Made by a program: the position numbers and the translations under genes | Part shown: piece by piece, positions 1-64,000 of the stretch | Layout of the letters: each line of letters opens with the position of its first letter | Numbering within the stretch: position 1 is the stretch's first letter | The notes under the pieces: generated by a model | Seen by the model: the letters and a program-made list of their open reading frames with translations, nothing else | The model's database searches: none | Told to the model about the DNA's origin: nothing | Source of the DNA: Armatimonadota bacterium | GTDB taxonomy: Bacteria; Armatimonadota; Fimbriimonadia; Fimbriimonadales; GBS-DC | NCBI GenBank assembly: GCA_037444405.1 | Contig: JBBIML010000012.1 | Span: 1-64,000, forward strand | Direction: 5' to 3' | DNA length: 64,000 bases

Positions 1-153
1 AAACGCCCGCCCTAACGCCCCAATCCGACCCAGATAACCCTGCACTGTACCCACCGACACGCCGAGCCGCTCCGCTATCTCCCCATAACTGTAGCCTGCT
101 TCGTACAGCTCCGCCACCTGCCGCAAATACGCGGGCAGAGTCGCAAGAAAACG
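1..153 (-). pseudogene. Sigma-70 region 4 (ECF-like) HTH fragment, 5'-truncated, runs off window edge
   Basis: Own translation of the minus strand: RFLATLPAYLRQVAELYEAGYSYGEIAERLGVSVGTVQGYLGRIGALGRAF, a typical region-4 HTH. There is no room for region 2 before the stop of the upstream gene at 180. Confidence 0.6.
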
Positions 154-179
154 GATGGAACGGAACTCCTGCTGGTTTC

Positions 180-1439
180 CTATCGCGCGGTGCCTGCTGG
201 CGCGGCGGAGGGCACGAACGGCTCTATCAGGTGCAGAGCCAGCTCCTTCATAAAGAAGTGGCAGTCGGTCACGATGGGGAAGGTCTGGTGCGTGCCGCGA
301 TCAGTGAGTTTGATCACGGTGTCGGCATCGTTGTCCACGCAGAACACGCGCACGCTGGCAGGTAGCATATTGCCCGTCGCGACCGAGTGGAGCGTGGTGG
401 CGACCATAATCGCGACGCCCACGCCCGGAATATGCGCCCGCATGGCGTCCTGCGCCTCCAGCACATCGGTAATCACTTCGGGCAGGGGTCCGTCGTCGCG
501 GATACTACCCGCCAGCACGAAGGGCACATTGTGCCGAACGCATTCGTACATCACGCCTTTGGTGAGGATGCCCTGCTCGACGGCGGCGCGGATGCCGCCT
601 GCCAGCCGAATGCGGTTGATGGCGCGGATGTGGTGCTGGTGCCCGTGTTTGACGGGCGCACCCAGCTCCAGCGCGACGCCGAGCGAGGTGCCGTATAGGG
701 CGGCTTCGATATCGTGGGCTGCCAGCGCGTTGCCCGCGAACAGCACATCGATCCAGCCGTTGCGGATGAGCTGTTCCAGATAGATGCCGGCACCCGTGTG
801 GATGATGGCGGGGCCGCCCACGAACAGCACCTTTTCGCCGCGCGCTTTGGCTTTGCGCACCTCGTCGGCGACGCCGCGCACGGCACGCTCCTTCGGCTTC
901 TCGGAGGAGACATCACTGCCCATGAAGGCGAAGATGGAGGTGGGGTCGCGTCGTTCGGGCGGCGTGACGCGGATGCCCTCGTGCCCCACCACGATCAGGT
1001 CGCCCCTGCGCACGCGCGCCATCGGCACGGTCGCCGCCCGCCAGTGTGAACCCTCCTGCCACACCCGAATGCCGCAATCCATCTCGATGTTCTCCACCGG
1101 TATCCAGCGGTGATGCACCCGCACGAAGGTCTCCAGATTGGTGGTGGAATAGAAGTCTTCGGGGAAGACGCCATCTTTGGGCGCGGGTTCGAGGCGGGCA
1201 TCCTCATGAGAGAAGTTCGCACCGTGCTGCTGCACCTCGGTCAGCACCGCCTCCAGCTGCTCCTCGGTGTCTGCCTGAACCAGAATCTCGAACTTACTGG
1301 TCTCGTCGCGCGTGTGCCCAATTCGAGCGTGCTGAATCTCGTACCGCACGCCCGCGTAGGACGAGAGAATGTCCAGCACCTTGGACAGCGTGAGCGAATC
1401 GATGACATGACCCTCCAGATGAATGATTTCCGATGGCAT
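180..1439 (-). CDS. TIGR00300-family protein (LOR/SDH-related, ornithine cyclodeaminase-like)
   Basis: GHVIDSL, PEDFYSTTN, FMGSDVSSEK, GNALAAHDIE, LAGSIRDDGPLP, LHSVATGN motifs. ATG at 1439 follows GGAGGAG. Confidence 0.85.
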   Translation of the reverse strand: MPSEIIHLEGHVIDSLTLSKVLDILSSYAGVRYEIQHARIGHTRDETSKFEILVQADTEEQLEAVLTEVQQHGANFSHEDARLEPAPKDGVFPEDFYSTTNLETFVRVHHRWIPVENIEMDCGIRVWQEGSHWRAATVPMARVRRGDLIVVGHEGIRVTPPERRDPTSIFAFMGSDVSSEKPKERAVRGVADEVRKAKARGEKVLFVGGPAIIHTGAGIYLEQLIRNGWIDVLFAGNALAAHDIEAALYGTSLGVALELGAPVKHGHQHHIRAINRIRLAGGIRAAVEQGILTKGVMYECVRHNVPFVLAGSIRDDGPLPEVITDVLEAQDAMRAHIPGVGVAIMVATTLHSVATGNMLPASVRVFCVDNDADTVIKLTDRGTHQTFPIVTDCHFFMKELALHLIEPFVPSAAPAGTAR

Positions 1440-1545
1440 CGTCTCCTCCCGCATGATTTTACCTGACGGCTGGGTATAATGGGTGCGACCAGTTGCTGCC
1501 CTGTGCCGCCTGGTCCAAAACCAACCACAAAGGGGGTGATAGGTG

Positions 1546-1587
1546 ATGAATAACCGTCACCGTACTGTGGAGGGGATGGCATTTTAG
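1546..1587 (+). other. Putative 13-aa small ORF (MNNRHRTVEGMAF) inside a structured leader
   Basis: GGGTATAAT at about 1472-1480, strong SD AGGGGGTGA at 1531-1539, ATG 1546, TAG 1585-1587, flanking hairpins. Confidence 0.35.
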
Positions 1588-1740
1588 CCACCCGTAGACG
1601 GGTTGGCGATGCCGACCGACCCGTGGGGCGGAAGGTTAGCGACGCCCGCTACGGGGTTCGGCGATGAATGCATCCTCTCCGAGAGAACGCGCCGGGTGTG
1701 AACCCGGCGCACCCAAACTCTCACCTATGGGGGACAGAAT

Positions 1741-2562
1741 ATGGCAAGACAGTTGCTGAGTCAGGTAATGCACTGGTGGAACATCGCGAAGGAGCTGTCG
1801 CCGAAGCAGGTAGAGCGCGAGCTGTTGACGCCGTTCCGTATCGCGCTCGTGGGGCAGCCGGATCGGGTGGAAGCGGTATGGCGCGTGCTGACCAGCGGCG
1901 CCAGCCCGCAAACGCTACAGACCGCATCGGAGTATGTTCAGCGGCTTAACGCGCCGCCCACCGAAGAGTTCGACTTCATCCTGGGCTGTGATGCGCTGGA
2001 GGTGCCACAGGACGCGATCGAAGCCATCGTGGAGCATTTCCAGAGGAACGAGTTCCCGCTGGTCGCGCTGGCGCGGGTACTGCCCGGCACGCGCGAGATG
2101 GTGGTCAATCGCATCGTGGAGGAGGTCGCCTCGCTGAACGCGGGGCTGGCGATGTTGTCGGCGGTGCCATCCGTGGTTCCGTTACTGGGTCTGCTCGCGC
2201 CGCCTGCCGCCGTCGCCGATATGGTGGTGCTGACCAAGAATCAGCTGCTGATGGTGTTGCGCGTGGCGGCGGCGTATGGCAGGGCGCCCGACTGGCGCAA
2301 GCGGTTGCCAGAGCTGGCGAGCGTGCTGGGCGCGGCGTTCGGCTGGCGAGCCGTCGCGCGGGAGCTGGTCGGCTTCGTGCCCGGCGGGGTCGGCATGGTC
2401 ATCAAGGGCATGGTCGCCTACGCGGGCACGCTCACTGTCGGACGCGCCGCCGCATGGTACTACGCCACCGGGCGCGCGCCCGGCAAAGCCGAGCGCGAGC
2501 GGCTCTATCAGCAGGCGTGGGAGGAAGCCCGCGAGCGAAGCCAAGACTGGAACCGACCGTGA
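1741..2562 (+). CDS. Conserved hypothetical membrane-associated protein (DUF697/EcsC-like)
   Basis: ADMVVLTKNQLLMVLRVAAAYG and ARELVGFVPGGVGMVIKGMVAYAGT resemble DUF697-type C-terminal regions. Confidence 0.6.
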   Translation: MARQLLSQVMHWWNIAKELSPKQVERELLTPFRIALVGQPDRVEAVWRVLTSGASPQTLQTASEYVQRLNAPPTEEFDFILGCDALEVPQDAIEAIVEHFQRNEFPLVALARVLPGTREMVVNRIVEEVASLNAGLAMLSAVPSVVPLLGLLAPPAAVADMVVLTKNQLLMVLRVAAAYGRAPDWRKRLPELASVLGAAFGWRAVARELVGFVPGGVGMVIKGMVAYAGTLTVGRAAAWYYATGRAPGKAERERLYQQAWEEARERSQDWNRP

Positions 2563-5213
2563 GGGCGTGGGTGGTCGCGTGGCTGTTAAGCGGGCTGGGC
2601 GCGCTGACGCCCGCCCTCTGCCAACAGGTGATGGTGCGCCCGGACCCCGATGCGCCCCTTGTCGCCCTCGAAATCTGGGTTCGGGCAGGCAGCGCGAACG
2701 AGACCCGCGAGACTTCCGGCGCCGCGCATCTGCTGGAGCATCTCATCTTCAAAGGCACAGCCCGACACGCGCCGGGCGTGCTGGACGCCACGATTGAATC
2801 CGCGGGCGGCATTCTGGAAGCCACCACCGAGCGCGACTGGACACGCTATCGCGCGGCGGTATTGCCGGACCGCTGGGAGCCGTGCCTGCGCATGCTGTTG
2901 CACCATCTGCTTCAGCCTGCTCTGCCCGAAGCCGAGCTGCAGCGTGAGCGCGCGATTGTTTTGCAGGACGAATACGCGCTCCATCGGGCAGACCCGATTC
3001 GCACGGCACGCTACGCGCTCTATCAGAAGGCGTATGGCGAGCATCCCTACGCCCTGCCACCGCTGGGCGTTCCCGACACGCTGGCGAAGCTCACGCGCGA
3101 GCAGGTGCTGGCGTTCCATGCCCGCCACTATCGCCCCGAACGGATGGTGATTGTGGTGGTGGGGCGTGTGGAGCCAGCGCGCGTGCAGGCGGTGGTGCAG
3201 GAGGAAATCAGCAAGACCCTCTCCGCCTCTGGAGGAGAGGGCGAACGAGCCCCTGAAACCCTCTCCGCCTCTAAGGGAGAGGGTACGGGTGAGGGGGTAG
3301 AAGTTCAGCAGTCGGGCTGGCTGGCGCTGGGGGTCAAGGCACCGCCCGCGAACCCGCCCGACGCGATGCTCGCAGCGGAGGTAGTGCGCCTCGCACTGGC
3401 GGAACCCTATCTCGGATTGCTCTATCAACCGCTGAACCACGGGCAGGATGCCCGTGCTACGGACACCCGCAACTGGCAGGGCGTGCCCTTTGTCTATCTG
3501 CAGAGCGAATATATGCCCCGCCCGATTCAATCGCTGATGCTCTTCTTTTTCCAGCTGCCGCCCGATTCAGGCGATGAAGGTGTGCAGAAACTGCGTGCGC
3601 ACTGGCACGCATGCGTGCGCCAGATTGTTGAGGGCAGGGCGCGCTGGCAACTGGAGCGTGCAAAAGGATGGCTAATCGCCCGCCACCAGCAGGCGATGGC
3701 GAACCCGCTGGAGCGTGCGCGGCTGTACGCGCTTTACGCCACACTGGGGCTGCCCACTTTGCCCGATGAGTACCTTTCGCGCCTGCAATCGCTCTCTGTG
3801 GAGCAGATTGAGCAGGTGGCACGCGAGATGCTGAACCCCTCTCCCCCGCTCACTAAATCCCTCTCCCCCTCTGGGGGAGAGAGCGAACGAGTCTCTGGAC
3901 CCCTCTCCCCCGTTGGAGGAGAGGGTACGGGTGAGGGGGCACGGGGTGAGGAGACGGTCTATCGGCAGGTGCTGGCGAACGGCATGCGGGTGATTGCCCT
4001 GCGGCAGTCGGGCGCGAGGCAGGTGGTGATGCAGCTGCTGGTCGCCACAGGGTTGGATGCCGAGCGCGACTTCCCTGCAGGCACAGGCGAGCTGACCGCG
4101 CGCATGCTGTTCACCGCCACCCACAACGAGACGCAGGCGACGATGGCGATGCGAATCGCACGCTCTGGCGGCGCACTGACGCTGAGCTGGGAGCCTGTGG
4201 GCGTGCGTATTCTTGCCGTCGCCGAGCCAGCCGCGCTGGAGAATGTGCTATCCCTGTTGCGGGAGGGGCTGACCCGCGCGGTGTTCGAGCCAGAAAGCTT
4301 GCGCCACGCGCTGCAGCTCGCCATTGCTGAACGCCAGCGCACCGACGGCACGCACGAGTTCTATCTCTATGACCAGCTGTTGCGCCAGCTGAACGGCGCG
4401 AGCAGTCTGTACGCGACCGCCGAGCAGCTCCAGCGCGTGCGACTGGAACATATTCGCGCCTTCTATCGCCTTTATTACCGCCCTGAACGGTTCGTTTTTG
4501 TGATTGCAGGCGATCTGTCCGTGGAGCGCCTGACGGAGCTGGTACAGCGGTACTTCGGGACGCTGGAGGGGACTCCCTCACCCCCTGCCCCCTCTCCCAC
4601 GCTGTGGGAGAGGGGGTTCGAAAAGCCCCTCTCCCCCGCTGGAGGAGAGGGTACGGGTGAGGGGGCGTTTTATCCTGCTGCCCTGCACGCAGGTGCGAGA
4701 GTAGCAGTTGCTGCCTGTGGCGGTGGGGCGACGCTCTATCTGGGGTTCGGGCTGCGCGTGCAGGTGCGCACGCCTGCCGACTATGCCGCGCTGATGGTGT
4801 TGCACGCGCTGCTGTGCGAGGGCAAAGGCTCCGCGCTCTTTCAGCAGATGCGGCAGGCGCGGGGCGTCGGCTATGCGTTCGGCGGCGCGCCCCTCATGTG
4901 GCAGGGCGACGGGCTGCTGCTGGGCTTCCTGCAGGTGGGCGCGAGTCGCGCCAGCCAGCAGCAAGAGCTGCTGAACGCGCTACAGACACTGGCGACGCTC
5001 AAAGAGATCGACCCGAACGCCTTCCAACGGGCGGTCGCGCTTGCGGAGGGGCGCTGGCGGCTTGCCCGCCTCGATATCGTTGAGCGCACGCGCCGACTCG
5101 CCCTCGCTGAAGTTAGCGGAGTCGGGTATCATGCGGAGGAGCAGCTGCCCGACTGGCTCCAGAAGCTGGATCGGGCAAGCGTGCTGACCGACGCCTCGCA
5201 GGGCGCACCGTGA
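2559..5213 (+). CDS. M16 family zinc peptidase (tandem M16 halves), signal peptide, with in-frame repeat insertions
   Basis: GSANE..SGAAHLLEHLIFKGT (HxxEH), two Y.PERM/F.VV motifs. GTG at 2559 overlaps the upstream stop and gives a signal peptide. Confidence 0.85.
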   Translation: MRAWVVAWLLSGLGALTPALCQQVMVRPDPDAPLVALEIWVRAGSANETRETSGAAHLLEHLIFKGTARHAPGVLDATIESAGGILEATTERDWTRYRAAVLPDRWEPCLRMLLHHLLQPALPEAELQRERAIVLQDEYALHRADPIRTARYALYQKAYGEHPYALPPLGVPDTLAKLTREQVLAFHARHYRPERMVIVVVGRVEPARVQAVVQEEISKTLSASGGEGERAPETLSASKGEGTGEGVEVQQSGWLALGVKAPPANPPDAMLAAEVVRLALAEPYLGLLYQPLNHGQDARATDTRNWQGVPFVYLQSEYMPRPIQSLMLFFFQLPPDSGDEGVQKLRAHWHACVRQIVEGRARWQLERAKGWLIARHQQAMANPLERARLYALYATLGLPTLPDEYLSRLQSLSVEQIEQVAREMLNPSPPLTKSLSPSGGESERVSGPLSPVGGEGTGEGARGEETVYRQVLANGMRVIALRQSGARQVVMQLLVATGLDAERDFPAGTGELTARMLFTATHNETQATMAMRIARSGGALTLSWEPVGVRILAVAEPAALENVLSLLREGLTRAVFEPESLRHALQLAIAERQRTDGTHEFYLYDQLLRQLNGASSLYATAEQLQRVRLEHIRAFYRLYYRPERFVFVIAGDLSVERLTELVQRYFGTLEGTPSPPAPSPTLWERGFEKPLSPAGGEGTGEGAFYPAALHAGARVAVAACGGGATLYLGFGLRVQVRTPADYAALMVLHALLCEGKGSALFQQMRQARGVGYAFGGAPLMWQGDGLLLGFLQVGASRASQQQELLNALQTLATLKEIDPNAFQRAVALAEGRWRLARLDIVERTRRLALAEVSGVGYHAEEQLPDWLQKLDRASVLTDASQGAP
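3216..3297. repeat. Palindromic CCCTCTCC..GGAGAGGG element, in frame in M16 gene
   Basis: Two CCCTCTCC-N-GGAGAGGG hairpins plus TACGGGTGAGGGG; encodes TLSASGGEGERAPETLSASKGEGTGEG. Confidence 0.8.
3438..3460 (-). repeat. GTAG-type REP-like palindrome, in frame (HGQDARAT)
   Basis: Reverse complement GTAGCACGGGCATCCTGCCCGTG matches the copy at 7665. Confidence 0.65.
3835..3950. repeat. Palindromic CCCTCTCC..GGAGAGGG element, in frame in M16 linker
   Basis: Encodes PSPPLTKSLSPSGGESERVSGPLSPVGGEGTGEG; same family as 3216. Confidence 0.8.
4574..4664. repeat. Palindromic CCCTCTCC..GGAGAGGG element, in frame in M16 gene
   Basis: CCCTCACCCCC...CCCTCTCCCAC..GTGGGAGAGGG...CCCTCTCC..GGAGAGGGTACGGGTGAGGGG; encodes PSPPAPSPTLWERGFEKPLSPAGGEGTGEG. 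Confidence 0.8.
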
Positions 5214-5267
5214 GCCGTGCCCCGGCACTGGCTCCAGCATGCCCCGATACGGGATGGTTGAGCGCAA

Positions 5268-6980
5268 ATGGGACACACAGCAACGACCCTCGTGGAGACG
5301 ATCCTGCTGGTGATCGGCGTCAGCATACTGGTGGTGGCGCTGTTCCAGCGGTTGCGCGTGCCTGCAATAGTGGGATTTATTCTGACAGGCGTGCTGATCG
5401 GTCCGCACGGGCTGGGCTGGGTCAAGGAGGCGGAGACCATCCAGCTGCTGGCAGAGATGGGTGTGGTGCTGCTGCTCTTTTCGCTGGGGGTGGAGTTCTC
5501 CATCGAGCGGCTGATCCAGTTGCGCCACTATGTGTTGCGGGCGGGGCTGGCGCAGGTCGCGCTCACGATTGCCCTCTGCACGCTGGGCGCGCTCCTGCTG
5601 GGCTATGCGTTCGCGCAGGCGCTCGCGCTGGGCATGATTATCAGCCTCAGCAGCACGGCGGTCGGCGTGAAACTGCTCAAGCAGCGCGAGGAGCTGGACA
5701 GCACGCATGGGCGGATGGCGGTCGGCGTGTTGCTGTTGCAGGATGTGATGGCGCCGCTGTTTATGGCGATGCTACCCTTTCTGGCGAAGACGGGTTCGCT
5801 CAGCGCGACGGCGATTGCGGGGCGGATGGCGCTGATTCTGCTGGGCGTGGTGGCAGTCTATTTGATGGCGCGGGCGATGGTGCCGCTCGTGTTGCGCTGG
5901 CTGATGGCGTCCGACACACGCGAGCTGCCCGTGCTGGGTTCGCTCTTTATCGCGCTGCTGATGAGCTTCATCACGCAGCGGCTGGGGCTGTCGCCCGCGC
6001 TCGGCGCGTTCGTGGCGGGCATCATCATCTCGGAAACGCCCTATAGCCATCAGATTACCGCCAATATCGTGCCGTTCCGCGACAGTTTCCTCGCCCTCTT
6101 CTTCATCTCGGTAGGGCTGCTGGTGAACCTGCCTCACCTGATGGGGAGCAGCGGGCAGATTATCGGCTGGACAGTGCTGTTGCTGTCGCTCAAATGGGCG
6201 ATCGTGGTGCTGGTGGCGTATCTGTCGCGGCGTCCGCTGCGCGTCGGGCTGATTGCAGGCGCACTGCTGGCGAACATCGGCGAGTTCTCCTTCGTGCTGA
6301 TTGGTCAGGCGCAGACGCTGTTGCCCGCCGAGCTGGTTCAGGGGCTGATTGTGGGCACCTCGCTCAGTATCCTGCTCACACCCATCCTGCTGGCGGCGAC
6401 CTATCGCCTCACGCTGTACGCCACAGGGCACTTCGAGCTGATTGAACGCATCGGACGGCACGCGGAGCCACCGCTGAAAGACCATGTGATTATTGTGGGC
6501 TACGGGCTGAACGGGCGCAATCTGGCGAATGTGTTGCGCGAGCTGGATGTGCCCTTCGTGGTGGTGGAGCTGAACGGTGCGCTGGTGCGCGAGGCGCAGA
6601 AGCAGGGTATCCCGGTGGTGTACGGCGATGCGGCGAACCCCGACATTCTGAAAGCGGCGGGCATCCGTCAGGCACGGGCGGTCGTGCTGGCGATGTCCGA
6701 CCCCATCAGCACGCGCTATGCGGTGCGCACCGCCCGCGAGCTGAACCCAACGGTCTATCTGGTCGCCCGCACGCGGTACCTGACGGAGATTGAGCCGCTC
6801 TATGCGGCAGGCGCGACCGATGTGATCCCCGAAGAGTTTGAGGCGTTCGTGGAGATTGCCGACCGCATCATGCAGATGCTGGGCGTGGACGAGTCGGCGC
6901 GTCAGGAGGTGATCCACGCCTGCCACGCCCGCCACTACAAAATGCTCCAGGAAACCCGCGAAGGGCTGTTCGCGAATTGA
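5268..6980 (+). CDS. CPA2 cation:proton antiporter (Kef-type) with TrkA-N domain
   Basis: About 12 TM segments, SLSSTA, LLLQD, C-terminal HVIIVGYGLNG and YGDA RCK motifs. Confidence 0.9.
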   Translation: MGHTATTLVETILLVIGVSILVVALFQRLRVPAIVGFILTGVLIGPHGLGWVKEAETIQLLAEMGVVLLLFSLGVEFSIERLIQLRHYVLRAGLAQVALTIALCTLGALLLGYAFAQALALGMIISLSSTAVGVKLLKQREELDSTHGRMAVGVLLLQDVMAPLFMAMLPFLAKTGSLSATAIAGRMALILLGVVAVYLMARAMVPLVLRWLMASDTRELPVLGSLFIALLMSFITQRLGLSPALGAFVAGIIISETPYSHQITANIVPFRDSFLALFFISVGLLVNLPHLMGSSGQIIGWTVLLLSLKWAIVVLVAYLSRRPLRVGLIAGALLANIGEFSFVLIGQAQTLLPAELVQGLIVGTSLSILLTPILLAATYRLTLYATGHFELIERIGRHAEPPLKDHVIIVGYGLNGRNLANVLRELDVPFVVVELNGALVREAQKQGIPVVYGDAANPDILKAAGIRQARAVVLAMSDPISTRYAVRTARELNPTVYLVARTRYLTEIEPLYAAGATDVIPEEFEAFVEIADRIMQMLGVDESARQEVIHACHARHYKMLQETREGLFAN

Positions 6981-6990
6981 TAATCAAAAG

Positions 6991-7668
6991 ATGGCAGGGC
7001 AAACTTTGCTGGCGATTGAGTCGACCGGCGCGCTCTGCGGTGTTGCGCTGGTGCAGGACGGCGCATTGCTGGGCAGCGTTCGGCTAAGGCACGGGCTGAA
7101 CCTGTCGGGCAACCTCCTGCACGCGACCGAGTGGCTGCTGGGGCGGCACGCGCTGCGCCTGCAGGCGGTGGACGCCTTCGCCGTGGATGTGGGACCCGGC
7201 TCCTTCACGGGGCTGAAGATAGGCGTGATGCTTGCTAAAACATGGGCGCACGCGCTGGAGAGGTCGCTGGTGGCGGTGTCGGCGTTCGAGGCGTGCGCGG
7301 CGCTGGCGCCGGCGGGCGTCGCGTTGCTCATCGCGCTACCTGCCCGACGCGACGCGCTCTACCTGCAGCGGTTCAACCCTGCCAGCGAACCCGCGATGGT
7401 CAAGCAGGCTCATCTTGCCGACTGGCTGGAGCGCACAGCCGCGCAAACGCCGGCGCCGCTGATGGTGATGGGCACGGCGCAGGCGTGGGACTGGCTTCAA
7501 CCGCTGTTGCCCGACGCGCTCTGGCTACCGATGGAGTGCCCCGACCCTGCAGGTGTGGCGCAGGTCGGCTGGCAGCGCCTGCAAAAGGGCGAGACTGTAC
7601 ATCCCTTCAGCCTGACCCCGCTCTATATCCAGCCGCCCTCCATCACCCTGCCACGCCAGCGGCCGTAG
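6991..7668 (+). CDS. tsaB: tRNA threonylcarbamoyladenosine biosynthesis protein TsaB
   Basis: LLAIEST, VDVGPGSFTGLKIG, ARRD, L.PLYI motifs. Confidence 0.9.
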   Translation: MAGQTLLAIESTGALCGVALVQDGALLGSVRLRHGLNLSGNLLHATEWLLGRHALRLQAVDAFAVDVGPGSFTGLKIGVMLAKTWAHALERSLVAVSAFEACAALAPAGVALLIALPARRDALYLQRFNPASEPAMVKQAHLADWLERTAAQTPAPLMVMGTAQAWDWLQPLLPDALWLPMECPDPAGVAQVGWQRLQKGETVHPFSLTPLYIQPPSITLPRQRP

Positions 7669-7686
7669 CACGGGCGCCCCGCCCGT
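7665..7686 (+). repeat. GTAG-type REP-like palindrome overlapping tsaB stop
   Basis: GTAGCACGGGCGCCCCGCCCGT. Confidence 0.6.
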
Positions 7687-7715
7687 AAGACCCAGAGGGT
7701 ATACTTGCTAACGCT

Positions 7716-8525
7716 ATGCCAGGCAAAACCCTGTCGAAGGCAGTCCGAACATCCAGACCGCGCACCCGCCTGCCCAAAACGGCAGCCGCGGAGACATCCC
7801 CATACGACCCTGACCTGGACGAGATCATCGAGCGTGCGCGAAACATCGAATTGATCGAGGAGGACGGCGAACCGTCGGAAAGCGACTGGCATGTGAAGCA
7901 GATTCATCTGCTGGACGAAATCGTGCGTCAGAATCTGGGCGACCCGCAAAACTACTTCTGTGGCGGCAATATGTTCATCTACTACAGCACGGCTCAGGCG
8001 GATGCTGTGCGGGAGAACCGCGCCGCGTTCAAAGGTCCCGACTTCTTCCTGGTGCGCGGCGTGGACGGTCGCAAGCCGCGTCCGTACTGGGTGGCATGGC
8101 AAGAGGACGGGCACTATCCCGATCTGGTAATGGAGCTGGTATCGCGCAAGACGGCTCGCAAGGACAAGCAGGAGAACCTTGAGTTCTACGCGCGGGTATT
8201 GCGCGTGCCCGAGTATTTCTGGTATGACCCCGATCAGGATGAGCTGCGTGGCTTTCGGCTCGATGTGGCGCGGGGCGTATATGAGCCGATAGAGCCGAAC
8301 GAGCAGGGCTGGCTCTGGAGCGCGGTGCTGGAGGCGTACTGGGGCACATGGGATGGCGAGTATAACGGTCGGCGGTATCGCTGGGTGCGCCTCTATCGCG
8401 CCGATGGCAGCCTTGTGCCGACCAAAGAGGAGCTGGTCGCCCAGGAACGCCAGCGCGCCGAGCAAGCCGAAGCCGAACTGCAGCGGCTCAGGCAACTGCT
8501 ACGCGAAAAGGGCATCGAGCTGTGA
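7716..8525 (+). CDS. Uma2-family (DUF820) putative endonuclease
   Basis: ESDWH, GPDFFLV, PDLVMELVS, PEYFWYDP, coiled-coil tail; paralog of 62793. Confidence 0.9.
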   Translation: MPGKTLSKAVRTSRPRTRLPKTAAAETSPYDPDLDEIIERARNIELIEEDGEPSESDWHVKQIHLLDEIVRQNLGDPQNYFCGGNMFIYYSTAQADAVRENRAAFKGPDFFLVRGVDGRKPRPYWVAWQEDGHYPDLVMELVSRKTARKDKQENLEFYARVLRVPEYFWYDPDQDELRGFRLDVARGVYEPIEPNEQGWLWSAVLEAYWGTWDGEYNGRRYRWVRLYRADGSLVPTKEELVAQERQRAEQAEAELQRLRQLLREKGIEL

Positions 8526-8527
8526 AC

Positions 8528-9427
8528 ATGGAGCCGAAGCCGACTGTGGGGTTCATCGGGCTGGGCATCATGGGACGCCCGATGGCGCGCCATATCCTGC
8601 GGGCGGGCTATCCGCTGATTGTGCATAATCGCAGTCGCCCGCCGATCGAAAGCCTTGTAGCCGAAGGCGCGCGGGAGGCGCATTCCCCTGCGGAGCTGGC
8701 GGCGCAGTGCGACTGCGTGATTACCTGCCTGCCCGACGACGCAACCGTGCGCCAGGTGTGGTGGACAGGTGAGAACGCTGCCCTGCCCGCAATGCGACCT
8801 GACACGCTCGCCATCGACATGGGCACAACCTCGCCCAGCCTCGCGCAGGAATTAGCTGCCGTTGCCCGGCAGCACGGAGTGCATTTCCTCGACGCGCCCG
8901 TCACAGGCGGGCAGTGGGGCGCCGAAGCGGGCACACTGACCATCATGGTCGGCGGCGAACCGACCGCCTATGAGCGCGCCCTGCCCATCCTGCAGGCGAT
9001 GGGCAAAAAGATTGTGCATGTCGGCGAGAGCGGCAAAGGGCAGCTGATGAAACTCGCCAACCAGATTGCCGTCGCCATCGGCATTCTGGCGGTGGCGGAA
9101 TCGCTGCTGTTCGCGGAGCAGGCAGGGCTGGACCTGAACCAGACCATCGAAGTGCTGAGTTCGGGCGCGGCAGGCTCCTGGGCGATGGAAAACCTGGGAC
9201 GACGAATCGCCCAGCGCGATTTTGAACCCGGCTTTATGGTGCAACTGCAACAGAAAGACCTGCAGATGGTGCTGGACGAATCGCGTCGGAGCCAGCTGCC
9301 ACTGCTGGGCACCGCGCTGGTGAACCAGCTCTATCGCCACCTGGAGCGCACTGGCGAGCAGCGGCTCGGCACCCAGGCGCTCATACTGGTGCTGGAACGC
9401 CTCGCAGGCGTGCCGAAAGTGAAGTAG
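8528..9427 (+). CDS. Beta-hydroxyacid dehydrogenase (2-hydroxy-3-oxopropionate reductase / GarR-like)
   Basis: [39 protein letters not shown]. Confidence 0.9.
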
Positions 9428-9470
9428 CAAGCGGGTATCATATGGAATAGCCCCACGAGTGGAGGGAACA

Positions 9471-12400
9471 ATGATTGTCAGAGAGTGGCTGAGAAAATGG
9501 CTGGACACAACCGAGCGCGACATCAAACGCATGAAGCCCATCGTCGCTAAGATCAACGCGCTCGAACCCGAAATGCAGCAGCTCTCCAACGAGCAGCTGC
9601 GCGCCAAAACCGACGAATTCAAAAAGCGACTGCAGGACGGCGAGACGCTGGACGATATTTTGCCCGAAGCGTTCGCGGTGGTGCGAGAAGCGGCTCGCCG
9701 CACGCTGAACATGCGCCATTTCGATGTGCAGCTGATGGGGGGTATCGTGCTGCATCAGGGTCGCATCGCCGAGATGAAAACGGGCGAGGGCAAAACGCTC
9801 GTCGCGACGCTCCCGCTTTACCTTAACGCGCTGGAGGGCAAAGGCGTCCATCTGGTCACGGTCAACGACTATCTGGCTCGGCGCGACGCCGTGTGGATGG
9901 GACCCATCTACCACCTGCTCGGCTTGACCGTGGGCGTGATTCAGGGGCGCAGCGCAGAAAGCGACGAACTCGGCGGCTCCTATATCTATGAACCCGGCTA
10001 CCAGCACCCTGACCCGCGCTACCTGCACCTGCGCGAGATCAGCCGCAAGGAGGCGTACGCCTGCGACATCACCTACGGCACCAACCATGAGTTCGCCTTC
10101 GACTACCTGCGCGATAATATGGTCTACTCGGTCGACGAACTGGTGCAGCGCGAACTGAACTACGCCATCATCGACGAGGTCGACAGCATCCTCATCGATG
10201 AGGCGCGCACGCCCCACATCATCTCCGGGCAGGTGGAAGAGGACCTCAACATCTACTATCGCATCGATTCGTATGTGCGGCGGCTTCAGCCCGGGCGCGA
10301 CTACATCGTCGATGAGAAGCACCACGCCGTCACGCTCACCGAAGAGGGCACCGAGCGACTGGAGCAGATGATGGGCATCCAGAACCTCGCGGATGAGGTG
10401 GAGCTGATGCCCTACATCAACGCCGCGCTCAAAGCGCACGGGCTATTCAAACGCGATGTGCATTATGTGGTGCGCAACGGCGAGATTATTATCGTGGACG
10501 AGTTCACAGGGCGCCTGATGCACGGACGACGCTACAGCGACGGACTGCACCAGGCCATCGAAGCCAAAGAGGGCGTGCCCATCAAACAGGAAAGCCAGAC
10601 CATCGCCGTCGTCACCTTCCAGAACTACTTCCGACTCTACAAAAAGCTGGCGGGCATGACAGGCACCGCCAAGACCGAAGAGGAGGAGTTCCGCAAGATT
10701 TATGGCATGGATGTGGTGGTCATCCCCACGCACCGCCCGATGATCCGAATCGATCATCCCGATGTGGTCTACAAGACGATGGAAGCCAAACTGCGCGGCA
10801 TCGCGATGGAGATTCTGCGCCTGTACACCAAGCAGCAGCCCGTGCTGGTGGGCACACGCTCCATCGAGATGTCGGAGGTGGTCTCCAGCCGAATCACTTT
10901 CGACAAGCTCCAGCTGCTGGTCTTAATCGAGCGCATTCGGCACGCGCTGGAGGAGCGCAAAGATATACCGAAACAGCAGAAGGAGGAGTGGCGCAAGACG
11001 CTGTTGATGCCGCTGCCCTCGCTTTCGATGCGCCAGATTGCGCCCATCTGCCGCGCGCTGGAGCTGCCGACTGACCCTCTGCACGAGTTGCACCTGAGCT
11101 GGCTGCTGGAGAAGTGGGGGCTGCCCGCCGAGAACCGTGTCTACCTGCAGGAAGCGCTCGAACATGGCATCCCGCACAATGTGCTGAACGCCAAATATCA
11201 TGAGAAGGAAGCGCTGATCATCGCCGAGGCGGGTCGCAAGGGCGCGGTGACAATCGCCACCAACATGGCGGGTCGCGGCGTGGACATCCTGCTGGGCGGC
11301 TCGGTGGTCAAAAAGGAGCCGTCCGATTCGACCAACGACGCCGATTCGACCGACCAGTCCGAGAGTGTTGCGCCCGTTGAGGAGATGTCGTTCCGTCGGG
11401 GCGGCAAGGTTCGCGCCGCGCCGCCGTTACCCCTCTCCGAGCAGGAGCGTTCCATCGCTGCCGAAGAGGTGCGCCAACTCGGCGGGCTGTTCATTCTCGG
11501 CACCGAACGCCACGAGAGCCGCCGCATCGATAACCAGCTGCGCGGACGCGCCGGGCGACAGGGCGATCCGGGCGAATCGCGCTTCTTCATCTCGCTGGAA
11601 GACGAGCTGATCCGCCTGTTCGGTGAGAACCTGCGCAACAGCCCGCTGCTGCGCACCTGGCCCGAGGATGAACCGCTCGAAGCCAAAATGTTGAGCCGCG
11701 CCATCGAGGGCGCCCAGAAGCGCGTGGAGCTGCACAACTTCTCCATCCGCAAGCATGTGTTGCAGTATGACGATGTGCTCAACAATCAGCGCCTGCACAT
11801 CTATCGCATGCGGCGGCAGATTCTGGAGGGGCACAACCTGCGCGAGACCGCGCTGGAGTTCGCTCGCCAGACGGTGGTGGATGTGATCGACGAGTTCGCC
11901 CCGCGCAACCAGCCACCCACCGAGTGGGACCTGCAGGGGCTGTATCAGCGGCTCAATACCCTCTTCCCGCTGGAGTTCTTCGTCAAGCCGAACGACTTCC
12001 TGTTCGCTCGCCACGACGAGCTGGTGCGCAAGGTTCAGGAATGGGTTCAGCAAGCCTACGAGATGCGTGAGCAGGAGCTGACCCCCGACATCATGCGCGA
12101 ACTGGAACGCTACTTCATGCTGCATGTGATCACGCGCAAGTGGGTGGAGCATCTGGCGTCGATGGAGTACCTGCGCGAGGGCATCGGGCTGCGCGGCTAC
12201 GGGCAGATCGACCCGCTGGTGGCTTACAAGCAGGAAGCGGCACAGATTTTCGCCGAGACGCTCCGCAGTATCCGCAACGAGGTGGTGCTGTACCTGTTCC
12301 ATGCGCAGGTGGTGCCGCCCCAGCCGCGTCAGGTCATCCGCCTTGACGCCGCCGACGGCAACCCCGCCACAGGGCTGGCGACCGCCTCACGCGGCATCCA

Positions 12401-12521
12401 GCGTCTGGACGACGCCGACGGCTCTCGGCAGCGCACCAGCGGCAAGGTGGGACGCAACGACCCGTGCCCCTGCGGAAGCGGCAAGAAATACAAAAAGTGC
12501 TGCTACCCGAAATATGGCTGA
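9471..12521 (+). CDS. secA: Preprotein translocase ATPase SecA
   Basis: [50 protein letters not shown]-terminal [18 protein letters not shown]. Confidence 0.98.
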
Positions 12522-12620
12522 CTTCGCCCGTTGCGGCATGGGCGTCCTACCCAGGTTCATCCTGCCACCGTCGCCCCTCGCCGGGTCCAACCATGCGTCC
12601 CACGATACCCCTGATACCCT

Positions 12621-12648
12621 GTAAGGGCGCACGACCGTGCGCCCTTAC
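12621..12648. repeat. REP-like palindrome between convergent secA and gamma-subunit gene
   Basis: GTAAGGGCGCACG-AC-CGTGCGCCCTTAC; same family as 29470. Contains the TAA of the gamma-subunit gene. Confidence 0.7.
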
Positions 12649-13223
12649 TTACCGTGCATCAGCTCCTCGCCTGCCTGCAGGGCTTGCTCATTGAGCGCGC
12701 GAAACCGCGCAGGCACCCGCTTCAAGACTGCCTCGCGCAGGCTTTGCGGAGTGACCAGCCCCACCAGCGCGTTCATCGCGCCCAGAGCGACCACATTCGC
12801 CACCACCTTACTGCCCACCTTGACAGCGACCTCCGTGATGGGCAGACGATAAACCAGCCGCTCGCTGGTCTCCGGACATTCGATCTGGCTTGAGTCGAGA
12901 ATGATGAGGGTGTCGGGATTCGTTTGGGAGAAATACTTTTCATAAGCATCCTGAGAGAGGCACAGGAGCAGGTCGGGTCGGGTCACCTGAGGATAAGCGA
13001 TTTTCTTTTGAGAGATAATCACCTCCGATTTGCTGGCGCCCAGTCGGGCTTCGGGTCCATAGCTTTGCGTTTGCACCACATTTTTGCCGTCCAGCAGAGC
13101 CGCTTCTGCCAGGATCACGCCAGCGGTGATCAGTCCCTGCCCGCCCGCGCCGCTCAGCCTTATCTGCAGGGGGTCCCTGGCTCTTATCGCGCTCAAAATT
13201 TCGGATTCCACTGGATGGCTCAT
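12645..13223 (-). CDS. korC: 2-oxoacid:ferredoxin oxidoreductase gamma subunit
   Basis: IRLSGAGGQG, QSYGPEARLGAS, NVVALGA. Confidence 0.88.
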   Translation of the reverse strand: MSHPVESEILSAIRARDPLQIRLSGAGGQGLITAGVILAEAALLDGKNVVQTQSYGPEARLGASKSEVIISQKKIAYPQVTRPDLLLCLSQDAYEKYFSQTNPDTLIILDSSQIECPETSERLVYRLPITEVAVKVGSKVVANVVALGAMNALVGLVTPQSLREAVLKRVPARFRALNEQALQAGEELMHGK

Positions 13224-14035
13224 TCGCTGCCCTCCTCACACAACTGGCGGTAAAGCGCGGTGTATTCCGCCCGTTGCTCGCACCGAAAGATGCCGGTTGG
13301 CAGTTTGGACATCCACTCGCTTTGCTCCGCGAGTGCGGCGTCGTCGAGGGGGAAGGTGGTGTCGCGGAGGTAGAGGAGCATCTCGTAAGGGTCGCGCAGT
13401 TCGTTCAGCCGACCGTAGTAAGTGGGGCAGGAGGTCAGCACCTCCACGACGGAGAAGCCCTTATGGGCAATCGCTTTCTGGAAGAAATCGCTCATCTGCT
13501 GGAAGTCGTAGGAGGTGGTACGCGCGACGAAGGTTGCCCCTGCGCCCAGCGCCAGCTCACACACATCGAAGGCTGGCTCAATATTGCCCTGCAGGGAGGT
13601 CGTGCTGCGCTTACCCTGCGGGGTGGTGGGAGCCAGCTGACCCCCTGTCTGCCCATAGATGGCGTTATTAAAGATGATGGCGGTGAGATCGATATTGCGT
13701 CGGCAGGCATGAATGAAGTGGTTGCCCCCTATCGCGACGGCATCGCCATCGCCCATCACCACAATAACCGTCCACTCCGGGCGCACCAGCTTGATGCCGG
13801 TGGCGAACGCCAGGGCGCGTCCATGCGTGGTGTGCATGGTGTTGAAGTCCAGGATAAAGGGGGTGCGTCCCGAACAGCCGATGCCGCCCAGCAGCACAAT
13901 CTCGTCTTTTTTGAGACCCAGCGCGATTATGGCGTCGATCAGCGCTTTGACGATGACACCGTTGCCGCAGCCGGGGCACCAGATGCTGGGCAGTTGCGTG
14001 CGTCTCAGATACTCCTTGTAGCGCTCCTTGATCAT
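13220..14035 (-). CDS. korB: 2-oxoacid:ferredoxin oxidoreductase beta subunit
   Basis: WCPGCG, GIGCSG, HGRA, GDGD...IGGNH, NN.IYG.TGGQ (TPP binding). Confidence 0.92.
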   Translation of the reverse strand: MIKERYKEYLRRTQLPSIWCPGCGNGVIVKALIDAIIALGLKKDEIVLLGGIGCSGRTPFILDFNTMHTTHGRALAFATGIKLVRPEWTVIVVMGDGDAVAIGGNHFIHACRRNIDLTAIIFNNAIYGQTGGQLAPTTPQGKRSTTSLQGNIEPAFDVCELALGAGATFVARTTSYDFQQMSDFFQKAIAHKGFSVVEVLTSCPTYYGRLNELRDPYEMLLYLRDTTFPLDDAALAEQSEWMSKLPTGIFRCEQRAEYTALYRQLCEEGSE

Positions 14036-14050
14036 CGTTCGGTTCCTCCT

Positions 14051-15178
14051 TCAGGAAGCCCTGCGCTGATAGAAGCGGGCGACGGCTTCCGCTATCTGCT
14101 GGGGCGTGATGAGGTAGCCGTCGGCACGCCCCAGATGCTGGACAGGCGCCCGCCCCTTCACCGCTCGCTCCACCTCACGAACCAGCTGCCCCAGGTTCAG
14201 CTCCGGCACCAGAACCAGCTCCATTCGGGACGCGAGCGAGTCAAAGAGGAAGTCGGGGAAGGGCCAGAGGGTCTTCAGGTCCAGCAGCCCTGCCCGAATG
14301 CCTTCGGCACGGAGCCATTCGACCGCGCTCTCCGCCGCGCGACTGGTGATGCCGTAGCTGGTGATTAGCACCTGTGCATCGTCCAGATAAAGCGCTTCAT
14401 AGCGAGCCAGGGTTTCGGTGTTCGTCCGAACCCGGTCGACGATGCGTCGCAGCAGTCGCTCGGCAGCTTCGCCCTGCGCAGGGAAGCCCCACGCATCATG
14501 AGCCATGCCGGTGACATTGAAGCGAACGCCTTCCCCAAAAGGAAGGAACACCGTATCCTCGAAGGGCTTGAAGGCGTGCAGGTCGGCTGGGCGCCGCCGC
14601 TCGAAAACCGTTAGTTCGCCCGGTTCAGGCATCACGATATTCTCCCGCATGTGGGAAAGAACCTCGTCCAGCAGCAGGATCACGGGCACGCGATATTGCT
14701 CGGCGAAGTTGAAGGCGGTGACGGTGATTTCGAACACATCGCGCACATGCGAGGCGGTTAACACAATCACGGGATGGTCGCCGTGGGTGCCCCAGATTGC
14801 CTGCATCACATCGCCCTGCGCGGTTTTGGTCGGCTGCCCGGTGGATGGACCCCAGCGCTGGCAATCCACAATCACGCAGGGCGTCTCGGTGATGGCAGCG
14901 TAGCCGATGCCCTCCTGCATCAGGGAGAAACCGGGACCGCTGGTGGCGGTCATCGCCTTCGCGCCCGCCCACGAGGCGCCGATCACCGCCGAGATGGAGG
15001 CAATCTCGTCCTCCATCTGGATGAAGACGCCACCCCGACGGGGCAGCTCGCGCGCCATAATCTCCATAATCTCCGAGCTAGGCGTGATGGGGTAGCCCGC
15101 ATAAAAGCGACAACCCGCGTAGAGCGCCCCATAAGCGCATGCCTCATTGCCCTGAACCAGCCGCTGCTGACTCGCCAT
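14051..15178 (-). CDS. korA: 2-oxoacid:ferredoxin oxidoreductase alpha subunit
   Basis: GNEA, YAGYPITPSSE, QMEDEIAS, TATSGPGFSLMQE, GPSTGQPT, ELNLGQ. Confidence 0.92.
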   Translation of the reverse strand: MASQQRLVQGNEACAYGALYAGCRFYAGYPITPSSEIMEIMARELPRRGGVFIQMEDEIASISAVIGASWAGAKAMTATSGPGFSLMQEGIGYAAITETPCVIVDCQRWGPSTGQPTKTAQGDVMQAIWGTHGDHPVIVLTASHVRDVFEITVTAFNFAEQYRVPVILLLDEVLSHMRENIVMPEPGELTVFERRRPADLHAFKPFEDTVFLPFGEGVRFNVTGMAHDAWGFPAQGEAAERLLRRIVDRVRTNTETLARYEALYLDDAQVLITSYGITSRAAESAVEWLRAEGIRAGLLDLKTLWPFPDFLFDSLASRMELVLVPELNLGQLVREVERAVKGRAPVQHLGRADGYLITPQQIAEAVARFYQRRAS

Positions 15179-16787
15179 ACAGGTTGACCTCGCTCCGATT
15201 GGGTTTCTCGATCCAGATAGCGAAATCGGGGCAGCGTGCCTCGCAGAGCCCGCAGAAAACGCATCGGCTAATATCCCTGACGGCTATCTTGCTCCGGTTA
15301 TCCAGAAAGAGGATCTCCGTCGGGCAACTGTTGACACAGAGGGCGCAGCCCTTGCACAAAGCCCGATTAATAGCTAAATAGAAATCGCCCTGATAGTAGC
15401 GCCCATCCCGGGTCGCCACAGGTTGAGGAAAAACAGGGCTGGGAGCCGCCGCTGCCTCCTCGGTCCGGCTCAGAAATCGGTGAATGCCGCGAGCAGCCAG
15501 CTTGCCATGCTGAACCGCCTCCACGACGGTGCCGCCGCCATTGATGCAATCCCCACCAGCAAAGTATTTTTCACGGCTGGTCTGAAACCGTTCGTTCACC
15601 TTCACGACGCCGTGCTGGAACTCGATACCCAGCTGCTCAAAGAACTCCTTTTGCGGGCGCTGACCGATCGCCTTGATGACGGTATCGGCTTCCACGATGA
15701 ACTCGGTGCCTGGCACCGGTTCGGGGCGGGGTCGTCCGGAGGAATCGGCGGCGCTTAACCGCATCTGGATGCATTCGACGCCCCGCACGCGGGTGTCGCC
15801 GATGAAGCGGAGCGGTGCGACCAGCCAGCGGAACTGCACCCCTTCCTTTTTCGCAGCCTGCACCTCGTGGGCATAGGCGGGCATCTGCTCTTCCGTGCGA
15901 CGGTAAAGCACGACGACCTCTCTGGCGCCCAGCCGCACCGATTCGCGCGCCACATCGATGGCGGTGTTGCCGCCGCCAATCACCACCACACGCTCGCCCA
16001 GCTGAAGCTGTTCCAGCCGCCCCCACTTGAGCTGCTCGATAAACTCCAGCGAGTTCCAGACGCCCTTCAGATGCTCGCCCTCGATCTCCATCGGCACATC
16101 CTCGCCCAGCCCGATACCCAGAAAGATGGCTTCATGGGTCTGCTCCAGCTGTTCGAAAGAAATATCCACACCCACTGTTACCCCGAAGCGGAATTCGACG
16201 CCCATCTGCCGGATGGTTTCGATCTCCTGCGGCAGCGGTTCGTACCTTTGCTTGTAAGGCGCGATGCCATAGGTGACCAGCCCGCCGGGCAGCTCGCGCC
16301 GTTCATAGACCGTCACGCGATAGCCCAATCGGGCAAGTTCCGCAGCGCACGCCAGCCCTGCTGGACCTGCGCCAATCACCCCGATGCTCGCTTTCCTGCG
16401 GGGAGCCTTTTCGGATGGGCGAACCGGCAGATTTCTATCAAGCGCCCAGTCCGTCGCATAGCGCTGAAGCCGTCCGATGGAAACGGGGCGACGCCCCTCT
16501 TTTTTAAGCACGCATGCCCCTTCGCAGAGCTCCTCCACAGGGCAGACACGGGCGCAGGTGCCGCCCAGAATATTCGCCGCAAAGATGGTGCGAGCCGCAT
16601 CCAGGGGGCGACCTTCGCGAATCTCTTTGATGAATCGGGGAATATCGATTCCTGTGGGGCAGGCAGATACGCAGGGTGCGGGAGCCAGCGGACCGCCACA
16701 CTCTAAACAGCGGCTCGCCTCCACCACCGCCTGCTGCTCCATCAGCGGCGGGTGAAGCTCGGTAAAAACATCCTGAGCGGGATTCAT
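15144..16787 (-). CDS. GltD/SudA/PreT-like FAD/NAD(P) oxidoreductase fused to C-terminal 2[4Fe-4S] ferredoxin (delta-like)
   Basis: EASRCLEC..PC..ACP, CARVCP..LCEGAC, GAGPAG, GGGNTAID, AGGD; C-terminal CKGCALCVNSCP and CVFCGLCEARCP. Confidence 0.88.
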   Translation of the reverse strand: MNPAQDVFTELHPPLMEQQAVVEASRCLECGGPLAPAPCVSACPTGIDIPRFIKEIREGRPLDAARTIFAANILGGTCARVCPVEELCEGACVLKKEGRRPVSIGRLQRYATDWALDRNLPVRPSEKAPRRKASIGVIGAGPAGLACAAELARLGYRVTVYERRELPGGLVTYGIAPYKQRYEPLPQEIETIRQMGVEFRFGVTVGVDISFEQLEQTHEAIFLGIGLGEDVPMEIEGEHLKGVWNSLEFIEQLKWGRLEQLQLGERVVVIGGGNTAIDVARESVRLGAREVVVLYRRTEEQMPAYAHEVQAAKKEGVQFRWLVAPLRFIGDTRVRGVECIQMRLSAADSSGRPRPEPVPGTEFIVEADTVIKAIGQRPQKEFFEQLGIEFQHGVVKVNERFQTSREKYFAGGDCINGGGTVVEAVQHGKLAARGIHRFLSRTEEAAAAPSPVFPQPVATRDGRYYQGDFYLAINRALCKGCALCVNSCPTEILFLDNRSKIAVRDISRCVFCGLCEARCPDFAIWIEKPNRSEVNLYGESAAAGSGQ

Positions 16788-16969
16788 CGCTCGATACCTC
16801 CAAGGGGCATCTTGCCAGAGCCGTGATGCCCGCAGGTGAGGCGTGTCATCCGCCTCTGCAGGTATTATACCTCACATGCCCCGTGATCCCGTGCCGCTCC
16901 CGGTATCTGTTAGCCCTGACTGCGGACACCCGTCTCGACGCGGCTGAATTCAGTCTGAGTGTGGCGGAC

Positions 16970-17038
16970 ATCCCTTTTGGCAAAAGGGGCTTCCCTTTCG
17001 AGCGGAGGGAATTCCCCTTCGAGAAAAGGGAGGTTCCC
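16970..17038. repeat. Three tandem 21-nt imperfect palindromic units
   Basis: ATCCCTTTTGGCAAAAGGGGC / TTCCCTTTCGAGCGGAGGGAA / TTCCCCTTCGAGAAAAGGGAG. Confidence 0.6.
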
Positions 17039-17054
17039 ATGCCTTATACCCCTG

Positions 17055-19247
17055 CTAACACGGGTTGCCGAAGTAGAACAGCACCAGCATCAGGTCGGCG
17101 TCGTCGACGGCGCCGTCTCCATCGATATCGGCGGGCAGGTCCGGTCCGCTCTGCCCGAAGGCGAACAGCACGGTGAGCAGGTCGCTGTCGTTCACACAGC
17201 CGTCGCGGTTCACATCTGCCCAGAGGGGATTGCGTGCCATGACGACGGTGGCGTCGCGGCGCGACCACGCCAGCAGGCGCCCATCGGGGGAGAACTGCAC
17301 CGACTGTACGATCGTGTCCGTTTCGGCGTCATAGGTTCGCAGGAGCCTGCCATCCGCGACGCGCCAGAAGCGCACTCTGCCCGCCAGCAGCCAGTCGGTC
17401 TCCTCGCCCAGATCGGCGCCGGCGGTCGCCAGATAGCCCCCGTCGGGCGAGAAGGCGACGGCAGCGGCAGGCGCTGTGAAGGCAGGCAGGGTCTGAAGCA
17501 GGGCGCCATCGTCCGCGCGCCACAGCCTCACCGTGCCCGCGCCGTCCGCCGTTGCCAGCAGCCGACCGTCGGGCGAGAAGGCAATTCCACGCACGCTATA
17601 CTGATGCCCGGTGAGTGTATAGCGCACCGCCCCATCGGGTAGATGCCACACATAGACCACCACACGCGTCTCGTTCGTATTGGTATCCCAGTAGCTCCCA
17701 CCTGACACCACCAGCCGCCCATCGGGCGAGAGCGCCAGCGACTGAACCCTTTCCAGCGGCGTCACAAGCACCTGCTGGAGAGCGCCGTCTGAAACGCGCC
17801 AGAACTTCACGGCGCCGAAGCGGGTGTAGGTCAGCGGGTCCACATCGCTGCCTGCGGTTGCCAGCATCGCGCCATCGGGCGTGAACGCGAGGGCAGCCAG
17901 CCAGCGGTCATGCGCCTTCCAGGAGTTGACCTCGGCTCCATCCGACACGCGCCACAGGCTCACCACGCCATCCTCTTTGCCCGCCGATGCCACAAGCCGA
18001 TTGTCAGGCGAGAAGGCAGCAATACGCCAACCGTTCAGCGCATGCACGCGCTCGCCCGCCGTCGCTCGCCATACCCGAACCGAATCGCCACCTGCGGACG
18101 CCAGCAGGGCGCTATCGCCCGAAAAGGCAACCGACGGCACGGAGCTGGTATGTTCCGTCAACACATGGATCAGTTGACCGCTGGGCACATGCCAGAGGCG
18201 TAGCGAGCGATCCTCGCTCCCGCCACCCGATGCCAGATACTGCCCATCGGGCGAAAACGCCACCATCTGCACCTCATCGATGTGTCCCTCCAGCCGCTGG
18301 ACCAGCTGACCACTGACCACATCCCACAGCTTGACCGCGGGATCATAACTGCTCGACGCCAGCAGCCGACCGTCGGGCGAGAAGGCGAGCGCGAACACAT
18401 GGTAGTCTTCACTGAGGGTGTGGAGTAGCGTGTTATCGGTCAACCGCCACAGCTCGATGCCAGCCACTGTTCGCCCGCTCTCACTGTACGAGCCGCCAAT
18501 CGCCAGCAGTGTGCCATCCGGCGAGAGCGCCATCCGCGAGGCGTATTCCCACTGCGCAGGATAGAGAATACGCACCAGCGTGCCATCGGCGACACGCCAG
18601 AATTCGACCATGCTGATCACGCTTCGTCCAGCCTCTGAGGCGCCCAGCACCAGCAGATGCTCGCCATCGGGCGTGAAAAGAATTGAGTAAATATAGTTCA
18701 ACTGGGTATCCAGCAGGCGCATGGGCTGACCGTCCGCGACACGCCACAACTGCACCACCCCATCCATCTGACCCGTGGAGGGGTTCTGATAGCTGCCGCT
18801 CGCCGCTATGGTCTGCCCATCTGGAGCAAAAGCGAGCGAGGAGATACAGAAGGGATATTGCGGGTACAGTGTCTGCACCACCTGACCGTCCTCGAATCGG
18901 CGCAGCCGAATAATGTCGCAAAGCTCTGGCGGGTCTGTGAAGAAGTAGGTGACGGTTGCTATCAACTGACCATCGGGTGAGATCGCGAGGGCGCGTTCGC
19001 CCCTTGCGAATGTGCGCACCAGCGCGCCCGCCACGGGGTTCCAGAGCTTGATGGTTGAATCGCCACCCAGCGATGCCAGGGTGCGTCCATCGGGTGAGAA
19101 GGCGACGGAGTAGATGCCCCCGCTATGTCCACCCTTGAGCCACAGGATGTCGGGCGCCGTCTGCGCCCTGCTGGGGTTCCAGCCGCTCCAGATCAGCACG
19201 CTCGCAATCAGCCGCCAGCTCCATCGCTGGATTGCCTGCCCCACCAT
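17055..19247 (-). CDS. Secreted WD40-repeat beta-propeller protein with C-terminal dockerin-like tail
   Basis: Many (V/A)AFSPDG..LA..G.D..V.LW repeats; signal peptide ending SRA-Q; tail ADVNRDGCVNDSDLL...FGNPC. ATG 19247 follows GGAGGTGA. Confidence 0.88.
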   Translation of the reverse strand: MVGQAIQRWSWRLIASVLIWSGWNPSRAQTAPDILWLKGGHSGGIYSVAFSPDGRTLASLGGDSTIKLWNPVAGALVRTFARGERALAISPDGQLIATVTYFFTDPPELCDIIRLRRFEDGQVVQTLYPQYPFCISSLAFAPDGQTIAASGSYQNPSTGQMDGVVQLWRVADGQPMRLLDTQLNYIYSILFTPDGEHLLVLGASEAGRSVISMVEFWRVADGTLVRILYPAQWEYASRMALSPDGTLLAIGGSYSESGRTVAGIELWRLTDNTLLHTLSEDYHVFALAFSPDGRLLASSSYDPAVKLWDVVSGQLVQRLEGHIDEVQMVAFSPDGQYLASGGGSEDRSLRLWHVPSGQLIHVLTEHTSSVPSVAFSGDSALLASAGGDSVRVWRATAGERVHALNGWRIAAFSPDNRLVASAGKEDGVVSLWRVSDGAEVNSWKAHDRWLAALAFTPDGAMLATAGSDVDPLTYTRFGAVKFWRVSDGALQQVLVTPLERVQSLALSPDGRLVVSGGSYWDTNTNETRVVVYVWHLPDGAVRYTLTGHQYSVRGIAFSPDGRLLATADGAGTVRLWRADDGALLQTLPAFTAPAAAVAFSPDGGYLATAGADLGEETDWLLAGRVRFWRVADGRLLRTYDAETDTIVQSVQFSPDGRLLAWSRRDATVVMARNPLWADVNRDGCVNDSDLLTVLFAFGQSGPDLPADIDGDGAVDDADLMLVLFYFGNPC

Positions 19248-19411
19248 ATGCCTCACCTCCGCAGTTATATATACCCCAGCTCCCTGTCGACTCCTGTTAG
19301 AGGGTGACTGGGAGGGGCGTTTTGTGTGAGCGAGCAGGTGAAAAAGCCCCCGCGCTGTGCCGATAATCAGCCTGTGAGCAGGGGTGGCAAGCCCCCTGAA
19401 CGGTCGGCACG

Positions 19412-20407
19412 ATGAGCGAGATTCTTTCTCAATCGGAGATTGAGGCGTTGCTGGCGTCGATGGCGTCCGATCCGACGCTGGGCGACCCGGCGGCGCAGAG
19501 CGCATCGCCCATAACTGCCCGCTCCAGACGCGCCGCCTACGAGGTGTACGACTTCCGCCGACCCGACAAGTTCTCGCGCGACCAGCTGCGCACGCTCCAG
19601 ATGATTTTTGAGACCTTCACCCGCCTCTGCTCCACGAACCTCGCCACCTACCTGCGCGTGCCCGTGCATATCGAACCCATCTCGCTGGAGCAGATCCCTT
19701 TCGAGGACTACCTGCGCTCGTTGCGTCAGTCGGCGTTTATTATCTTCAGTGCGCCGCCGCTGTCGGGCGAGGCGGTGCTGGAGATGGAATATTCGCTGGT
19801 GTTCACCTTGCTGGATCGGCTGCTGGGCGGTCCGGGGCGTCCCGTGGAGCGCACGGCGTTCACCGAGATAGAGCGCCCGCTCGTGCTGGCGCTGGGCGAG
19901 CGGATGCTGCTCGCGTTCAAAAGCGCGTGGGAGAGCATCCTGCAGATTGACCCGCGCATCGAGGGGATGGAGACCAGCGCGCAGTTTGTGCAGGTTGCGC
20001 CGCCGAGCGATATCGTGATTGCGATGCTGATGGAGGCGCGGGTGGGCGAGCGGCGCGACGCGATGAGCCTCTGCGCGCCCCACATGGTCATCAAGCCCAT
20101 CACGCCGCGGCTCAGCTCCCAGAACTGGGCGGCGTCGTCAGGCAGGCGCACCACGCCGCTCATCCGCCAGGCGCTGACCCAGCACCTGCGCCACTCGCGG
20201 CTCAACTGCGTCGCCCTGCTGGGACGCACCACCATTCGCCTGCGCGACCTGATTCGCCTCAAAGAGGGCGATTTAATCGTGCTGGACACGCCCGTTAGCG
20301 GCGCCATCGACCTGCTGGTGGAGGGGCGACGCAAGTTTCGCGGCAAGCCCGCCGTGCGCAACCGCAAACTGGTACTCAGCATCACCGAAGTGATACGGGA
20401 GGAGTAA
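19412..20407 (+). CDS. fliM: Flagellar motor switch protein FliM
   Basis: ILSQSEIEALL, YDFRRPDKFS, DRLLGG.G, C-terminal SpoA domain. Confidence 0.95.
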   Translation: MSEILSQSEIEALLASMASDPTLGDPAAQSASPITARSRRAAYEVYDFRRPDKFSRDQLRTLQMIFETFTRLCSTNLATYLRVPVHIEPISLEQIPFEDYLRSLRQSAFIIFSAPPLSGEAVLEMEYSLVFTLLDRLLGGPGRPVERTAFTEIERPLVLALGERMLLAFKSAWESILQIDPRIEGMETSAQFVQVAPPSDIVIAMLMEARVGERRDAMSLCAPHMVIKPITPRLSSQNWAASSGRRTTPLIRQALTQHLRHSRLNCVALLGRTTIRLRDLIRLKEGDLIVLDTPVSGAIDLLVEGRRKFRGKPAVRNRKLVLSITEVIREE

Positions 20408-20414
20408 ACAGCCG

Positions 20415-21371
20415 ATGAGCGAAGTCGCACCTGAAGTGTTGACCCAGTTCGTTGTTCAGCAGGGGCGCCTCTGGCAGCGCGTGGCGCTCCACCTGTCCGA
20501 ACAGAACAACCTGCAGGTGGAGATTCCCATCCCCACCACCGAATCGACGCCAATTGGCGAGCTGAACGCGCTCAGCATGGAGCCGGTGCTGTATGCGCAG
20601 GGCGGCTTCGCCGAGTTTGAGAGCGAGCCATGCCTGATCCTGGTGGGCGACTGGACAGGGGAGCGCGAGTCGGCAGAGAGGGCACTCGGCGCAGCGGTGC
20701 TGGGCAGTGCACCAGAGACCTTCGACGAGACCGCCCTGAACAGCCTGCGCGAATTCTTCAGCCAGCTGATGCAGGGGTTGGCGCTCGCTTTCGGCGAACT
20801 GCGGGACAGCACCTTCACGCCGCTAACAGTGGAGGTGAAGCGTGCCCCGCTCGTGCTGCCGCCCAACTTTTTGAGCGTGGACGCGCTCATCACGGTACAG
20901 CTGACGCTGAACATTCCAGAGCGCGAGCCTGTGCCGCTCACCTGGCTGCTGACGGACACGCTCGCGGCTCTGTTGCTGGGTCTCCCGCTGAAGGAGGCGG
21001 ACCCGCTCAGCGGCTTTGCATTCGAGGAAGCATCTTCGGAGCCGACAACCGCCCCCCCGACCCCGCCCAGAGGGTTCAACCCTTTCGGCGAGGTGGAAGG
21101 TGCCTCCCCACGCAATCTCGATCTGCTGATGGACATCCCGCTGGAGGTGTCGGTCGAGCTGGGGCGCGTGACTCTTCTGGTGAGCGAGCTGCTGGAAATC
21201 GGCACAGGCTCCATCGTGGAACTCAAAAAGGTGGCGGGTGAACCTGTGGAGGTGCTGGTTAACGGACGGCTTATCGCACGCGGTGAGGTGGTGGTCGTGG
21301 AGGATAACTTCGCTGTGCGCATCACCGAGATTATCTCACCCATCGAGCGCGTGCAACGGCTGGGAGCGTGA
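20415..21371 (+). CDS. fliN: Flagellar motor switch protein FliN/FliY
   Basis: C-terminal NLDLLMDIPLEVSVELG...GEPVEVLVNG..IARGEVVVV..NFAVRITEI; extended N-terminus. Confidence 0.9.
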   Translation: MSEVAPEVLTQFVVQQGRLWQRVALHLSEQNNLQVEIPIPTTESTPIGELNALSMEPVLYAQGGFAEFESEPCLILVGDWTGERESAERALGAAVLGSAPETFDETALNSLREFFSQLMQGLALAFGELRDSTFTPLTVEVKRAPLVLPPNFLSVDALITVQLTLNIPEREPVPLTWLLTDTLAALLLGLPLKEADPLSGFAFEEASSEPTTAPPTPPRGFNPFGEVEGASPRNLDLLMDIPLEVSVELGRVTLLVSELLEIGTGSIVELKKVAGEPVEVLVNGRLIARGEVVVVEDNFAVRITEIISPIERVQRLGA

Positions 21372-22003
21372 AGACCATGAACCGATACGGGCGTAGTCTG
21401 TGGGTGATGACGCTGAGCGCGGGGTTGCTGATGCTGGCGCTGGCGCAGGAGCTGAAGCCGGGCGCGTTCGGCACGCGCGGGAGTGTGCCCCTGCGCGTGG
21501 CGGCGCCTGCAACGGGTGGCTCTGCATGGGTGCAGATGACGGTCGCGCTGGTGCTGGTGGCGCTCGCTTTGCGCTACGGGCTACCTCGCCTGATTGGCTG
21601 GGCAGGCAGGGCAGGTGTCGGCTCGCGCCTCGACGGGCAGATTCGAGTGCTGGAGAGCCGCGCGGTGCCCGGCGGTAGCCTGCTGCTGGTCAAAGCCCGC
21701 GACCACCTGCTGCTGATCGGCGCCACACCACAGAGCATGCAACTGATCGCCGATTTGACCCCCTCGCCCGTGCCCTCTCCCCCGCTGGGGGAGAGGGAAT
21801 CTGAACCCCTCCTCCCCTCTGGGGAGAGGGCTGGGGTGCGGGGTTCAGAGGGCTGGGATTCTCAACCCTTTGAACAGGCGCTGCGGAGCGCGGAGCGAAA
21901 CGCGCGCGGTGTCGTGCCCGCGGACTGGCAACAGGAGGTCGCCAGCGAACTTCAGAACCGAATCCAGCAGGCGCGCGCCCGCCTGAAGGAGTTATGCCGA
22001 TGA
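21368..22003 (+). CDS. fliO: Flagellar biosynthesis protein FliO-like, with in-frame palindromic insertion
   Basis: TM segment then IRVLESR..LLLVK...LLIGAT; located between fliN and fliP. Confidence 0.75.
   Translation: MKTMNRYGRSLWVMTLSAGLLMLALAQELKPGAFGTRGSVPLRVAAPATGGSAWVQMTVALVLVALALRYGLPRLIGWAGRAGVGSRLDGQIRVLESRAVPGGSLLLVKARDHLLLIGATPQSMQLIADLTPSPVPSPPLGERESEPLLPSGERAGVRGSEGWDSQPFEQALRSAERNARGVVPADWQQEVASELQNRIQQARARLKELCR
21759..21844. repeat. Palindromic CCCTCTCC..GGAGAGGG element, in frame in fliO
   Basis: Encodes PSPVPSPPLGERESEPLLPSGERAGVRG. Confidence 0.75.
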
Positions 22004-22758
22004 GGCTATCACCTGCATTTGCCCGCCTGCTTCTGTTCGCGCTGCTGACGGCGCCCGCGCTGCTGATGGCGCAGGAATCGGTGCCCGTGCCCCGCATCAC
22101 CATCGGCGTAGACACCGCCCGCAACCCGCAAGAGGTCTCCACCTCGTTGCAGATTCTCGCTTTGCTCACCCTGCTTTCGATTGCGCCCTCGATTCTGCTG
22201 ATGATGACCGCCTTCACCCGCATCGTTATTGTGCTTTCGTTTCTTAAGAGCGCGCTGGGCACGCCGAACATCCCGCCGACGCCTGTGCTGATTGGCTTGA
22301 GCCTCTTTTTGACCTTCTATGTGATGGCGCCCACGCTTGATCAGATCAACCGCGATGCCCTTCAGCCGTATCTGCGCAAGCAGATTACCTTTGAGCAGGC
22401 GCTGACACGCGCCGAGCAGCCGATCCGCGCCTTCATGCTGCGCCAGACCTACACGGACGATTTGAACCTCTTTTTGCGGATGCGCAACCAGCCTGCGCCG
22501 CGCACGCCCGACGAGGTGCCGCTGACCGTTTTGATCCCCGCCTTCATTCTGAGCGAACTCAAAACCGCCTTCCTGATCGGCTTCTATATCTATATCCCGT
22601 TTCTGGTGATCGATCTGGTGGTTGCCAGCATTCTGCTGTCGATGGGTATGATGATGCTGCCGCCGGTGGTGGTCTCGCTGCCGGCGAAGCTGCTGGTGTT
22701 CACGCTGGCGAACGGCTGGAGCGTGCTGGCGCAGGCGCTGGTGCAGGGCTTTCGATAG
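21994..22758 (+). CDS. fliP: Flagellar export apparatus protein FliP
   Basis: MTAFTRIVIVL, PAFILSELKTAF, IDLVVASILLSMGMMMLPP. Confidence 0.96.
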   Translation: MPMRLSPAFARLLLFALLTAPALLMAQESVPVPRITIGVDTARNPQEVSTSLQILALLTLLSIAPSILLMMTAFTRIVIVLSFLKSALGTPNIPPTPVLIGLSLFLTFYVMAPTLDQINRDALQPYLRKQITFEQALTRAEQPIRAFMLRQTYTDDLNLFLRMRNQPAPRTPDEVPLTVLIPAFILSELKTAFLIGFYIYIPFLVIDLVVASILLSMGMMMLPPVVVSLPAKLLVFTLANGWSVLAQALVQGFR

Positions 22759-22842
22759 CAGCAGGAGACCCGCACCCGTTCACGAATCGTTTGGGGTACA
22801 ATATATCGGCGGGTATCTGCCCGCCGGCACAAACGGAGGCGA

Positions 22843-24225
22843 ATGACAATGGTTCGTGTGGCGATAGGGTTGGTGCTGCTGATCGGCTTTGCATGGGCGC
22901 AGGCGCCGTTTACCATCGTGCGCCCGCTGGAAGGCGCGCGCGTGCGGGAGAAAGTGCAGGTGCGTGTGCCGCTGCACAGCGTCCCGGCAGAAGGGTTCAT
23001 CGGCGTCAGCATCGATGGCAAATTTGTGGAGGCGGTCGCTCCTGCCGCCCTCAAAACCGATAAGGAGAAAGGGCATCTCATCTACGAATGGGACACCAAA
23101 GCGACCAACACGCCCGATGGCAAGCATAATATCGAGCTGACCCTTTACGGCGGAGGCAACGAGCGCCGCATTCTGGCACGCAGCGCGGTCAATGTAATTG
23201 TGCAAAACAAAATCAGGGTTCCTGCGGGCGGCATTCGGTTGCAATACAAGTGGGTGCCCGGGCGCGATTTTCGCTATCAGGTGCGCACTCTGGCGAAAGA
23301 CCAGACCGAGCTGAAAGACACGGGACTCAGCCCCGAAGAGACTTTGCTGCTGGACGCCCGCTACGGCGTCGATCTCTACACGCAGGACTTCACACCGCCG
23401 TTCGCGCTGATTTCGTGGCTCCCTGTTGCGCCCGCCATCATCTACGAGGGCGGTCAATATCGCGTGATTACAGGCGACAACATGGCGCCCGTCTATCAGC
23501 AGGTGGAGACCACCGGGCGCGTGGTCTATCAGGCGTCGCGTCTGGGCGAGTCGCAACAGTATCAGTTTTTCTATGTGACGGCGGGCGACCTGCCTGGGCT
23601 GCCGCCCACCAGGGTCACCGAAGGCTTCCGCTGGACGATGACCTTTGTGCAGTATGACCCGCTGGAGACGGGTGAAGGCGGCAATCCGAAGGTGGCGGCG
23701 CGCTTCCCCATCGCTGCTCGAATCGAGAGCTTCGAGTGGGAGCGGGGTTATAAGTGCGCCAAAATCGTGTGCGAGTTTTCGGGCAACCTGCCAGGCAAGT
23801 TCGATATGGGCGAGTTCCGCCTCGAAAAGCCGAAGGTGAAAGTGAAGCGGGTCATCTACTTCGCCTACGATCTGGGTCAGGTGGTGCGCATGACCACCTC
23901 CGTCGAGTTTGAGATCACCGCCCGCGAGCAGATAGGCGGCGGTGGCGGCGGGATGGGCGGCATCGGCGGTCCGCTTAGCGCTCCCCCGACGCGCGGCGGT
24001 CGTGGCGGTTTCGGCGCGGGCGACATGGGCGAAGAGGGCGGCATGGGCGCACCGCGCGGTCGTGGCGGTCGCGGCGGTGGCATGGCGCTCGGCGGTCAAC
24101 CCCCAGGCGCCCCGCCCTATGGACCCGGACAGCAAGGTGGGCGTGGCGCCGCCACGATGCCCGGACAGGCGGTCATCAACCGCTTCATCGTCATCGATGA
24201 ATGGGTGCTGACGAAAATCTTTTGA
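22843..24225 (+). CDS. Secreted hypothetical protein, N-terminal Ig-like domain and Gly/RGG-rich segment
   Basis: Signal peptide AWA-Q; YEWDT...PDGKH.IEL Ig-like signature; low-complexity segment near C-terminus. Confidence 0.7.
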   Translation: MTMVRVAIGLVLLIGFAWAQAPFTIVRPLEGARVREKVQVRVPLHSVPAEGFIGVSIDGKFVEAVAPAALKTDKEKGHLIYEWDTKATNTPDGKHNIELTLYGGGNERRILARSAVNVIVQNKIRVPAGGIRLQYKWVPGRDFRYQVRTLAKDQTELKDTGLSPEETLLLDARYGVDLYTQDFTPPFALISWLPVAPAIIYEGGQYRVITGDNMAPVYQQVETTGRVVYQASRLGESQQYQFFYVTAGDLPGLPPTRVTEGFRWTMTFVQYDPLETGEGGNPKVAARFPIAARIESFEWERGYKCAKIVCEFSGNLPGKFDMGEFRLEKPKVKVKRVIYFAYDLGQVVRMTTSVEFEITAREQIGGGGGGMGGIGGPLSAPPTRGGRGGFGAGDMGEEGGMGAPRGRGGRGGGMALGGQPPGAPPYGPGQQGGRGAATMPGQAVINRFIVIDEWVLTKIF

Positions 24226-24249
24226 AGCGCATCGGTCAGGAGTGAGAGC

Positions 24250-25041
24250 GTGGCAAGCCCAGCCGGTCTGGAACCGCCCCCTGTGCGACGCGAGGAGGAG
24301 GTGCGGGCAACTTTTATCGAGCATCTGGAGGAGTTGCGGAAGCGCATCTTCCGCGCTCTGATGTATGTCATGCTCGGCTGGATTGTCGGCTTCATCATTG
24401 AGCCGTATGTGTATCACTTTCTGGCGAAGCCTCTGCTGGGCACGATGCCCCGAAGCACCCAGTTCGTGTTCACACATGCGACCGAGCCGTTCTTCCTGAA
24501 GTTCAAGCTGTCGCTGATTCTGGGTCTGCTGCTGGTCGTGCCGCTCATTGTGGGCGAGCTGTGGGGCTTTCTTAAGCCTGCCCTGACCCGTCAGGAACGC
24601 CGCGCGGTGAAGCTGATTATCCCTTTCAGCACCTTCCTGTTCTTTCTGGGCGCGGGGCTGGGCTACTTCATTCTGCCCGCCGCGTTCCGATTCTTCCTGA
24701 GCTACCTGAAAGATTATCCGGACGCCGTGCTGTATCAGAACCCCGCGCAATATGTGACCTTCGTGGTGAAGATGATGCTGGCGTTCGCGCTGGGTTTCCA
24801 GATGCCAGTGGTGCTGATGTTCCTGGCGCAAATCGGGCTGGTGACCCCGGAGACGATGTGGCGCAACTGGCGCTATGCGGTGGTGGTGATCGCGCTCTTA
24901 GCGGCGGTGCTGACCCCGTCCGGCGACGCCTTCTCGATGCTGGCTGTTGCGCTGCCGATGGTGTTTCTCTACTTTCTGAGCATCGCGCTGGTGGGGCGAA
25001 TCGCCCGACGGCGCCGCCTGCGCGAACAGCAACGCCAGTAA
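24250..25041 (+). CDS. tatC: Twin-arginine translocase TatC
   Basis: EHLEELRKR, WGFLKPAL, FQMPV, AAVLTPSGD. Confidence 0.95.
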   Translation: MASPAGLEPPPVRREEEVRATFIEHLEELRKRIFRALMYVMLGWIVGFIIEPYVYHFLAKPLLGTMPRSTQFVFTHATEPFFLKFKLSLILGLLLVVPLIVGELWGFLKPALTRQERRAVKLIIPFSTFLFFLGAGLGYFILPAAFRFFLSYLKDYPDAVLYQNPAQYVTFVVKMMLAFALGFQMPVVLMFLAQIGLVTPETMWRNWRYAVVVIALLAAVLTPSGDAFSMLAVALPMVFLYFLSIALVGRIARRRRLREQQRQ

Positions 25042-25060
25042 ACTTTTGGAGGCAAGCACG

Positions 25061-26191
25061 ATGGGAACGGCTTACACACCTGGATTGACCGTGAGTGGCA
25101 ACACGATTGTGCGCAAGACGCGCCGACTGCCCATCAAGGGCGAGGTGCTGGTGAAGGAGGGCGATGCGGTCGACGCCGGCACGGTGGTCGCCCGCGCCTA
25201 CCTGCCCGGCATCCTCCAAACGGTGCGCGTGGCGCAAACGCTCGGCATCGAAGCGAAGCAGATTCACGAGGTGCTGAAGGTCAAAGAGGGCGACACGGTT
25301 GAAAAAGACCAGATTATCGCCGAGACGAAGGGCTTCTTCGGGCTGTTTCGGGGCGTCTGCAAGTCGCCCGTGCGCGGCACAGTGGAGCTGATCTCGCCCG
25401 TGACGGGGCATGTGGGCGTGCGCGAGCCGCCGACGGTGATCGAGGTCAACGCCTATGTGAAGGGGCGCGTGGTGCAGGTGCTTCCCGAAGAGGGCGCGAT
25501 CATCGAAACGCAGGGCGCGTTCATCCAGGGCATCTTCGGCGTCGGTGGCGAGCGACAGGGTACCCTGCGCGTGGCGGTCCAATCGCCCGACGAGATTCTG
25601 ACCGAATCGCACCTGAGCGATGATATGGAGGGCGCGATCGTGGTCGGCGGCGCGGGCATCGAAAGCGCCGCCCTGCGCAAAGCCGCCCGAATCGGCATCG
25701 TGGGGCTGGTGGCAGGCGGAATCCGCGATATCGACCTGATCGAATTGCTTGGCTACGATATCGGCGTCGCCATCACCGGTCAGGAGGACATCCCGCTCTC
25801 GATTATCGTGACGGAGGGCTTCGGCGTGATGCGCATGGCGGCACGCACCTTCAATCTGCTTCGGCGGCTGGAGGGGCGGCTGGCATCCATCAATGGCGCG
25901 ACCCAGATTCGCGCGGGCGTGATCCGCCCCGAAATCGTGGTGCCGCTGGAGCAGTCGGAGCAGCCGTTAGAGGCGATGCCAACCGCCGAGAGCCAGCAGC
26001 TGAACATCGGCGTGCCCATTCGCATCATTCGCGAACCCTACTTCGGCCGGCTGGGGCGCGTGCGCGCACTGCCCCCGGAACTGATCGAAATCGAATCGGG
26101 CGCGCGCGTGCGCGTGCTGGAAGCCGAGCTGGAAGACGGGACGGTGGTGGTCGTGCCCCGCGCAAATGTCGAAATCATCGCGGAGGGATAG
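25061..26191 (+). CDS. Conserved hypothetical protein (hybrid-barrel motifs, C-terminal KOW-like)
   Basis: VLVKEGDAV and VKEGDTV..Q..AE..SPV.G.V hybrid-motif repeats; C-terminal IRIIREPYFG..G.V...VPRANVE. ATG follows GGAGG. Confidence 0.7.
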   Translation: MGTAYTPGLTVSGNTIVRKTRRLPIKGEVLVKEGDAVDAGTVVARAYLPGILQTVRVAQTLGIEAKQIHEVLKVKEGDTVEKDQIIAETKGFFGLFRGVCKSPVRGTVELISPVTGHVGVREPPTVIEVNAYVKGRVVQVLPEEGAIIETQGAFIQGIFGVGGERQGTLRVAVQSPDEILTESHLSDDMEGAIVVGGAGIESAALRKAARIGIVGLVAGGIRDIDLIELLGYDIGVAITGQEDIPLSIIVTEGFGVMRMAARTFNLLRRLEGRLASINGATQIRAGVIRPEIVVPLEQSEQPLEAMPTAESQQLNIGVPIRIIREPYFGRLGRVRALPPELIEIESGARVRVLEAELEDGTVVVVPRANVEIIAEG

Positions 26192-26192
26192 C

Positions 26193-26912
26193 ATGCGCGA
26201 CACCAGTGGCATGGGCGTCTCGCCCAGGACGAGCGAGCCTTACCGCGTGCTGATCGTGGAAGACGACACCGTGCTGCTGGAAACCCTGCAATACAATCTG
26301 CAACGCGAAGGCTTTCAGGTGCACACTGCGACCGACGCCGAGACCGCCCTGCGACTTTTTCACGAGACCCAGCCCGATGTGATCCTGCTCGATGTGATGT
26401 TGCCCGCTCGCAGCGGGTTCGAACTGTGTCGACTGATTCGTCAGCAGAGCGAGGTGCCGATTCTGTTTCTCACGGCGCGGGCAGTGGAGGAGGATCGGGT
26501 GCGCGGGCTGGAGATGGGCGGCGACGATTACATCGTGAAGCCGTTTGGCATGCGTGAGCTGATCGCGCGTGTGCGAGCCATCCTGCGCCGCACCACGCCC
26601 GCGCCCACATCGACCCTCATTCGCGCAGGCGAGCTGGAGATCGATCTGCAGGCGCGGCGCGTGCGACGCAACGGGCTCGAAATCACGCTCTCGCCCAAAG
26701 AGTTCGCCCTGCTCGCTCTGCTGGCGACCCACCCAGGCAAAGTGTTCTCCCGCGACGAATTGCTCAACAATGTGTGGGGACTCGATATCTATGTCAGCCC
26801 GCGCACCGTCGATGTGCATATCCGTTGGCTGCGCTCCAAGATCGAACCGGACCCTGACCATCCCCGCTATATCCACACTGTGCGCGGCGCAGGCTATCGC
26901 TTCGATATATAG
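26193..26912 (+). CDS. OmpR/PhoB-family response regulator
   Basis: LIVEDD, LLDVMLP, GGDDYIVKPF, winged helix RTVDVHIRWLRSKIE..TVRGAGY. Confidence 0.93.
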   Translation: MRDTSGMGVSPRTSEPYRVLIVEDDTVLLETLQYNLQREGFQVHTATDAETALRLFHETQPDVILLDVMLPARSGFELCRLIRQQSEVPILFLTARAVEEDRVRGLEMGGDDYIVKPFGMRELIARVRAILRRTTPAPTSTLIRAGELEIDLQARRVRRNGLEITLSPKEFALLALLATHPGKVFSRDELLNNVWGLDIYVSPRTVDVHIRWLRSKIEPDPDHPRYIHTVRGAGYRFDI

Positions 26913-29469
<2,557 letters not shown>

Positions 29470-29473
<4 letters not shown>

Positions 29474-29513
29474 GGGCGCACGGCCGTGCGCCCCTCCAGC
29501 CGTGCGCCCCTAC
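29470..29513. repeat. GTAG REP-like palindrome with duplicated arm between convergent genes
   Basis: GTAGGGGCGCACGGCCGTGCGCCCCT-CCA-GCCGTGCGCCCCTAC; contains both TAG stops. Confidence 0.75.
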
Positions 29514-30688
29514 AGCCGAACCTCGTGGCTGACCGTCTCACGAATGCGGAACCCGCGCCGCAGGAACTCGCGCACGAACTCGTGCCCGCTCATCGACTGC
29601 TCGTAGGGGATCAGCCCGCGCGGCACTGTGCCGTTCGCCACACCAATCGCGATAATCGAAGCCGAAAAGCCCGTGCAGCGCTCCATCGCCGTGAAGCCCG
29701 TCGCATCATCGTGATAATCGATCATCTGGAGCGTGATGCGATAGGGAGTGCCGTCCTTGATGCCTGTCGCCCACACATAGACCACCACCAGGTCCTTCTC
29801 GTCGGGGAACTGGATTCGGGGTGGAATAACGGTGGCGGTGAGCTGGCGCGGGCTGACGCTGACCTCTCCCACACGCACGGGCGCCTCATCAAAAAAGCCC
29901 AGATCGCGCAGGGCGCGCATAATCGCCCAGTGTCCGGGATAGCGCAAAGTTTTGTAATCATACTCACGCACCCTGCCTTCGAGGGTGAAAGGGGCGGTGG
30001 AGGTGCCGCCGGAGGTCGACGCCGCCTCCAGCATGCCCAGCCCCTCAATCTCCACAGGCTCCACATCGTCCAGTGTGTCCACATAGGTCGGCTTGCCGCC
30101 GCGCAGGGTTAGCGCCTTTCCCGTATATTCCGAAATGACGCCAATCATGTTGAACACCAGCTTGTAGCCGAGTGGTCCGATGGGGCGCTGGGGCAGCCCA
30201 CCGCAGCGCAAATGGATCGCGTCGCACTGATCCATTTTTTCCATGCAATAGAGTCCCAGATGGTTCACCATGCCCGGTGCCAGCCCGCAGTCGGGCACGA
30301 TCGCGATGCCTGCCTCCTGCGCCTCCTCGTGACGCTTGTGGAACTCGAACCAGAACCATTCGGGCTCGTTGCCCATGTCGATAAAGTTGCGTCGGGCATC
30401 CAGCGCCAGTTGCGCCAGCCGCATATTCATCTGCCACGGCACCGCGCTGATAATCACATCCGCCTGCTCGAAGTAGTCGCGTACCTGCTTCTCGTTGCGT
30501 GCATCGATCTGTTTAGGATAGACAATCGTGCGCTGTACCAGCTGATTCACCCATTCGGCTTTGAGGGTCGCCCGTTCCATGTCGATATCTGCCAGCGAGA
30601 TGGTTTCGGCGTCGCCGAAGCGTGCCAGGTCATAGGCGACGGCGGGACCCTGCATGCCAGCGCCCAGTATCGCATATCGCTTTCCCAT
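29510..30688 (-). CDS. Saccharopine dehydrogenase / lysine 6-dehydrogenase family
   Basis: ILGAGMQG, DCGLAPG, GGLPQ.P..PL.YK..F, YKTLRYPGH, TAMERCTGF. Confidence 0.88.
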   Translation of the reverse strand: MGKRYAILGAGMQGPAVAYDLARFGDAETISLADIDMERATLKAEWVNQLVQRTIVYPKQIDARNEKQVRDYFEQADVIISAVPWQMNMRLAQLALDARRNFIDMGNEPEWFWFEFHKRHEEAQEAGIAIVPDCGLAPGMVNHLGLYCMEKMDQCDAIHLRCGGLPQRPIGPLGYKLVFNMIGVISEYTGKALTLRGGKPTYVDTLDDVEPVEIEGLGMLEAASTSGGTSTAPFTLEGRVREYDYKTLRYPGHWAIMRALRDLGFFDEAPVRVGEVSVSPRQLTATVIPPRIQFPDEKDLVVVYVWATGIKDGTPYRITLQMIDYHDDATGFTAMERCTGFSASIIAIGVANGTVPRGLIPYEQSMSGHEFVREFLRRGFRIRETVSHEVRL

Positions 30689-30719
30689 CCGTTCATTCCT
30701 CCTTCTTTTAGCAATAAAG

Positions 30720-30746
30720 GAGGGGGGTCAACTTCTGACCCCCCTC
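30720..30746 (-). terminator. Hairpin downstream of flagellin
   Basis: 11-bp stem GAGGGGGGTCA/TGACCCCCCTC followed on the minus strand by CTTTATT. Confidence 0.55.
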
Positions 30747-30772
30747 GTGAAAGTATACCTGACGGTGCGGGT

Positions 30773-32221
30773 TTAGCGGATGAGCTGGAGTACCGCCTGC
30801 GGTGCGAAGTTCGCCTGCCCCAGCACCGCCATACCCGCTTGCTGAAGAATCTGGAACTTGGTGAAGCGGGCAATCTCTTCAGCGAAGTTCGCGTCGCGGA
30901 TGGACGACTCGGTGGCGGTCAGGTTCTCCTTCGCGATGCTGAGCGAGCGCATGGTGCTCTCCAGCACATTCTTCTGGAAAGCGCCCATATCGCCGCGCAG
31001 CTTGGAGACCTGCGCGATTGCCGCGTCGATAATCTGGAGCGCCTCATCCGCCCCGCCAGCGGCGGTGACATCGATGTCGGCAAGGCTCTTGCCTGCCACG
31101 ACGCCGGTACCCAGCTGAGAGGTGCTCATGTTATTGAGTGACAGGGCGACGGTCTGCCCGGCGTTGCCACCGACCTGGAACTGCAGCTGCCCGGTGGTGA
31201 TTCGGGCGACCTGAACGAGGCTTGTGGTGGCGTTGCCCGCCTCCGTCAGCAGGATCACATTGCCGTAGGTGTCGGTTAGGCGCAGCCCCGATTCACCCGC
31301 ACTGCGTCCACCCACGAACTTGACGGAGGTAACGCCCGAAGCGGTGTTGATCGAGACGGTGTACTCGGCGTTGCGTCCCGTCTGCACAGTGGCGCCGCCG
31401 CCGCTGATGATCAACCCGAGCGAGTCGTCAAGGTTCACGCGGAAGTTTGCGCCGTACTCGCTGGTGCGCAGGCGAATCACATAGCTGCCGCTCGCGAAGC
31501 TCGCTTCCGCGACAACGCCCGTCACAGAACTCGACGCATTGATCTTGTTGAGGAAGCTCTCCAGGGTCTCGGTGCCGTCGGTGGAGAAGGTCTGCCCGTT
31601 GATGACGATGCTGCCTGCGGCGACGGTGCTGGCAAGCGAGCCGTAGGAGACGCTGCCGGCGACCACCGCGCGTGCCGCCGAGGTAATCTGCTGGATGCTG
31701 ACTTCGCCAGAGGCGACGGCGACGCCGTTGAAGGTGCCGGTAAAGAAAGCGCCGCCCACAAGGTTCGCATTTGTCACGGCGGTGCTGACGCCCGCTGTGC
31801 CATCGAGCAGCTTCTTCGTGCCGAACTGGGTCTGCTGGGCGATGCGGTTAACGCTCTCTAACGCGGAGCGGATCTGGTTCTGGTCAGCCTGGAGCGCGGT
31901 CAGGTCATTGGTGCCCGTGTTGCCCGCATGCACCGCCAGCTGGCGGATACTGCGCAGCAGGTTGTGAATCTCTTCAAGGGCACCCTCGGCGGTCTTCACC
32001 AGGTTCGTGGCATCCTGCGAGTTCATAATCGCCTGCTCCAGCCCCGCAATCTGGGCGCGCAGGTTTTCTGAACGAATCAATCCTGCCGGATCGTCCGAAG
32101 CGCGCACAACGCGCAAGCCCGAAGCCAGTCGCTCAATCGAACGCCCAAAGCCCTCGGATGCACTCTGCACATTGCGCAGCGCAATCAGCGACGACATATT
32201 GGTGTTGATGCGCAGACTCAT
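30773..32221 (-). CDS. fliC: Flagellin
   Basis: MSLRINTN, ERLASGLR...DDPAGL, QVGGNAGQ, RGDMGAFQ, ESSIRDANFAEE, QAN..PQAVLQL. Confidence 0.96.
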   Translation of the reverse strand: MSLRINTNMSSLIALRNVQSASEGFGRSIERLASGLRVVRASDDPAGLIRSENLRAQIAGLEQAIMNSQDATNLVKTAEGALEEIHNLLRSIRQLAVHAGNTGTNDLTALQADQNQIRSALESVNRIAQQTQFGTKKLLDGTAGVSTAVTNANLVGGAFFTGTFNGVAVASGEVSIQQITSAARAVVAGSVSYGSLASTVAAGSIVINGQTFSTDGTETLESFLNKINASSSVTGVVAEASFASGSYVIRLRTSEYGANFRVNLDDSLGLIISGGGATVQTGRNAEYTVSINTASGVTSVKFVGGRSAGESGLRLTDTYGNVILLTEAGNATTSLVQVARITTGQLQFQVGGNAGQTVALSLNNMSTSQLGTGVVAGKSLADIDVTAAGGADEALQIIDAAIAQVSKLRGDMGAFQKNVLESTMRSLSIAKENLTATESSIRDANFAEEIARFTKFQILQQAGMAVLGQANFAPQAVLQLIR

Positions 32222-32225
32222 CGTT

Positions 32226-32286
32226 CATCCTCCCTGATAGATTGGATTTGGCTGGCACACGCGCCCCGCGATCCCTCAGCGGGGCG
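32226..32286 (-). promoter_or_regulatory. Flagellin 5' leader with putative CsrA sites
   Basis: Hairpin CGCCCCGC-TGAGGGATC-GCGGGGCG presents AGGGA in its loop; a second AGGGA overlaps the SD. Confidence 0.5.
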
Positions 32287-32390
32287 GTTCGTGAGCCACA
32301 GGGGATTGTGGGCATAAACCGAAAGCATCCTCTCCGCAAAAATACGGGAATTGGATAAAAAATCGTAAAAATGCGGGGAACCTGTTCAAA

Positions 32391-33437
32391 TTACGGGGGT
32401 ATGCCAGCCATCAGTTGCTGATGGAGCCGCTCGCGGATGCGGGACCGAATAGCGCGTGGCACGCGCATCAGCTGGATACCGCTGAGGTAGACGGGGCGCC
32501 CCGCTTCGGTCAGTGCCAGCGTGTGGCAGATGAAGCCCTCGCTGCGGAAGGCATAGGTCGCTTCTGGCTCCTGCCATTCGATGAGCAGGTGCAGGGGCGT
32601 GCCTTTGTTCAGTTCCACGGGCAGCTTGAGCGCGACGCCATGCGCGCTCAGATCGATCAGGGTGCCCTCCACCGTGCGCAGCAGGCGTCCCACTGCCGAC
32701 ACCACCACATGCCCGGTCGCGGGCAGGCGCGGCTCACGCCGTCGCTGGATGCGCCGAACCCGACCGGGACGCTTCAGCCGCCACCAGTCGCTGTCTTCCC
32801 TGTGTCGATGCTCAATCAGGCGTGCGCGGAAATGGTACAGGGCGTCCCTGCCCGTCAGCTCCACCTGCACCCAGGCGGGAATGGCACCTGTTTCGTGGGG
32901 CGTCTCAATCACGCACTCCAGCTCGTTGCCCGCGCGCACCTGACCCATCAAGCGTCGCCCCTCCAGCTGGAGCGTAACAAAACCTCCGACGGGCGGGATT
33001 TCCAGCCACGACGGGGGTATCGGCATCGGGGCAGGCATCTGCACCACTGCATGCGTCGACATCCCCCCATGGCGCTTCAACAGCAGGTGGCGAACAGTGG
33101 CGAGCAGAGTGTCGATATCGAAGGGCTTGAACAGCACCGCATCCACACCCTGCTGAACCGCCTGCTGTACCTCCGCATCCACCGCGTAGGCAGTGATTAA
33201 AATCACCGGTATCGCGGGGTCTATTTCGCGAGCTGTCTGCACAACGGCAGCGCCGCTGATGTCTGGCAACCGCACATCCTGAATCAGCAGGTCGTATCTG
33301 CGCATCTGCAGGCGTTCCAGCGCCTCCTGACCGGTGCGCACCACCTCGCACGGAAGTCCAATCAATCGGGCGGCATCCTCCATCACCCGCTGCAACAGCA
33401 CCTCGTCCTCCACCACCAGTATGCGAAACCCTTTCAT
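32391..33437 (-). CDS. Receiver domain + YcgR/PilZ c-di-GMP effector
   Basis: ILVVEDE, QDVRLPD, ITAY, KPFD; QRRREPR (RxxxR) and DLSAHG PilZ motifs. ATG 33437 follows GGGAGGAG. Confidence 0.82.
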   Translation of the reverse strand: MKGFRILVVEDEVLLQRVMEDAARLIGLPCEVVRTGQEALERLQMRRYDLLIQDVRLPDISGAAVVQTAREIDPAIPVILITAYAVDAEVQQAVQQGVDAVLFKPFDIDTLLATVRHLLLKRHGGMSTHAVVQMPAPMPIPPSWLEIPPVGGFVTLQLEGRRLMGQVRAGNELECVIETPHETGAIPAWVQVELTGRDALYHFRARLIEHRHREDSDWWRLKRPGRVRRIQRRREPRLPATGHVVVSAVGRLLRTVEGTLIDLSAHGVALKLPVELNKGTPLHLLIEWQEPEATYAFRSEGFICHTLALTEAGRPVYLSGIQLMRVPRAIRSRIRERLHQQLMAGIPP

Positions 33438-33678
33438 CGATGCTCCTCCCTGACCCGTGCGAATTGCGCTGTCGGAGAGTGCGGCAGTCGTCCGCACCTT
33501 CCTTCCATCCATAGTTAGCGCCATCAACAGGGGCGAGCAGTTCCGCAGGGGGCTGAACCGATGATCTCTCGCTCGCCTTTATAGAACTATACAGCAACTT
33601 CTGTGCCATAACCGTTTCTCCTGCTGTTTTTCGCGGCGAATCGTCAGGATTCTTTGAGAATCCGCTTGAAAGACATCT

Positions 33679-33746
33679 TGGATTGCTGAAGCCGTGCTTC
33701 AGCAGTCCAAAGTCATGGATTGCTGAAGCCGTGCTTCAGCAGTCCA
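33679..33746. repeat. Two identical 31-nt palindromes in tandem
   Basis: TGGATTGCTGAAGCCGTGCTTCAGCAGTCCA at 33679-33709 and 33716-33746. The second encodes the GT9 C-terminus GLLKHGFSNP. Confidence 0.85.
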
Positions 33747-34834
33747 GCGTTCTGCAGGATGGAGCGTAGGGTTTCGATCACGCGCTCGGGTCGGATGCTG
33801 AGCATGCACTGGTGGCGTGGGAGCAGGCAGTGGGCGTTGCGGAATCGGTTCTCGTAGCAGCGCGGGCACGGCTCTTCAGGCAGCATGAGAGCGAGGTTCG
33901 GCACGGGTGGCGTCCACACCCACCATGGGCTGGCGCCGAACAGGGCAATCGTGGGCGTGCCCACGCTGTAAGCCAGGTGCATGATGCCGTTGTCCACCGA
34001 GATGCACGCTTTTGCCCGTTGCAGCGCGCCTGCGACCTGGGGCAGGCTGAACCGCCCGCGCAGGTCGATGAGCGCGGTCTGTTCCAGTAGCCAGCTCTCG
34101 GTGTCGCCCGTGTGATAGACCGCGCTCTGGTGCTGGGGGCGGTCGCCAATCAGCCCTACGCTGACCCCTTCCGCCGTACACCAGTCGATCACCTGCTTCC
34201 AGTAGTCGCGGCTCCAGAGCTTGGCGGGGCGGCGACCGCCAGTGGCAATCAGCACATCGGGCACGGCACAGCCCGGCTCCGCCGTCGGCACCTCCGTGCG
34301 AAAGAAGTCGGTCTCCACAAAAGCGAGGCGACACCAGATTTCGCCGATGTAGGTGCTGGTGAGGATGTCGCCGTAGCGTTGCAGCAGGTCGGGCGCTGAC
34401 CAGAACTCATCATGCAGTTGATGCACCTTATCGGGGTGGCGGGGCACCTCCTCGCGCCAGTCGTGGCTGATGCAGCGCCCGACCACATAGCGCGGCTCCA
34501 GCAGACGCGCCACGAACGCCATCATGGGGTGAAAATCGCAGTTGATGACCAGATCGTAGTCGCCCGCCTGTTCGCGCCGCCCTTTAATGAAAGCGGGCAG
34601 TTCGCACAGGGCGTTCGGGTTGCCGAACACGGAGAAGCGAGCATCGATGTAGGGCAGTGCCTCTTCCAACTCGCGCGTGCGCTCCCCGCTGAAATAGTCC
34701 AGCGTGCAATCGGGGTACTTTTCCTTCAGCCCGCGCAGGAGCGGTGTGATAATCACGAAGTCGCCAATCGCGTCATAGAACAGCACGGCAATATGCGGTC
34801 GCTCGCGCAGCGGCTGATTGTTGAACCATTCCAT
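33713..34834 (-). CDS. Glycosyltransferase family 9 (heptosyltransferase-like)
   Basis: AIGDFVI.TP, K.W, ISVDNGIMHLA..VGTPTIALFG, PC..C...C....CM..I.PERV. Confidence 0.88.
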   Translation of the reverse strand: MEWFNNQPLRERPHIAVLFYDAIGDFVIITPLLRGLKEKYPDCTLDYFSGERTRELEEALPYIDARFSVFGNPNALCELPAFIKGRREQAGDYDLVINCDFHPMMAFVARLLEPRYVVGRCISHDWREEVPRHPDKVHQLHDEFWSAPDLLQRYGDILTSTYIGEIWCRLAFVETDFFRTEVPTAEPGCAVPDVLIATGGRRPAKLWSRDYWKQVIDWCTAEGVSVGLIGDRPQHQSAVYHTGDTESWLLEQTALIDLRGRFSLPQVAGALQRAKACISVDNGIMHLAYSVGTPTIALFGASPWWVWTPPVPNLALMLPEEPCPRCYENRFRNAHCLLPRHQCMLSIRPERVIETLRSILQNAGLLKHGFSNP

Positions 34835-34958
34835 CAGAGTGAGATTTTACCCATTCAACCGGGCTGTAGCCAGTGGTCCCGTGCCCGCTCCACCCGCGCG
34901 GACCGCAACGGACGCAGCCCCAAACGCAACGCGCCCCCACGACAGACCCGCCCCTGTG

Positions 34959-35034
34959 TTGCAATTTCGTTTCCGGAACACCGGAAATCGCATCGGGTGG
35001 ACTATACTGGGGATGAGGAGGTATTTGTCCAATG
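34959..35034 (+). promoter_or_regulatory. Promoter/RBS block shared with HAF gene at 37706
   Basis: TTGCAATTTC...AAATC..GGG.GGA.TATACTG..GAT..GGAGGTAT aligns without gaps to 37635-37703. Confidence 0.7.
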
Positions 35035-35353
35035 AAACATGACCTACGCCAATCTGCTCACGGACGGCTCGCACCTGACCAATGCAAACGCCATCAGCCC
35101 CGACGGGCGCTACATCGTGGGGAATGGCTACAACGCCGCCACAGGGCGTGACGAAGGGTATTTGCTGGACACCTGGCGCACGGGCGACACCAACGGCGAC
35201 GGCTGTATTGATGACGCTGACCTGCTAACGGTGCTGTTCGCCTTCGGCACGCCGGGCACAGGCTCCACGCGCCACGAGGACATCAACAGGGATGGCATCG
35301 TGGACGATGCCGACCTGCTGGAGGTGTTGTTCCACTTCGGCAGTGGATGTTAG
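35032..35353 (+). pseudogene. Internally deleted HAF-repeat/dockerin-tail gene
   Basis: SD and ATG at 35032 are joined out of frame to the last blade and tail (TYANLLT...LLDTWRTGDTNGDGC...FGSGC). Signal peptide and most blades are missing. Confidence 0.8.
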
Positions 35354-35356
35354 CGC

Positions 35357-35407
35357 CCTCACCCCCCTCTCCCCCGCCGGCGGGAGAGCGGGTACAGGTA
35401 AGGGGGC
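35357..35407. repeat. Intergenic CCCTCTCC..GGAGAG element
   Basis: CCCTCACCCCCCTCTCCCCCGCCGGCGGGAGAGCGGGTACAGGTAAGGGGG. Confidence 0.65.
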
Positions 35408-35479
35408 AAATCAGAACCTCAATCCCCACCATCGGGCGAAAAAGTGTGCTATAATAAGACTGGTATCGTCAAGAGAGGA

Positions 35480-36177
35480 CAGAATGGTCTCAATTTCGCC
35501 GAGACTGGGGCGGCGGATGCGCGCCTGTTTCTTGCCGCCGGGGGGAATGTGGGCATCGGAACGAGTAGTCCCAAAGAACGCCTGCACAATACCGGCGACT
35601 GCTACGGCCGAGGGCATCTCTGGCTGTATGCCTTCGAAAGCGATGGACAGAGCGGCACGGCTTATCTGCAGGCACGGGACGACTCCACGACTTCGAGCAT
35701 TACCCTGCGCTTGCGTACCAAGAATGGCAGTAGCCTGACCGACGCGATGCACATCACGCCAGCGGGTAATGTCGGCATCGGCACCAACAGCCCCACTGAA
35801 AGGCTGCATGTGTACGGCAACATTCGGGTTGCCGATCGACAGGCGAAATCGGCTGGGACAGCTCCAGCCGCCGCTATAAAGAGAACATCACCCCGCTGGA
35901 AGACGATTTCGCCAGAATCCTGCCTTTGCAGCCGAAGACCTACACTCGCATCGGCGGCGATCCCAACCGCTGGGAAATCGGCTACCTCGCGGAGGAGGTG
36001 CATGACCTGGGGCTGCATCGTCTGGTGGAGTACGACCTGCAGGGTCGCCCCGATGGGGTGAACTACGAGAAGATGGTGCTTTATCTCAACGAGGTCATCA
36101 AGCAGCAACAGGCGCGTATCGCCGCCCTGGAGCGACGCGTATCGGAGCTGGAAGCCCGCAAACCGAGCCAGCGGTAA
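35480..36177 (+). pseudogene. Fibre-like protein remnant with C-terminal peptidase S74 (intramolecular chaperone) domain, frameshifted
   Basis: Two GNVGIGT.SP.ERLH repeats. A frame change near 35835 leads to GEIGWDSSSRRYKENI..L....ARI..LQP..Y...GYLAEEV...VNYEKM...coiled coil. Confidence 0.8.
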
Positions 36178-36185
36178 ACACGCAC

Positions 36186-36222
36186 GGCACGGGCATCGGG
36201 TGCATCCACCGATGCCCGTGCC
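36186..36222. terminator. 14-bp hairpin between convergent genes
   Basis: GGCACGGGCATCGG-N9-CCGATGCCCGTGCC. Confidence 0.6.
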
Positions 36223-36267
36223 AGAACCAGCAAACGATGGAGGTGGATAGTGATTCGCGTTGTGCCT

Positions 36268-37575
36268 TCAGCTGCTATGGGTCTGCTGCAGACGTTCGAT
36301 GACGCGCAGTGTTCGCTGAATCATGTGCTGCCGCGCAATCTGCTCTGCCTGCACGAGTGCGGATCGCGCTTGCTCCCGATTGCCCAGCGCGCGGCAGATT
36401 TCGTACAGCACGATCAGGTAGGTTGCCTGCGTCGCCGGGAGCGGGTTCTCTGGGGGTTTCAGGATTTCCAGCGCCTGGTGGGGCTGCCCCACGCGGCACA
36501 GCACCAGCGCACGCGACACCCGCGCGTGCTGATGCTCCACAGTGCTGTCCGAGCGCTGAATCATCTGGAACCCCTGCTCGGAAGCGCAGAGGGCTTCATC
36601 ATACCGATGCGCCTCCGAATAAAACTCGGACATCTCGCGATAAAACCATGAGGCATGCTCCACCGAGTGGCTGATTTGCGGCAGCCAGTCCTGCAGGATC
36701 TCCGCCGATTCGAGCAGGTGCGCCGCGCCTCTGTGCGACTCCGCGTAGCTGTGAGCGATGGCTGTGATGAACCATGCGGCGCTGCGTGGGAAGCCGCGCT
36801 CGCGCTCCAGCAGGTGCAACCCGCGATAGCCATATCGCTCCGCGTCCTGAACGCGCCCGTGCAAGCTATGCCACTGGCAGCAGAGGGTATAGACCTCGCG
36901 CAGCAGTTCGGCGTGATGGGGGCACTGACGCACATGCCACCACGCCTGCGCCTCCAGCGCGAGCAGGCGCAGCTCCATCCCCTCCGTGACGCCCTGCCAG
37001 ATTAACTGCCGCATCTGATCGATGCGCATTTTCAGCATGGCGGCGGATGCGTGCGGCGTCTGGGCGTCTGGCGGCTCCAGCCAGAGCGGGCGCGTGAGAA
37101 TGAACGCGACCTCCTCCACGCTCGCCTGCAGCACATAGCACAGCATATGCAGGTGTTTCTCGGAAGGCAGGGTCTGCGAGCGTTCCCAGCTGCGCACGCT
37201 CCGCTCCGACACCGCCAGCGCAGTAGCGACCTGCGCGACGCTCCAGCCGCGTCGCCGACGCAACACCCCCAGCAAATCACCCAGCAAGGGGGGATACGGC
37301 TCGCCCGAGGGATGCGGCTGCTGCTGGGCGAGCTGCTGGAGTGTCCACAGGGCGCGCGGCGCGTTCAGCAGGCGCAACGCCTCCAATTTTTCCTCTGGTG
37401 AAACGTCCAGCGCCTGCAGCACCTGCTCCAGTTCGGGTATCGACGGACGGGTCAGTTCCCGCTCCCAGCGGTTCAGGGTGCTGGAGGACACACGGGCGCG
37501 CTGCGCCAGCGCGTGCTGCGAAAGCCCCCGTCGCTGCCGGGCTTGCCGAATCCACACCCCGATGGTCGGAACCAT
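36268..37575 (-). CDS. XRE regulator: two HTH_3 domains plus helical TPR-like C-terminus (paralog 1)
   Basis: RQRRGLSQHALA...STLNRWE; L.APRA linker; GDLLGVLRRRRGWS...SWERS...PS; helical repeats. Confidence 0.85.
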   Translation of the reverse strand: MVPTIGVWIRQARQRRGLSQHALAQRARVSSSTLNRWERELTRPSIPELEQVLQALDVSPEEKLEALRLLNAPRALWTLQQLAQQQPHPSGEPYPPLLGDLLGVLRRRRGWSVAQVATALAVSERSVRSWERSQTLPSEKHLHMLCYVLQASVEEVAFILTRPLWLEPPDAQTPHASAAMLKMRIDQMRQLIWQGVTEGMELRLLALEAQAWWHVRQCPHHAELLREVYTLCCQWHSLHGRVQDAERYGYRGLHLLERERGFPRSAAWFITAIAHSYAESHRGAAHLLESAEILQDWLPQISHSVEHASWFYREMSEFYSEAHRYDEALCASEQGFQMIQRSDSTVEHQHARVSRALVLCRVGQPHQALEILKPPENPLPATQATYLIVLYEICRALGNREQARSALVQAEQIARQHMIQRTLRVIERLQQTHSS

Positions 37576-37705
37576 TGACGCCCCCTGCTATTGTACCGCT
37601 TTGGCTGCTCTCTACACCATCCCACGGCGTCGTTTTGCAATTTCACTTCCAGCATACCCCAAATCACAGAGGGCGGATTATACTGATGATACGGAGGTAT
37701 GCGTC

Positions 37706-38959
37706 ATGCGAACGGTACGATGGATGTGGATGACAACTTTGGTCGCTCTGGCACTAAGCGGGATGCTCGGCGCAGGGAACCCGGTCCATGCCCAGAGCCT
37801 CGCCTGGCTGGGCACATTCGGCGGCAGTGAGAGCATGGCTTTTGGCGTCTCGGCGGACGGTGCGGTGGTCGTTGGCATGGCACGCAACACCAGCAATCGG
37901 ATGCGCGCCTTTCGCTGGACGCAAAACGATGGCTTGCAGGACCTCGGCACATTCGGCGGTAGTGAGGGTGCGGCTAATGGCGTTTCCGCGGACGGCGTGG
38001 TGGTCGTTGGCGGTGCAGCCGACGCCAGCGGTCGCTGGCGTGCCTTCCGCTGGACACAGGGTGGCGGCATGCAATCCCTCGGCACGCTCGGCGGCAGTGA
38101 GAGTGTAGCTTTCGGCGCTTCGACATACGGCAGTGTGATCGTCGGCTGGGCCTATAACGCCTACGGCTGGTTGCACGCCTTTCGCTGGGAGAATGGCGTG
38201 ATGCATGACCTCGGTACGCTAAGCAATTCTGAGGGCTGGTGGAGCGCAGCTTATGGCGTATCGGGAAGCGGGAGCGTGGTCGTTGGCGAGTCAGGCAGCT
38301 CCTCTCAGCGGCGCGCCTTTCGCTGGACGCAGAGCGGCGGGATGCAAAACCTCGGTGCATTCGGCGGCACTCAGAGCTTGGGTAATGGCGTCTCGGCGGA
38401 CGGGCGCGTGGTTGTCGGCGCAGCCCGCAACGCCAGCGGTCAGCTGCGCGCCTTTCGCTGGACGCAGAGCGGCGGCTTGCAGGACCTTGGCACACTCGGC
38501 GGCACTGAAGGCTGGGCTTCTGCAGCCTCAGCGGACGGGCATGAGGTCGCCGGTATGGCACGCAACGCCAGTGGTCAGTGGCGCGCCTTTCGCTGGACGC
38601 CGCCGGCAGGCATGGTAGACCTGAACCAGGCCTACGCCCATCTGCTCACCAACGGCTCGCGGCTTGAGGAGGCCTACGCCATCAGCACCGACGGGCGCTA
38701 CATTGCTGGCATTGGCTACAACGCGGCGACGAGGCGCCGGGAGGCGTATCTGCTGGATACTGCGCCCAGCTGCATCCCGCACAGTGGCGATGTGGACGAC
38801 AACGGCTGCGTGGACGACGCCGACCTGCTCGCGGTGCTATTTGCGTTTGGCAACAGCGGCTCCAATCTGGGGCGTGTGGATGCCAACTGCGACAACGCCG
38901 TGGACGATGCCGATATGTTGGTGGTACTGTTCAACTTTGGGCAGGGTTGCGACGGCTGA
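37706..38959 (+). CDS. Secreted HAF-repeat beta-propeller protein with dockerin-like tail
   Basis: Signal peptide VHA-Q; repeated VSADG.VVVG...RAFRWT..GG..LGT.GG; tail GDVDDNGCVDDADLL...FNFGQGC. Confidence 0.88.
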   Translation: MRTVRWMWMTTLVALALSGMLGAGNPVHAQSLAWLGTFGGSESMAFGVSADGAVVVGMARNTSNRMRAFRWTQNDGLQDLGTFGGSEGAANGVSADGVVVVGGAADASGRWRAFRWTQGGGMQSLGTLGGSESVAFGASTYGSVIVGWAYNAYGWLHAFRWENGVMHDLGTLSNSEGWWSAAYGVSGSGSVVVGESGSSSQRRAFRWTQSGGMQNLGAFGGTQSLGNGVSADGRVVVGAARNASGQLRAFRWTQSGGLQDLGTLGGTEGWASAASADGHEVAGMARNASGQWRAFRWTPPAGMVDLNQAYAHLLTNGSRLEEAYAISTDGRYIAGIGYNAATRRREAYLLDTAPSCIPHSGDVDDNGCVDDADLLAVLFAFGNSGSNLGRVDANCDNAVDDADMLVVLFNFGQGCDG

Positions 38960-39003
38960 GAGAAGACAATCGCCCCTTCACAAAGCAAGGACGGTGGAGA
39001 CAC

Positions 39004-40275
39004 ATGATGAAACAGATGAGATTCAGTTCGGGAAAATCGGCGCCGCAGAGATTGCAGGCGCGAGGAGGGCTGTTTGTGCTGGCGCTGAGCGGGATGCTCG
39101 GCGCAGGGAACCCGGTCTATGCGCAACGGCTCACCTGGCTCGGCGTGCTACCGGGTGGAAGCTTCAGCGGGGCGAACGGAGTCTCCGCCGATGGGACCGT
39201 GGTGGTCGGGAGAGCCGATATTGCCAGCGGCAGTTATCGCGCCTTTCACTGGACGCAAAGCGGCGGCATGCAGAACCTCGGCACACTCGGCGGCGACTAT
39301 AGCGATGCGTGGGGAGTCTCCGCTGACGGGCTCGTGGTCGTTGGCGAGGCAGACAACGGCGCTAATCTGTCACGCGCCTTTCGCTGGACGCAAAGCGGCG
39401 GCATGCAGGGTCTTGGCACGCTCGGCGGCAGTGCAAGCCGGGCATTTGGCGTCTCAGGCAACGGGGCTGTGGTGGTCGGTATGGCAACCAACGCCAGCGA
39501 CCGTTGGCGTGCTTTTCGCTGGACGCAAAGCGGCGGCATGCAGAACCTCGGCACGCTCGGCGGCGACTATAGCGCTGCCATTAATGTCTCTGCCGATGGC
39601 GCAACGGTGGTCGGCGAGGCAGACAACGCCAACGACTATACCCGTGCCTTCCGCTGGCGGCAAAGCGGGGGAATGCTCAATCTCGGTGTTTTCCAGGGCG
39701 GCGATTCCAGCACCGCTTATGGCGTCTCGTCCGATGGCAATGTCGTGGTGGGCGAGTCCTATAACTCCCAGCAGCGAACGCGCGCCTTTCGCTGGACCCA
39801 GAGCGGTGGCATGCGAGACCTCGGCACGCTGGGTGGCAGTGAGAGTGGGGCTGCAGGGGTTTCCGCTGACGGCACTATCGTGGTCGGTTGGGCGGATGAC
39901 GCCAGCAATACACAGAATGCCTTTCGCTGGACGCAAAGCGGCGGCATGCAGAACCTGAACACCCTCTACTCCGCCCTGCTAACGAATGGCTCGCGACTGA
40001 TCAACGCGAACGCCATCAGCCCCGACGGGCGCTACATCGTGGGGAATGGCTACAACGCCGCCACAGGGCGTGATGAAGCGTACCTGTTAGACACCCGTTG
40101 CACGCCACGCGACGGCGATGTGGACGGCGACGGCTGCGTGGATGACGCCGACCTGCTCGCGGTGCTGTTCGCCTTCGGCGCGACGGGCGTCAACCCCGCC
40201 GATGTGAACTGCGACGGCACCGTAGACGACGCCGACTTGCTAATCGTGTTGTTTAACTTCGGAAATGGGTGTTAG
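39004..40275 (+). CDS. Secreted HAF-repeat beta-propeller protein with dockerin-like tail
   Basis: Same architecture; shares the signal-peptide end ALSGMLGAGNPV(H/Y)AQ with the 37706 gene; ends FNFGNGC. Confidence 0.88.
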   Translation: MMKQMRFSSGKSAPQRLQARGGLFVLALSGMLGAGNPVYAQRLTWLGVLPGGSFSGANGVSADGTVVVGRADIASGSYRAFHWTQSGGMQNLGTLGGDYSDAWGVSADGLVVVGEADNGANLSRAFRWTQSGGMQGLGTLGGSASRAFGVSGNGAVVVGMATNASDRWRAFRWTQSGGMQNLGTLGGDYSAAINVSADGATVVGEADNANDYTRAFRWRQSGGMLNLGVFQGGDSSTAYGVSSDGNVVVGESYNSQQRTRAFRWTQSGGMRDLGTLGGSESGAAGVSADGTIVVGWADDASNTQNAFRWTQSGGMQNLNTLYSALLTNGSRLINANAISPDGRYIVGNGYNAATGRDEAYLLDTRCTPRDGDVDGDGCVDDADLLAVLFAFGATGVNPADVNCDGTVDDADLLIVLFNFGNGC

Positions 40276-40311
40276 CGCCCGTCTTCGCGCAGAACAGAAG
40301 GAGGTCTGACA

Positions 40312-40397
40312 ATGAAACGCATAATGCTCTAACAAGGTCATCAAGCAGCAACAGGCGCGTATCCGAGTTGGAAGTCCGCAAAACGAGCCAGCGGTAA
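40312..40397 (+). pseudogene. Collapsed remnant of S74-fibre gene (start joined to last codons)
   Basis: AAGGAGG + ATGAAACGCATAATG, then sequence nearly identical to 36088-36182 (GGTCATCAAGCAGCAACAGGCGCGTATC...CGAGCCAGCGGTAAACACGC). Confidence 0.75.
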
Positions 40398-40406
40398 ACA
40401 CGCTCA

Positions 40407-40441
40407 GCAGGGGCATCGGTAGATGCAGCCGATGCCCCTGC
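40407..40441. terminator. Hairpin homologous to 36186
   Basis: GCAGGGGCATCGG-N9-CCGATGCCCCTGC. Confidence 0.6.
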
Positions 40442-40475
40442 CAACACCCAAACAGCGATGGGGATGCTTCGCCCC

Positions 40476-40855
40476 TCAGCCGATAATCCCCTCTATCACG
40501 CGCCCGGCGACATCGGTCAGGCGGAAGTTGCGCCCCTGATACCAGTAGGTCAAGCGCGTGTGGTCAATCCCCATCAGGTGCAGGATGGTGGCGTGCAGGT
40601 CATGCACATGCACGGGGTTCTCCACGACCTGATAGCCGAGTTCGTCGGTAGCGCCGTAGGTGATGCCGGGCTTGACCCCGCCGCCTGCCATCCAGATGGT
40701 GAAGGCGCGCGGGTGGTCGCGTCCCAGAACAGAAACACCACCCGTTTCGCGCGTGGTTTGAAATGGGGCGGTTTCGGGGGCAAGTGGGTCCGAGGCAGCA
40801 AACAGTTTTTCATTCATCAGCGCGTTCAACACCAGCGCACCAAGTCCGTGCAGGG
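40476..40855 (-). pseudogene. DUF1501-family remnant (N- and C-termini joined, frameshifted)
   Basis: [15 protein letters not shown] / [16 protein letters not shown] in different frames, followed directly by [45 protein letters not shown]...FRLTDV.G. Confidence 0.8.
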
Positions 40856-40963
40856 CTGGTGGTGGGGACGCGTTCGCAGTTCGTGTTGGGGATGACGACG
40901 GGGTGGGGGTTGTATTCGGATGTCCACTGGTTGCCCTCGTTGCGTCGGCAAGCGCAGCGGTAT

Positions 40964-41134
40964 GTGCCGCGCGCGGGCGATGTGGACGGCAACGGCTGCG
41001 TGGATGACACCGACCTGCTCACGGTGTCGTTCGCCTTCGGCAGCGACAACCCTGACGCCGATGCGAACGGCGACGGACTCGTGGACGACGCCGACCTGCT
41101 AACGGTGCTGTTCAACTTCGGAAATGGGTGCTGA
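40964..41134 (+). repeat. Orphan dockerin-tail segment; 171-bp direct repeat of 48906-49076
   Basis: 6 mismatches in 171 nt by my alignment; no plausible gene start upstream. Confidence 0.85.
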
Positions 41135-41281
41135 AGTCTCCCATCTCGCATACAAAAGGGTGGGAAGCGAGGGCTTCCCATCTTTTTTATCAGGGGTGGC
41201 TCTGTTGCTTCTGGGAGCCTTTGCATGCTATAATTGTGTTCAGAATCGCTGGGGACATCTTTCAAAACAGAGAGGTGGAAC

Positions 41282-42589
41282 ATCAACAGCTTTGCGGAGT
41301 ATCTGGGGCATTTACGGCGTGCGCGCGGCATGACCATTCGTCGCCTGGCTCAGCTGGCAGGGATCCATCCTTCCACACTGAGCCGCTGGGAAGCGGGGTT
41401 TGTGCGCCCTTCGCTGTACGAGTTCGATGCCCTCATGAACGCGCTGGGAGCGAGCGATATCGAGCGGCGTTGCGCCCTGGAGCGGATTGACGCGCCCCGC
41501 GCACTGTCCCGTCTGCACGCGGCACAACCCGCTCCGGCAGGTTCGCAAGCGAAGCCGCATATTCCCCTTCCCGGCGACCTGTTGCGCGCGATGCGCCAAC
41601 GCAGAGGCTGGACCTTAGAACAGACCGCCAAGCAGATGCACATCAGTATCGCCACTCTCTACCGCTGGGAACACTCGGAAGCGTGGCCCTCCGAAGAGCA
41701 ACTGCATCAGCTCTGTGCCCTGCTTCAGGCGCACTTTCAAGAACAGGTTGCGCTCTCCGCAGGGCGCCTCCATTTCCATCCTGAGGTTCAGGCGTTTCCA
41801 TCCCGCCCGGAGGAGCTGGAAGAGCTGATGCGCCAGATTATTTTCGCCGAGGTAGCGGTTGATCGCGCGCTTGCGGATCTGTACTTTTTATCTCTGGAAC
41901 GATTTCTATGGAGGCTGAGTCAACGCAGCGAAGCGGGGCGTCGGCTCCTGATTGACGCCTATGTGTGCCACTGCCGCCACCTGCTTCAGGATGCACGCCT
42001 GATAGACGCGCAGACCCCAGCCGCGCGCGCAATGCACCGGATCGGTGGCTGGGAGAACCCGCGTGCGCACTGGTTATGGATCGTGCATGCCGCCGCGAAA
42101 GGCGCTGCCGAGAAGCGCGCCCAGCCCTATCCCACCGCAGGGATTCGAATCTTGCAGGATTGGCTCCCCCTCGCCGCTGCCACTGCACTCCAGTATGAGG
42201 CGTGGTTCCTGCGTGACATCGCCGAATATATGAGCCTCACGCATGCCACGAGCGCCGCCGTGGAAGCCAGCGAGTATGCGGTCAGCAAAGGGCTGGGGAT
42301 GGGCGACGACTGGAATGTGTGGCTCTCCCATGCGGAGGTCCTGCTCAATGCAAAGCGCCCGCACCAGGCGCTTGAAGTTGTCGAGCGCCATCTGCAATTC
42401 GCATGGTGCGAAGACTCGGTGCTGATGCAGCAAGTGCATGAGGCGGGAATCTACGCCCGCGCTCTTCACGGAGTCGGGCGGCGTCAGGAAGCCCTCCTCT
42501 GGGTGGAACGCGCTCAACAGCTGGTACAGGCGAACAACCTCTGGCAGGTGCGGAACCGTGTAGAGGCGATCGCCTCGCAAATCAGGTAG
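41282..42589 (+). CDS. XRE regulator HTH-HTH-TPR-like (paralog 2); start codon uncertain
   Basis: LRRARGMTIRRLA...STLSRWEAG, IDAPRA, GDLLRAMRQRRGWTLEQ..RWE. The SD GAGGTGG precedes an in-frame ATC at 41282. Confidence 0.8.
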   Translation: MNSFAEYLGHLRRARGMTIRRLAQLAGIHPSTLSRWEAGFVRPSLYEFDALMNALGASDIERRCALERIDAPRALSRLHAAQPAPAGSQAKPHIPLPGDLLRAMRQRRGWTLEQTAKQMHISIATLYRWEHSEAWPSEEQLHQLCALLQAHFQEQVALSAGRLHFHPEVQAFPSRPEELEELMRQIIFAEVAVDRALADLYFLSLERFLWRLSQRSEAGRRLLIDAYVCHCRHLLQDARLIDAQTPAARAMHRIGGWENPRAHWLWIVHAAAKGAAEKRAQPYPTAGIRILQDWLPLAAATALQYEAWFLRDIAEYMSLTHATSAAVEASEYAVSKGLGMGDDWNVWLSHAEVLLNAKRPHQALEVVERHLQFAWCEDSVLMQQVHEAGIYARALHGVGRRQEALLWVERAQQLVQANNLWQVRNRVEAIASQIR

Positions 42590-42725
42590 GCAACGCGACA
42601 GGGTGTTGCAATTTTCCGAAAAATTACGCAGGGAAGACCCTCCCGTGCTATGATAGTGCTGTGTATCACGGGAGGACACCATGCGATGCTATTCTGGGCG
42701 TTTGGCAGATCTCCATACGGAGGCA

Positions 42726-45700
42726 ATGAAGCGTACTCGCTTCAGCATGCTTGCTGTTATATCTGCGCAACTCCTTCTATGCCTCGTCGTGAACGGGTTC
42801 GCGCAGCAGAACCGCGAGGTCTATACCTACAACCTGACCTTCACCACCACCAACCAGTGCATGTGGCAACCGGGCACCTGCAACATTGGCTACTCCTACT
42901 TTCTGGGGGGTAGCTTCAACGGCTCGCGTTCGGGCGGCGGCTACTTCACCATTCCCGTGCTGGGCGAGTTCGGCGCATCGGGCGGTGCATCGGCGAGCGG
43001 TCGGCTCGGACTCCAGTTCGATGCCTACGCTACGGGCGGGGATGTGAGTGTCGTTTACCCGATGCAGCTGACTCTTTCCTTCCCCACCCGCGAGTACTTG
43101 GTACCCGGCGGGGTTGCCGTTATCCAGTCCAGCTACAGGCTCCAGCAGGGCGCGCGTCTTGGCACCACTTCGCCCACCGCGCGCTTTGTGATGTCGAGCG
43201 TGCTGGATTTTGCTGGCTCGTTCAGCGTCCGTGCGCGCGCCTTCAGCGAGGACATTATCAACACTTCGGTAGACATCCCGCGCGTGAACTATGTGCAGGA
43301 GCTGATCAACACGGACAATCTGAACATCTGGGATCGGGATTTCGATCTCATTTCGAACTATCCGGGATTGCTCACCCTGAATGTTCACCGCCCGTTGATT
43401 ATTACAGAAGGGGGCAACCCTTTTTCTCCGACGGAGACGCGCCTGACCTCCACTGGCAGCGACCGCTTTGTTACGCTCACAGGCGACCTGACCGCCGCGA
43501 CCATCTATCTGATCCAGACGCTGCTGGGGCTGCCGCCGAACAACTACCTGCGCAAGAGCATTTCGTATCCCGGGCTGGAGGCGGGCTATTCGCTGCTGCA
43601 GACGGAGGTTCGGACAGGACTGGGGTTCCGTCAGGACTTTGAGTTCGTGCCGCGCCCGAAAATCCGACTGACCTTCACGGATGGGCGCGCGCCCGTCGAG
43701 TTCTACGCGGGCGAAAGCGTCGCCATCCAGCTCCCCATGTCGGGCGCGCTGGGCGTGAACGCCTCCGTGGTCATGGACAACCAGTTCACCAACATCACCT
43801 ATCTGACCCTTTCGGGCGGCATCTACTTCCTGCCGCTCTATGTGTACGCCAGCGGGAAGCTGGGAAGCATCTCGCTGGGCAGCTTCGAGTTCAAGCCTGT
43901 GGACGAGATGGGCATCGGCAGCACCCTGCCCATCCGCATCTTCAATCGCACCTTTACGCTGAGCGGATTCGCCGATCAGGTAGCGGGCGACCTGACCGTG
44001 CGGGCGAACACCGACGCCACACCGGGCATCTTTTACAGCGTGAACTACAACAGCCCTACCTTCGCACGGGTGTACGACCCCAATACGACCATCTATCTGG
44101 AGTGCCGTCCCGTCAACTACTTCACCAGCCAGTCGCGGGTGGTGTTTCGGGGCACAGAAGTCAGCACGACGCTGGTGCAACCGAATGTGGTGAGCGCAGT
44201 CATCCCTGCCAGCCTGCTCACCACGATAGGCAACTACACGCTGTTTGTGCGCACGCCGGGCAAGCCCGACACGAACACCCTTGCATTCGCCGTTGGCTAC
44301 AGGCACCCTCTGATACGGCAGGTGCGATGCAACTGCCTGCCAGGACAGGATTACAGAGGCTACACCATCGGCGTCAATTTTCCAGAGAATGACCTGGTGC
44401 TGGACCTGACCACCACGAATCCGACTTACTATCGAAACGGTGTGACGGAGGTCTACTGGAACGATCAGGCAGTCACTATCGAGCAGATGGGGCTCGGGAG
44501 CGAGGATCCTACCCACTTCATGCGCATTCGGGTACCCAATCGGTATCTATGGCAGCCGGGCACGATGGTGCTGAAGGTCGTGAATAGGGGTCCGGGCGGC
44601 GGCGAAAGTATTTACAATATCTATGCTTCCTACCCGCCGCTTCAGTGGAATGAGGACTACGATTGCCGGCTGAATCCCCGCCGCGGGCGCTCCATCGGCA
44701 CGCAGGGCATCACGATTCGTGTGCGCGGAAGCTGGTTCATCAAGGGCGTCACCGAGCTGATTCTGGTGGAGGGTGCCGATTGGTACCCCCCAAATAACGC
44801 GATCCCTCTGCCCACCCAGTATGTGAGCCAGGCAGAGCTGGTGGGGCAGATTCCGGGCGACCTGATGCAGACGCCCCGTAGTGTGTTGATTGGGATGCGT
44901 CATCCCGACGGGCGTGGGGGCTACATCACTTCAGACGGTGGCGAGAGGTTTGAGGTGCTGAACCCGATCCCTGTCGTGGAGCGATGCGAACCGAATCTGG
45001 TCAATCGGGGCGATGCGCCGCCCAGCTATGTGGAGGTGCGCGGCGTGAGCTTCCGTCCTGGCTGTCAGGTCGTGTTCAACGGCGCGCCGCTGGCGACCAC
45101 GCGCCTTTCGGACACCCGCCTGCGCTTCACCCTGCCGGCGGGCACGATGAACACGGGGCGTGTGAACAGCGTGAAGGTGCGCAACCCGCAAACGGACGGC
45201 ATCGATTCCAACGAGGAATGGTTCACCGTGCGCAACCCCGCGCCCACGCTGACCGCACTCAACCCCAGCAGTGTTACTACCTTCGCGCCTGCGACGCGGG
45301 TGGACATCGCGGGCAGCGGCTTCGAAAACACGGCGCGTGCCTACTTTGGGGGCACGCCGGTGAGTACCACCTTTGTGAACACAACGCTTGTGCGCGCCCT
45401 CATCCCCGCCAGCCTGCTGCGGAATGCTGGCACCTTCTCCATCACCGTGCGCAACGAGCCGAGCGTCGACTCCAACGCGCTCCCCTTCACGATCAGCGAC
45501 GCGCGCCTCATCTATGTCAGCCCGCAGGGCAGCGACGCGAACGACGGACTGAGCTGGGCAACGGCAAAACGCACGGTGCAGGCGGGCATCAACGCTGCCG
45601 TGCCCTCCTCCGGCGGCGCGCAGGTGTGGGTCAAAGCGGGCCTCTACAATGAGCGCATCATCCTGCGAGCTAATGTGCATGTGTACGGCGGCTTCGCAGG

Positions 45701-48700
45701 CAACGAGACCAGCCGCAGCCAGCGCAACCTGTTCGCCAATGAGAGCGTCCTCGATGGGCAGTCGGGCGGTGCGGTGGTAACGGTGAACGCGGGCACGGTC
45801 AACGCCACCCTCGACGGCTTCACCCTGACCAACGGCAACCGCCCTGTCGGAGGCGCGGGCGTGCTGATTAATGGCGACTGTAGCGTGGTCGTGATTTCCA
45901 ACAACCTGATTATCAATAACCGCTCGCTGGATGTCTCAGGCAGCGGTGCGGGCATCCTGGTGCAGGGGACGAACCCGTTCGGCGCTGATGTGCAGATTCT
46001 CAACAATGTCATCGTGCGCAACGCCGCCTACAACAGCGCTGCCATCTACCTGCGCTACGCGAGCGCGCAACTCATCAACAACACCATCGCCTACAACACC
46101 AGTGTCAGCTCCACCACAGGCGCCGCGCTCTACTGCTCCGATAGCACCAGCACATTACTTGCCAACAACATCGTGGCGTTCCAGGGGAACGGTCCCGGCA
46201 TTGATCGCAAGAATGTGTCCACCGCGACGGTGACCCTGCGCAACAACTGCGTGTATAACCCGTCCACCGCGAACTACCGCAACATCGCCGCCAGCGCGTA
46301 CGCAAGCGACATCGCTGTGGATCCGCGCTTTGTGGACGCGAGCCACGATGACTTCCATCTGGGCGACTCGCCCTGCATCGATCGGGGCAGCGCGTCCGAC
46401 GCGGCAGGTATTCTGGTCGATTACGATGGGCAGGCGCGGGTGAACGGCGTTACCATCGATATCGGCGCAGATGAGGTGTACGCAGGCGCGGTTGTGCTGA
46501 CCGTGCCGCCCGCCACCGGCGCAATTCGCACCCCGGTGAACCTCACAGCGACCCTGCGACGAACCGATAACAACCTGCCGATTGCCGGTCAGCGGCTGGA
46601 GTTCTTCGTGCAGGACACCTCCATCGGCGCCGCCGACACCCAGAGCAACGGCACGGCGACGCTGAGCTACCTCCCGCCCGAATCGCTGGGCACAGGTGTG
46701 AAATCGCTGCGGGTGGAGTACGCGGGCAACACCGCCTATTTACCTGCCTCTCAGACAACCACGCTCACGGTGAATCGCGGCGTCTCCATTTTGACGCCCA
46801 TCATTGAGCCGACGCAGGTCTCGGTCTCGCAGCAGATGACGCTGGGCGGCAGGCTCTCGGACGCCACTGGCGCCCCGATTGCGAACCGCACGCTGAACAT
46901 CCTCTGGGACGGCGCTCCCATCGCCAGCGGCAACACCGACTCCAGCGGCGTCTTCCGCACCGCATACACCATCCCGCGCGGCACCTCACGAGGCAACCAC
47001 ACCGTGCGCGTGGAATTTCTGGGCGATCCCCTGTTCTTCGGCAATGTAGCCGCCAATACTGTATCCGTGGTCAACAGCGCGCCCGAAGCGTCCCTTGCTG
47101 GAGCGAACCTGCTGTTCAACGGCTCGAATACCGCCGTACAGTTTGACCACCGCCCCGAACTGAACGCCTATCCGCTCACGGTCTCCTGCTGGGTGCGCAC
47201 GCTGGACATGGCGGACCTCGAAGAACGCGGCATCGTCAACAAATATGGGAGTGGCTCGCTTAACGGCTACCAGCTATACCTGCGCAACGGGCGAGTGTAC
47301 GCATGGTACTTCCGCAACGGAAGCAACTACATCTGGGATGGCGGCTTGGGGCTGGATGGCGGGGCGATTGCCGACGGCGCGTGGCACCATATCCAGTTTA
47401 CGGTGGATGCCAGCGGCGGGCGGCTCTATGTGGATGGCGTGTTGCGCGCCAGCCGCGCGTGGACAGGTTCACCAGGCGCATGCACGACGACCACGCCGCT
47501 GCTGATCGGACGCTATCCCGGCACTCCGCTGAATGGGCACTTCGACGGCGAGATCGACGAGGTGAAACTCTGGAGCCGCGCCGATGTCGGAACCGATGAG
47601 AAGAGCCGTAAGGCGAACCTCGTCGGCGACGAGACCGGCTTGCTCGCCTATTTCCGATTCGATGAACGCTCTGGCAACCAGACTGTGGACGCCGTATCGG
47701 GTGGGGCGGCGACGCTCCTCAACACGCCCGTCTGGCAGACCTCCAGCGCGCCCGTAGAGACCCTCTATGTCGTGGACGGCGTGCCGCGCACAGTGCGCCT
47801 GAACGCTTACGACGCCAACGAGGACGCGCTGAGCTACAACCTGCTCACCACCCCTGGAAGCGGACAGTGGCTTGGCGGTGTATTCCCCAGCGCGACCTTC
47901 CTGCCTCCTTCTGGCGGCGTTTCAGGCGCGTTCAGCTATCGCGTCAGCGACGGGATTGCCAACAGCAACACAGCGTCGGGAGCCATTCAGCGCACGAATG
48001 CACCGCATGCCGGTCTGGGCGGCTCGATGCGCTACTTCAACGGCAACACCAACTCGAACATCACCGTGCCGGGCTTCGGCAATCGCGTTTCCAGCGGTGA
48101 GCTGACCATCGAGTTCTGGCAGCTTGTCGCCTCGCCCCGCTACGCCGCCACTATCGACATCAACGGCGGTTCTGCAACCAACCGCATCGTGGTGCATAGT
48201 CCCTGGAGTGATGGCAGGGTCTTCTTCGACTTCGGCAACATCACCACGCAGGGGCGACTTTACTACACGCCGCCCCAGCCAATCGTCGGCACCTGGCAGC
48301 ATTTCGCCTTCGTGGTGAGCCAGAGCGGGAACTACATGCGCATCTACCGCAACGGCGTTCTGGAAGCCCAGAAGACCGGCATGACTCCCTTCACCCCGGG
48401 CAACTACACGCTGGGGATTGGATTCGGAAACAGCGGTTTCGGGGGCTTTAATGGGTTCCTCGACGAGGTGCGCATCTGGAACCGTGCGCGCACCCAGCGT
48501 GAAATCCAGCGCGATATGCACGCGGTGCTGCAGGGCAACGAGCGCGGGCTGATCGGCTACTGGCGCCTCGATGAGTGGGGCAACAGTGCCACCACCGCCG
48601 TCGACTCGTCACCCAGTGGGGCGAACGGAACCTTCAGCAACGTGCGCTGGCTTGGCTCCACCGCGCCCCTTTACACGGTGCATGTGCCCGCTGGCGAGCG

Positions 48701-49076
48701 CACCTTCACGCTGGGCGCCTTCGCCGAATCTCTCACCCAGCCAGACCAGTTGACCTACCAGATCGTGGAGAACCCCGCCGACGGCACGCTGAACCTGTCG
48801 GGCAATCAGGCGACCTATACGCCCGATCAACCGGGCACCTACACCATGCGATACACCGTCAGCCATTCGGCAGCGGCTCTGAACACGGCGCGTGTATGGC
48901 TGGTGGTGCCGCGCGCGGGCGATGTGGACGGCAGCGGCTGCGTGGATGACGCCGACCTGCTCACGGTGTTGTTCGCCTTCGGCAGCGACAACCCTGACGC
49001 CGATGCGAACGGCGACGGACTCGTGGACGACGCCGACCTGCTAACGGTGCTGTTCAACTTCGGCAGCGGGTGCTGA
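42726..49076 (+). CDS. Large secreted multidomain adhesin-like protein (IPT/TIG, beta-helix, Ig-like, 2x LamG, dockerin-like tail)
   Basis: Signal peptide GFA-Q; NP.P.L..L.P IPT repeats; YVSPQGSDANDGLSWATAK; DIGADE; WHHI...LYVDG...FDGEIDEVKLW and WQHFAFV..FNGFLDEVRIWNRA; ends FNFGSGC. Alternative ATG at 42681. Confidence 0.88.
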   Translation: MKRTRFSMLAVISAQLLLCLVVNGFAQQNREVYTYNLTFTTTNQCMWQPGTCNIGYSYFLGGSFNGSRSGGGYFTIPVLGEFGASGGASASGRLGLQFDAYATGGDVSVVYPMQLTLSFPTREYLVPGGVAVIQSSYRLQQGARLGTTSPTARFVMSSVLDFAGSFSVRARAFSEDIINTSVDIPRVNYVQELINTDNLNIWDRDFDLISNYPGLLTLNVHRPLIITEGGNPFSPTETRLTSTGSDRFVTLTGDLTAATIYLIQTLLGLPPNNYLRKSISYPGLEAGYSLLQTEVRTGLGFRQDFEFVPRPKIRLTFTDGRAPVEFYAGESVAIQLPMSGALGVNASVVMDNQFTNITYLTLSGGIYFLPLYVYASGKLGSISLGSFEFKPVDEMGIGSTLPIRIFNRTFTLSGFADQVAGDLTVRANTDATPGIFYSVNYNSPTFARVYDPNTTIYLECRPVNYFTSQSRVVFRGTEVSTTLVQPNVVSAVIPASLLTTIGNYTLFVRTPGKPDTNTLAFAVGYRHPLIRQVRCNCLPGQDYRGYTIGVNFPENDLVLDLTTTNPTYYRNGVTEVYWNDQAVTIEQMGLGSEDPTHFMRIRVPNRYLWQPGTMVLKVVNRGPGGGESIYNIYASYPPLQWNEDYDCRLNPRRGRSIGTQGITIRVRGSWFIKGVTELILVEGADWYPPNNAIPLPTQYVSQAELVGQIPGDLMQTPRSVLIGMRHPDGRGGYITSDGGERFEVLNPIPVVERCEPNLVNRGDAPPSYVEVRGVSFRPGCQVVFNGAPLATTRLSDTRLRFTLPAGTMNTGRVNSVKVRNPQTDGIDSNEEWFTVRNPAPTLTALNPSSVTTFAPATRVDIAGSGFENTARAYFGGTPVSTTFVNTTLVRALIPASLLRNAGTFSITVRNEPSVDSNALPFTISDARLIYVSPQGSDANDGLSWATAKRTVQAGINAAVPSSGGAQVWVKAGLYNERIILRANVHVYGGFAGNETSRSQRNLFANESVLDGQSGGAVVTVNAGTVNATLDGFTLTNGNRPVGGAGVLINGDCSVVVISNNLIINNRSLDVSGSGAGILVQGTNPFGADVQILNNVIVRNAAYNSAAIYLRYASAQLINNTIAYNTSVSSTTGAALYCSDSTSTLLANNIVAFQGNGPGIDRKNVSTATVTLRNNCVYNPSTANYRNIAASAYASDIAVDPRFVDASHDDFHLGDSPCIDRGSASDAAGILVDYDGQARVNGVTIDIGADEVYAGAVVLTVPPATGAIRTPVNLTATLRRTDNNLPIAGQRLEFFVQDTSIGAADTQSNGTATLSYLPPESLGTGVKSLRVEYAGNTAYLPASQTTTLTVNRGVSILTPIIEPTQVSVSQQMTLGGRLSDATGAPIANRTLNILWDGAPIASGNTDSSGVFRTAYTIPRGTSRGNHTVRVEFLGDPLFFGNVAANTVSVVNSAPEASLAGANLLFNGSNTAVQFDHRPELNAYPLTVSCWVRTLDMADLEERGIVNKYGSGSLNGYQLYLRNGRVYAWYFRNGSNYIWDGGLGLDGGAIADGAWHHIQFTVDASGGRLYVDGVLRASRAWTGSPGACTTTTPLLIGRYPGTPLNGHFDGEIDEVKLWSRADVGTDEKSRKANLVGDETGLLAYFRFDERSGNQTVDAVSGGAATLLNTPVWQTSSAPVETLYVVDGVPRTVRLNAYDANEDALSYNLLTTPGSGQWLGGVFPSATFLPPSGGVSGAFSYRVSDGIANSNTASGAIQRTNAPHAGLGGSMRYFNGNTNSNITVPGFGNRVSSGELTIEFWQLVASPRYAATIDINGGSATNRIVVHSPWSDGRVFFDFGNITTQGRLYYTPPQPIVGTWQHFAFVVSQSGNYMRIYRNGVLEAQKTGMTPFTPGNYTLGIGFGNSGFGGFNGFLDEVRIWNRARTQREIQRDMHAVLQGNERGLIGYWRLDEWGNSATTAVDSSPSGANGTFSNVRWLGSTAPLYTVHVPAGERTFTLGAFAESLTQPDQLTYQIVENPADGTLNLSGNQATYTPDQPGTYTMRYTVSHSAAALNTARVWLVVPRAGDVDGSGCVDDADLLTVLFAFGSDNPDADANGDGLVDDADLLTVLFNFGSGC

Positions 49077-50378
49077 AAACGCCTGCAGTTCGCCCTTTGC
49101 CCAGTTGTACCACCATGGCATGCCGTGCGGAGCGAGCATGACATGGATCTGCTGGAGGCGCAGCCACCAGTGCTGCGCCTCCGTATACAAACCGCACTGA
49201 CACAGCACCCGAATCCAGATGAGCGCTTTGTTGATGCGCTGCTGAACGCCCTGCTCTTCAGGGTCCGCCAGTGAGGGGTTATCGGTGAGCAGTTGGAGCG
49301 CCTGCTCGCTCTGACCCAGATTGGCCAGCACCAGCGCGTCCGAGAGAAGGATGTTGGGGTCACCATCGCGCCATGGGTCGCTTTTGCGTCGGGCGATAGT
49401 GTGGGTCTCCACTGCCTCGTGGCGATGGCGTGAGAAGCTCAGGTACTCCGCACTGTTGCGCCAGAACCATGCGGCATGTTCAGGTGCGCACTGTTCCGCC
49501 GCGCAAAGCCAGCGCCGAAGGATGGTCACCCCTTCCAGCGGAATCATGCGCGGGTTGCATTCCGCTGCGCCTTTCGCCTGCGCATGCACGATATAGAACC
49601 AGTGGGGGCGCAGGGGTTCCGATCGGGGAATCAGGCGCAGGGCACGCTGAACGGATAGCTGCGCCTCATGCACCCGCGCCTGCTCCACCAGATAGCGGCA
49701 GTGATAGGCAAAGGCATCGATCAGCAGGCTCTTCGGGGCGCGGTTCACGCTCACCATCTGCCACAGACGCCCCTGAACACAGCGATAGAGCAGGTCGGTC
49801 ATCGCGGGGTCAATCGAGAGCCGGTCGGTTTTGACCGCTTCCAGCAGTTCTTCCATCTCGGCGGCGGACGCCACCTCGAAGGGCAACCAGGTCAGCACGC
49901 CGCGCCCGTTTTGAAGCGCATGATGCTCCGCCTCGCTCGCGCCCAGCACGGTGCACAGGCGTCCTAACTGCTCGTCGGAGGGCCAGCTCTCGGAACGCTC
50001 CCAGCGACTGACCGTGCTGACCGTCACGCCCACATGCAGGGCGACCTGTTCGAGTGTCCAGCCGCGCCGTCCCCGCAGCGCTCGCAACAGCTCGCCCCCA
50101 ATCGGGGCAGCGCCTGACGGCGAAGGCATACCTTCTCTTACCCCCACTGCCATCGGGGTCGCGCGAGGGGCATCCAGAAGTTGCCACGCCTGCGCACACT
50201 CGGTCTCAGTAGCCTGCAACGCGGTCAACACCGCCCGCAGCTCATAGACGCGCGGAGTAGTCGCTCCCGCTTCCCAGCGGCTCAGGGTGGAAGCATTCAC
50301 TCTGGCAGCACGCGCCAGCTGACGCAGCGACAGTCCCCGTGAGGCACGCATGCGACGCAAATGCTCTGCCAAAAACAC
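49041..50378 (-). CDS. XRE regulator HTH-HTH-TPR-like (paralog 3)
   Basis: LRRMRASRGLSLRQLA..STLSRWEAG, LDAPRA, GELLRALRGRRGWTLEQ..RWERSESWPS. GTG 50378 follows GAGGTG and TGTGGTATAAT. Confidence 0.83.
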   Translation of the reverse strand: MFLAEHLRRMRASRGLSLRQLARAARVNASTLSRWEAGATTPRVYELRAVLTALQATETECAQAWQLLDAPRATPMAVGVREGMPSPSGAAPIGGELLRALRGRRGWTLEQVALHVGVTVSTVSRWERSESWPSDEQLGRLCTVLGASEAEHHALQNGRGVLTWLPFEVASAAEMEELLEAVKTDRLSIDPAMTDLLYRCVQGRLWQMVSVNRAPKSLLIDAFAYHCRYLVEQARVHEAQLSVQRALRLIPRSEPLRPHWFYIVHAQAKGAAECNPRMIPLEGVTILRRWLCAAEQCAPEHAAWFWRNSAEYLSFSRHRHEAVETHTIARRKSDPWRDGDPNILLSDALVLANLGQSEQALQLLTDNPSLADPEEQGVQQRINKALIWIRVLCQCGLYTEAQHWWLRLQQIHVMLAPHGMPWWYNWAKGELQAFSAPAAEVEQHR

Positions 50379-50484
50379 ACCCCAACACCTCATCGACATT
50401 ATACCACAGGTCAGTTCAAAAATGCTCTTGAGAAACCCCTGATGCAGGGAACCATCGGTAAACGCGCAGGGTATAATAGATGTG

Positions 50485-50889
50485 ATGCCGTTGCACAGCA
50501 GGCACTGGTGGCGCATCGCGCTCTGGATGCTGATGGGCTGGCTGGGACTGGCACCGCTCAGCTGGCTGGCTGTGCATTCGTGCGACTGCTACCGACCTGC
50601 TCGCACCCACGCATGCTGTGCGTCATCCCCTGCAACGGGGCAGGCAGTCCCTGCGCCCCATCCGCGCAGCGATTGCCCGCATTGCCAGCTCTGTCAGGCA
50701 AGCCATCCGAACCCTGCCGTGCTGACGGGCGGGACGAATCTGCCGGACCAGAGCTTCACTCTACTGATGCCCCCGTTGCCGATGCAGGTGGTGGTACAAC
50801 CCACCCGCACCCCGCTTTATCACCCACCGATTCAACCCCTCATTCAGACCGCTTTCGAATGCTGGGCGCCGCGCGCCCCTCCTGTGTGA
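50485..50889 (+). CDS. DUF2946/CutF/CruR-like uORF with Cys motifs and C-terminal RAPP arrest motif
   Basis: Hydrophobic N-terminus, HSCDC, HACC, CPHCQLC, Pro-rich tail ending WAPRAPPV*. TATAAT lies 7 nt before the ATG. Confidence 0.75.
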   Translation: MPLHSRHWWRIALWMLMGWLGLAPLSWLAVHSCDCYRPARTHACCASSPATGQAVPAPHPRSDCPHCQLCQASHPNPAVLTGGTNLPDQSFTLLMPPLPMQVVVQPTRTPLYHPPIQPLIQTAFECWAPRAPPV

Positions 50890-50991
50890 GCATATAATCG
50901 CATCTGTCATCACCGCATCCTGCGGCGATGCGATTCGTTCACCTGAGTTTCACGCTCGTGAGACGAGCGCAGACAATCATCACACAGGAGG
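50878..50991 (+). promoter_or_regulatory. Anti-SD/SD pairing (translational attenuator)
   Basis: CCTCCTGTGTGA (50878-50889) is the exact reverse complement of TCACACAGGAGG (50980-50991), which holds the SD of the next gene. Confidence 0.75.
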
Positions 50992-51000
50992 AGATGAGCC

Positions 51001-51555
51001 ATGCAAAAAGCGATCTATGGGGCGCTGCTGAGCGCCGGAATGGTGCTGGTTTTAACGGGTCTGATGACCGCTCAACCGAAGCAGGAGCTTCGCACCGTCG
51101 CTATCCGGGTTGGCGGGCTGCACTGCGAGGGCTGTGTGGAGCCTGTGGTGAAGGGGCTTCAGCAGGTGCGGGGCGTGCAGTCAGCCCAGCTCGATTTTAA
51201 GACGGCGACGGCGATTGTGCGCTACGACGAGGCGCAGGTTGCCCTCTCGCAGGTCGTGCTGGCGTTGCCCAAAATCCCGCACGCGATGGGACCCAGCTCC
51301 CGAATGCGCTATTCGGGTCAGCTCGCGCTGAACCTGCAGAAAGGTGACGCGCAGAAAGTCGCGCGGGCTTTGCAGAAGGTCGCCGGCGTGCAGAAGGTCA
51401 CGGTCAACAAAAATACCCTGCTGATTCAGTTCAAGCCGAACGCTTCGGTGCGCTATGCGCAGCTGGAGCAGGCACTGAAAAAGGCAGGGGGCACGCTGGC
51501 ACCCGTGCAGGCAGCTGGCGAGCAACACCAGCACAACCATGAGCATCATCATTAA
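51001..51555 (+). CDS. Exported heavy-metal-associated (HMA) domain protein
   Basis: Signal-like N-terminus, GLHCEGC, second degenerate HMA fold, His-rich tail. Confidence 0.82.
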   Translation: MQKAIYGALLSAGMVLVLTGLMTAQPKQELRTVAIRVGGLHCEGCVEPVVKGLQQVRGVQSAQLDFKTATAIVRYDEAQVALSQVVLALPKIPHAMGPSSRMRYSGQLALNLQKGDAQKVARALQKVAGVQKVTVNKNTLLIQFKPNASVRYAQLEQALKKAGGTLAPVQAAGEQHQHNHEHHH

Positions 51556-51614
51556 AGCCAGAGCAGGGGCAGTGTCTTCACAGGGGGCACTGTCCCTGCT
51601 GGAGGGAATAAACA

Positions 51615-53726
51615 ATGGGGCACTCACACCCTCACCATCATCGGGTTCATACGCCAGCGCCGCTGCCTGACCATCGTGAGCATCGCGAGTCGGCTCATGA
51701 CCAGCATGCGGGGCACACCATCGCGATGTTCCGCAATCGCTTCATCGTCTGCTCCGTGCTGACCATTCCGATTCTCATCTGGAGCGAGAGCATTCAGCAG
51801 TGGCTGGGCTTTCGGGCGCCGCGCTTTACAGGCAGCGATGCCGTTGTGCCCCTGTTGAGTGCGGCGGTCTTTCTCTATGGTGGAACCCCCTTTTTGCAGG
51901 GCGCGGTGCGCGAATGGCGTGCCCGCATACCGGGCATGATGACGCTGATCGCGCTGGCAATCAGCGTGGCGTTCGGGTACAGCCTCGCCACCACGCTGGG
52001 GCTGCGGGGCATGCCCTTCTACTGGGAGCTGGCGACCCTGATCGATGTGATGTTGCTGGGACACTGGCTGGAGATGGCAGCAATCGGCAGGGCGTCGCAG
52101 GCGCTGGAGCATCTGGTCGCACTGTTGCCCCCGCAGGCGCATCTGCTGCGCGGGGAGCAGGTGGTGGATGTACCGCTGGAGGCGGTGCAGGTGGGCGACC
52201 GCGTGCTGGTGCGCACGGGCGAGCAGGTGCCCGTGGACGGTGTGGTGCTGGAGGGGGTTTCCAGCGTGAACGAGGCGTTTCTGACGGGCGAATCGCGCCC
52301 TGTGCCCAAACAGCCAGGCGATGAGGTCGTGGCTGGCTCCATCAATCTGGAGGGGCGGCTGATTGTGGAGGCGCGGCGCGTGGGCACCGCCACCACACTC
52401 CACCAGCTAATGCGACTGGTAGAAGAGGCGCAGCACACACGCAGTCGCTTCCAGGTGCTGGGCGATCGGCTCGCCTTCTGGCTCACCGTGGTCGCGCTGC
52501 TGATGGCAGCGGGAGCAGGCATCGCGTGGCATCTCAGCGGTGTCGACTGGCAGTTCACGCTCGCCCGCGCTGTTACCGTGCTGGTTATCGCCTGCCCGCA
52601 CGCGCTGGGGCTGGCAATCCCGCTCATTCTGGTTCAAGCAACGGGGCGCGCCGCCCGCAACGGCATTCTGATTCGCAATCGTGAAGCCATCGAGCGCGCC
52701 CGCACCATTCAGGTGGTCGCGTTCGATAAGACGGGCACGCTCACGGAAGGGCGGTTCGCTGTTACGGGCATCTGGGTTGCAGGGATGGAAGAAACGACTG
52801 CCCTGCAAATCGCAGCGACGCTGGAGCAAAACACGAGCCATCCGCTGGCGCAGGCTCTGCTCGAAGCAGCCCAGGAGCGCGGCATCCTGCCCAGCAGGCT
52901 GGACGAGTTCCAAACCGCGCCCGGCAAGGGTGTGGAAGGGCGTATTGACGGTGCGCTTTACCGACTGGGACGCCCCGAATGGCTCGCGGAACTCGGCATT
53001 GAACAAACGCCAGCCCTTCAGACAGCTCTGGCACATGCCGAACAGCACGGCGAAACAACCATCGTGCTGTTCAACACGAACGGGGCGCAGGCAGCGTTCA
53101 CGCTCGCGGACCGCGTTCGCTCGGGTGCAAAAGAGGTTGTTGCGGCGCTCCATGCGATGGGCATTCAGGTCGTGATGATCACAGGCGACGCCGAAGCAGT
53201 GGCACGCACTGTCGCCGAGCAACTTCAGGTCGATACTTACTACGCACGGGTGCTGCCCGATCAGAAGGCGAACATTGTGCGCCAGATTCGCGAGGGGGGT
53301 CAGCGGGTTGCCTTTGTGGGCGATGGCATCAACGATGCACCTGCCCTGCTCGCCGCCGATATCGGCTTCGCCATCGGTGCGGGCACGAATGTCGCTATCG
53401 AATCCGCTGATGTGGTGCTGGTTGAGAACGACCCGCGCGATGTGGTCTTCTTCCTGCGACTGGCACGACTGGGCTACACCAAAATGGTGCAGAACCTGTT
53501 CTGGGCAACGGGCTACAACCTGATTGCCCTGCCCCTGGCGGCGGGTGTGGCGGCGCGCTGGGGGCTACTGCTCTCACCCGCAGTGGGCGCACTGCTGATG
53601 AGCCTGTCGACGGTGATTGTCGCGATAAACGCGCTCCTGCTCCGCCGCGCAAGGCTCGATAACGGCGAAGCCACTCCACATCAGCATAGCCATACAACTC
53701 ACGCTACAGGAGGGAAACAGCTATGA
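51615..53726 (+). CDS. copB: P1B-type copper-transporting ATPase (CopB type)
   Basis: His-rich N-terminus, TGES, CPHALG, DKTGT, GDGINDAP, YN..., MSLST. Confidence 0.9.
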   Translation: MGHSHPHHHRVHTPAPLPDHREHRESAHDQHAGHTIAMFRNRFIVCSVLTIPILIWSESIQQWLGFRAPRFTGSDAVVPLLSAAVFLYGGTPFLQGAVREWRARIPGMMTLIALAISVAFGYSLATTLGLRGMPFYWELATLIDVMLLGHWLEMAAIGRASQALEHLVALLPPQAHLLRGEQVVDVPLEAVQVGDRVLVRTGEQVPVDGVVLEGVSSVNEAFLTGESRPVPKQPGDEVVAGSINLEGRLIVEARRVGTATTLHQLMRLVEEAQHTRSRFQVLGDRLAFWLTVVALLMAAGAGIAWHLSGVDWQFTLARAVTVLVIACPHALGLAIPLILVQATGRAARNGILIRNREAIERARTIQVVAFDKTGTLTEGRFAVTGIWVAGMEETTALQIAATLEQNTSHPLAQALLEAAQERGILPSRLDEFQTAPGKGVEGRIDGALYRLGRPEWLAELGIEQTPALQTALAHAEQHGETTIVLFNTNGAQAAFTLADRVRSGAKEVVAALHAMGIQVVMITGDAEAVARTVAEQLQVDTYYARVLPDQKANIVRQIREGGQRVAFVGDGINDAPALLAADIGFAIGAGTNVAIESADVVLVENDPRDVVFFLRLARLGYTKMVQNLFWATGYNLIALPLAAGVAARWGLLLSPAVGALLMSLSTVIVAINALLLRRARLDNGEATPHQHSHTTHATGGKQL

Positions 53727-55444
53727 AAAAATGGTTCCCGATTCTCAGCAGCCTTATTCTGCTGGCAGGACTCACATGGGGCACATGGTGGGTTGTGCAG
53801 ACAAAGCGCCCGCCGGGTGCGATGACCCCCTTGGAGGCGCAGGGGATGGATATGACGGTCATGAAACCCCCGCGCGGCGCGTTCCCTGTAAGCACGGAAG
53901 AGGTGCAACCGCGCCCGTTCCTGCCCTCCGTCGCCTATCCCGCCACCTTCCGCGCCTACAACGAGGAGGTTCTCCGCGCCCGCATCACGGGCAAATTGAT
54001 GGGGACCCGTGTCTATCCCGGCGACCGCGTGCAACCGGGTCAGTTGCTGGCGCTGATTGAGCCAGAGGAGTATCAGGCGCTGGCACAGGGCGCTGAAGGT
54101 GGGCTGCAGATGGCACTGGCAGAGCAGAGGGAAGCCCTCTCGATGGTGCAGGAAGCCAACGCGGCGCTTCAGGCGGCGAAAGCGCGCTTCCAGCAAGCAC
54201 AGGCGGAAGTGGACGAAGCCCAGCAGATGCTCCGCGCCGCCGGCGCCGAGTTGCGAACGGCTCAGGCGCAACTGGAACAGATGGAAACCGAGATTCGGGC
54301 GGCGCGCGCAGAAGTGGAGTTCTGGCAGGCGGAATCGGAGCGCCAGAACGCCCTGTTGCAGAAAGGCTTCGTGTCGAAACGCGACGCCCAGGCAGCGGAG
54401 ACACGCCTCAAGCAAGCGCGTGAGAGCCTGCAGGCAGCACAGGCAGCCTACCGTTCGCAACAGTCGCGGGTTGAGCAGTTGCAGGCGAATCGCGAGGCGA
54501 TGCGCGCCCGTGTGCAACGCGCCCAATCAGCACTCGATGCCGCTGAGCGTGAAGTTCAATCCGCAACGGCTCGCCAGCAAGCCGCCCAGGCGCGGCTCCA
54601 GCGCGCGCAAGCACAAATCCAAGCCGAGCAGGGCAAAACCCGCGCCGCTCAGCTGCAGGTTGCCTACACCCGCATCGTTGCGCTCAACCCGGGCGTCATC
54701 ACCGAACGCCTCACTGAGCCGGGCACCCTGGTTCAACCCGGCACGCCCATCTTCCGTCTGCAGAACACTACCCGGATTCGGGTTCAGGCGAAGGTCGCCG
54801 AACAGGACGCCGCCCGAATCCGCGTTGGATACCCCGTCTGGATTCGGCGCTACGCCGAGCCGAACCGTGTCTACACGGCGCGCGTGAGCGCCATCTTCCG
54901 CGAAGCGGAACCGAACACCCGCACAATGATTGTGGAAGCCATCCTGCCCAACCCCGACGGGCGCCTCAGCGTGGGTGAATACGCCGAAATGCGGATCGGG
55001 CTGCGTGGCGATTCCCGTCGCGCGCTCACCGTGCCCCAGCGCGCTATCCAGCACGACGAACATCAGCGCCCCTATGTGTGGGTGGTGGAAAAAGTGCATC
55101 GCCACACCAATCAGCCCACCACCTACTACTGCACGATGCACCCGCAGATAGAGCGAAACGAACCCGGAATCTGCCCCATCTGCAAGATGGAGCTGGTTCC
55201 CAAAGAGCAACCTGCCGACTATATCGCACGCCGACGCTATGTGAAAGTGGGACTCTCCGACGGCGAGCGCACCGAGATTCTGGACGGACTCAAGGCGGGC
55301 GACCAGGTGATTGTGTTTGGCTATGCGAGCCTGGTAGAGGGCGATCCCGTGTTCCCCACCGAATGGACCGCACGGGGACCCCGCCAGATTAACCCGCCCC
55401 AGTTCCAGCCATCTACCCCTTCACACGGAGGGCATGGACATTGA
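53723..55444 (+). CDS. RND efflux periplasmic adaptor (CusB-like) with metal-binding domain
   Basis: Lipoyl-like motifs, long coiled coil, YYCTMHPQI....PGICPICKMEL. Confidence 0.88.
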   Translation: MKKWFPILSSLILLAGLTWGTWWVVQTKRPPGAMTPLEAQGMDMTVMKPPRGAFPVSTEEVQPRPFLPSVAYPATFRAYNEEVLRARITGKLMGTRVYPGDRVQPGQLLALIEPEEYQALAQGAEGGLQMALAEQREALSMVQEANAALQAAKARFQQAQAEVDEAQQMLRAAGAELRTAQAQLEQMETEIRAARAEVEFWQAESERQNALLQKGFVSKRDAQAAETRLKQARESLQAAQAAYRSQQSRVEQLQANREAMRARVQRAQSALDAAEREVQSATARQQAAQARLQRAQAQIQAEQGKTRAAQLQVAYTRIVALNPGVITERLTEPGTLVQPGTPIFRLQNTTRIRVQAKVAEQDAARIRVGYPVWIRRYAEPNRVYTARVSAIFREAEPNTRTMIVEAILPNPDGRLSVGEYAEMRIGLRGDSRRALTVPQRAIQHDEHQRPYVWVVEKVHRHTNQPTTYYCTMHPQIERNEPGICPICKMELVPKEQPADYIARRRYVKVGLSDGERTEILDGLKAGDQVIVFGYASLVEGDPVFPTEWTARGPRQINPPQFQPSTPSHGGHGH

Positions 55445-55470
55445 GAGGACACAATCGCTCTACGGGGAGC

Positions 55471-55908
55471 CTATTGCGTGTCGAGCTGGTTCAGAAACTG
55501 CTGCACGCTCACGACCTGAATGCCGAACTCTGCCATTTTCTGAATCAGCTCGAGGTCGCGCTTGAGATCGTCATCGCGCGTAACAAGGTACTCCGCGCCA
55601 CCCTTGATGGCGGTCTCCAGAAACATGTTATCGTGCGGGTCGCGGCAGAGGTTTATTTCGCCTTGAATTTCCACCCACACGGCTCGCGCTTTGAGCAGGT
55701 TCATCAGTTCTTGCACAAGGTCTGGATGATAAGACATTCTTCGCATCAATCGTGGGCGCATCAGAACCTGCCAAAGTTCGTCCAGAAGCGGCTGGCTCAC
55801 CACCACGAGGAACTGCGCTTTCCGAAAGGCTTCCATAACCAGAGCGGGCGCGCCGTGAGGGTTCAGTACCGCCGATACCCAGACATTCGTATCGATCACG
55901 GCACGCAT
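55471..55908 (-). CDS. PIN-domain toxin (TIGR00305-like)
   Basis: MRAVIDTNVWVSA, CRDPHDNMFLE.A, YLVTRDDDL. Confidence 0.88.
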   Translation of the reverse strand: MRAVIDTNVWVSAVLNPHGAPALVMEAFRKAQFLVVVSQPLLDELWQVLMRPRLMRRMSYHPDLVQELMNLLKARAVWVEIQGEINLCRDPHDNMFLETAIKGGAEYLVTRDDDLKRDLELIQKMAEFGIQVVSVQQFLNQLDTQ

Positions 55909-56156
55909 CGCTGGCGATATTCTTCGTACGCCGCGGTAATCTCGGCTTCGATGTCTTCGGGAGGCTGGTACTGGGAAGCTCGACGGAACGCCTGGAGCAA
56001 CTGCTCCATGCGCTTCTGCCAGTCTTCCTCGGTAAGTTGCAGCCAGCGGCTAACGATCTCGCGAGCCAGCGCTTCAGGGCTGACCTGCCGACACTCTGCA
56101 AGGTACTGCAGGCGCTGCCAATCGGTCTCGCTCAAATCGATGTTCAAGGTTGCCAT
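55896..56156 (-). CDS. Putative antitoxin (ribbon-helix-helix-like)
   Basis: Small ORF overlapping the toxin start; ATLNIDLSE..W.RL..LA. Confidence 0.7.
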   Translation of the reverse strand: MATLNIDLSETDWQRLQYLAECRQVSPEALAREIVSRWLQLTEEDWQKRMEQLLQAFRRASQYQPPEDIEAEITAAYEEYRQRCVP

Positions 56157-56186
56157 CCCACCCCATTATACCACAGGAGGGCTGTC

Positions 56187-59100
56187 ATGAGTCAGCGCGG
56201 GTTCAATCTGATCGAGTGGAGTGTAAAGCATCCGTCGGCGGTGCTGGCGTTTTATACCGCTGTGATCGTGCTGGCAATCTGGGCGGTGGTCGCCTATCTA
56301 CCGCGCCGGATGATGCCCTACATCGAAAGCCCCCAGATCGGCATCGTGACGCGCATGCCCGGCTTGAGCGCCGAAGATATGGAGACCTACTACACCAAGC
56401 CCATCGAGCAGCGTATGACCGCGATCGCAGGCGTGCGCTACATCCGCAGCACAACCCAGGACGGCTACAGCATCGTGGTGCTGGAGTTCCCCTACGGCAC
56501 GGATATGCAGAAAAAACTTACCGAGGTTCAGGCGCTTATGACCATTACGCAGGACGATCTGCCGATGCAAGGCGCCAACGCCCAGCCCTCGTGGGTACTG
56601 CAGATTGACCCGCTGAACCTGCCCGTGCTGACCCTTGCCGTAACGGGCGACTCGCGCTGGACCCTCGCCCGCATGCGTGAAGTGCTGGAGAACGAGATTG
56701 CCGACCGCATCAAGCGCACCAGCGGTGACATCTACACCGTCTCGGTGTTCGGCGGCTACCGGCGCCAGATTCAGGTGATTGTGGACCGCAACAAACTCAC
56801 CGCCTACGGTCTTTCCATTCTGGATGTGCAACGCGCCGTCGATTCGTTCAACCTCGCCGCGCCTGCAGGACGACTCACAGCGGACGCCTACGAAGAGATT
56901 GTGCGTCTCGATACGCTCGCTCGCAACGCCCAGGAAGTGGCGAACTATCCCCTGAAAGCCGTCGGCGACCGTGTGGTATATATCCGCGATGTCGCCCGTG
57001 TGATTGATACCTACGACGAAAAACGCAGTGGCTACTTCCATCAGTGGCAACAGGGCGGCAAGTGGCAGGTGAATGAAGCCATCGCCGTCAATGTGCTACA
57101 GAACCCATGGGCAAGTTCCCCACGCGTGATTGAGGCGGTGATGAAGGAGCTCGAAGCCATCGAGCGCGACTACCCTGGCTTGAAGTTCCGTGTCGCCTAC
57201 AATAACGCCGAGTTTGTGGATGTCTTGTTGCGTAATCTCTGGGAAGAGCTGCTCGTGGCGGTACTGCTTGCAGGGCTGGTAGTGTGGCTCTTTCTGGGCG
57301 AATGGCGCATGACGCTGATTGCGCTCACGGCTATCCCGACCTCGATGGCGATGGCGATTCTCGCGCTGGTGCCGATGAACATGAGTCTCAACTCCAGCAC
57401 GCTGATCGGGCTGTTGTTCGGCATCGGGCGCCTGGTGGACGATGCGATTATTGACCTGCATGCGGTGCGCCGCCATATGCGCATGGGCAAAGACCCTGTG
57501 CAGGCAACCGTGGACGGCATCACGGAAGTGCGCCGCTCGGTGGCTGCCAGCACGCTGATGATAGTGATTGCGCTCACGCCCCTGCTATTTGCCGGGGGCA
57601 TCGTGGAGCAGATGTTCGTGGGGCTGGTGTGGCCGCTGATTTTCGGGCTGCTGGCGTCGTTTCTGGTCTCGATGACACTCACCGCGACGCTCGCGTCGCG
57701 CCTTCTGCATGGCATTTCCGATCAGCCGACGCGCATTGAGCGGTGGCTCATCCAACCGTTCCAGCGTGGGCTGGACAGGCTGGAGAACGGCTATACGCGT
57801 CTCATTCGCTGGCTCTTGCATCATCGGTTCGTAAATATGATGAGTATTCTGGCGACGCTGGCAGTGGGGTTCGGCTTCTATTACTTCATCGGCAGTGAGA
57901 TGATGCCGCTGGGTGATATTGGGCAAGCCTACCTGCGTCTGGAGATGCAGCCGGGCACTTCTTACGCCGCGACGGAACGCGCCGTGCGCCAGCTCCAGCA
58001 AATTATCCAGAAGTATCCTGAAATTCGCCATGTGTCGTGGGAGGTGGGCGCGGAGGGCGGTCCGGGCTACTACGAGGGCGCCTACTTCACAGGCTACGCC
58101 TCCATGCGCGAGAACACCGCGACCGCCATGATAACCCTCACCTCCAAAGACGAGCGCAGGCGCGACATCTGGCAGATTATCGACGCGATTCAGGCAGAGG
58201 CAACCGCCACCATCCCTGGTATCCGCCTGCTCCAGATTAAGGAGATGGGCGTGGATGTGATGGCGACCGCTGCCGCGCCCATCCAGATTCTCGTCTACGG
58301 ACCCGATTTTGAGCTGACCAGCCGCCTGGCAGAAGAGAGCCTGCGGATTGCGAAGGCGCAGGTCCCCGACCTGTTCCAGCCCGGCACCTCGTGGACGATG
58401 AATCGCCCCCTCTGGCGGTTGCGCATCGACCTGACCAAAGCGGCGCAGATGGGTTTCACACCCGAAGAGATTGCCCGTCAGGCGTTCTACGCGCTTAAAG
58501 GGGGCTATACTCAGCAGTTCTATCGCTTCCCGGAGCATGCGGACCGCCGCCAGACGACTATCCTCATCCGCTACGAAGAGTCGCAGCGCCTGCACCCTGC
58601 TGATCTGGAACAGTTGATGCTGGTGAACGCGCGCGGGGAGAGCGTGCCGCTGAAGGCGGTGGCGCGGGTGGAGTATACAGTTACGCCGACACTGATTGAG
58701 CGCGATGGGCTACGCCGCGTGGTCAGCCTGATGGGCTATTACCGCAAGGGCGACTATCAGCCACCGCGCCTTGATACAGATGGCGACGGTCAGGCGGATA
58801 CGGCTTTGTTTGACCTCCCGCATCCGCCACGCCCGTCGATGGATGTGGCGATGGATGTGATGATGAAAGCGATGGCGCAGGTCAATTGGCCCCCGCGCGA
58901 ATACGGCATGGAAGTACGCGGCGATATGACCCAGATGATGGATTCATTCCGGCGGATGATGATGGGCTTTCTGGTGGCGCTGCTGCTGATGTATCTAGTG
59001 CTGGTGGCGCAGTTTGGGGGCTTTTTGCAGCCGTTGCAGATGATTTTCAGCCTGCCGCTGGAACTGTCGGGCGTGTTTATCTTTCTGTGGCTGATGAAGC

Positions 59101-59501
59101 AAGCGTTCAGCACGGTGTCGTTGCTTGGCATTATCGTGCTGACGGGAATGGACATCACCGCCGCGATATTGATGATTGACCTGATTCTGGTGTTGCGGGC
59201 GCAGGGCATACCGCGCGATGAGGCGGTGGTGCAGGGTTGTGTGGACCGCTTACGCCCCATTCTGATGACGGTCATGGTCACCATCGCTGCGCTGGCGCCC
59301 GTCGCTTTCTTCCCGAAGATGGGCACCGACGCCTACCAGCCGCTGGCGACTGCGGTGATCGGCGGGCTGCTGATGGGCACAGTGCTGACCCTTATCGATA
59401 TCCCGATTATGCACACGCTGGTGGATGACCTGCTGCGCTGGCTGCGACGCGAGCGTCCCGAACCAGCCATCGGTTTACAAAATCCGCATGATGGGGTATA
59501 A
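56187..59501 (+). CDS. RND efflux permease (AcrB/CusA superfamily)
   Basis: PG.SAE.ME...T.PIE, LVDDAI, RLRPILMT, PLATAVIGG. ATG 56187 follows AGGAGG. Confidence 0.9.
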   Translation: MSQRGFNLIEWSVKHPSAVLAFYTAVIVLAIWAVVAYLPRRMMPYIESPQIGIVTRMPGLSAEDMETYYTKPIEQRMTAIAGVRYIRSTTQDGYSIVVLEFPYGTDMQKKLTEVQALMTITQDDLPMQGANAQPSWVLQIDPLNLPVLTLAVTGDSRWTLARMREVLENEIADRIKRTSGDIYTVSVFGGYRRQIQVIVDRNKLTAYGLSILDVQRAVDSFNLAAPAGRLTADAYEEIVRLDTLARNAQEVANYPLKAVGDRVVYIRDVARVIDTYDEKRSGYFHQWQQGGKWQVNEAIAVNVLQNPWASSPRVIEAVMKELEAIERDYPGLKFRVAYNNAEFVDVLLRNLWEELLVAVLLAGLVVWLFLGEWRMTLIALTAIPTSMAMAILALVPMNMSLNSSTLIGLLFGIGRLVDDAIIDLHAVRRHMRMGKDPVQATVDGITEVRRSVAASTLMIVIALTPLLFAGGIVEQMFVGLVWPLIFGLLASFLVSMTLTATLASRLLHGISDQPTRIERWLIQPFQRGLDRLENGYTRLIRWLLHHRFVNMMSILATLAVGFGFYYFIGSEMMPLGDIGQAYLRLEMQPGTSYAATERAVRQLQQIIQKYPEIRHVSWEVGAEGGPGYYEGAYFTGYASMRENTATAMITLTSKDERRRDIWQIIDAIQAEATATIPGIRLLQIKEMGVDVMATAAAPIQILVYGPDFELTSRLAEESLRIAKAQVPDLFQPGTSWTMNRPLWRLRIDLTKAAQMGFTPEEIARQAFYALKGGYTQQFYRFPEHADRRQTTILIRYEESQRLHPADLEQLMLVNARGESVPLKAVARVEYTVTPTLIERDGLRRVVSLMGYYRKGDYQPPRLDTDGDGQADTALFDLPHPPRPSMDVAMDVMMKAMAQVNWPPREYGMEVRGDMTQMMDSFRRMMMGFLVALLLMYLVLVAQFGGFLQPLQMIFSLPLELSGVFIFLWLMKQAFSTVSLLGIIVLTGMDITAAILMIDLILVLRAQGIPRDEAVVQGCVDRLRPILMTVMVTIAALAPVAFFPKMGTDAYQPLATAVIGGLLMGTVLTLIDIPIMHTLVDDLLRWLRRERPEPAIGLQNPHDGV

Positions 59502-59510
59502 TCCGCACAG

Positions 59511-60317
59511 ATGCGCGGCGTGATCGAACCCAACCACATCTATCTGATGGACTGTCGTGAGGGCATGCGCCTGATGCCCGATGAGTGGGTAGATTTGATT
59601 GTTACGGACCCTCCCTTCGCCATAGATTTCCACGCCCGACGCGCCAACTACAATCGCACCCCAGAGCGCGTGCTGGAGGGCTACAACGAAATCCCTGCCG
59701 AAGAGTATTACGAGTTCACGCTCTCATGGATGCGCGAGGCATACCGTGTGTTGAAGCGTTCGGGCAGTATGTATGTGTTTTCGGGGTGGAACAACCTGCG
59801 CGATATCCTGAATGCGCTCGACGCGGTCGGTTTCGAGGTGGTGAATCACATCATCTGGAAGTATCAGTTCGGCGTCTACACGAAGCGGCGCTTTGTAACC
59901 TCGCATTATCACTGCCTGTATGTGTGTAAAGACGATGCGCTCCGCCGCTTTTACCCCGATGCGCGGTTTCCTGCGAGCGTTCGCGACGCCGCTGGGCGCA
60001 GCCAACGCTATGCCGATATGGAAGATGTGTGGATTATCCCCCGCGAATACTGGAACGGGGATGTCAAAACGCCCACCAAGTTGCCCGCCGCGCTGGTAGA
60101 GAAGATTCTGCAATACTCTTCGGTGGAAGGCGACCTCGTGCTGGACCCGTTTCTGGGTTCGGGGCAGGTGGCTGTGATTGCGAAGCAGATGGGACGGCGC
60201 TACCTGGGCTTTGAGATTGTGCCTGAATATTATCAGTTTGCGCTACGGCGGCTTGAAGAGGGTGTTTATCGAATCAAGGCTATCAAGGAAGAGAAAGAAG
60301 TAAATCTTTCTCTGTAA
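59511..60317 (+). CDS. Beta-class N4-C/N6-A DNA methyltransferase (orphan)
   Basis: Catalytic DPPF precedes the SAM-binding VLDPFLGSG; no restriction enzyme gene adjacent. Confidence 0.88.
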   Translation: MRGVIEPNHIYLMDCREGMRLMPDEWVDLIVTDPPFAIDFHARRANYNRTPERVLEGYNEIPAEEYYEFTLSWMREAYRVLKRSGSMYVFSGWNNLRDILNALDAVGFEVVNHIIWKYQFGVYTKRRFVTSHYHCLYVCKDDALRRFYPDARFPASVRDAAGRSQRYADMEDVWIIPREYWNGDVKTPTKLPAALVEKILQYSSVEGDLVLDPFLGSGQVAVIAKQMGRRYLGFEIVPEYYQFALRRLEEGVYRIKAIKEEKEVNLSL

Positions 60318-60325
60318 AAAAAGCC

Positions 60326-61600
60326 TCAACACCCATCGCCGAAATTGAACAGCACCGTCAGCAGGTCGGCGTCGTCCACGATGCCGTCTTTATTGATGTC
60401 CTCGTGTCGAGTGGGTGGGCTGCCTGTGGTGCCAAACGCGAACAGTACGGCTAACAGGTCGGCGTCATCGATGCAGCCGTCGCCGTTGGTGTCGCCCGTG
60501 CGCCAGGTATCCAGCAGGAACGCCTCGTCAAACTGGGAAGTGGCATTATAGCCCCAGCCGACGATATAGCGTCCATCAGGCGAGATGGCGGTTGCCTCCC
60601 ACAGCTCGGAGCCGTTCGTCAGCAGGTCGGCATAGGTCAGCTCGAGGTTCTCCATTCCGCCCGTGATTGTCCAGCGAAACGCCCGCCACCGGTTGGCGCT
60701 ATTGCGCGACCTGCCCACGATAATCGCGCCGTCGGGGGAGATGTTGCGTGCTTCTGCTTCTCGTCCGCCCAGCGTGCCGAGGTCCTGCATGCCTGTCTCC
60801 GCCGTCCAACGGAAGGCACGCCACCGCCCGCTGCTGTCGCGCGACCTGCCAGCGACAACCTGTCCAGACGCGCTGGCGTCATGCGCCTCGCTCCATGTGC
60901 CGCCCAGCGTGCCGAGGTCCTGCATGCCTGTCTCCGCCGTCCAGAGAAAGGCGCGCCATTGGCTCGCGGCGTTGCGGGCGCGTCCCACGATGGCTGCACC
61001 GTCGGGCGAGATTGCGAAGGCTTCGCTGGAGGTGCCCCCCGCCAGCGTGCCCAGCTCCTCTATCTGCCCGTCGGGCAGCCAGCGCACCGCCCGCGACAGA
61101 CCCGCGCTGTTGGCAGACCAGCCGACAATGATAGAGCCGTCCGCCGAAATGTCCGCGGCGGCTGCCCACTGACCACCTGGCAGGGTACCGAGGTCCTCCA
61201 GCCCCGTCGCCTCGGTCCAGCGAAAGGCGCGCATCCGATCCTGACTGTCCACCGAGTATCCGACCATGACGGCGCCATCCCATGAGACTCCGTACGCCTC
61301 GGTGCTGACCCCGCCGAAGGTGCCAGGGTCACGCATACCCTCATCGCGCGTCCAGCGAAATGCCCGGAACAGGGGCGGAGCCGATACCCAGCCAACCACC
61401 ACTGAACCATCCGCCGAGACATCCCATGCCCCGCTCTGGAAACCGTCTGGCAAAACACCCAGCCAGAGCAGCTGCTGGGCGCTCGCCGGGAGTATGACCA
61501 GGCTTAAGCAGATTACAGTCGTCCCGTGTCGCAATCGGCTGAATGCCCCGGTTTTGCCGCAGCTCACCCGGGCAGTCCCCAGAATCCATGCACACCTCAT
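60326..61600 (-). CDS. Secreted HAF-repeat beta-propeller protein with dockerin-like tail
   Basis: RAFRWT...G..DLGTLGG repeats; tail GDTNGDGCIDDADLL..EDINKDGIVDDADLL..FNFGDGC. Confidence 0.87.
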   Translation of the reverse strand: MRCAWILGTARVSCGKTGAFSRLRHGTTVICLSLVILPASAQQLLWLGVLPDGFQSGAWDVSADGSVVVGWVSAPPLFRAFRWTRDEGMRDPGTFGGVSTEAYGVSWDGAVMVGYSVDSQDRMRAFRWTEATGLEDLGTLPGGQWAAAADISADGSIIVGWSANSAGLSRAVRWLPDGQIEELGTLAGGTSSEAFAISPDGAAIVGRARNAASQWRAFLWTAETGMQDLGTLGGTWSEAHDASASGQVVAGRSRDSSGRWRAFRWTAETGMQDLGTLGGREAEARNISPDGAIIVGRSRNSANRWRAFRWTITGGMENLELTYADLLTNGSELWEATAISPDGRYIVGWGYNATSQFDEAFLLDTWRTGDTNGDGCIDDADLLAVLFAFGTTGSPPTRHEDINKDGIVDDADLLTVLFNFGDGC

Positions 61601-61733
61601 TGTGAGCCTCCTTCCGTGGGGCGGCTGATGTCCACCCCGTCTCTATCATTATACGCCCGATTTTGCGAATCTCCTGCATTAATCCGGGCACGAGTTGCAG
61701 GAACTTCATGCGTGGGGCGCGAATCTAAAAAGT

Positions 61734-62768
61734 ATGCCTGTGGTGCTGAAGCGTGCAGAATCGGCGGTGCCAGCGCTGGCGTTTCGGGAGCTGGTGGGGG
61801 TTGACCTGCGGGATCGGGCGCGGATTCGACGCCTGATTCCGCGTGCAGGTCAGCCGTGGCGCTCGGTGCCGCCTGTGAACGCCTACGAGCTGGAAGCCCG
61901 CTGTGAGTGGCTCAGCCGGCGCAGTATCAAAAAAGAGGGCAAGCTGTTCGCCCTGCGGCTTGCCGTGTCCATGTGCGATCTGACGACGCTGGAGGGTCAG
62001 GACACGGTGGAGAAGGTGCGTCGGCTGTGCGCCCGCGCCGCGAACCCTTACACCCCGCGCGAGGGCATGCCGCCGCAGGAGGTCGCCCGCGTGCCCCATG
62101 TGGCGGCGGTGTGCGTCTATCCGCCCTTTATCGCGGTTGCCAAAGAGGCGCTGCAGGGCACAGGCGTGAAGGTGGCAGCCGTCGGCACCGCGTTCCCGTC
62201 GGGGCAGTACCCCTTCCGCCTGCGCCTCGCCGATGTCAAATGGGCGATTCGCGAAGGCGCCGATGAGATCGACATGGTCATCAATCGCGGGCTGTTCCTG
62301 CAGGGCGAGTATCGGCGCGTGTTCGACGAAATCGCCCGCATCAAGGACGCCTGCGGCGAGCGCGTCCACCTGAAGGTGATACTGGAGACGGGCGAGCTGG
62401 GCAGCTACGACAACATCCGCAAAGCCGCCCACATCGCGCTGATGGCGGGCGCCGACTTCATCAAGACCAGCACGGGCAAGATTCAGCCCGCCGCCACACT
62501 GCCCGCCACGCTGGTGATGCTGGAAGCCATTCGCGACTTCTATGACGCCACTGGACGCGCCGTCGGCATGAAGCCTGCAGGCGGGATCCGCACCGCCAAA
62601 GACGCCATCCGCTACCTGGTGCTTCTGCACGAAACGCTCGGAGCCGACTGGCTCACGCCCGAACGGTTCCGATTCGGCGCCAGCGCCCTGCTGAACGACC
62701 TGCTGGCGCAGATTGTGAAGCAGATCACGGGCGCCTACCGCGCCGCCGACGAATTCTCCTGTGACTGA
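61734..62768 (+). CDS. deoC: Deoxyribose-phosphate aldolase
   Basis: DLTTLEG.D, AAVCVYP, GADEIDMVI, LKVILETGEL, GADFIKTSTGK, KPAGGIR, FRFGAS. Confidence 0.93.
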   Translation: MPVVLKRAESAVPALAFRELVGVDLRDRARIRRLIPRAGQPWRSVPPVNAYELEARCEWLSRRSIKKEGKLFALRLAVSMCDLTTLEGQDTVEKVRRLCARAANPYTPREGMPPQEVARVPHVAAVCVYPPFIAVAKEALQGTGVKVAAVGTAFPSGQYPFRLRLADVKWAIREGADEIDMVINRGLFLQGEYRRVFDEIARIKDACGERVHLKVILETGELGSYDNIRKAAHIALMAGADFIKTSTGKIQPAATLPATLVMLEAIRDFYDATGRAVGMKPAGGIRTAKDAIRYLVLLHETLGADWLTPERFRFGASALLNDLLAQIVKQITGAYRAADEFSCD

Positions 62769-62792
62769 CCACCAGAGGGCAGGTGAACGAAC

Positions 62793-63557
62793 ATGACAGG
62801 GCAAACGGGCAAGGTGCTGATAGAGGTCGATCTCTCCGATCTGGTTCTGCCGCCAACGGACTTGCCTGAGGAGGACGACACCCCGATAGAGACTGCATGG
62901 CATCGAGTGCAAACGGATTTGCTCATCGAGTCGCTGCTTTACTACTGGCGCGATCGGAACGACTTTTTCGTGGATGGCAACATGTTTCTCTATTACAGCA
63001 CGGAGCAGGCGCAAAGCATTCTGGAAAACCGCCCCGCCTACAAGGGACCCGACTTCTTCGTGGTGAAGGACATCGACGGCAGCCAGCCGCGCGACAAGTG
63101 GATGGTGTGGGCGGAAGGTGGTCGCTACCCGGACCTGATTATCGAGTTCCTGTCGCCCACCACCGCCGAGCGCGATAAAACCGAGAAGAAACGGCTCTAC
63201 GAGCAGGTGTTCGGCACCGAGGAGTATTTTTGGTACGATCCGCTCACGCGCGAGCTGGTGGGCTTCGAGCTGGTGCGCGGACATTACGAGCCAAAGCAGC
63301 CGAACGAGCGCGGCTGGCTCTGGAGCGAGGTGCTGGAGGCATGGCTGGGCATCTGGGAAGGCGAATATCAGCGTCGACAGCTGGCATGGCTGCGGATGTA
63401 TGATCGGGAGGGCAACCTTGTGCCCACGCCCGCCGAAGCCGCCCAGCAGATAGCCGAAGCTGAGCGCCAGCGTGCCGAACGCGCCGAAGCCGAACTCCAG
63501 CGACTCAAAGCCCTGCTCCAGCAGCAGGGAATCGCTATCGAGGAACACAATGACTGA
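62793..63557 (+). CDS. Uma2-family putative endonuclease
   Basis: ETAWH, GPDFFVV, PDLIIEFLSP.T, EYFWYDP. Confidence 0.9.
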   Translation: MTGQTGKVLIEVDLSDLVLPPTDLPEEDDTPIETAWHRVQTDLLIESLLYYWRDRNDFFVDGNMFLYYSTEQAQSILENRPAYKGPDFFVVKDIDGSQPRDKWMVWAEGGRYPDLIIEFLSPTTAERDKTEKKRLYEQVFGTEEYFWYDPLTRELVGFELVRGHYEPKQPNERGWLWSEVLEAWLGIWEGEYQRRQLAWLRMYDREGNLVPTPAEAAQQIAEAERQRAERAEAELQRLKALLQQQGIAIEEHND

Positions 63558-63650
63558 CCATCCAGTCAAAAATGCTGGCTCCGTCAGGCAGGAGAAGCAT
63601 CCTGCGCGGTGTATAATAGAGTGACATACTCACTGCGGAGGTTGACAACG

Positions 63651-64000
63651 ATGAGGCAGAGCAATCAGTGCAAAGGCTTTACTTTGATCGAGCTGCTGGT
63701 CGTGATCGCAATTATTGCGATATTGGCGGCGATCCTGTTCCCGGTGTTTGCCCAGGCGCGCGAAAAGGCGCGCCAGACCCAGTGCATGAACAACCTGAAA
63801 CAGATGGCAATCGCCACGCTGGGCTATATCCAGGACTATGACGAGAAGTTCCCGATGGCGGTCTATGCACCTGCCTATGGTGGAAGCAATGTGCCAGCCA
63901 ACCAGCCCTGTGCCTTCACCCTGTTTGATGCCATCTTGCCCTATGTCAAGAACTACGATATCGTTAAGTGCCCGTCCGAACCCAACGCGCTGTACCTCAA
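63651..64000 (+). CDS. Prepilin-type N-terminal cleavage/methylation protein (DUF1559-like), partial
   Basis: Own translation: [51 protein letters not shown]...[16 protein letters not shown] and GGAGG upstream. Confidence 0.92.

Follow-up and report, generated by a model that had tools for sequence, protein, structure and literature searches.

What do three related regulators do at a locus where each of them abuts a gene for an exported protein with the same C-terminal tail? The window is the whole stretch of DNA analysed, 64,000 nt from the genome of a hot-spring Armatimonadota bacterium, and it encodes the three regulators R1, R2 and R3. Sequence comparison and a structure model make it moderately likely that each regulator binds a class of promoter box of its own, and that it activates a few exported, adhesin-like genes when its C-terminal solenoid meets a cue. 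The locus is composed of the following parts.

34956..35008, plus strand: R1-class promoter box (TTGCAATTT at 34959) with its -10 (35003-35008), ahead of a relic
35039..35353, plus strand: relic, final HAF blade and dockerin-like tail, without signal peptide
35444..36177, plus strand: relic, the 3' portion, with a frameshift, of a fibre gene of the S74-chaperone type (15.9 bits with PF13884, under the cut-off of 22)
36186..36221, no strand: strong hairpin, likely a terminator, between the fibre relic and R1
36268..37575, minus strand: regulator R1, 435 aa, with an XRE-XRE-TPR-like architecture, divergently oriented to the HAF genes (profile and fold searches)
37632..37684, plus strand: R1-class promoter box (TTGCAATTT at 37635) with its -10 (37679-37684)
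37706..38959, plus strand: HAF-repeat beta-propeller 1, 417 aa, signal-peptide-like N-terminus, dockerin-like tail
39004..40275, plus strand: HAF-repeat beta-propeller 2, 423 aa, signal-peptide-like N-terminus, dockerin-like tail
40331..40442, plus strand: 3' remnant of a fibre gene, about 66 nt, and a hairpin (40407-40442)
40476..41134, no strand: debris, a DUF1501 C-terminal fragment (40476-40832, minus strand) and an orphan tail
41282..42589, plus strand: regulator R2, 435 aa, upstream of and co-directional with the giant gene (profile searches)
42603..42654, plus strand: R2-class promoter box (TTGCAATTT at 42606) with its -10 (42649-42654)
42681..49076, plus strand: giant adhesin-like protein, 2131 aa, dockerin-like tail (profile searches)
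49041..50378, minus strand: regulator R3, about 445 aa, putative GTG start, overlapping the giant gene's tail (profile searches)

The three diverged paralogs that the earlier note had described are borne out (36268-37575 and 49041-50378 on the minus strand, 41282-42589 on the plus strand), and so are their two XRE HTHs, the (L/I)(N/D)APRA...G(D/E)LL linker and the shared C-terminal patterns. Their pairwise identity is 31-39%, and tblastn of the 2.68-Mb genome finds R1, R2 and R3 as the sole matches. R2 likely starts at an ATC preceded by a GAGGTG Shine-Dalgarno sequence. Both HTH stretches of each regulator score above the Pfam cut-off (PF13560/PF01381, HTH_31/HTH_3; 75-96 bits). The recognition helix of HTH1 reads ST(L/V/I)(S/N)RWE in all regulator classes, and HTH2 is more variable. 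The AF2 model of R1, built from a 43-row alignment, has a mean pLDDT of 89.5 and places 13 helices behind the two HTHs, which take up roughly residues 1-165. Its best Foldseek matches are PlcR, ComR and AimR, and VIA gives the solenoid Z scores of 19.5 with MalT domain III, 17.3 with Rap, 17.0 with AimR and 15.8 with NprR. Pfam TPR-type matches are weak, ANAPC3 scoring above its cut-off in R1 and TPR_14 below it in R2. The C-terminus, whose TPR-like nature the earlier note had wanted checked, is predicted to be TPR-like by the model and the fold searches.

Judged by sequence and predicted fold, R1, R2 and R3 are paralogs in an XRE-XRE-TPR-like transcription factor family of Armatimonadota. The family comprises 668 clusters (50% identity, E<1e-30) and is present in 29 of 301 genomes of the phylum. 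A quick tree yields an R1 clade of nine rows from eight genomes with support 99, and an R3 clade of seven genomes, to which a broken copy in G013 is added. No regulator reaches any NCBIfam family cut-off, and the ESM Atlas returned, by features, generic HTH(-TPR) clusters of Actinomycetota/Chloroflexota and no named family. This family with its RRNPP-like fold and predicted regulon is apparently undescribed. Our literature search, with subscription papers and bioRxiv supplements outside its range, retrieved no paper on tandem or two-HTH XRE-TPR regulators, none combining Fimbriimonadales with dockerin, and nothing relevant on gene regulation in Armatimonadota, an almost unstudied field.

Each regulator does abut a tail-bearing ORF, as had been claimed, and the distances are 0-71 nt. 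The unit said to occur twice (34959-36222 and 37635-40441) turned out to be mostly decayed relics. The first copy is a relic, since its propeller is reduced to the last blade plus the tail without a signal peptide (a 104-aa ORF at 35039, out of frame with the Shine-Dalgarno-proximal ATG at 35032) and its fibre to a frameshifted 3' fragment. The second copy is not intact because the supposed S74 fibre is a 3' remnant of about 66 nt (40331-40396). Its two propellers have six repeats each and score above the cut-off of TIGR02913 (194-198 bits). The giant protein contains TIG/CoaZ repeats, a beta-helix-like region, Ig-like domains, two LamG domains and the dockerin-like tail; the orphan tail at 40964-41135 and the giant gene's own tail at 48906-49077 share 97% identity. 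The term island was overstated, because the GC content of the region (0.60-0.64) equals the background and the three orthologues in the single-contig genome G012 are dispersed at 0.38, 0.71 and 1.81 Mb; the three-gene cluster is not conserved. Together with the absence of R2 homologs from 50,697 phage and 72,556 plasmid records, these data argue against a mobile genomic island. The local cluster probably formed through recombination and decay, likely aided by the roughly 80 similar tail-coding sequences.

For each paralog class there is a distinct promoter box, composed of a common core, TTGCA(A/T)TTT, and a class-specific part. The regulators would bind these boxes directly, HTH1 possibly reading the core and HTH2 the class-specific part. 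The start of the box lies 43-44 nt upstream of the target -10, the offset being 43 or 44 in all 40 distinct boxes. At divergent loci, the best -10 on the target side is at 43/44 in 16 of 20 cases, and a tied hexamer is found there in the other four; on the regulator side, the offsets of the best -10 range from 16 to 46. From this spacing, fixed toward the target and variable toward the regulator's own promoter, we infer activation, presumably of a small gene set. In this genome (G000), three copies of the 9-mer core have a -10 behind them, and all three lie in this region. PWMs built from other genomes detect two R1, one R2 and three R3 sites in G000, with clear score gaps (35/33 versus 16.5 for R1, 41.5 versus 22.8 for R2, 56/56/48.5 versus 15 for R3). 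The three R3 boxes are on other contigs, beyond the window, at C6:29927, C8:115874 and C9:201425, all on the minus strand. The predicted targets are exported fibres, the HAF propellers and the 2,131-aa adhesin-like protein. A poor -35 was also considered as a sign of activation and proved not distinctive: five of six matches occur in 0/40 boxes, but in only 31/560 control sites.

The distribution of box classes across genomes parallels that of the regulators. Among 29 family genomes, the R1 box is present in 8/8 with an R1-clade regulator and in 0/21 others, and the exact R3 box in 8/8 with the R3 clade, including the broken G013 copy, versus 1/21 others, with patterns derived from the same, mutually related genomes as were counted. 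G010, a genome 87% complete, has two R3-like boxes, and an R3-clade regulator was not found in it. An out-of-sample prediction also held: given a box in G334, a regulator was expected, and one was subsequently found adjoining the box. In metagenomes, all 13 family-type regulators with the relevant flank have the same box class as the nearest regulator class, some of these loci being near-duplicates of genomes. As many R1 and R2 boxes adjoin their own regulator, only unlinked copies and swaps are informative. Fibres whose N-terminal domains are 69-73% identical have an R1b box in G001 and G022 and an R3 box in R3 genomes. Likewise, the giant gene (68-70% identical) has an R2 box alongside R2 and, in G005, an R1 box alongside R1. 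The core is absent from all eight fibre promoters sampled from regulator-less genomes. At the sequence level, the box follows the regulator rather than the target family. Of the earlier proposal of dedicated regulators for interchangeable surface modules, "dedicated" stands in that boxes track regulators, and "interchangeable" fits the same target family having different regulator and box classes in different genomes; control of the whole tail system is not supported.

Would the regulators silence these promoters rather than activate them? They could occupy the same boxes as repressors that a TPR ligand releases, as in many XRE repressors. Their XRE HTHs do match repressors best, such as SinR, P22 c2 and RstR; several targets have near-consensus -10 elements, and the R3 box extends across the -35 position, an arrangement that would suit a repressor as well. 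The strict spacing on the target side only, however, argues against repression, and the R1 boxes stop upstream of the -35 position. In addition, R3 and its fibre are both frameshifted in G013, so that regulator and target decay together, and the closest HTH-TPR folds (PlcR, ComR, Rgg) are activators. We therefore regard repression as unlikely. It is very improbable that the boxes are simply conserved promoters that another factor reads, be it a sigma factor or a global regulator, and that are copied together with a regulator-target cassette while the regulators hitch-hike. Boxes do travel with duplicated fibre 5' ends (the copies at C6 and C9 of G000 are identical), the C8 box is an orphan still retained, and shared ancestry could explain presence and absence. 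Against hitch-hiking, the box class follows the regulator where the target family is the same, conservation within boxes is position-specific whereas spacer and flanks vary, and neither the R1 nor the R3 pattern occurs in 13 regulator-less genomes.

The nature of the cue bears on a further alternative, true RRNPP peptide quorum sensing with a peptide from an unlinked gene or from the signal peptides of the target proteins. Excerpts of PMC10075063 give as criteria a receptor of 250-500 aa, C-terminal TPRs and an adjacent gene for a small (10-100 aa) secreted propeptide, and excerpts of PMC4794775 describe a conserved Asn on the concave TPR surface that contacts the peptide backbone. The regulators (435, 435 and about 445 aa) share the length and, in the AF2 model and fold searches, the C-terminal TPR fold; RRNPP members are among the best fold matches, and the solenoid matches NprR weakly by sequence (E 1.7e-5). 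Two RRNPP hallmarks, the adjacent peptide gene and the Asn, were not found. Specifically, none of 72 small Shine-Dalgarno-preceded ORFs lying up to 600 nt from 22 regulators is both conserved and signal-peptide-like by hydropathy, the regulators' neighbours being large exported proteins, and past residue 165 no column of 182 aligned sequences reaches 30% Asn. RRNPP peptides enter the cell through an Opp-type permease. The family-5 (Opp-type) peptide-binding protein PF00496 was not found in the 98.9%-complete G000 and matches in 11/14 control genomes. Peptide quorum sensing of this type is thus quite improbable. Like RRNPP/RRNPPA proteins (PlcR, ComR, Rgg2, NprR, AimR, Rap), R1, R2 and R3 have XRE HTH followed by a TPR solenoid and are predicted to control adjacent and unlinked promoters via a short box. 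They differ in their two tandem XRE domains and in their diderm Armatimonadota host, versus Firmicutes, and are 8-15% identical to solved members.

For ligand-responsive activation, the reading we prefer, the TPR-like solenoid would bind the cue. Candidate polar or aromatic residues for a ligand groove lie on its predicted A helices at R1 positions 232, 310, 313-317, 347, 351 and 354. Its best bacterial VIA match is MalT domain III, the TPR-like sensor of a STAND activator (PDB 1hz4; Z 19.5, rmsd 3.3 Å, 257 residues). The inducer of MalT is maltotriose. Excerpts of PMC4381067/PMC10427625 describe the MalT sensor as binding a small-molecule inducer. Unlike MalT, the regulators lack an ATPase (NOD) module and a LuxR HTH; the identity is 12%, and a common solenoid fold shows no function.

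The tail resembles dockerin type I (PF00404) and the GC-type dockerin anchor (NF041540): a duplicated D-x-D/N-x-D-G-x-(V/I)-D-D-A-D-L-L motif that exported proteins carry at their C-terminus, often with GC as the final residues. Three tails give borderline PF00404 scores of 23.2, 21.9 and 19.1 bits (cut-off 22.9) and two others are not listed as hits, while NF041540 scores of 16.9-18.8 bits are under its cut-off of 29. Cohesin PF00963 was not found in G000 and matches in only 2/14 control genomes; a divergent partner is possible. The target proteins are probably held at the surface, where the tail would anchor them. Neighbourhood counts point to enrichment: of 28 family regulators, 19 have a tail ORF no more than 300 nt away, versus a random baseline of 2.4% in this genome. 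Genome-wide, 83 ORFs carry the tail, 79 of them C-terminally, and only 6/83 are among the predicted targets, which rules out the regulators as masters of the whole tail system. G003 has 62 tail matches without regulator or box, and in four distant genomes that do carry regulators this tail is missing at E<=1e-12.

The fibres resemble, by description, the Bdellovibrio MAT fibres, mosaic adhesive trimers with a beta-rich domain, conserved and about 130 aa long, after the signal peptide (excerpts of PMC10769870). Both are encoded on the chromosome, bear a signal peptide, share conservation of the N-terminal domain within their kind and have tips that are S74 or non-S74; in G000, the C6 fibre scores 61.6 bits with PF13884 and the C9 fibre has no match. 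Unlike MAT fibres, those here are predicted to be co-transcribed with a dockerin-like-tailed partner, some under a dedicated regulator, and there is no evidence of predation. Fibre genes that lack a box showed a second palindrome upstream, for which the search pattern used gave no match in G000.

A large regulator family thereby gains a concrete predicted regulon in which boxes and spacing are given exactly and each paralog is paired with its box. If the proposal holds, the HTH-TPR (RRNPP-like) design extends to a diderm phylum without peptide machinery, tandem XRE domains offer a way for DNA specificity to diversify while a common core site is kept, and hot-spring mat bacteria deploy phage-tail-like fibres and adhesins condition-dependently. 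Orthogonal regulator-box pairs from thermophiles may also be useful parts. It is possible, and no more than tentatively proposed, that the family forms a phylum-wide set of peptide-gene-free RRNPP-fold sensors, each paralog detecting a different outside cue and its two-HTH DNA code switching on matching, swappable fibres and adhesins in a modular sense-and-stick system. Such a cue might be, for example, a peptide or glycan of a surface, partner or prey cell.

Distant families have a weak core (8/20 sites at p<0.05 versus shuffles). About half of the distant regulator copies are without an exported neighbour, and 19/40 stand divergently to an ORF whose N-terminus resembles a signal peptide, as judged by hydropathy and eye. 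The exported neighbours include PEP-CTERM, HAF, SdrD-type, CoaZ and secretin proteins.

Three paralogous XRE-XRE-TPR-like regulators are encoded at the places where the earlier note had put them:

36268-37575 (-), regulator R1
41282-42589 (+), regulator R2
49041-50378 (-), regulator R3

Their pairwise identity is 31-39%, and tblastn of the whole genome (G000; 40 contigs, 2.68 Mb) found no matches beyond these three. As the earlier note had also read, each regulator has two XRE HTH stretches, both above the Pfam cut-off, an APRA...G(D/E)LL linker, and the same C-terminal patterns. A quick tree resolves an R1/R1b clade (support 99), an R2 clade (100), and an R3 clade (100); the R3 of G013 is a broken, frameshifted copy 86% identical to that of G011. 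Homologous proteins and records carry the names Fimbriimonadales or Armatimonadota. The family is real and apparently undescribed, literature searches having found no description of it. The expected start of R2 has no ATG, GTG, or TTG. A GAGGT(G/A) Shine-Dalgarno (SD) sequence is followed there by ATC, as in the G009 and G012 orthologues. Because the SD precedes ATC in all three genomes and both orthologues have an in-frame stop two codons upstream of it, R2 is likely translated from ATC. Within the R2 clade, a canonical start is lacking at 41282 of the window, in the orthologues at loci L030 and L033, and at L036; the G001 protein apparently starts with GTA. Such a start would hold regulator levels low.

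The AlphaFold2 model of R1, built from a 43-row alignment (mean pLDDT 89.5, pTM 0.82), comprises an HTH (residues 5-70), a linker, a second HTH (98-161), and a 13-helix solenoid (174-434). Foldseek placed PlcR first and second, followed by BKLC, ComR, LGN, and AimR (E 4e-5 to 8e-4, identity 10-15%). The VIA ranking was APPBP2 (Z 19.8), MalT domain III (19.5), phage Rap (17.3), TSK, AimR (17.0), and NprR (15.8). On the basis of the model and both sets of matches, the predicted C-terminus is TPR-like, as the earlier note had supposed. Generic TPR proteins score as high as RRNPP members against the R1 solenoid. RRNPP systems are defined by a small secreted propeptide beside a 250-500-aa TPR receptor (PMC10075063), and conserved Asn residues in them hold the peptide backbone (PMC4794775). 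We found no conserved propeptide-like ORF near 22 regulators, no conserved Asn in the solenoids of 182 sequences, and no PF00496 protein. Hence, although the HTH-TPR sensor design is common to both and the modeled regulators would work like such a sensor, they do not qualify as an RRNPP system by the published criteria. A small-molecule cue is plausible by analogy, because MalT offers a precedent and ComR is activated by non-peptide metabolites (PMC12998947). The solenoid could bind a protein instead, or could be purely structural.

At three sites in the window, TTGCAATTT precedes a -10, an SD, and a start, a combination with no other occurrence in G000. A pattern search of 41 genomes revealed that this box architecture recurs both next to regulators and at sites unlinked to them, and that it falls into classes:

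R1 box, TTGCAATTTCnnyTCC
R1b box, a subclass of R1, …CGATTCCGAA
R2 box, TTGCAATTTTCyGmAAAA
R3 box, TTGCATTTTnnnGCAAATT…GCATnCGCG

All 8 genomes that encode an R1-clade protein have the R1 pattern, and 0/21 others do. The exact R3 pattern is present in 8/8 genomes with R3, counting the broken G013 copy, and in one of 21 without it (G010, 87% complete, two divergent regulators). None of 13 regulator-less genomes has either pattern, and the core TTGCA(A/T)TTT is absent from all eight of their sampled fibre promoters. As the patterns were derived from the same genomes, out-of-sample checks were made. PWMs trained without G000 recovered two (R1), one (R2), and three (R3) sites there, all widely separated in score from the next best. 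In G334, a box predicted an adjoining regulator, which was then found. The matching box class accompanies 13/13 family-type metagenome regulators whose contig includes the relevant flank, a set that leaves out two truncated and two distant copies and includes several near-duplicates of the genomes. The strongest point for the match is a swap: fibre genes closely related to one another carry an R1b box in G001 and G022, which have no R3, and an R3 box in R3 genomes, and the giant gene has an R2 box when beside R2 and an R1 box when beside R1 in G005.

From these sequence patterns, direct binding of the boxes by the regulators is predicted with high confidence. The HTH1 recognition helix is nearly constant. 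In R3, the HTH2 helix is similar to that of HTH1 and the box resembles ~10-nt repeats; in R1, the HTH2 helix (ERSVR) is quite unlike HTH1 and the second part of the box differs. Because the HTH2 helix and the second part of the box vary by class, HTH1 and HTH2 may each read part of the box in a two-part code.

If bound, the regulators would probably activate their targets. The -10 lies 43 nt (R2, R3) or 44 nt (R1) past the first core T in 40/40 distinct boxes (searched at offsets 38-49). In a free search of divergent loci (offsets 15-69), the best target-side -10 is at 43/44 in 16/20; in the remaining four, a hexamer at that position ties with the best one. The same offset is found in G008. 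On the regulator side, offsets vary between 16 and 46. A constant phase toward a single promoter is consistent with an activator in contact with polymerase, so the fixed target-side and variable regulator-side spacing favours activation. The regulators may repress instead: the R3 box extends across the -35 position, which counts against activation. The -35 of boxed promoters is poor, yet no poorer than at control sites. In G013, the regulator and the fibre are both frameshifted.

The predicted sites in G000 are as follows, those of R3 all lying on other contigs, as no R3 box was found within the window:

34959, R1 box before a relic
37635, R1 box before HAF1-HAF2, two HAF-repeat beta-propeller genes
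42606, R2 box before the giant protein (TIG/CoaZ, Ig-like, and LamG domains)
contig C6, R3 box, S74 fibre and double HAF propeller with tail
contig C9, R3 box, non-S74 fibre and 134-aa tailed partner
contig C8, R3 box, orphan, target gone

The well-supported predicted regulon thus consists of exported adhesin-like proteins. The tail, a dockerin-like repeat scoring at or below cut-offs, occurs in 83 G000 ORFs, at the C-terminus in 79, and has 63-133 matches in five relatives; we looked for a cohesin partner and found none. Only 6/83 tail ORFs are box-linked, and a box may be absent from the majority of a genome's fibre genes (G012 has one at 1/9 fibre matches). Two ORFs, C8:112886-113701 and C9:122045-122911, have the repeat near the N-terminus.

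The "unit" thought to be repeated twice proved otherwise. The first copy has decayed to a relic. It keeps an intact promoter and SD, but the 104-aa ORF, which encodes no more than the last HAF blade plus the tail, is read in a different frame from the SD-proximal ATG (35032), and a frameshifted 3' fragment is all that is left of the fibre gene. The second keeps two intact HAF genes of six repeats each (TIGR02913), but just ~66 nt of its S74 fibre gene remain; a DUF1501 fragment comes next, then an orphan tail with 97% identity to that of the giant gene. The term "island" also overstates the region, its GC being that of the background and the three orthologues lying far apart in the single-contig genome G012; R2 had no match in phage and plasmid collections. 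The R1-R2 linkage is natural, since metagenome contig L199 has an intact R1-HAF-HAF-R2-giant-fibre cluster. R3 overlaps tail-coding sequence in six genomes. In most of them the tail is that of a small partner gene; the exceptions are G002, where it belongs to a HAF gene, and G000, where it belongs to the giant gene. Recombination between tail sequences would be the simplest route to its present place in G000, which may less simply reflect misassembly.

The association of regulators with tail genes held for most copies. Sixteen of 29 genomes of the family have a regulator, and a tail ORF lies no more than 300 nt from 19/28 copies, compared with 2.4% of random 1.3-kb G000 intervals; these figures are purely descriptive, because the genomes are related. 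A homolog of the giant gene or of a fibre/partner gene, its tail cut off, split, or distant, lies within 340 nt of five more copies; the last four copies have neither kind of neighbour, and two of these are at contig ends. A profile search yielded 668 representatives at E<1e-30 among 1.84 billion (one of ten checked was named Chthonomonadaceae). In a phylum sample scoring five candidates per genome, 29/301 genomes have the family, concentrated in a few families. Of 40 distant copies, four with <600 nt of flank, 19 are transcribed divergently from an ORF whose start is signal-peptide-like, a count without matched control; exported neighbours include PEP-CTERM, HAF, SdrD-type, CoaZ-repeat, dockerin, and secretin proteins. 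The core is weakly detectable there (8/20 at p<0.05). Because four distant regulator-bearing genomes lack this tail, the association with exported proteins extends beyond the tail and probably predates it.

Divergent from R3, 50482-53726 (+) encodes a small Cys/His-rich ORF, a double HMA protein, and a heavy-metal P-type ATPase, which we place outside the system because these neighbours recur in G002 only. A response-regulator receiver with a fused C-terminal PilZ domain lies at 32391-33437 (-), and a 34-nt near-perfect tandem duplication (33676-33746) is located between this gene and a glycosyltransferase family 9 gene. Orphan R3 boxes at G000 C8:115874 and G002 C14:70738 occupy equivalent chromosomal positions in the two species, and their targets have been deleted or have decayed; together with seven scattered R3 boxes in G002 and a tandem box duplication in G001, they hint that box-plus-fibre cassettes often move and get lost. 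Shortly before the -10 of box-less fibre genes lies a second motif (GTCTyGyAAGAC-like; L153, L158, L160, L163, L168, L169, L174), which is conserved and in part palindromic and suggests another regulator; the pattern tried did not find it in G000. The 134-aa exported partner (L093 4499-4900 on C9, and orthologues), a candidate fibre anchor, has a GGGYDLSWWTIDxGG start plus the tail and no Pfam/NCBIfam match, and lies 3' of many fibre genes. Many fibres end in a ~150-aa non-S74 domain without Pfam match (L093 4900-7356; L078, L088), and the tips and middle regions form a mosaic from copy to copy. In having both S74 and non-S74 tips, the fibres have a layout similar to that of the Bdellovibrio MAT fibres (PMC10769870).

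Follow-up and report, generated by a model that had tools for sequence, protein, structure and literature searches.

A leader peptide family of the Armatimonadota whose predicted arrest codons pair with the Shine-Dalgarno sequence of the next gene

Within a window of 64,000 nucleotides of DNA from a Fimbriimonadales bacterium of the Armatimonadota (the whole stretch that was analysed, to which all coordinates below refer), a short open reading frame ends in a predicted ribosome-arrest motif, RAPP, and its final codons are complementary to the Shine-Dalgarno (SD) region of the gene that follows, which encodes a secreted HMA-domain protein. As judged from sequence comparison, this arrangement is most likely a real and well supported, lineage-specific variant of the arrest-leader switches of the CutF/CruR kind. 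The open reading frame is conserved, its RAPP is invariant, the spacing between its cysteines and RAPP is fixed, the RNA helix formed by its last codons is selected and covaries, and its targets include genes of metal type. That ribosome arrest is coupled to opening of the SD is highly probable. A metal is the likely signal, and a metal-responsive arrest switch whose direction is left open is a rather probable account of the whole.

The leader peptide, or uORF (50485 to 50889, + strand), starts with ATG and comprises 134 aa; a GTG at 50482, used as an alternative start, would give 135 aa. Re-reading of the sequence showed that an earlier note on this DNA had described it accurately (134 aa, export-like N-terminus, Cys motifs and a terminal RAPPV-stop). 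The basic N-terminus leads into a hydrophobic helix, either a signal peptide or an anchor (mean Kyte-Doolittle value of 1.78 over 15 residues; predicted helix 4-31), and this is followed by CxC, CC, CxxCxxC, a Pro-rich linker, and RAPP at residues 130-133 with a single V before the stop. Cysteines are present at positions 33, 35, 44, 45, 64, 67, 70, and 126, seven of them in a cluster. The AlphaFold model (pTM 0.30) contains a single helix at 4-31, has a remainder of low confidence that lacks secondary structure, and yields no geometry for a Cys site. Scans against Pfam and NCBIfam assign the peptide to no family, the DUF2946 model PF11162 does not match it at E up to 1, and Rfam models give 0 matches at E up to 1 between 50000 and 52000. 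Two ORFs in other frames (50361-50897 and 50416-50610) were set aside as shadows; the homologs keep the RAPP frame. (A comparison with the homolog L001 gives a ratio of synonymous to non-synonymous changes of 10 to 13, numbers too small to weigh.)

A candidate -10 element of the GG-TATAAT type (50469 to 50477, + strand) lies 7 nt upstream of the uORF ATG. Such an element is found 5-8 nt upstream of the start in 30 of 45 non-truncated leader homologs, which suggests that the leader mRNAs are leaderless, and genome-wide GG precedes 46 of the 65 -10 elements of this kind that belong to leaderless-like ORFs. The uORF transcript is thus probably leaderless.

Comparison of the leaders reveals which parts of the peptide are held constant. 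In 39 aligned rows, whose mean column identity is 31%, C35, C44, C45, C64, and RAPP are invariant (39/39), so that the motif on which the earlier note had built its case is indeed conserved in the orthologs; C67 and C70 are conserved at 90% or more. Wherever the distance can be measured (46 of 46 leaders), 57-62 residues separate the last CxxC from RAPP, and at this locus the number is 59; the gaps between the upstream Cys groups vary widely. By the usual tunnel dimensions, 59 residues would span the ribosome tunnel plus the translocon, and the Cys cluster would therefore lie outside the membrane once RAPP is reached. The long ORFs of the genome (620,887 residues) contain RAPP 2 times and AAPP 14 times, a rarity that agrees with the avoidance of RAPP in proteomes described in PMC12992588. 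Exceptions are G007:C7, in which CAPP replaces RAPP and the helix arms are kept, and L088, a truncated copy of the leader. In stalled RAPP peptides the P and A sites are occupied by the two Pro codons, seven Streptomyces RAPP uORF examples have been shown to arrest, and RAPP by itself is insufficient for arrest (PMC12992588). By analogy with ApdA, ApdP, and CruR (PMC12992588), a ribosome predicted to stall on the RAPP codons of this leader (R130-P133; 50872 to 50883, + strand) would hold Pro132 and Pro133 in its P and A sites, respectively.

These same codons form one side of an RNA helix. The Pro-Pro-Val-stop codons (anti-SD arm; 50878 to 50889, + strand) are the exact complement of 50980 to 50991 (SD arm, + strand), which contains AGGAGG and lies 9 nt before the HMA ATG; the perfect 12-nt pairing that the earlier note had seen between the end of the uORF and the SD region of the HMA gene is thereby verified. 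The arms enclose a loop of 90 nt within an intergenic gap of 111 nt (HMA ATG at 51001). Two internal hairpins had been proposed as well, and both can be located in the intergenic region: hairpin 1 (50908 to 50930, + strand), which is present in the fold and has one compensatory G-C/A-U pair among 4 close homologs, and hairpin 2 (50953 to 50969, + strand), which appears in the centroid fold only and not in the MFE structure. Folding of 50860-51020 produces the long helix in both the MFE and centroid structures, with a z of -2.47; of 200 shuffles, 2 did as well. Among the 1512 long ORFs of the genome, 0 are followed within 300 nt by an exact reverse complement of their last 12 nt, and the duplex at this locus (-24.3 kcal/mol) is equalled by 2 of the 83 gene pairs with a GGAGG SD that served as controls, whose best duplex has a median of -16.1 kcal/mol, it being understood that the control genes for these tests are a crude set, chosen by length and composition. 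When the footprint of the predicted stalled ribosome is masked, the energy needed to open the ribosome binding site (RBS) falls from 14.9 to 9.1 kcal/mol; the SD is still partly re-paired in this model, with an unpaired probability of 0.58 (mostly 0.1-0.6 across the family).

Selection on the helix becomes visible across the family. In 44 of 45 loci the RAPP region and the target RBS form a duplex of -19 kcal/mol or stronger (median -26.2). Masking of the footprint lowers the median RBS opening energy from 16.5 to 7.6 kcal/mol, and 43 of 45 loci show a drop of at least 4; the opening energy does not drop at L013, where the duplex is also weak (-9.4), or at L072. (The unpaired probability of the SD after masking is noisy, and opening energy was used in its place; both are given.) Since any Pro-Pro will supply the five-base core CCNCC/GGAGG, it was the extension beyond the SD core that was tested. 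Here cognate arms pair at 4.75 of 7 positions compared with 3.81 for swapped arms (24 distinct pairs), and 0 of 10,000 permutations reach the cognate value, a result that is inflated by the relatedness of the loci. Helix positions 6-8 are paired in 20, 19, and 16 of the 24 distinct arm pairs, and several pair types occur at positions 9-12. Of 333 genomic SDs, 25 have ACA in front of GGAGG. Codon choice is also skewed in the HMA, prepilin, and YHS classes: CCT, which makes up 12% of the Pro codons genome-wide, is used at Pro1 in 21 of their 28 loci and at Pro2 in 26 of 28. In the beta-barrel class other Pro codons predominate and the register of pairing is shifted.

In 11 of the 12 rows of the prepilin class (L034 aligned poorly and was omitted from the consensus fold), the structure has the same three-helix layout as the locus described here, and 8 of its 25 consensus pairs carry double changes; the hairpin analogous to hairpin 1 covaries, and the one analogous to hairpin 2 has a three-state compensatory pair. 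Thus, the covariation of the anti-SD/SD helix that the earlier proposal predicted is found across the family, both as compensatory changes in this class and among the 24 arm pairs. In the four closest HMA-class loci, 11 of the 12 pairs of the long helix are invariant and 90 of 500 shuffles reach the score; because the helix does not vary there, no covariation can be read from these loci.

A profile built from 14 rows of the leader matches every one of the 29 host-family genomes searched, one to three times per genome. Among 55 distinct matches, RAPP stands 1-6 residues before the stop in 48, and the other 7 comprise five weak matches from other families, one truncated copy (L088), and one contig end. 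The target gene is readable for 45 of the 48 RAPP leaders and falls into four classes: 6 secreted HMA proteins, 21 prepilin/DUF1559 proteins, 17 beta-barrel proteins with CxxC, and 1 YHS/YtkA protein. (Three further HMA-class leaders are excluded from the counts of 45-48.) All four classes have an N-terminal export signal and Cys motifs. The beta-barrel target, which is secreted and about 226 aa long, has an N-terminal CxxC, and its model is a barrel of about 12 strands nearest to the KdgM/NanC porins (pLDDT 65). The genome under study has two leaders, the one at 50485-50889 and another at C18:11854-12246 before a prepilin/DUF1559 gene. Secreted HMA proteins give 12 matches in the host family; a leader precedes 9 of these genes, with copB behind the HMA gene at 5 of the 9 loci and absent at 4, and the remaining 3 lie in merA/merT-type operons without a leader. 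(The merA/merT-type and ArsR labels used for neighbouring genes are our presumed assignments, read from Pfam matches or translations.)

Outside the host family, the profile finds 6 weak matches in the class sample, of which two (L106 and L109) prove to be genuine RAPP leaders; they stand in front of YHS-type genes in a neighbouring family. In a phylum sample of 301 genomes, which holds hardly any members of the host family, the one strong match besides the genome itself is G284; among the other 8 weak matches, 5 passed a local profile search and none of these 5 ends in RAPP. A search of 1.84 billion representatives returned 41 proteins, Armatimonadota-like and fading into a few Bacteroidota RAPP proteins. 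As a separate lead only, the atlas feature neighbours of the leader include a cluster with 23% DUF2946 (score 0.95).

The gene that follows the leader (51001 to 51555, + strand) encodes a secreted HMA-domain protein with an HCEGC motif and a His-rich tail (PF00403, E 3.7e-17; CopZ/MerP-like NCBIfam matches are under cut-off). It is the only gene whose SD the helix hides and, on this evidence, it is most likely the candidate for direct control. Next comes a P1B-3 (CopB-type) copper ATPase gene with its own SD (51615 to 53726, + strand; TIGR01511, 580 bits, over cut-off). This SD is 59 nt past the HMA stop, and the motifs of the protein (CPH, YN, MSLST, and a His-rich N-terminus) agree with the P1B-3 signature given in PMC5552934. 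The start of an RND periplasmic adaptor gene with a heavy-metal-binding domain (HMBD) overlaps the copB stop (53723 to 55444, + strand; TIGR01730, PF16576, PF19335). Beyond it, on the opposite strand, are a PIN-domain gene (PF13470, E 4.3e-23) and a small partner gene of no clear family (55471 to 56156, - strand). We take these two to be a probable toxin-antitoxin pair, again from Pfam matches or translations. The RND permease gene (AcrB/CusA superfamily; 56187 to 59501, + strand, start approximate) has its own SD and matches PF00873 (E 1.1e-184), and falls under the cut-off of the CusA/CzcA model TIGR00914. Two details of the earlier note are thus corrected. It had the stalled ribosome free the translation of HMA, copB, and RND genes together, and the helix covers the HMA SD only; the RND gene, moreover, is separated from the adaptor gene by the opposite-strand pair. 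Because copB and the RND gene have SDs of their own, and the RND gene lies beyond an antisense pair, control of these genes would be indirect at most. (Contigs of a relative that is about 92% identical, obtained from four sequencing runs of a set that matched just 6-7% of the sequence words, span copB to the RND gene and not the leader, and so bear on neither expression nor habitat.)

No CsoR, CueR, or CopY gene is found among the neighbouring genes, just as the earlier note had said. In the genome as a whole, which is 98.9% complete, there is no CsoR match and one weak BlaI/CopY-family match, at another place than this locus. The P1B-3 ATPase, HMA, and HMBD genes, together with the absence of a CsoR match, support a copper link for the locus as far as gene content can indicate.

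Taken together, these comparisons argue for the following sequence of events. A probably leaderless mRNA would be translated into a nascent peptide that is exported. If the ribosome stalls while the two Pro codons occupy its P and A sites, it would cover the anti-SD arm; the long helix could then not form, and the HMA SD would be free. Since the arrest codons are themselves the anti-SD, a stalled ribosome must open the helix. If instead the ribosome passes the motif and reaches termination, the arms would be drawn together by the two hairpins and the SD would be closed. The Cys cluster, 59 residues from RAPP, would serve as the sensor that sets the lifetime of the stall during export. That the signal is probably a metal follows from the Cys cluster and from the HMA, P1B-3, HMBD, and YHS targets, and the likeliest candidate would be extracytoplasmic Cu (or Ag), which would prolong the stall as in CutF. 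This logic fits best because the genes here form an export operon, and that Cu prolongs the stall at this particular locus comes close to an even chance while falling somewhat short of one. The adaptor may follow indirectly through translational coupling, and copB and the RND gene through polarity or mRNA stability.

The leader would work like CutF and looks like CruR, in so far as sequence can tell, and by profile and spacing it is not DUF2946. CutF of Rhodobacter capsulatus (cutFOG; PMC9973294, bioRxiv 2025.02.05.636593) is likewise small and Cys-containing; it is exported, as the leader is predicted to be, and has a Pro-rich C-terminal stall, and a stem-loop shields the SD of the copper-detoxification gene that follows; stalling has been proposed to melt this stem-loop. 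The 134 aa of the leader, its PP at 132-133, and its gap of 111 nt fall within the size, PP, and gap rules for CutF-like proteins (PMC9973294), and, as in SecM and CutF, the SD-hiding helix overlaps the footprint of the (predicted) stalled ribosome. However, CutF has CxxxC, an EF-P-dependent PPP stall, and an intergenic stem-loop (PMC9973294, bioRxiv 2025.02.05.636593), whereas the leader has RAPP, seven clustered Cys, an anti-SD made of the Pro-Pro-X codons themselves, and a secreted HMA target. The likeness is one of layout, with no sequence homology shown. CruR (Bp2923) of Bordetella pertussis resembles the leader in its length of about 140 aa, its N-terminal export signal (a predicted one in the leader), its CxxC and C-terminal RAPP, its place as the first gene of a copper-related operon, and its conserved CxxC-to-RAPP spacing, which is functional (PMC9426467). 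In DUF2946 proteins, though, this spacing is 45 plus or minus 1-2 (PMC9426467), as opposed to 57-62, and CruR belongs to PF11162, to which the leader has no match: a genome-wide search with this model did not find the leader locus, and 2 of 39 homologs match it weakly (best E 0.011). Membership in the DUF2946 (CruR) family, which the earlier note had suggested, was consequently rejected, the shared RAPP and CxxC notwithstanding. (At other places in the genome PF11162 gives two weak matches, both of them out-of-frame noise and not DUF2946 members.)

The RAPP/RGPP uORFs of Fujiwara et al. 2025 (PMC12992588), which are treated there with SecM, ApdA, and ApdP, are small secretory proteins, as this leader is predicted to be, with a C-terminal RAPP, and they too precede metal genes in many phyla. 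The downstream genes in their enrichment table include RND adaptors (620), CusA/CzcA (50), and DUF1559 proteins (112); a secreted HMA protein is not among the 30 classes listed. The covered sections of that paper contain no anti-SD analysis, and its main text and the searchable part of its supplements do not mention this leader family. The portions of the CutF and RAPP papers and supplements that could be searched have no Armatimonadota entry, a weak negative given partial coverage of the supplements, and full-text literature searches (Armatimonad arrest peptide; Fimbriimonad copper uORF; H-X9-DG prepilin) gave nothing on the family, also a weak negative. In vitro, B. subtilis ribosomes have been stalled by a Fimbriimonadales RQH (RAPP-like) arrest peptide encoded upstream of secA (bioRxiv 2023.09.02.556018; PMC10987492). 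CutF-like leaders have been described in several phyla, Bacteroidota among them, and in front of RND efflux genes (PMC9973294), so a leader outside the Proteobacteria or before an efflux operon, put forward as new in the earlier note, had already been published (PMC9973294, PMC12992588). In sum, the reading of the locus as an arrest leader with an anti-SD arm came through the comparative tests (RAPP, covarying helix, and spacing), but its DUF2946 membership, its direct control of copB and RND, and its novelty did not.

Other readings of the signal keep some weight because copB accompanies the HMA gene at only 5 of 9 loci and most targets have no known role. An opposite sign for the same switch, which is a sub-case of the metal switch and not an addition to it, is unlikely. 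The stall would then be the default and the ON state, and metal or folding of the Cys cluster would free the chain and turn expression OFF; the targets would help to acquire metal or to supply it to exported cuproproteins, and Rho, which is encoded in the genome, could add polarity. This is the logic of CruR, in which RAPP arrest is intrinsic and relieved by Cu, termination is Rho-dependent, and the operon is one for uptake (PMC9426467; arrest demonstrated in PMC12992588). The resemblance of the beta-barrel target to the KdgM/NanC porins would suit uptake, and the 4 HMA loci without copB point the same way. Against this, the P1B-3 ATPase and RND system downstream of the present leader are normally exporters, and the intergenic region is fully structured around the SD helix, like that between cutF and cutO.

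It is doubtful that thiol-disulfide state or export capacity, and not a metal, is what the leader monitors, with oxidative folding of the Cys cluster or Sec pulling releasing the stall and so tuning the synthesis of exported Cys proteins. The export signals and Cys motifs common to all four target classes are what such a sensor would serve; disulfides have a part in the model for CutF as well (bioRxiv 2025.02.05.636593), and RAPP leaders are found before DsbA/thioredoxin genes (PMC12992588). Yet the targets here are HMA, HMBD, YHS, and P1B-3 proteins with no sec, yidC, or dsb genes among them, and a search of the genome for DsbB gave no match. Finally, it is improbable that there is no regulated stall, with the helix merely coupling translation to uORF traffic, the peptide acting as a secreted metal chelator, and control being transcriptional, through a MerR-type factor upstream or an internal promoter whose transcript would lack the anti-SD: a TATAAT just 3' of the uORF stop (50893-50898) is retained in 4 of 4 close HMA-class loci, a Cys-bearing MerR-family protein is encoded on C11, away from the leader locus, and the three paralogous HMA genes of the merA/merT-type operons do without a leader, but this hexamer is preceded by CA (this locus) or TA, as are 0 of the 65 leaderless-like promoters, where GG dominates, no sigma-70 site was found, and a simple chelator would have no use for a RAPP that is invariant, held at a constant distance, and avoided in the rest of the proteome.

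Returning to the arrest leader with its anti-SD arm, the mixed targets count against a copper reading, in that 38 of 45 leaders precede a prepilin/DUF1559 protein or a beta-barrel, neither of which has a known copper role. The Cys-bearing MerR-family regulator encoded away from this locus also counts against it. A broader proposal, possible though not likely, is that in the host family, whose genome sampled here has no CsoR, copper in the envelope is sensed mainly by these leaders, and that their regulon takes in one particular prepilin/DUF1559 protein and the small CxxC-tipped beta-barrel. On this proposal the leader would combine arrest codons that act as the anti-SD with a CxxCxxC, about 59 residues away, that reads the far side of the membrane. 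If so, the prepilin/DUF1559 protein and the beta-barrel would be unrecognised metal-handling proteins, there would be a first functional handle on the DUF1559 pilin-like proteins, of which there are many per genome, and paralogous leaders might switch in opposite directions.

The concept of such a switch is already known from CutF, CruR, and SecM. What is new is the family, its spacing of 59 residues, an anti-SD that consists of the arrest codons and shows covariation that can be counted, and the set of targets. With about 50 leaders and a helix whose evolutionary support is countable, the family is an unusually clean comparative case, and its design allows synonymous changes of the Pro codons to separate the RNA switch from the peptide stall. 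Two questions raised in PMC12992588, whether RAPP arrest regulates non-Sec genes and how it does so, thus become testable, and two uncharacterised families of exported proteins are tied to a probable metal signal.

The sequence TATAAT (positions 50893-50898) lies only three bases past the stop codon of the window's RAPP leader, a Cys-rich uORF, and is retained in the four closest loci in which the leader precedes an HMA gene; it lacks the GG prefix that is typical of the -10 element in this genome. In the leader L120 (G007, contig C7, 180-581), CAPP replaces RAPP while the anti-SD and SD helix arms are intact; the locus would represent either a natural variant that has lost the predicted arrest or an assembly error. 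At L013 (1983-2263; genome G008), the leader is separated from its HMA gene by a 13-codon ORF that has an SD of its own, and the helix there is weak.

The window's own genome carries a second member of this leader family, L034 (contig C18, 11854-12246, minus strand), which precedes one prepilin/DUF1559 gene, whose product carries a Cys motif at its C-terminus. Its anti-SD helix is 12 bp, with an extension that differs from that of the window leader's helix. Prepilin/DUF1559 paralogs are numerous in this genome; the closest paralog of the L034 target (contig C29, 56%) is without a comparable leader.

In another class, represented by L058 (2086-2766) and 16 related loci, the gene 3' of the RAPP leader encodes an uncharacterised secreted beta-barrel of ~226 aa with an N-terminal CxxC, whose nearest folds are KdgM/NanC; a tblastn search did not find this gene in the window's own genome. 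Short hairpin repeats lengthen several intergenic regions of this class, and the helix arms are retained. (In L081 (2015-2860) and L082, the N-terminus of the beta-barrel gene contains an extra in-frame stretch of ~55 codons, which looks like an inserted palindromic repeat.)

Elsewhere in the window's genome, contig C9 (177281-180399, minus strand) carries a regulator that we take to be ArsR-like (a reading of Pfam matches or translations), a mercuric-reductase-like gene, a MerT-HMA fusion, and a paralog of the secreted HMA gene (54% identical); this locus has no leader. On contig C11 (66563-67216), a MerR-family regulator with Cys residues carries a CxxC thioredoxin-like domain as a C-terminal fusion.

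Upstream of the leader, two paralogous double-HTH (XRE) proteins of ~450 aa (41234-42589, plus strand; 49041-50396, minus strand) flank the gene for a secreted 2131-aa protein (42681-49076). The second XRE gene is divergent from the leader promoter.

Downstream, the genes for the RND adaptor and permease are separated by an antisense insertion of a PIN gene and a small partner gene (55471-56156, minus strand), with their probable -10 element abutting the permease SD; L002, a related locus, has a PIN-like ORF at the equivalent position. Across window positions 51693-53900 and L121 positions 2591-4801, copB is 92.9% identical at the DNA level to that of G011, which belongs to another genus. The G011 leader and HMA gene give no blastn alignment to their window counterparts, while a same-genus genome has an adaptor gene 76% identical to the window's. 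The copB-RND block looks to have been recently exchanged behind lineage-specific leaders.
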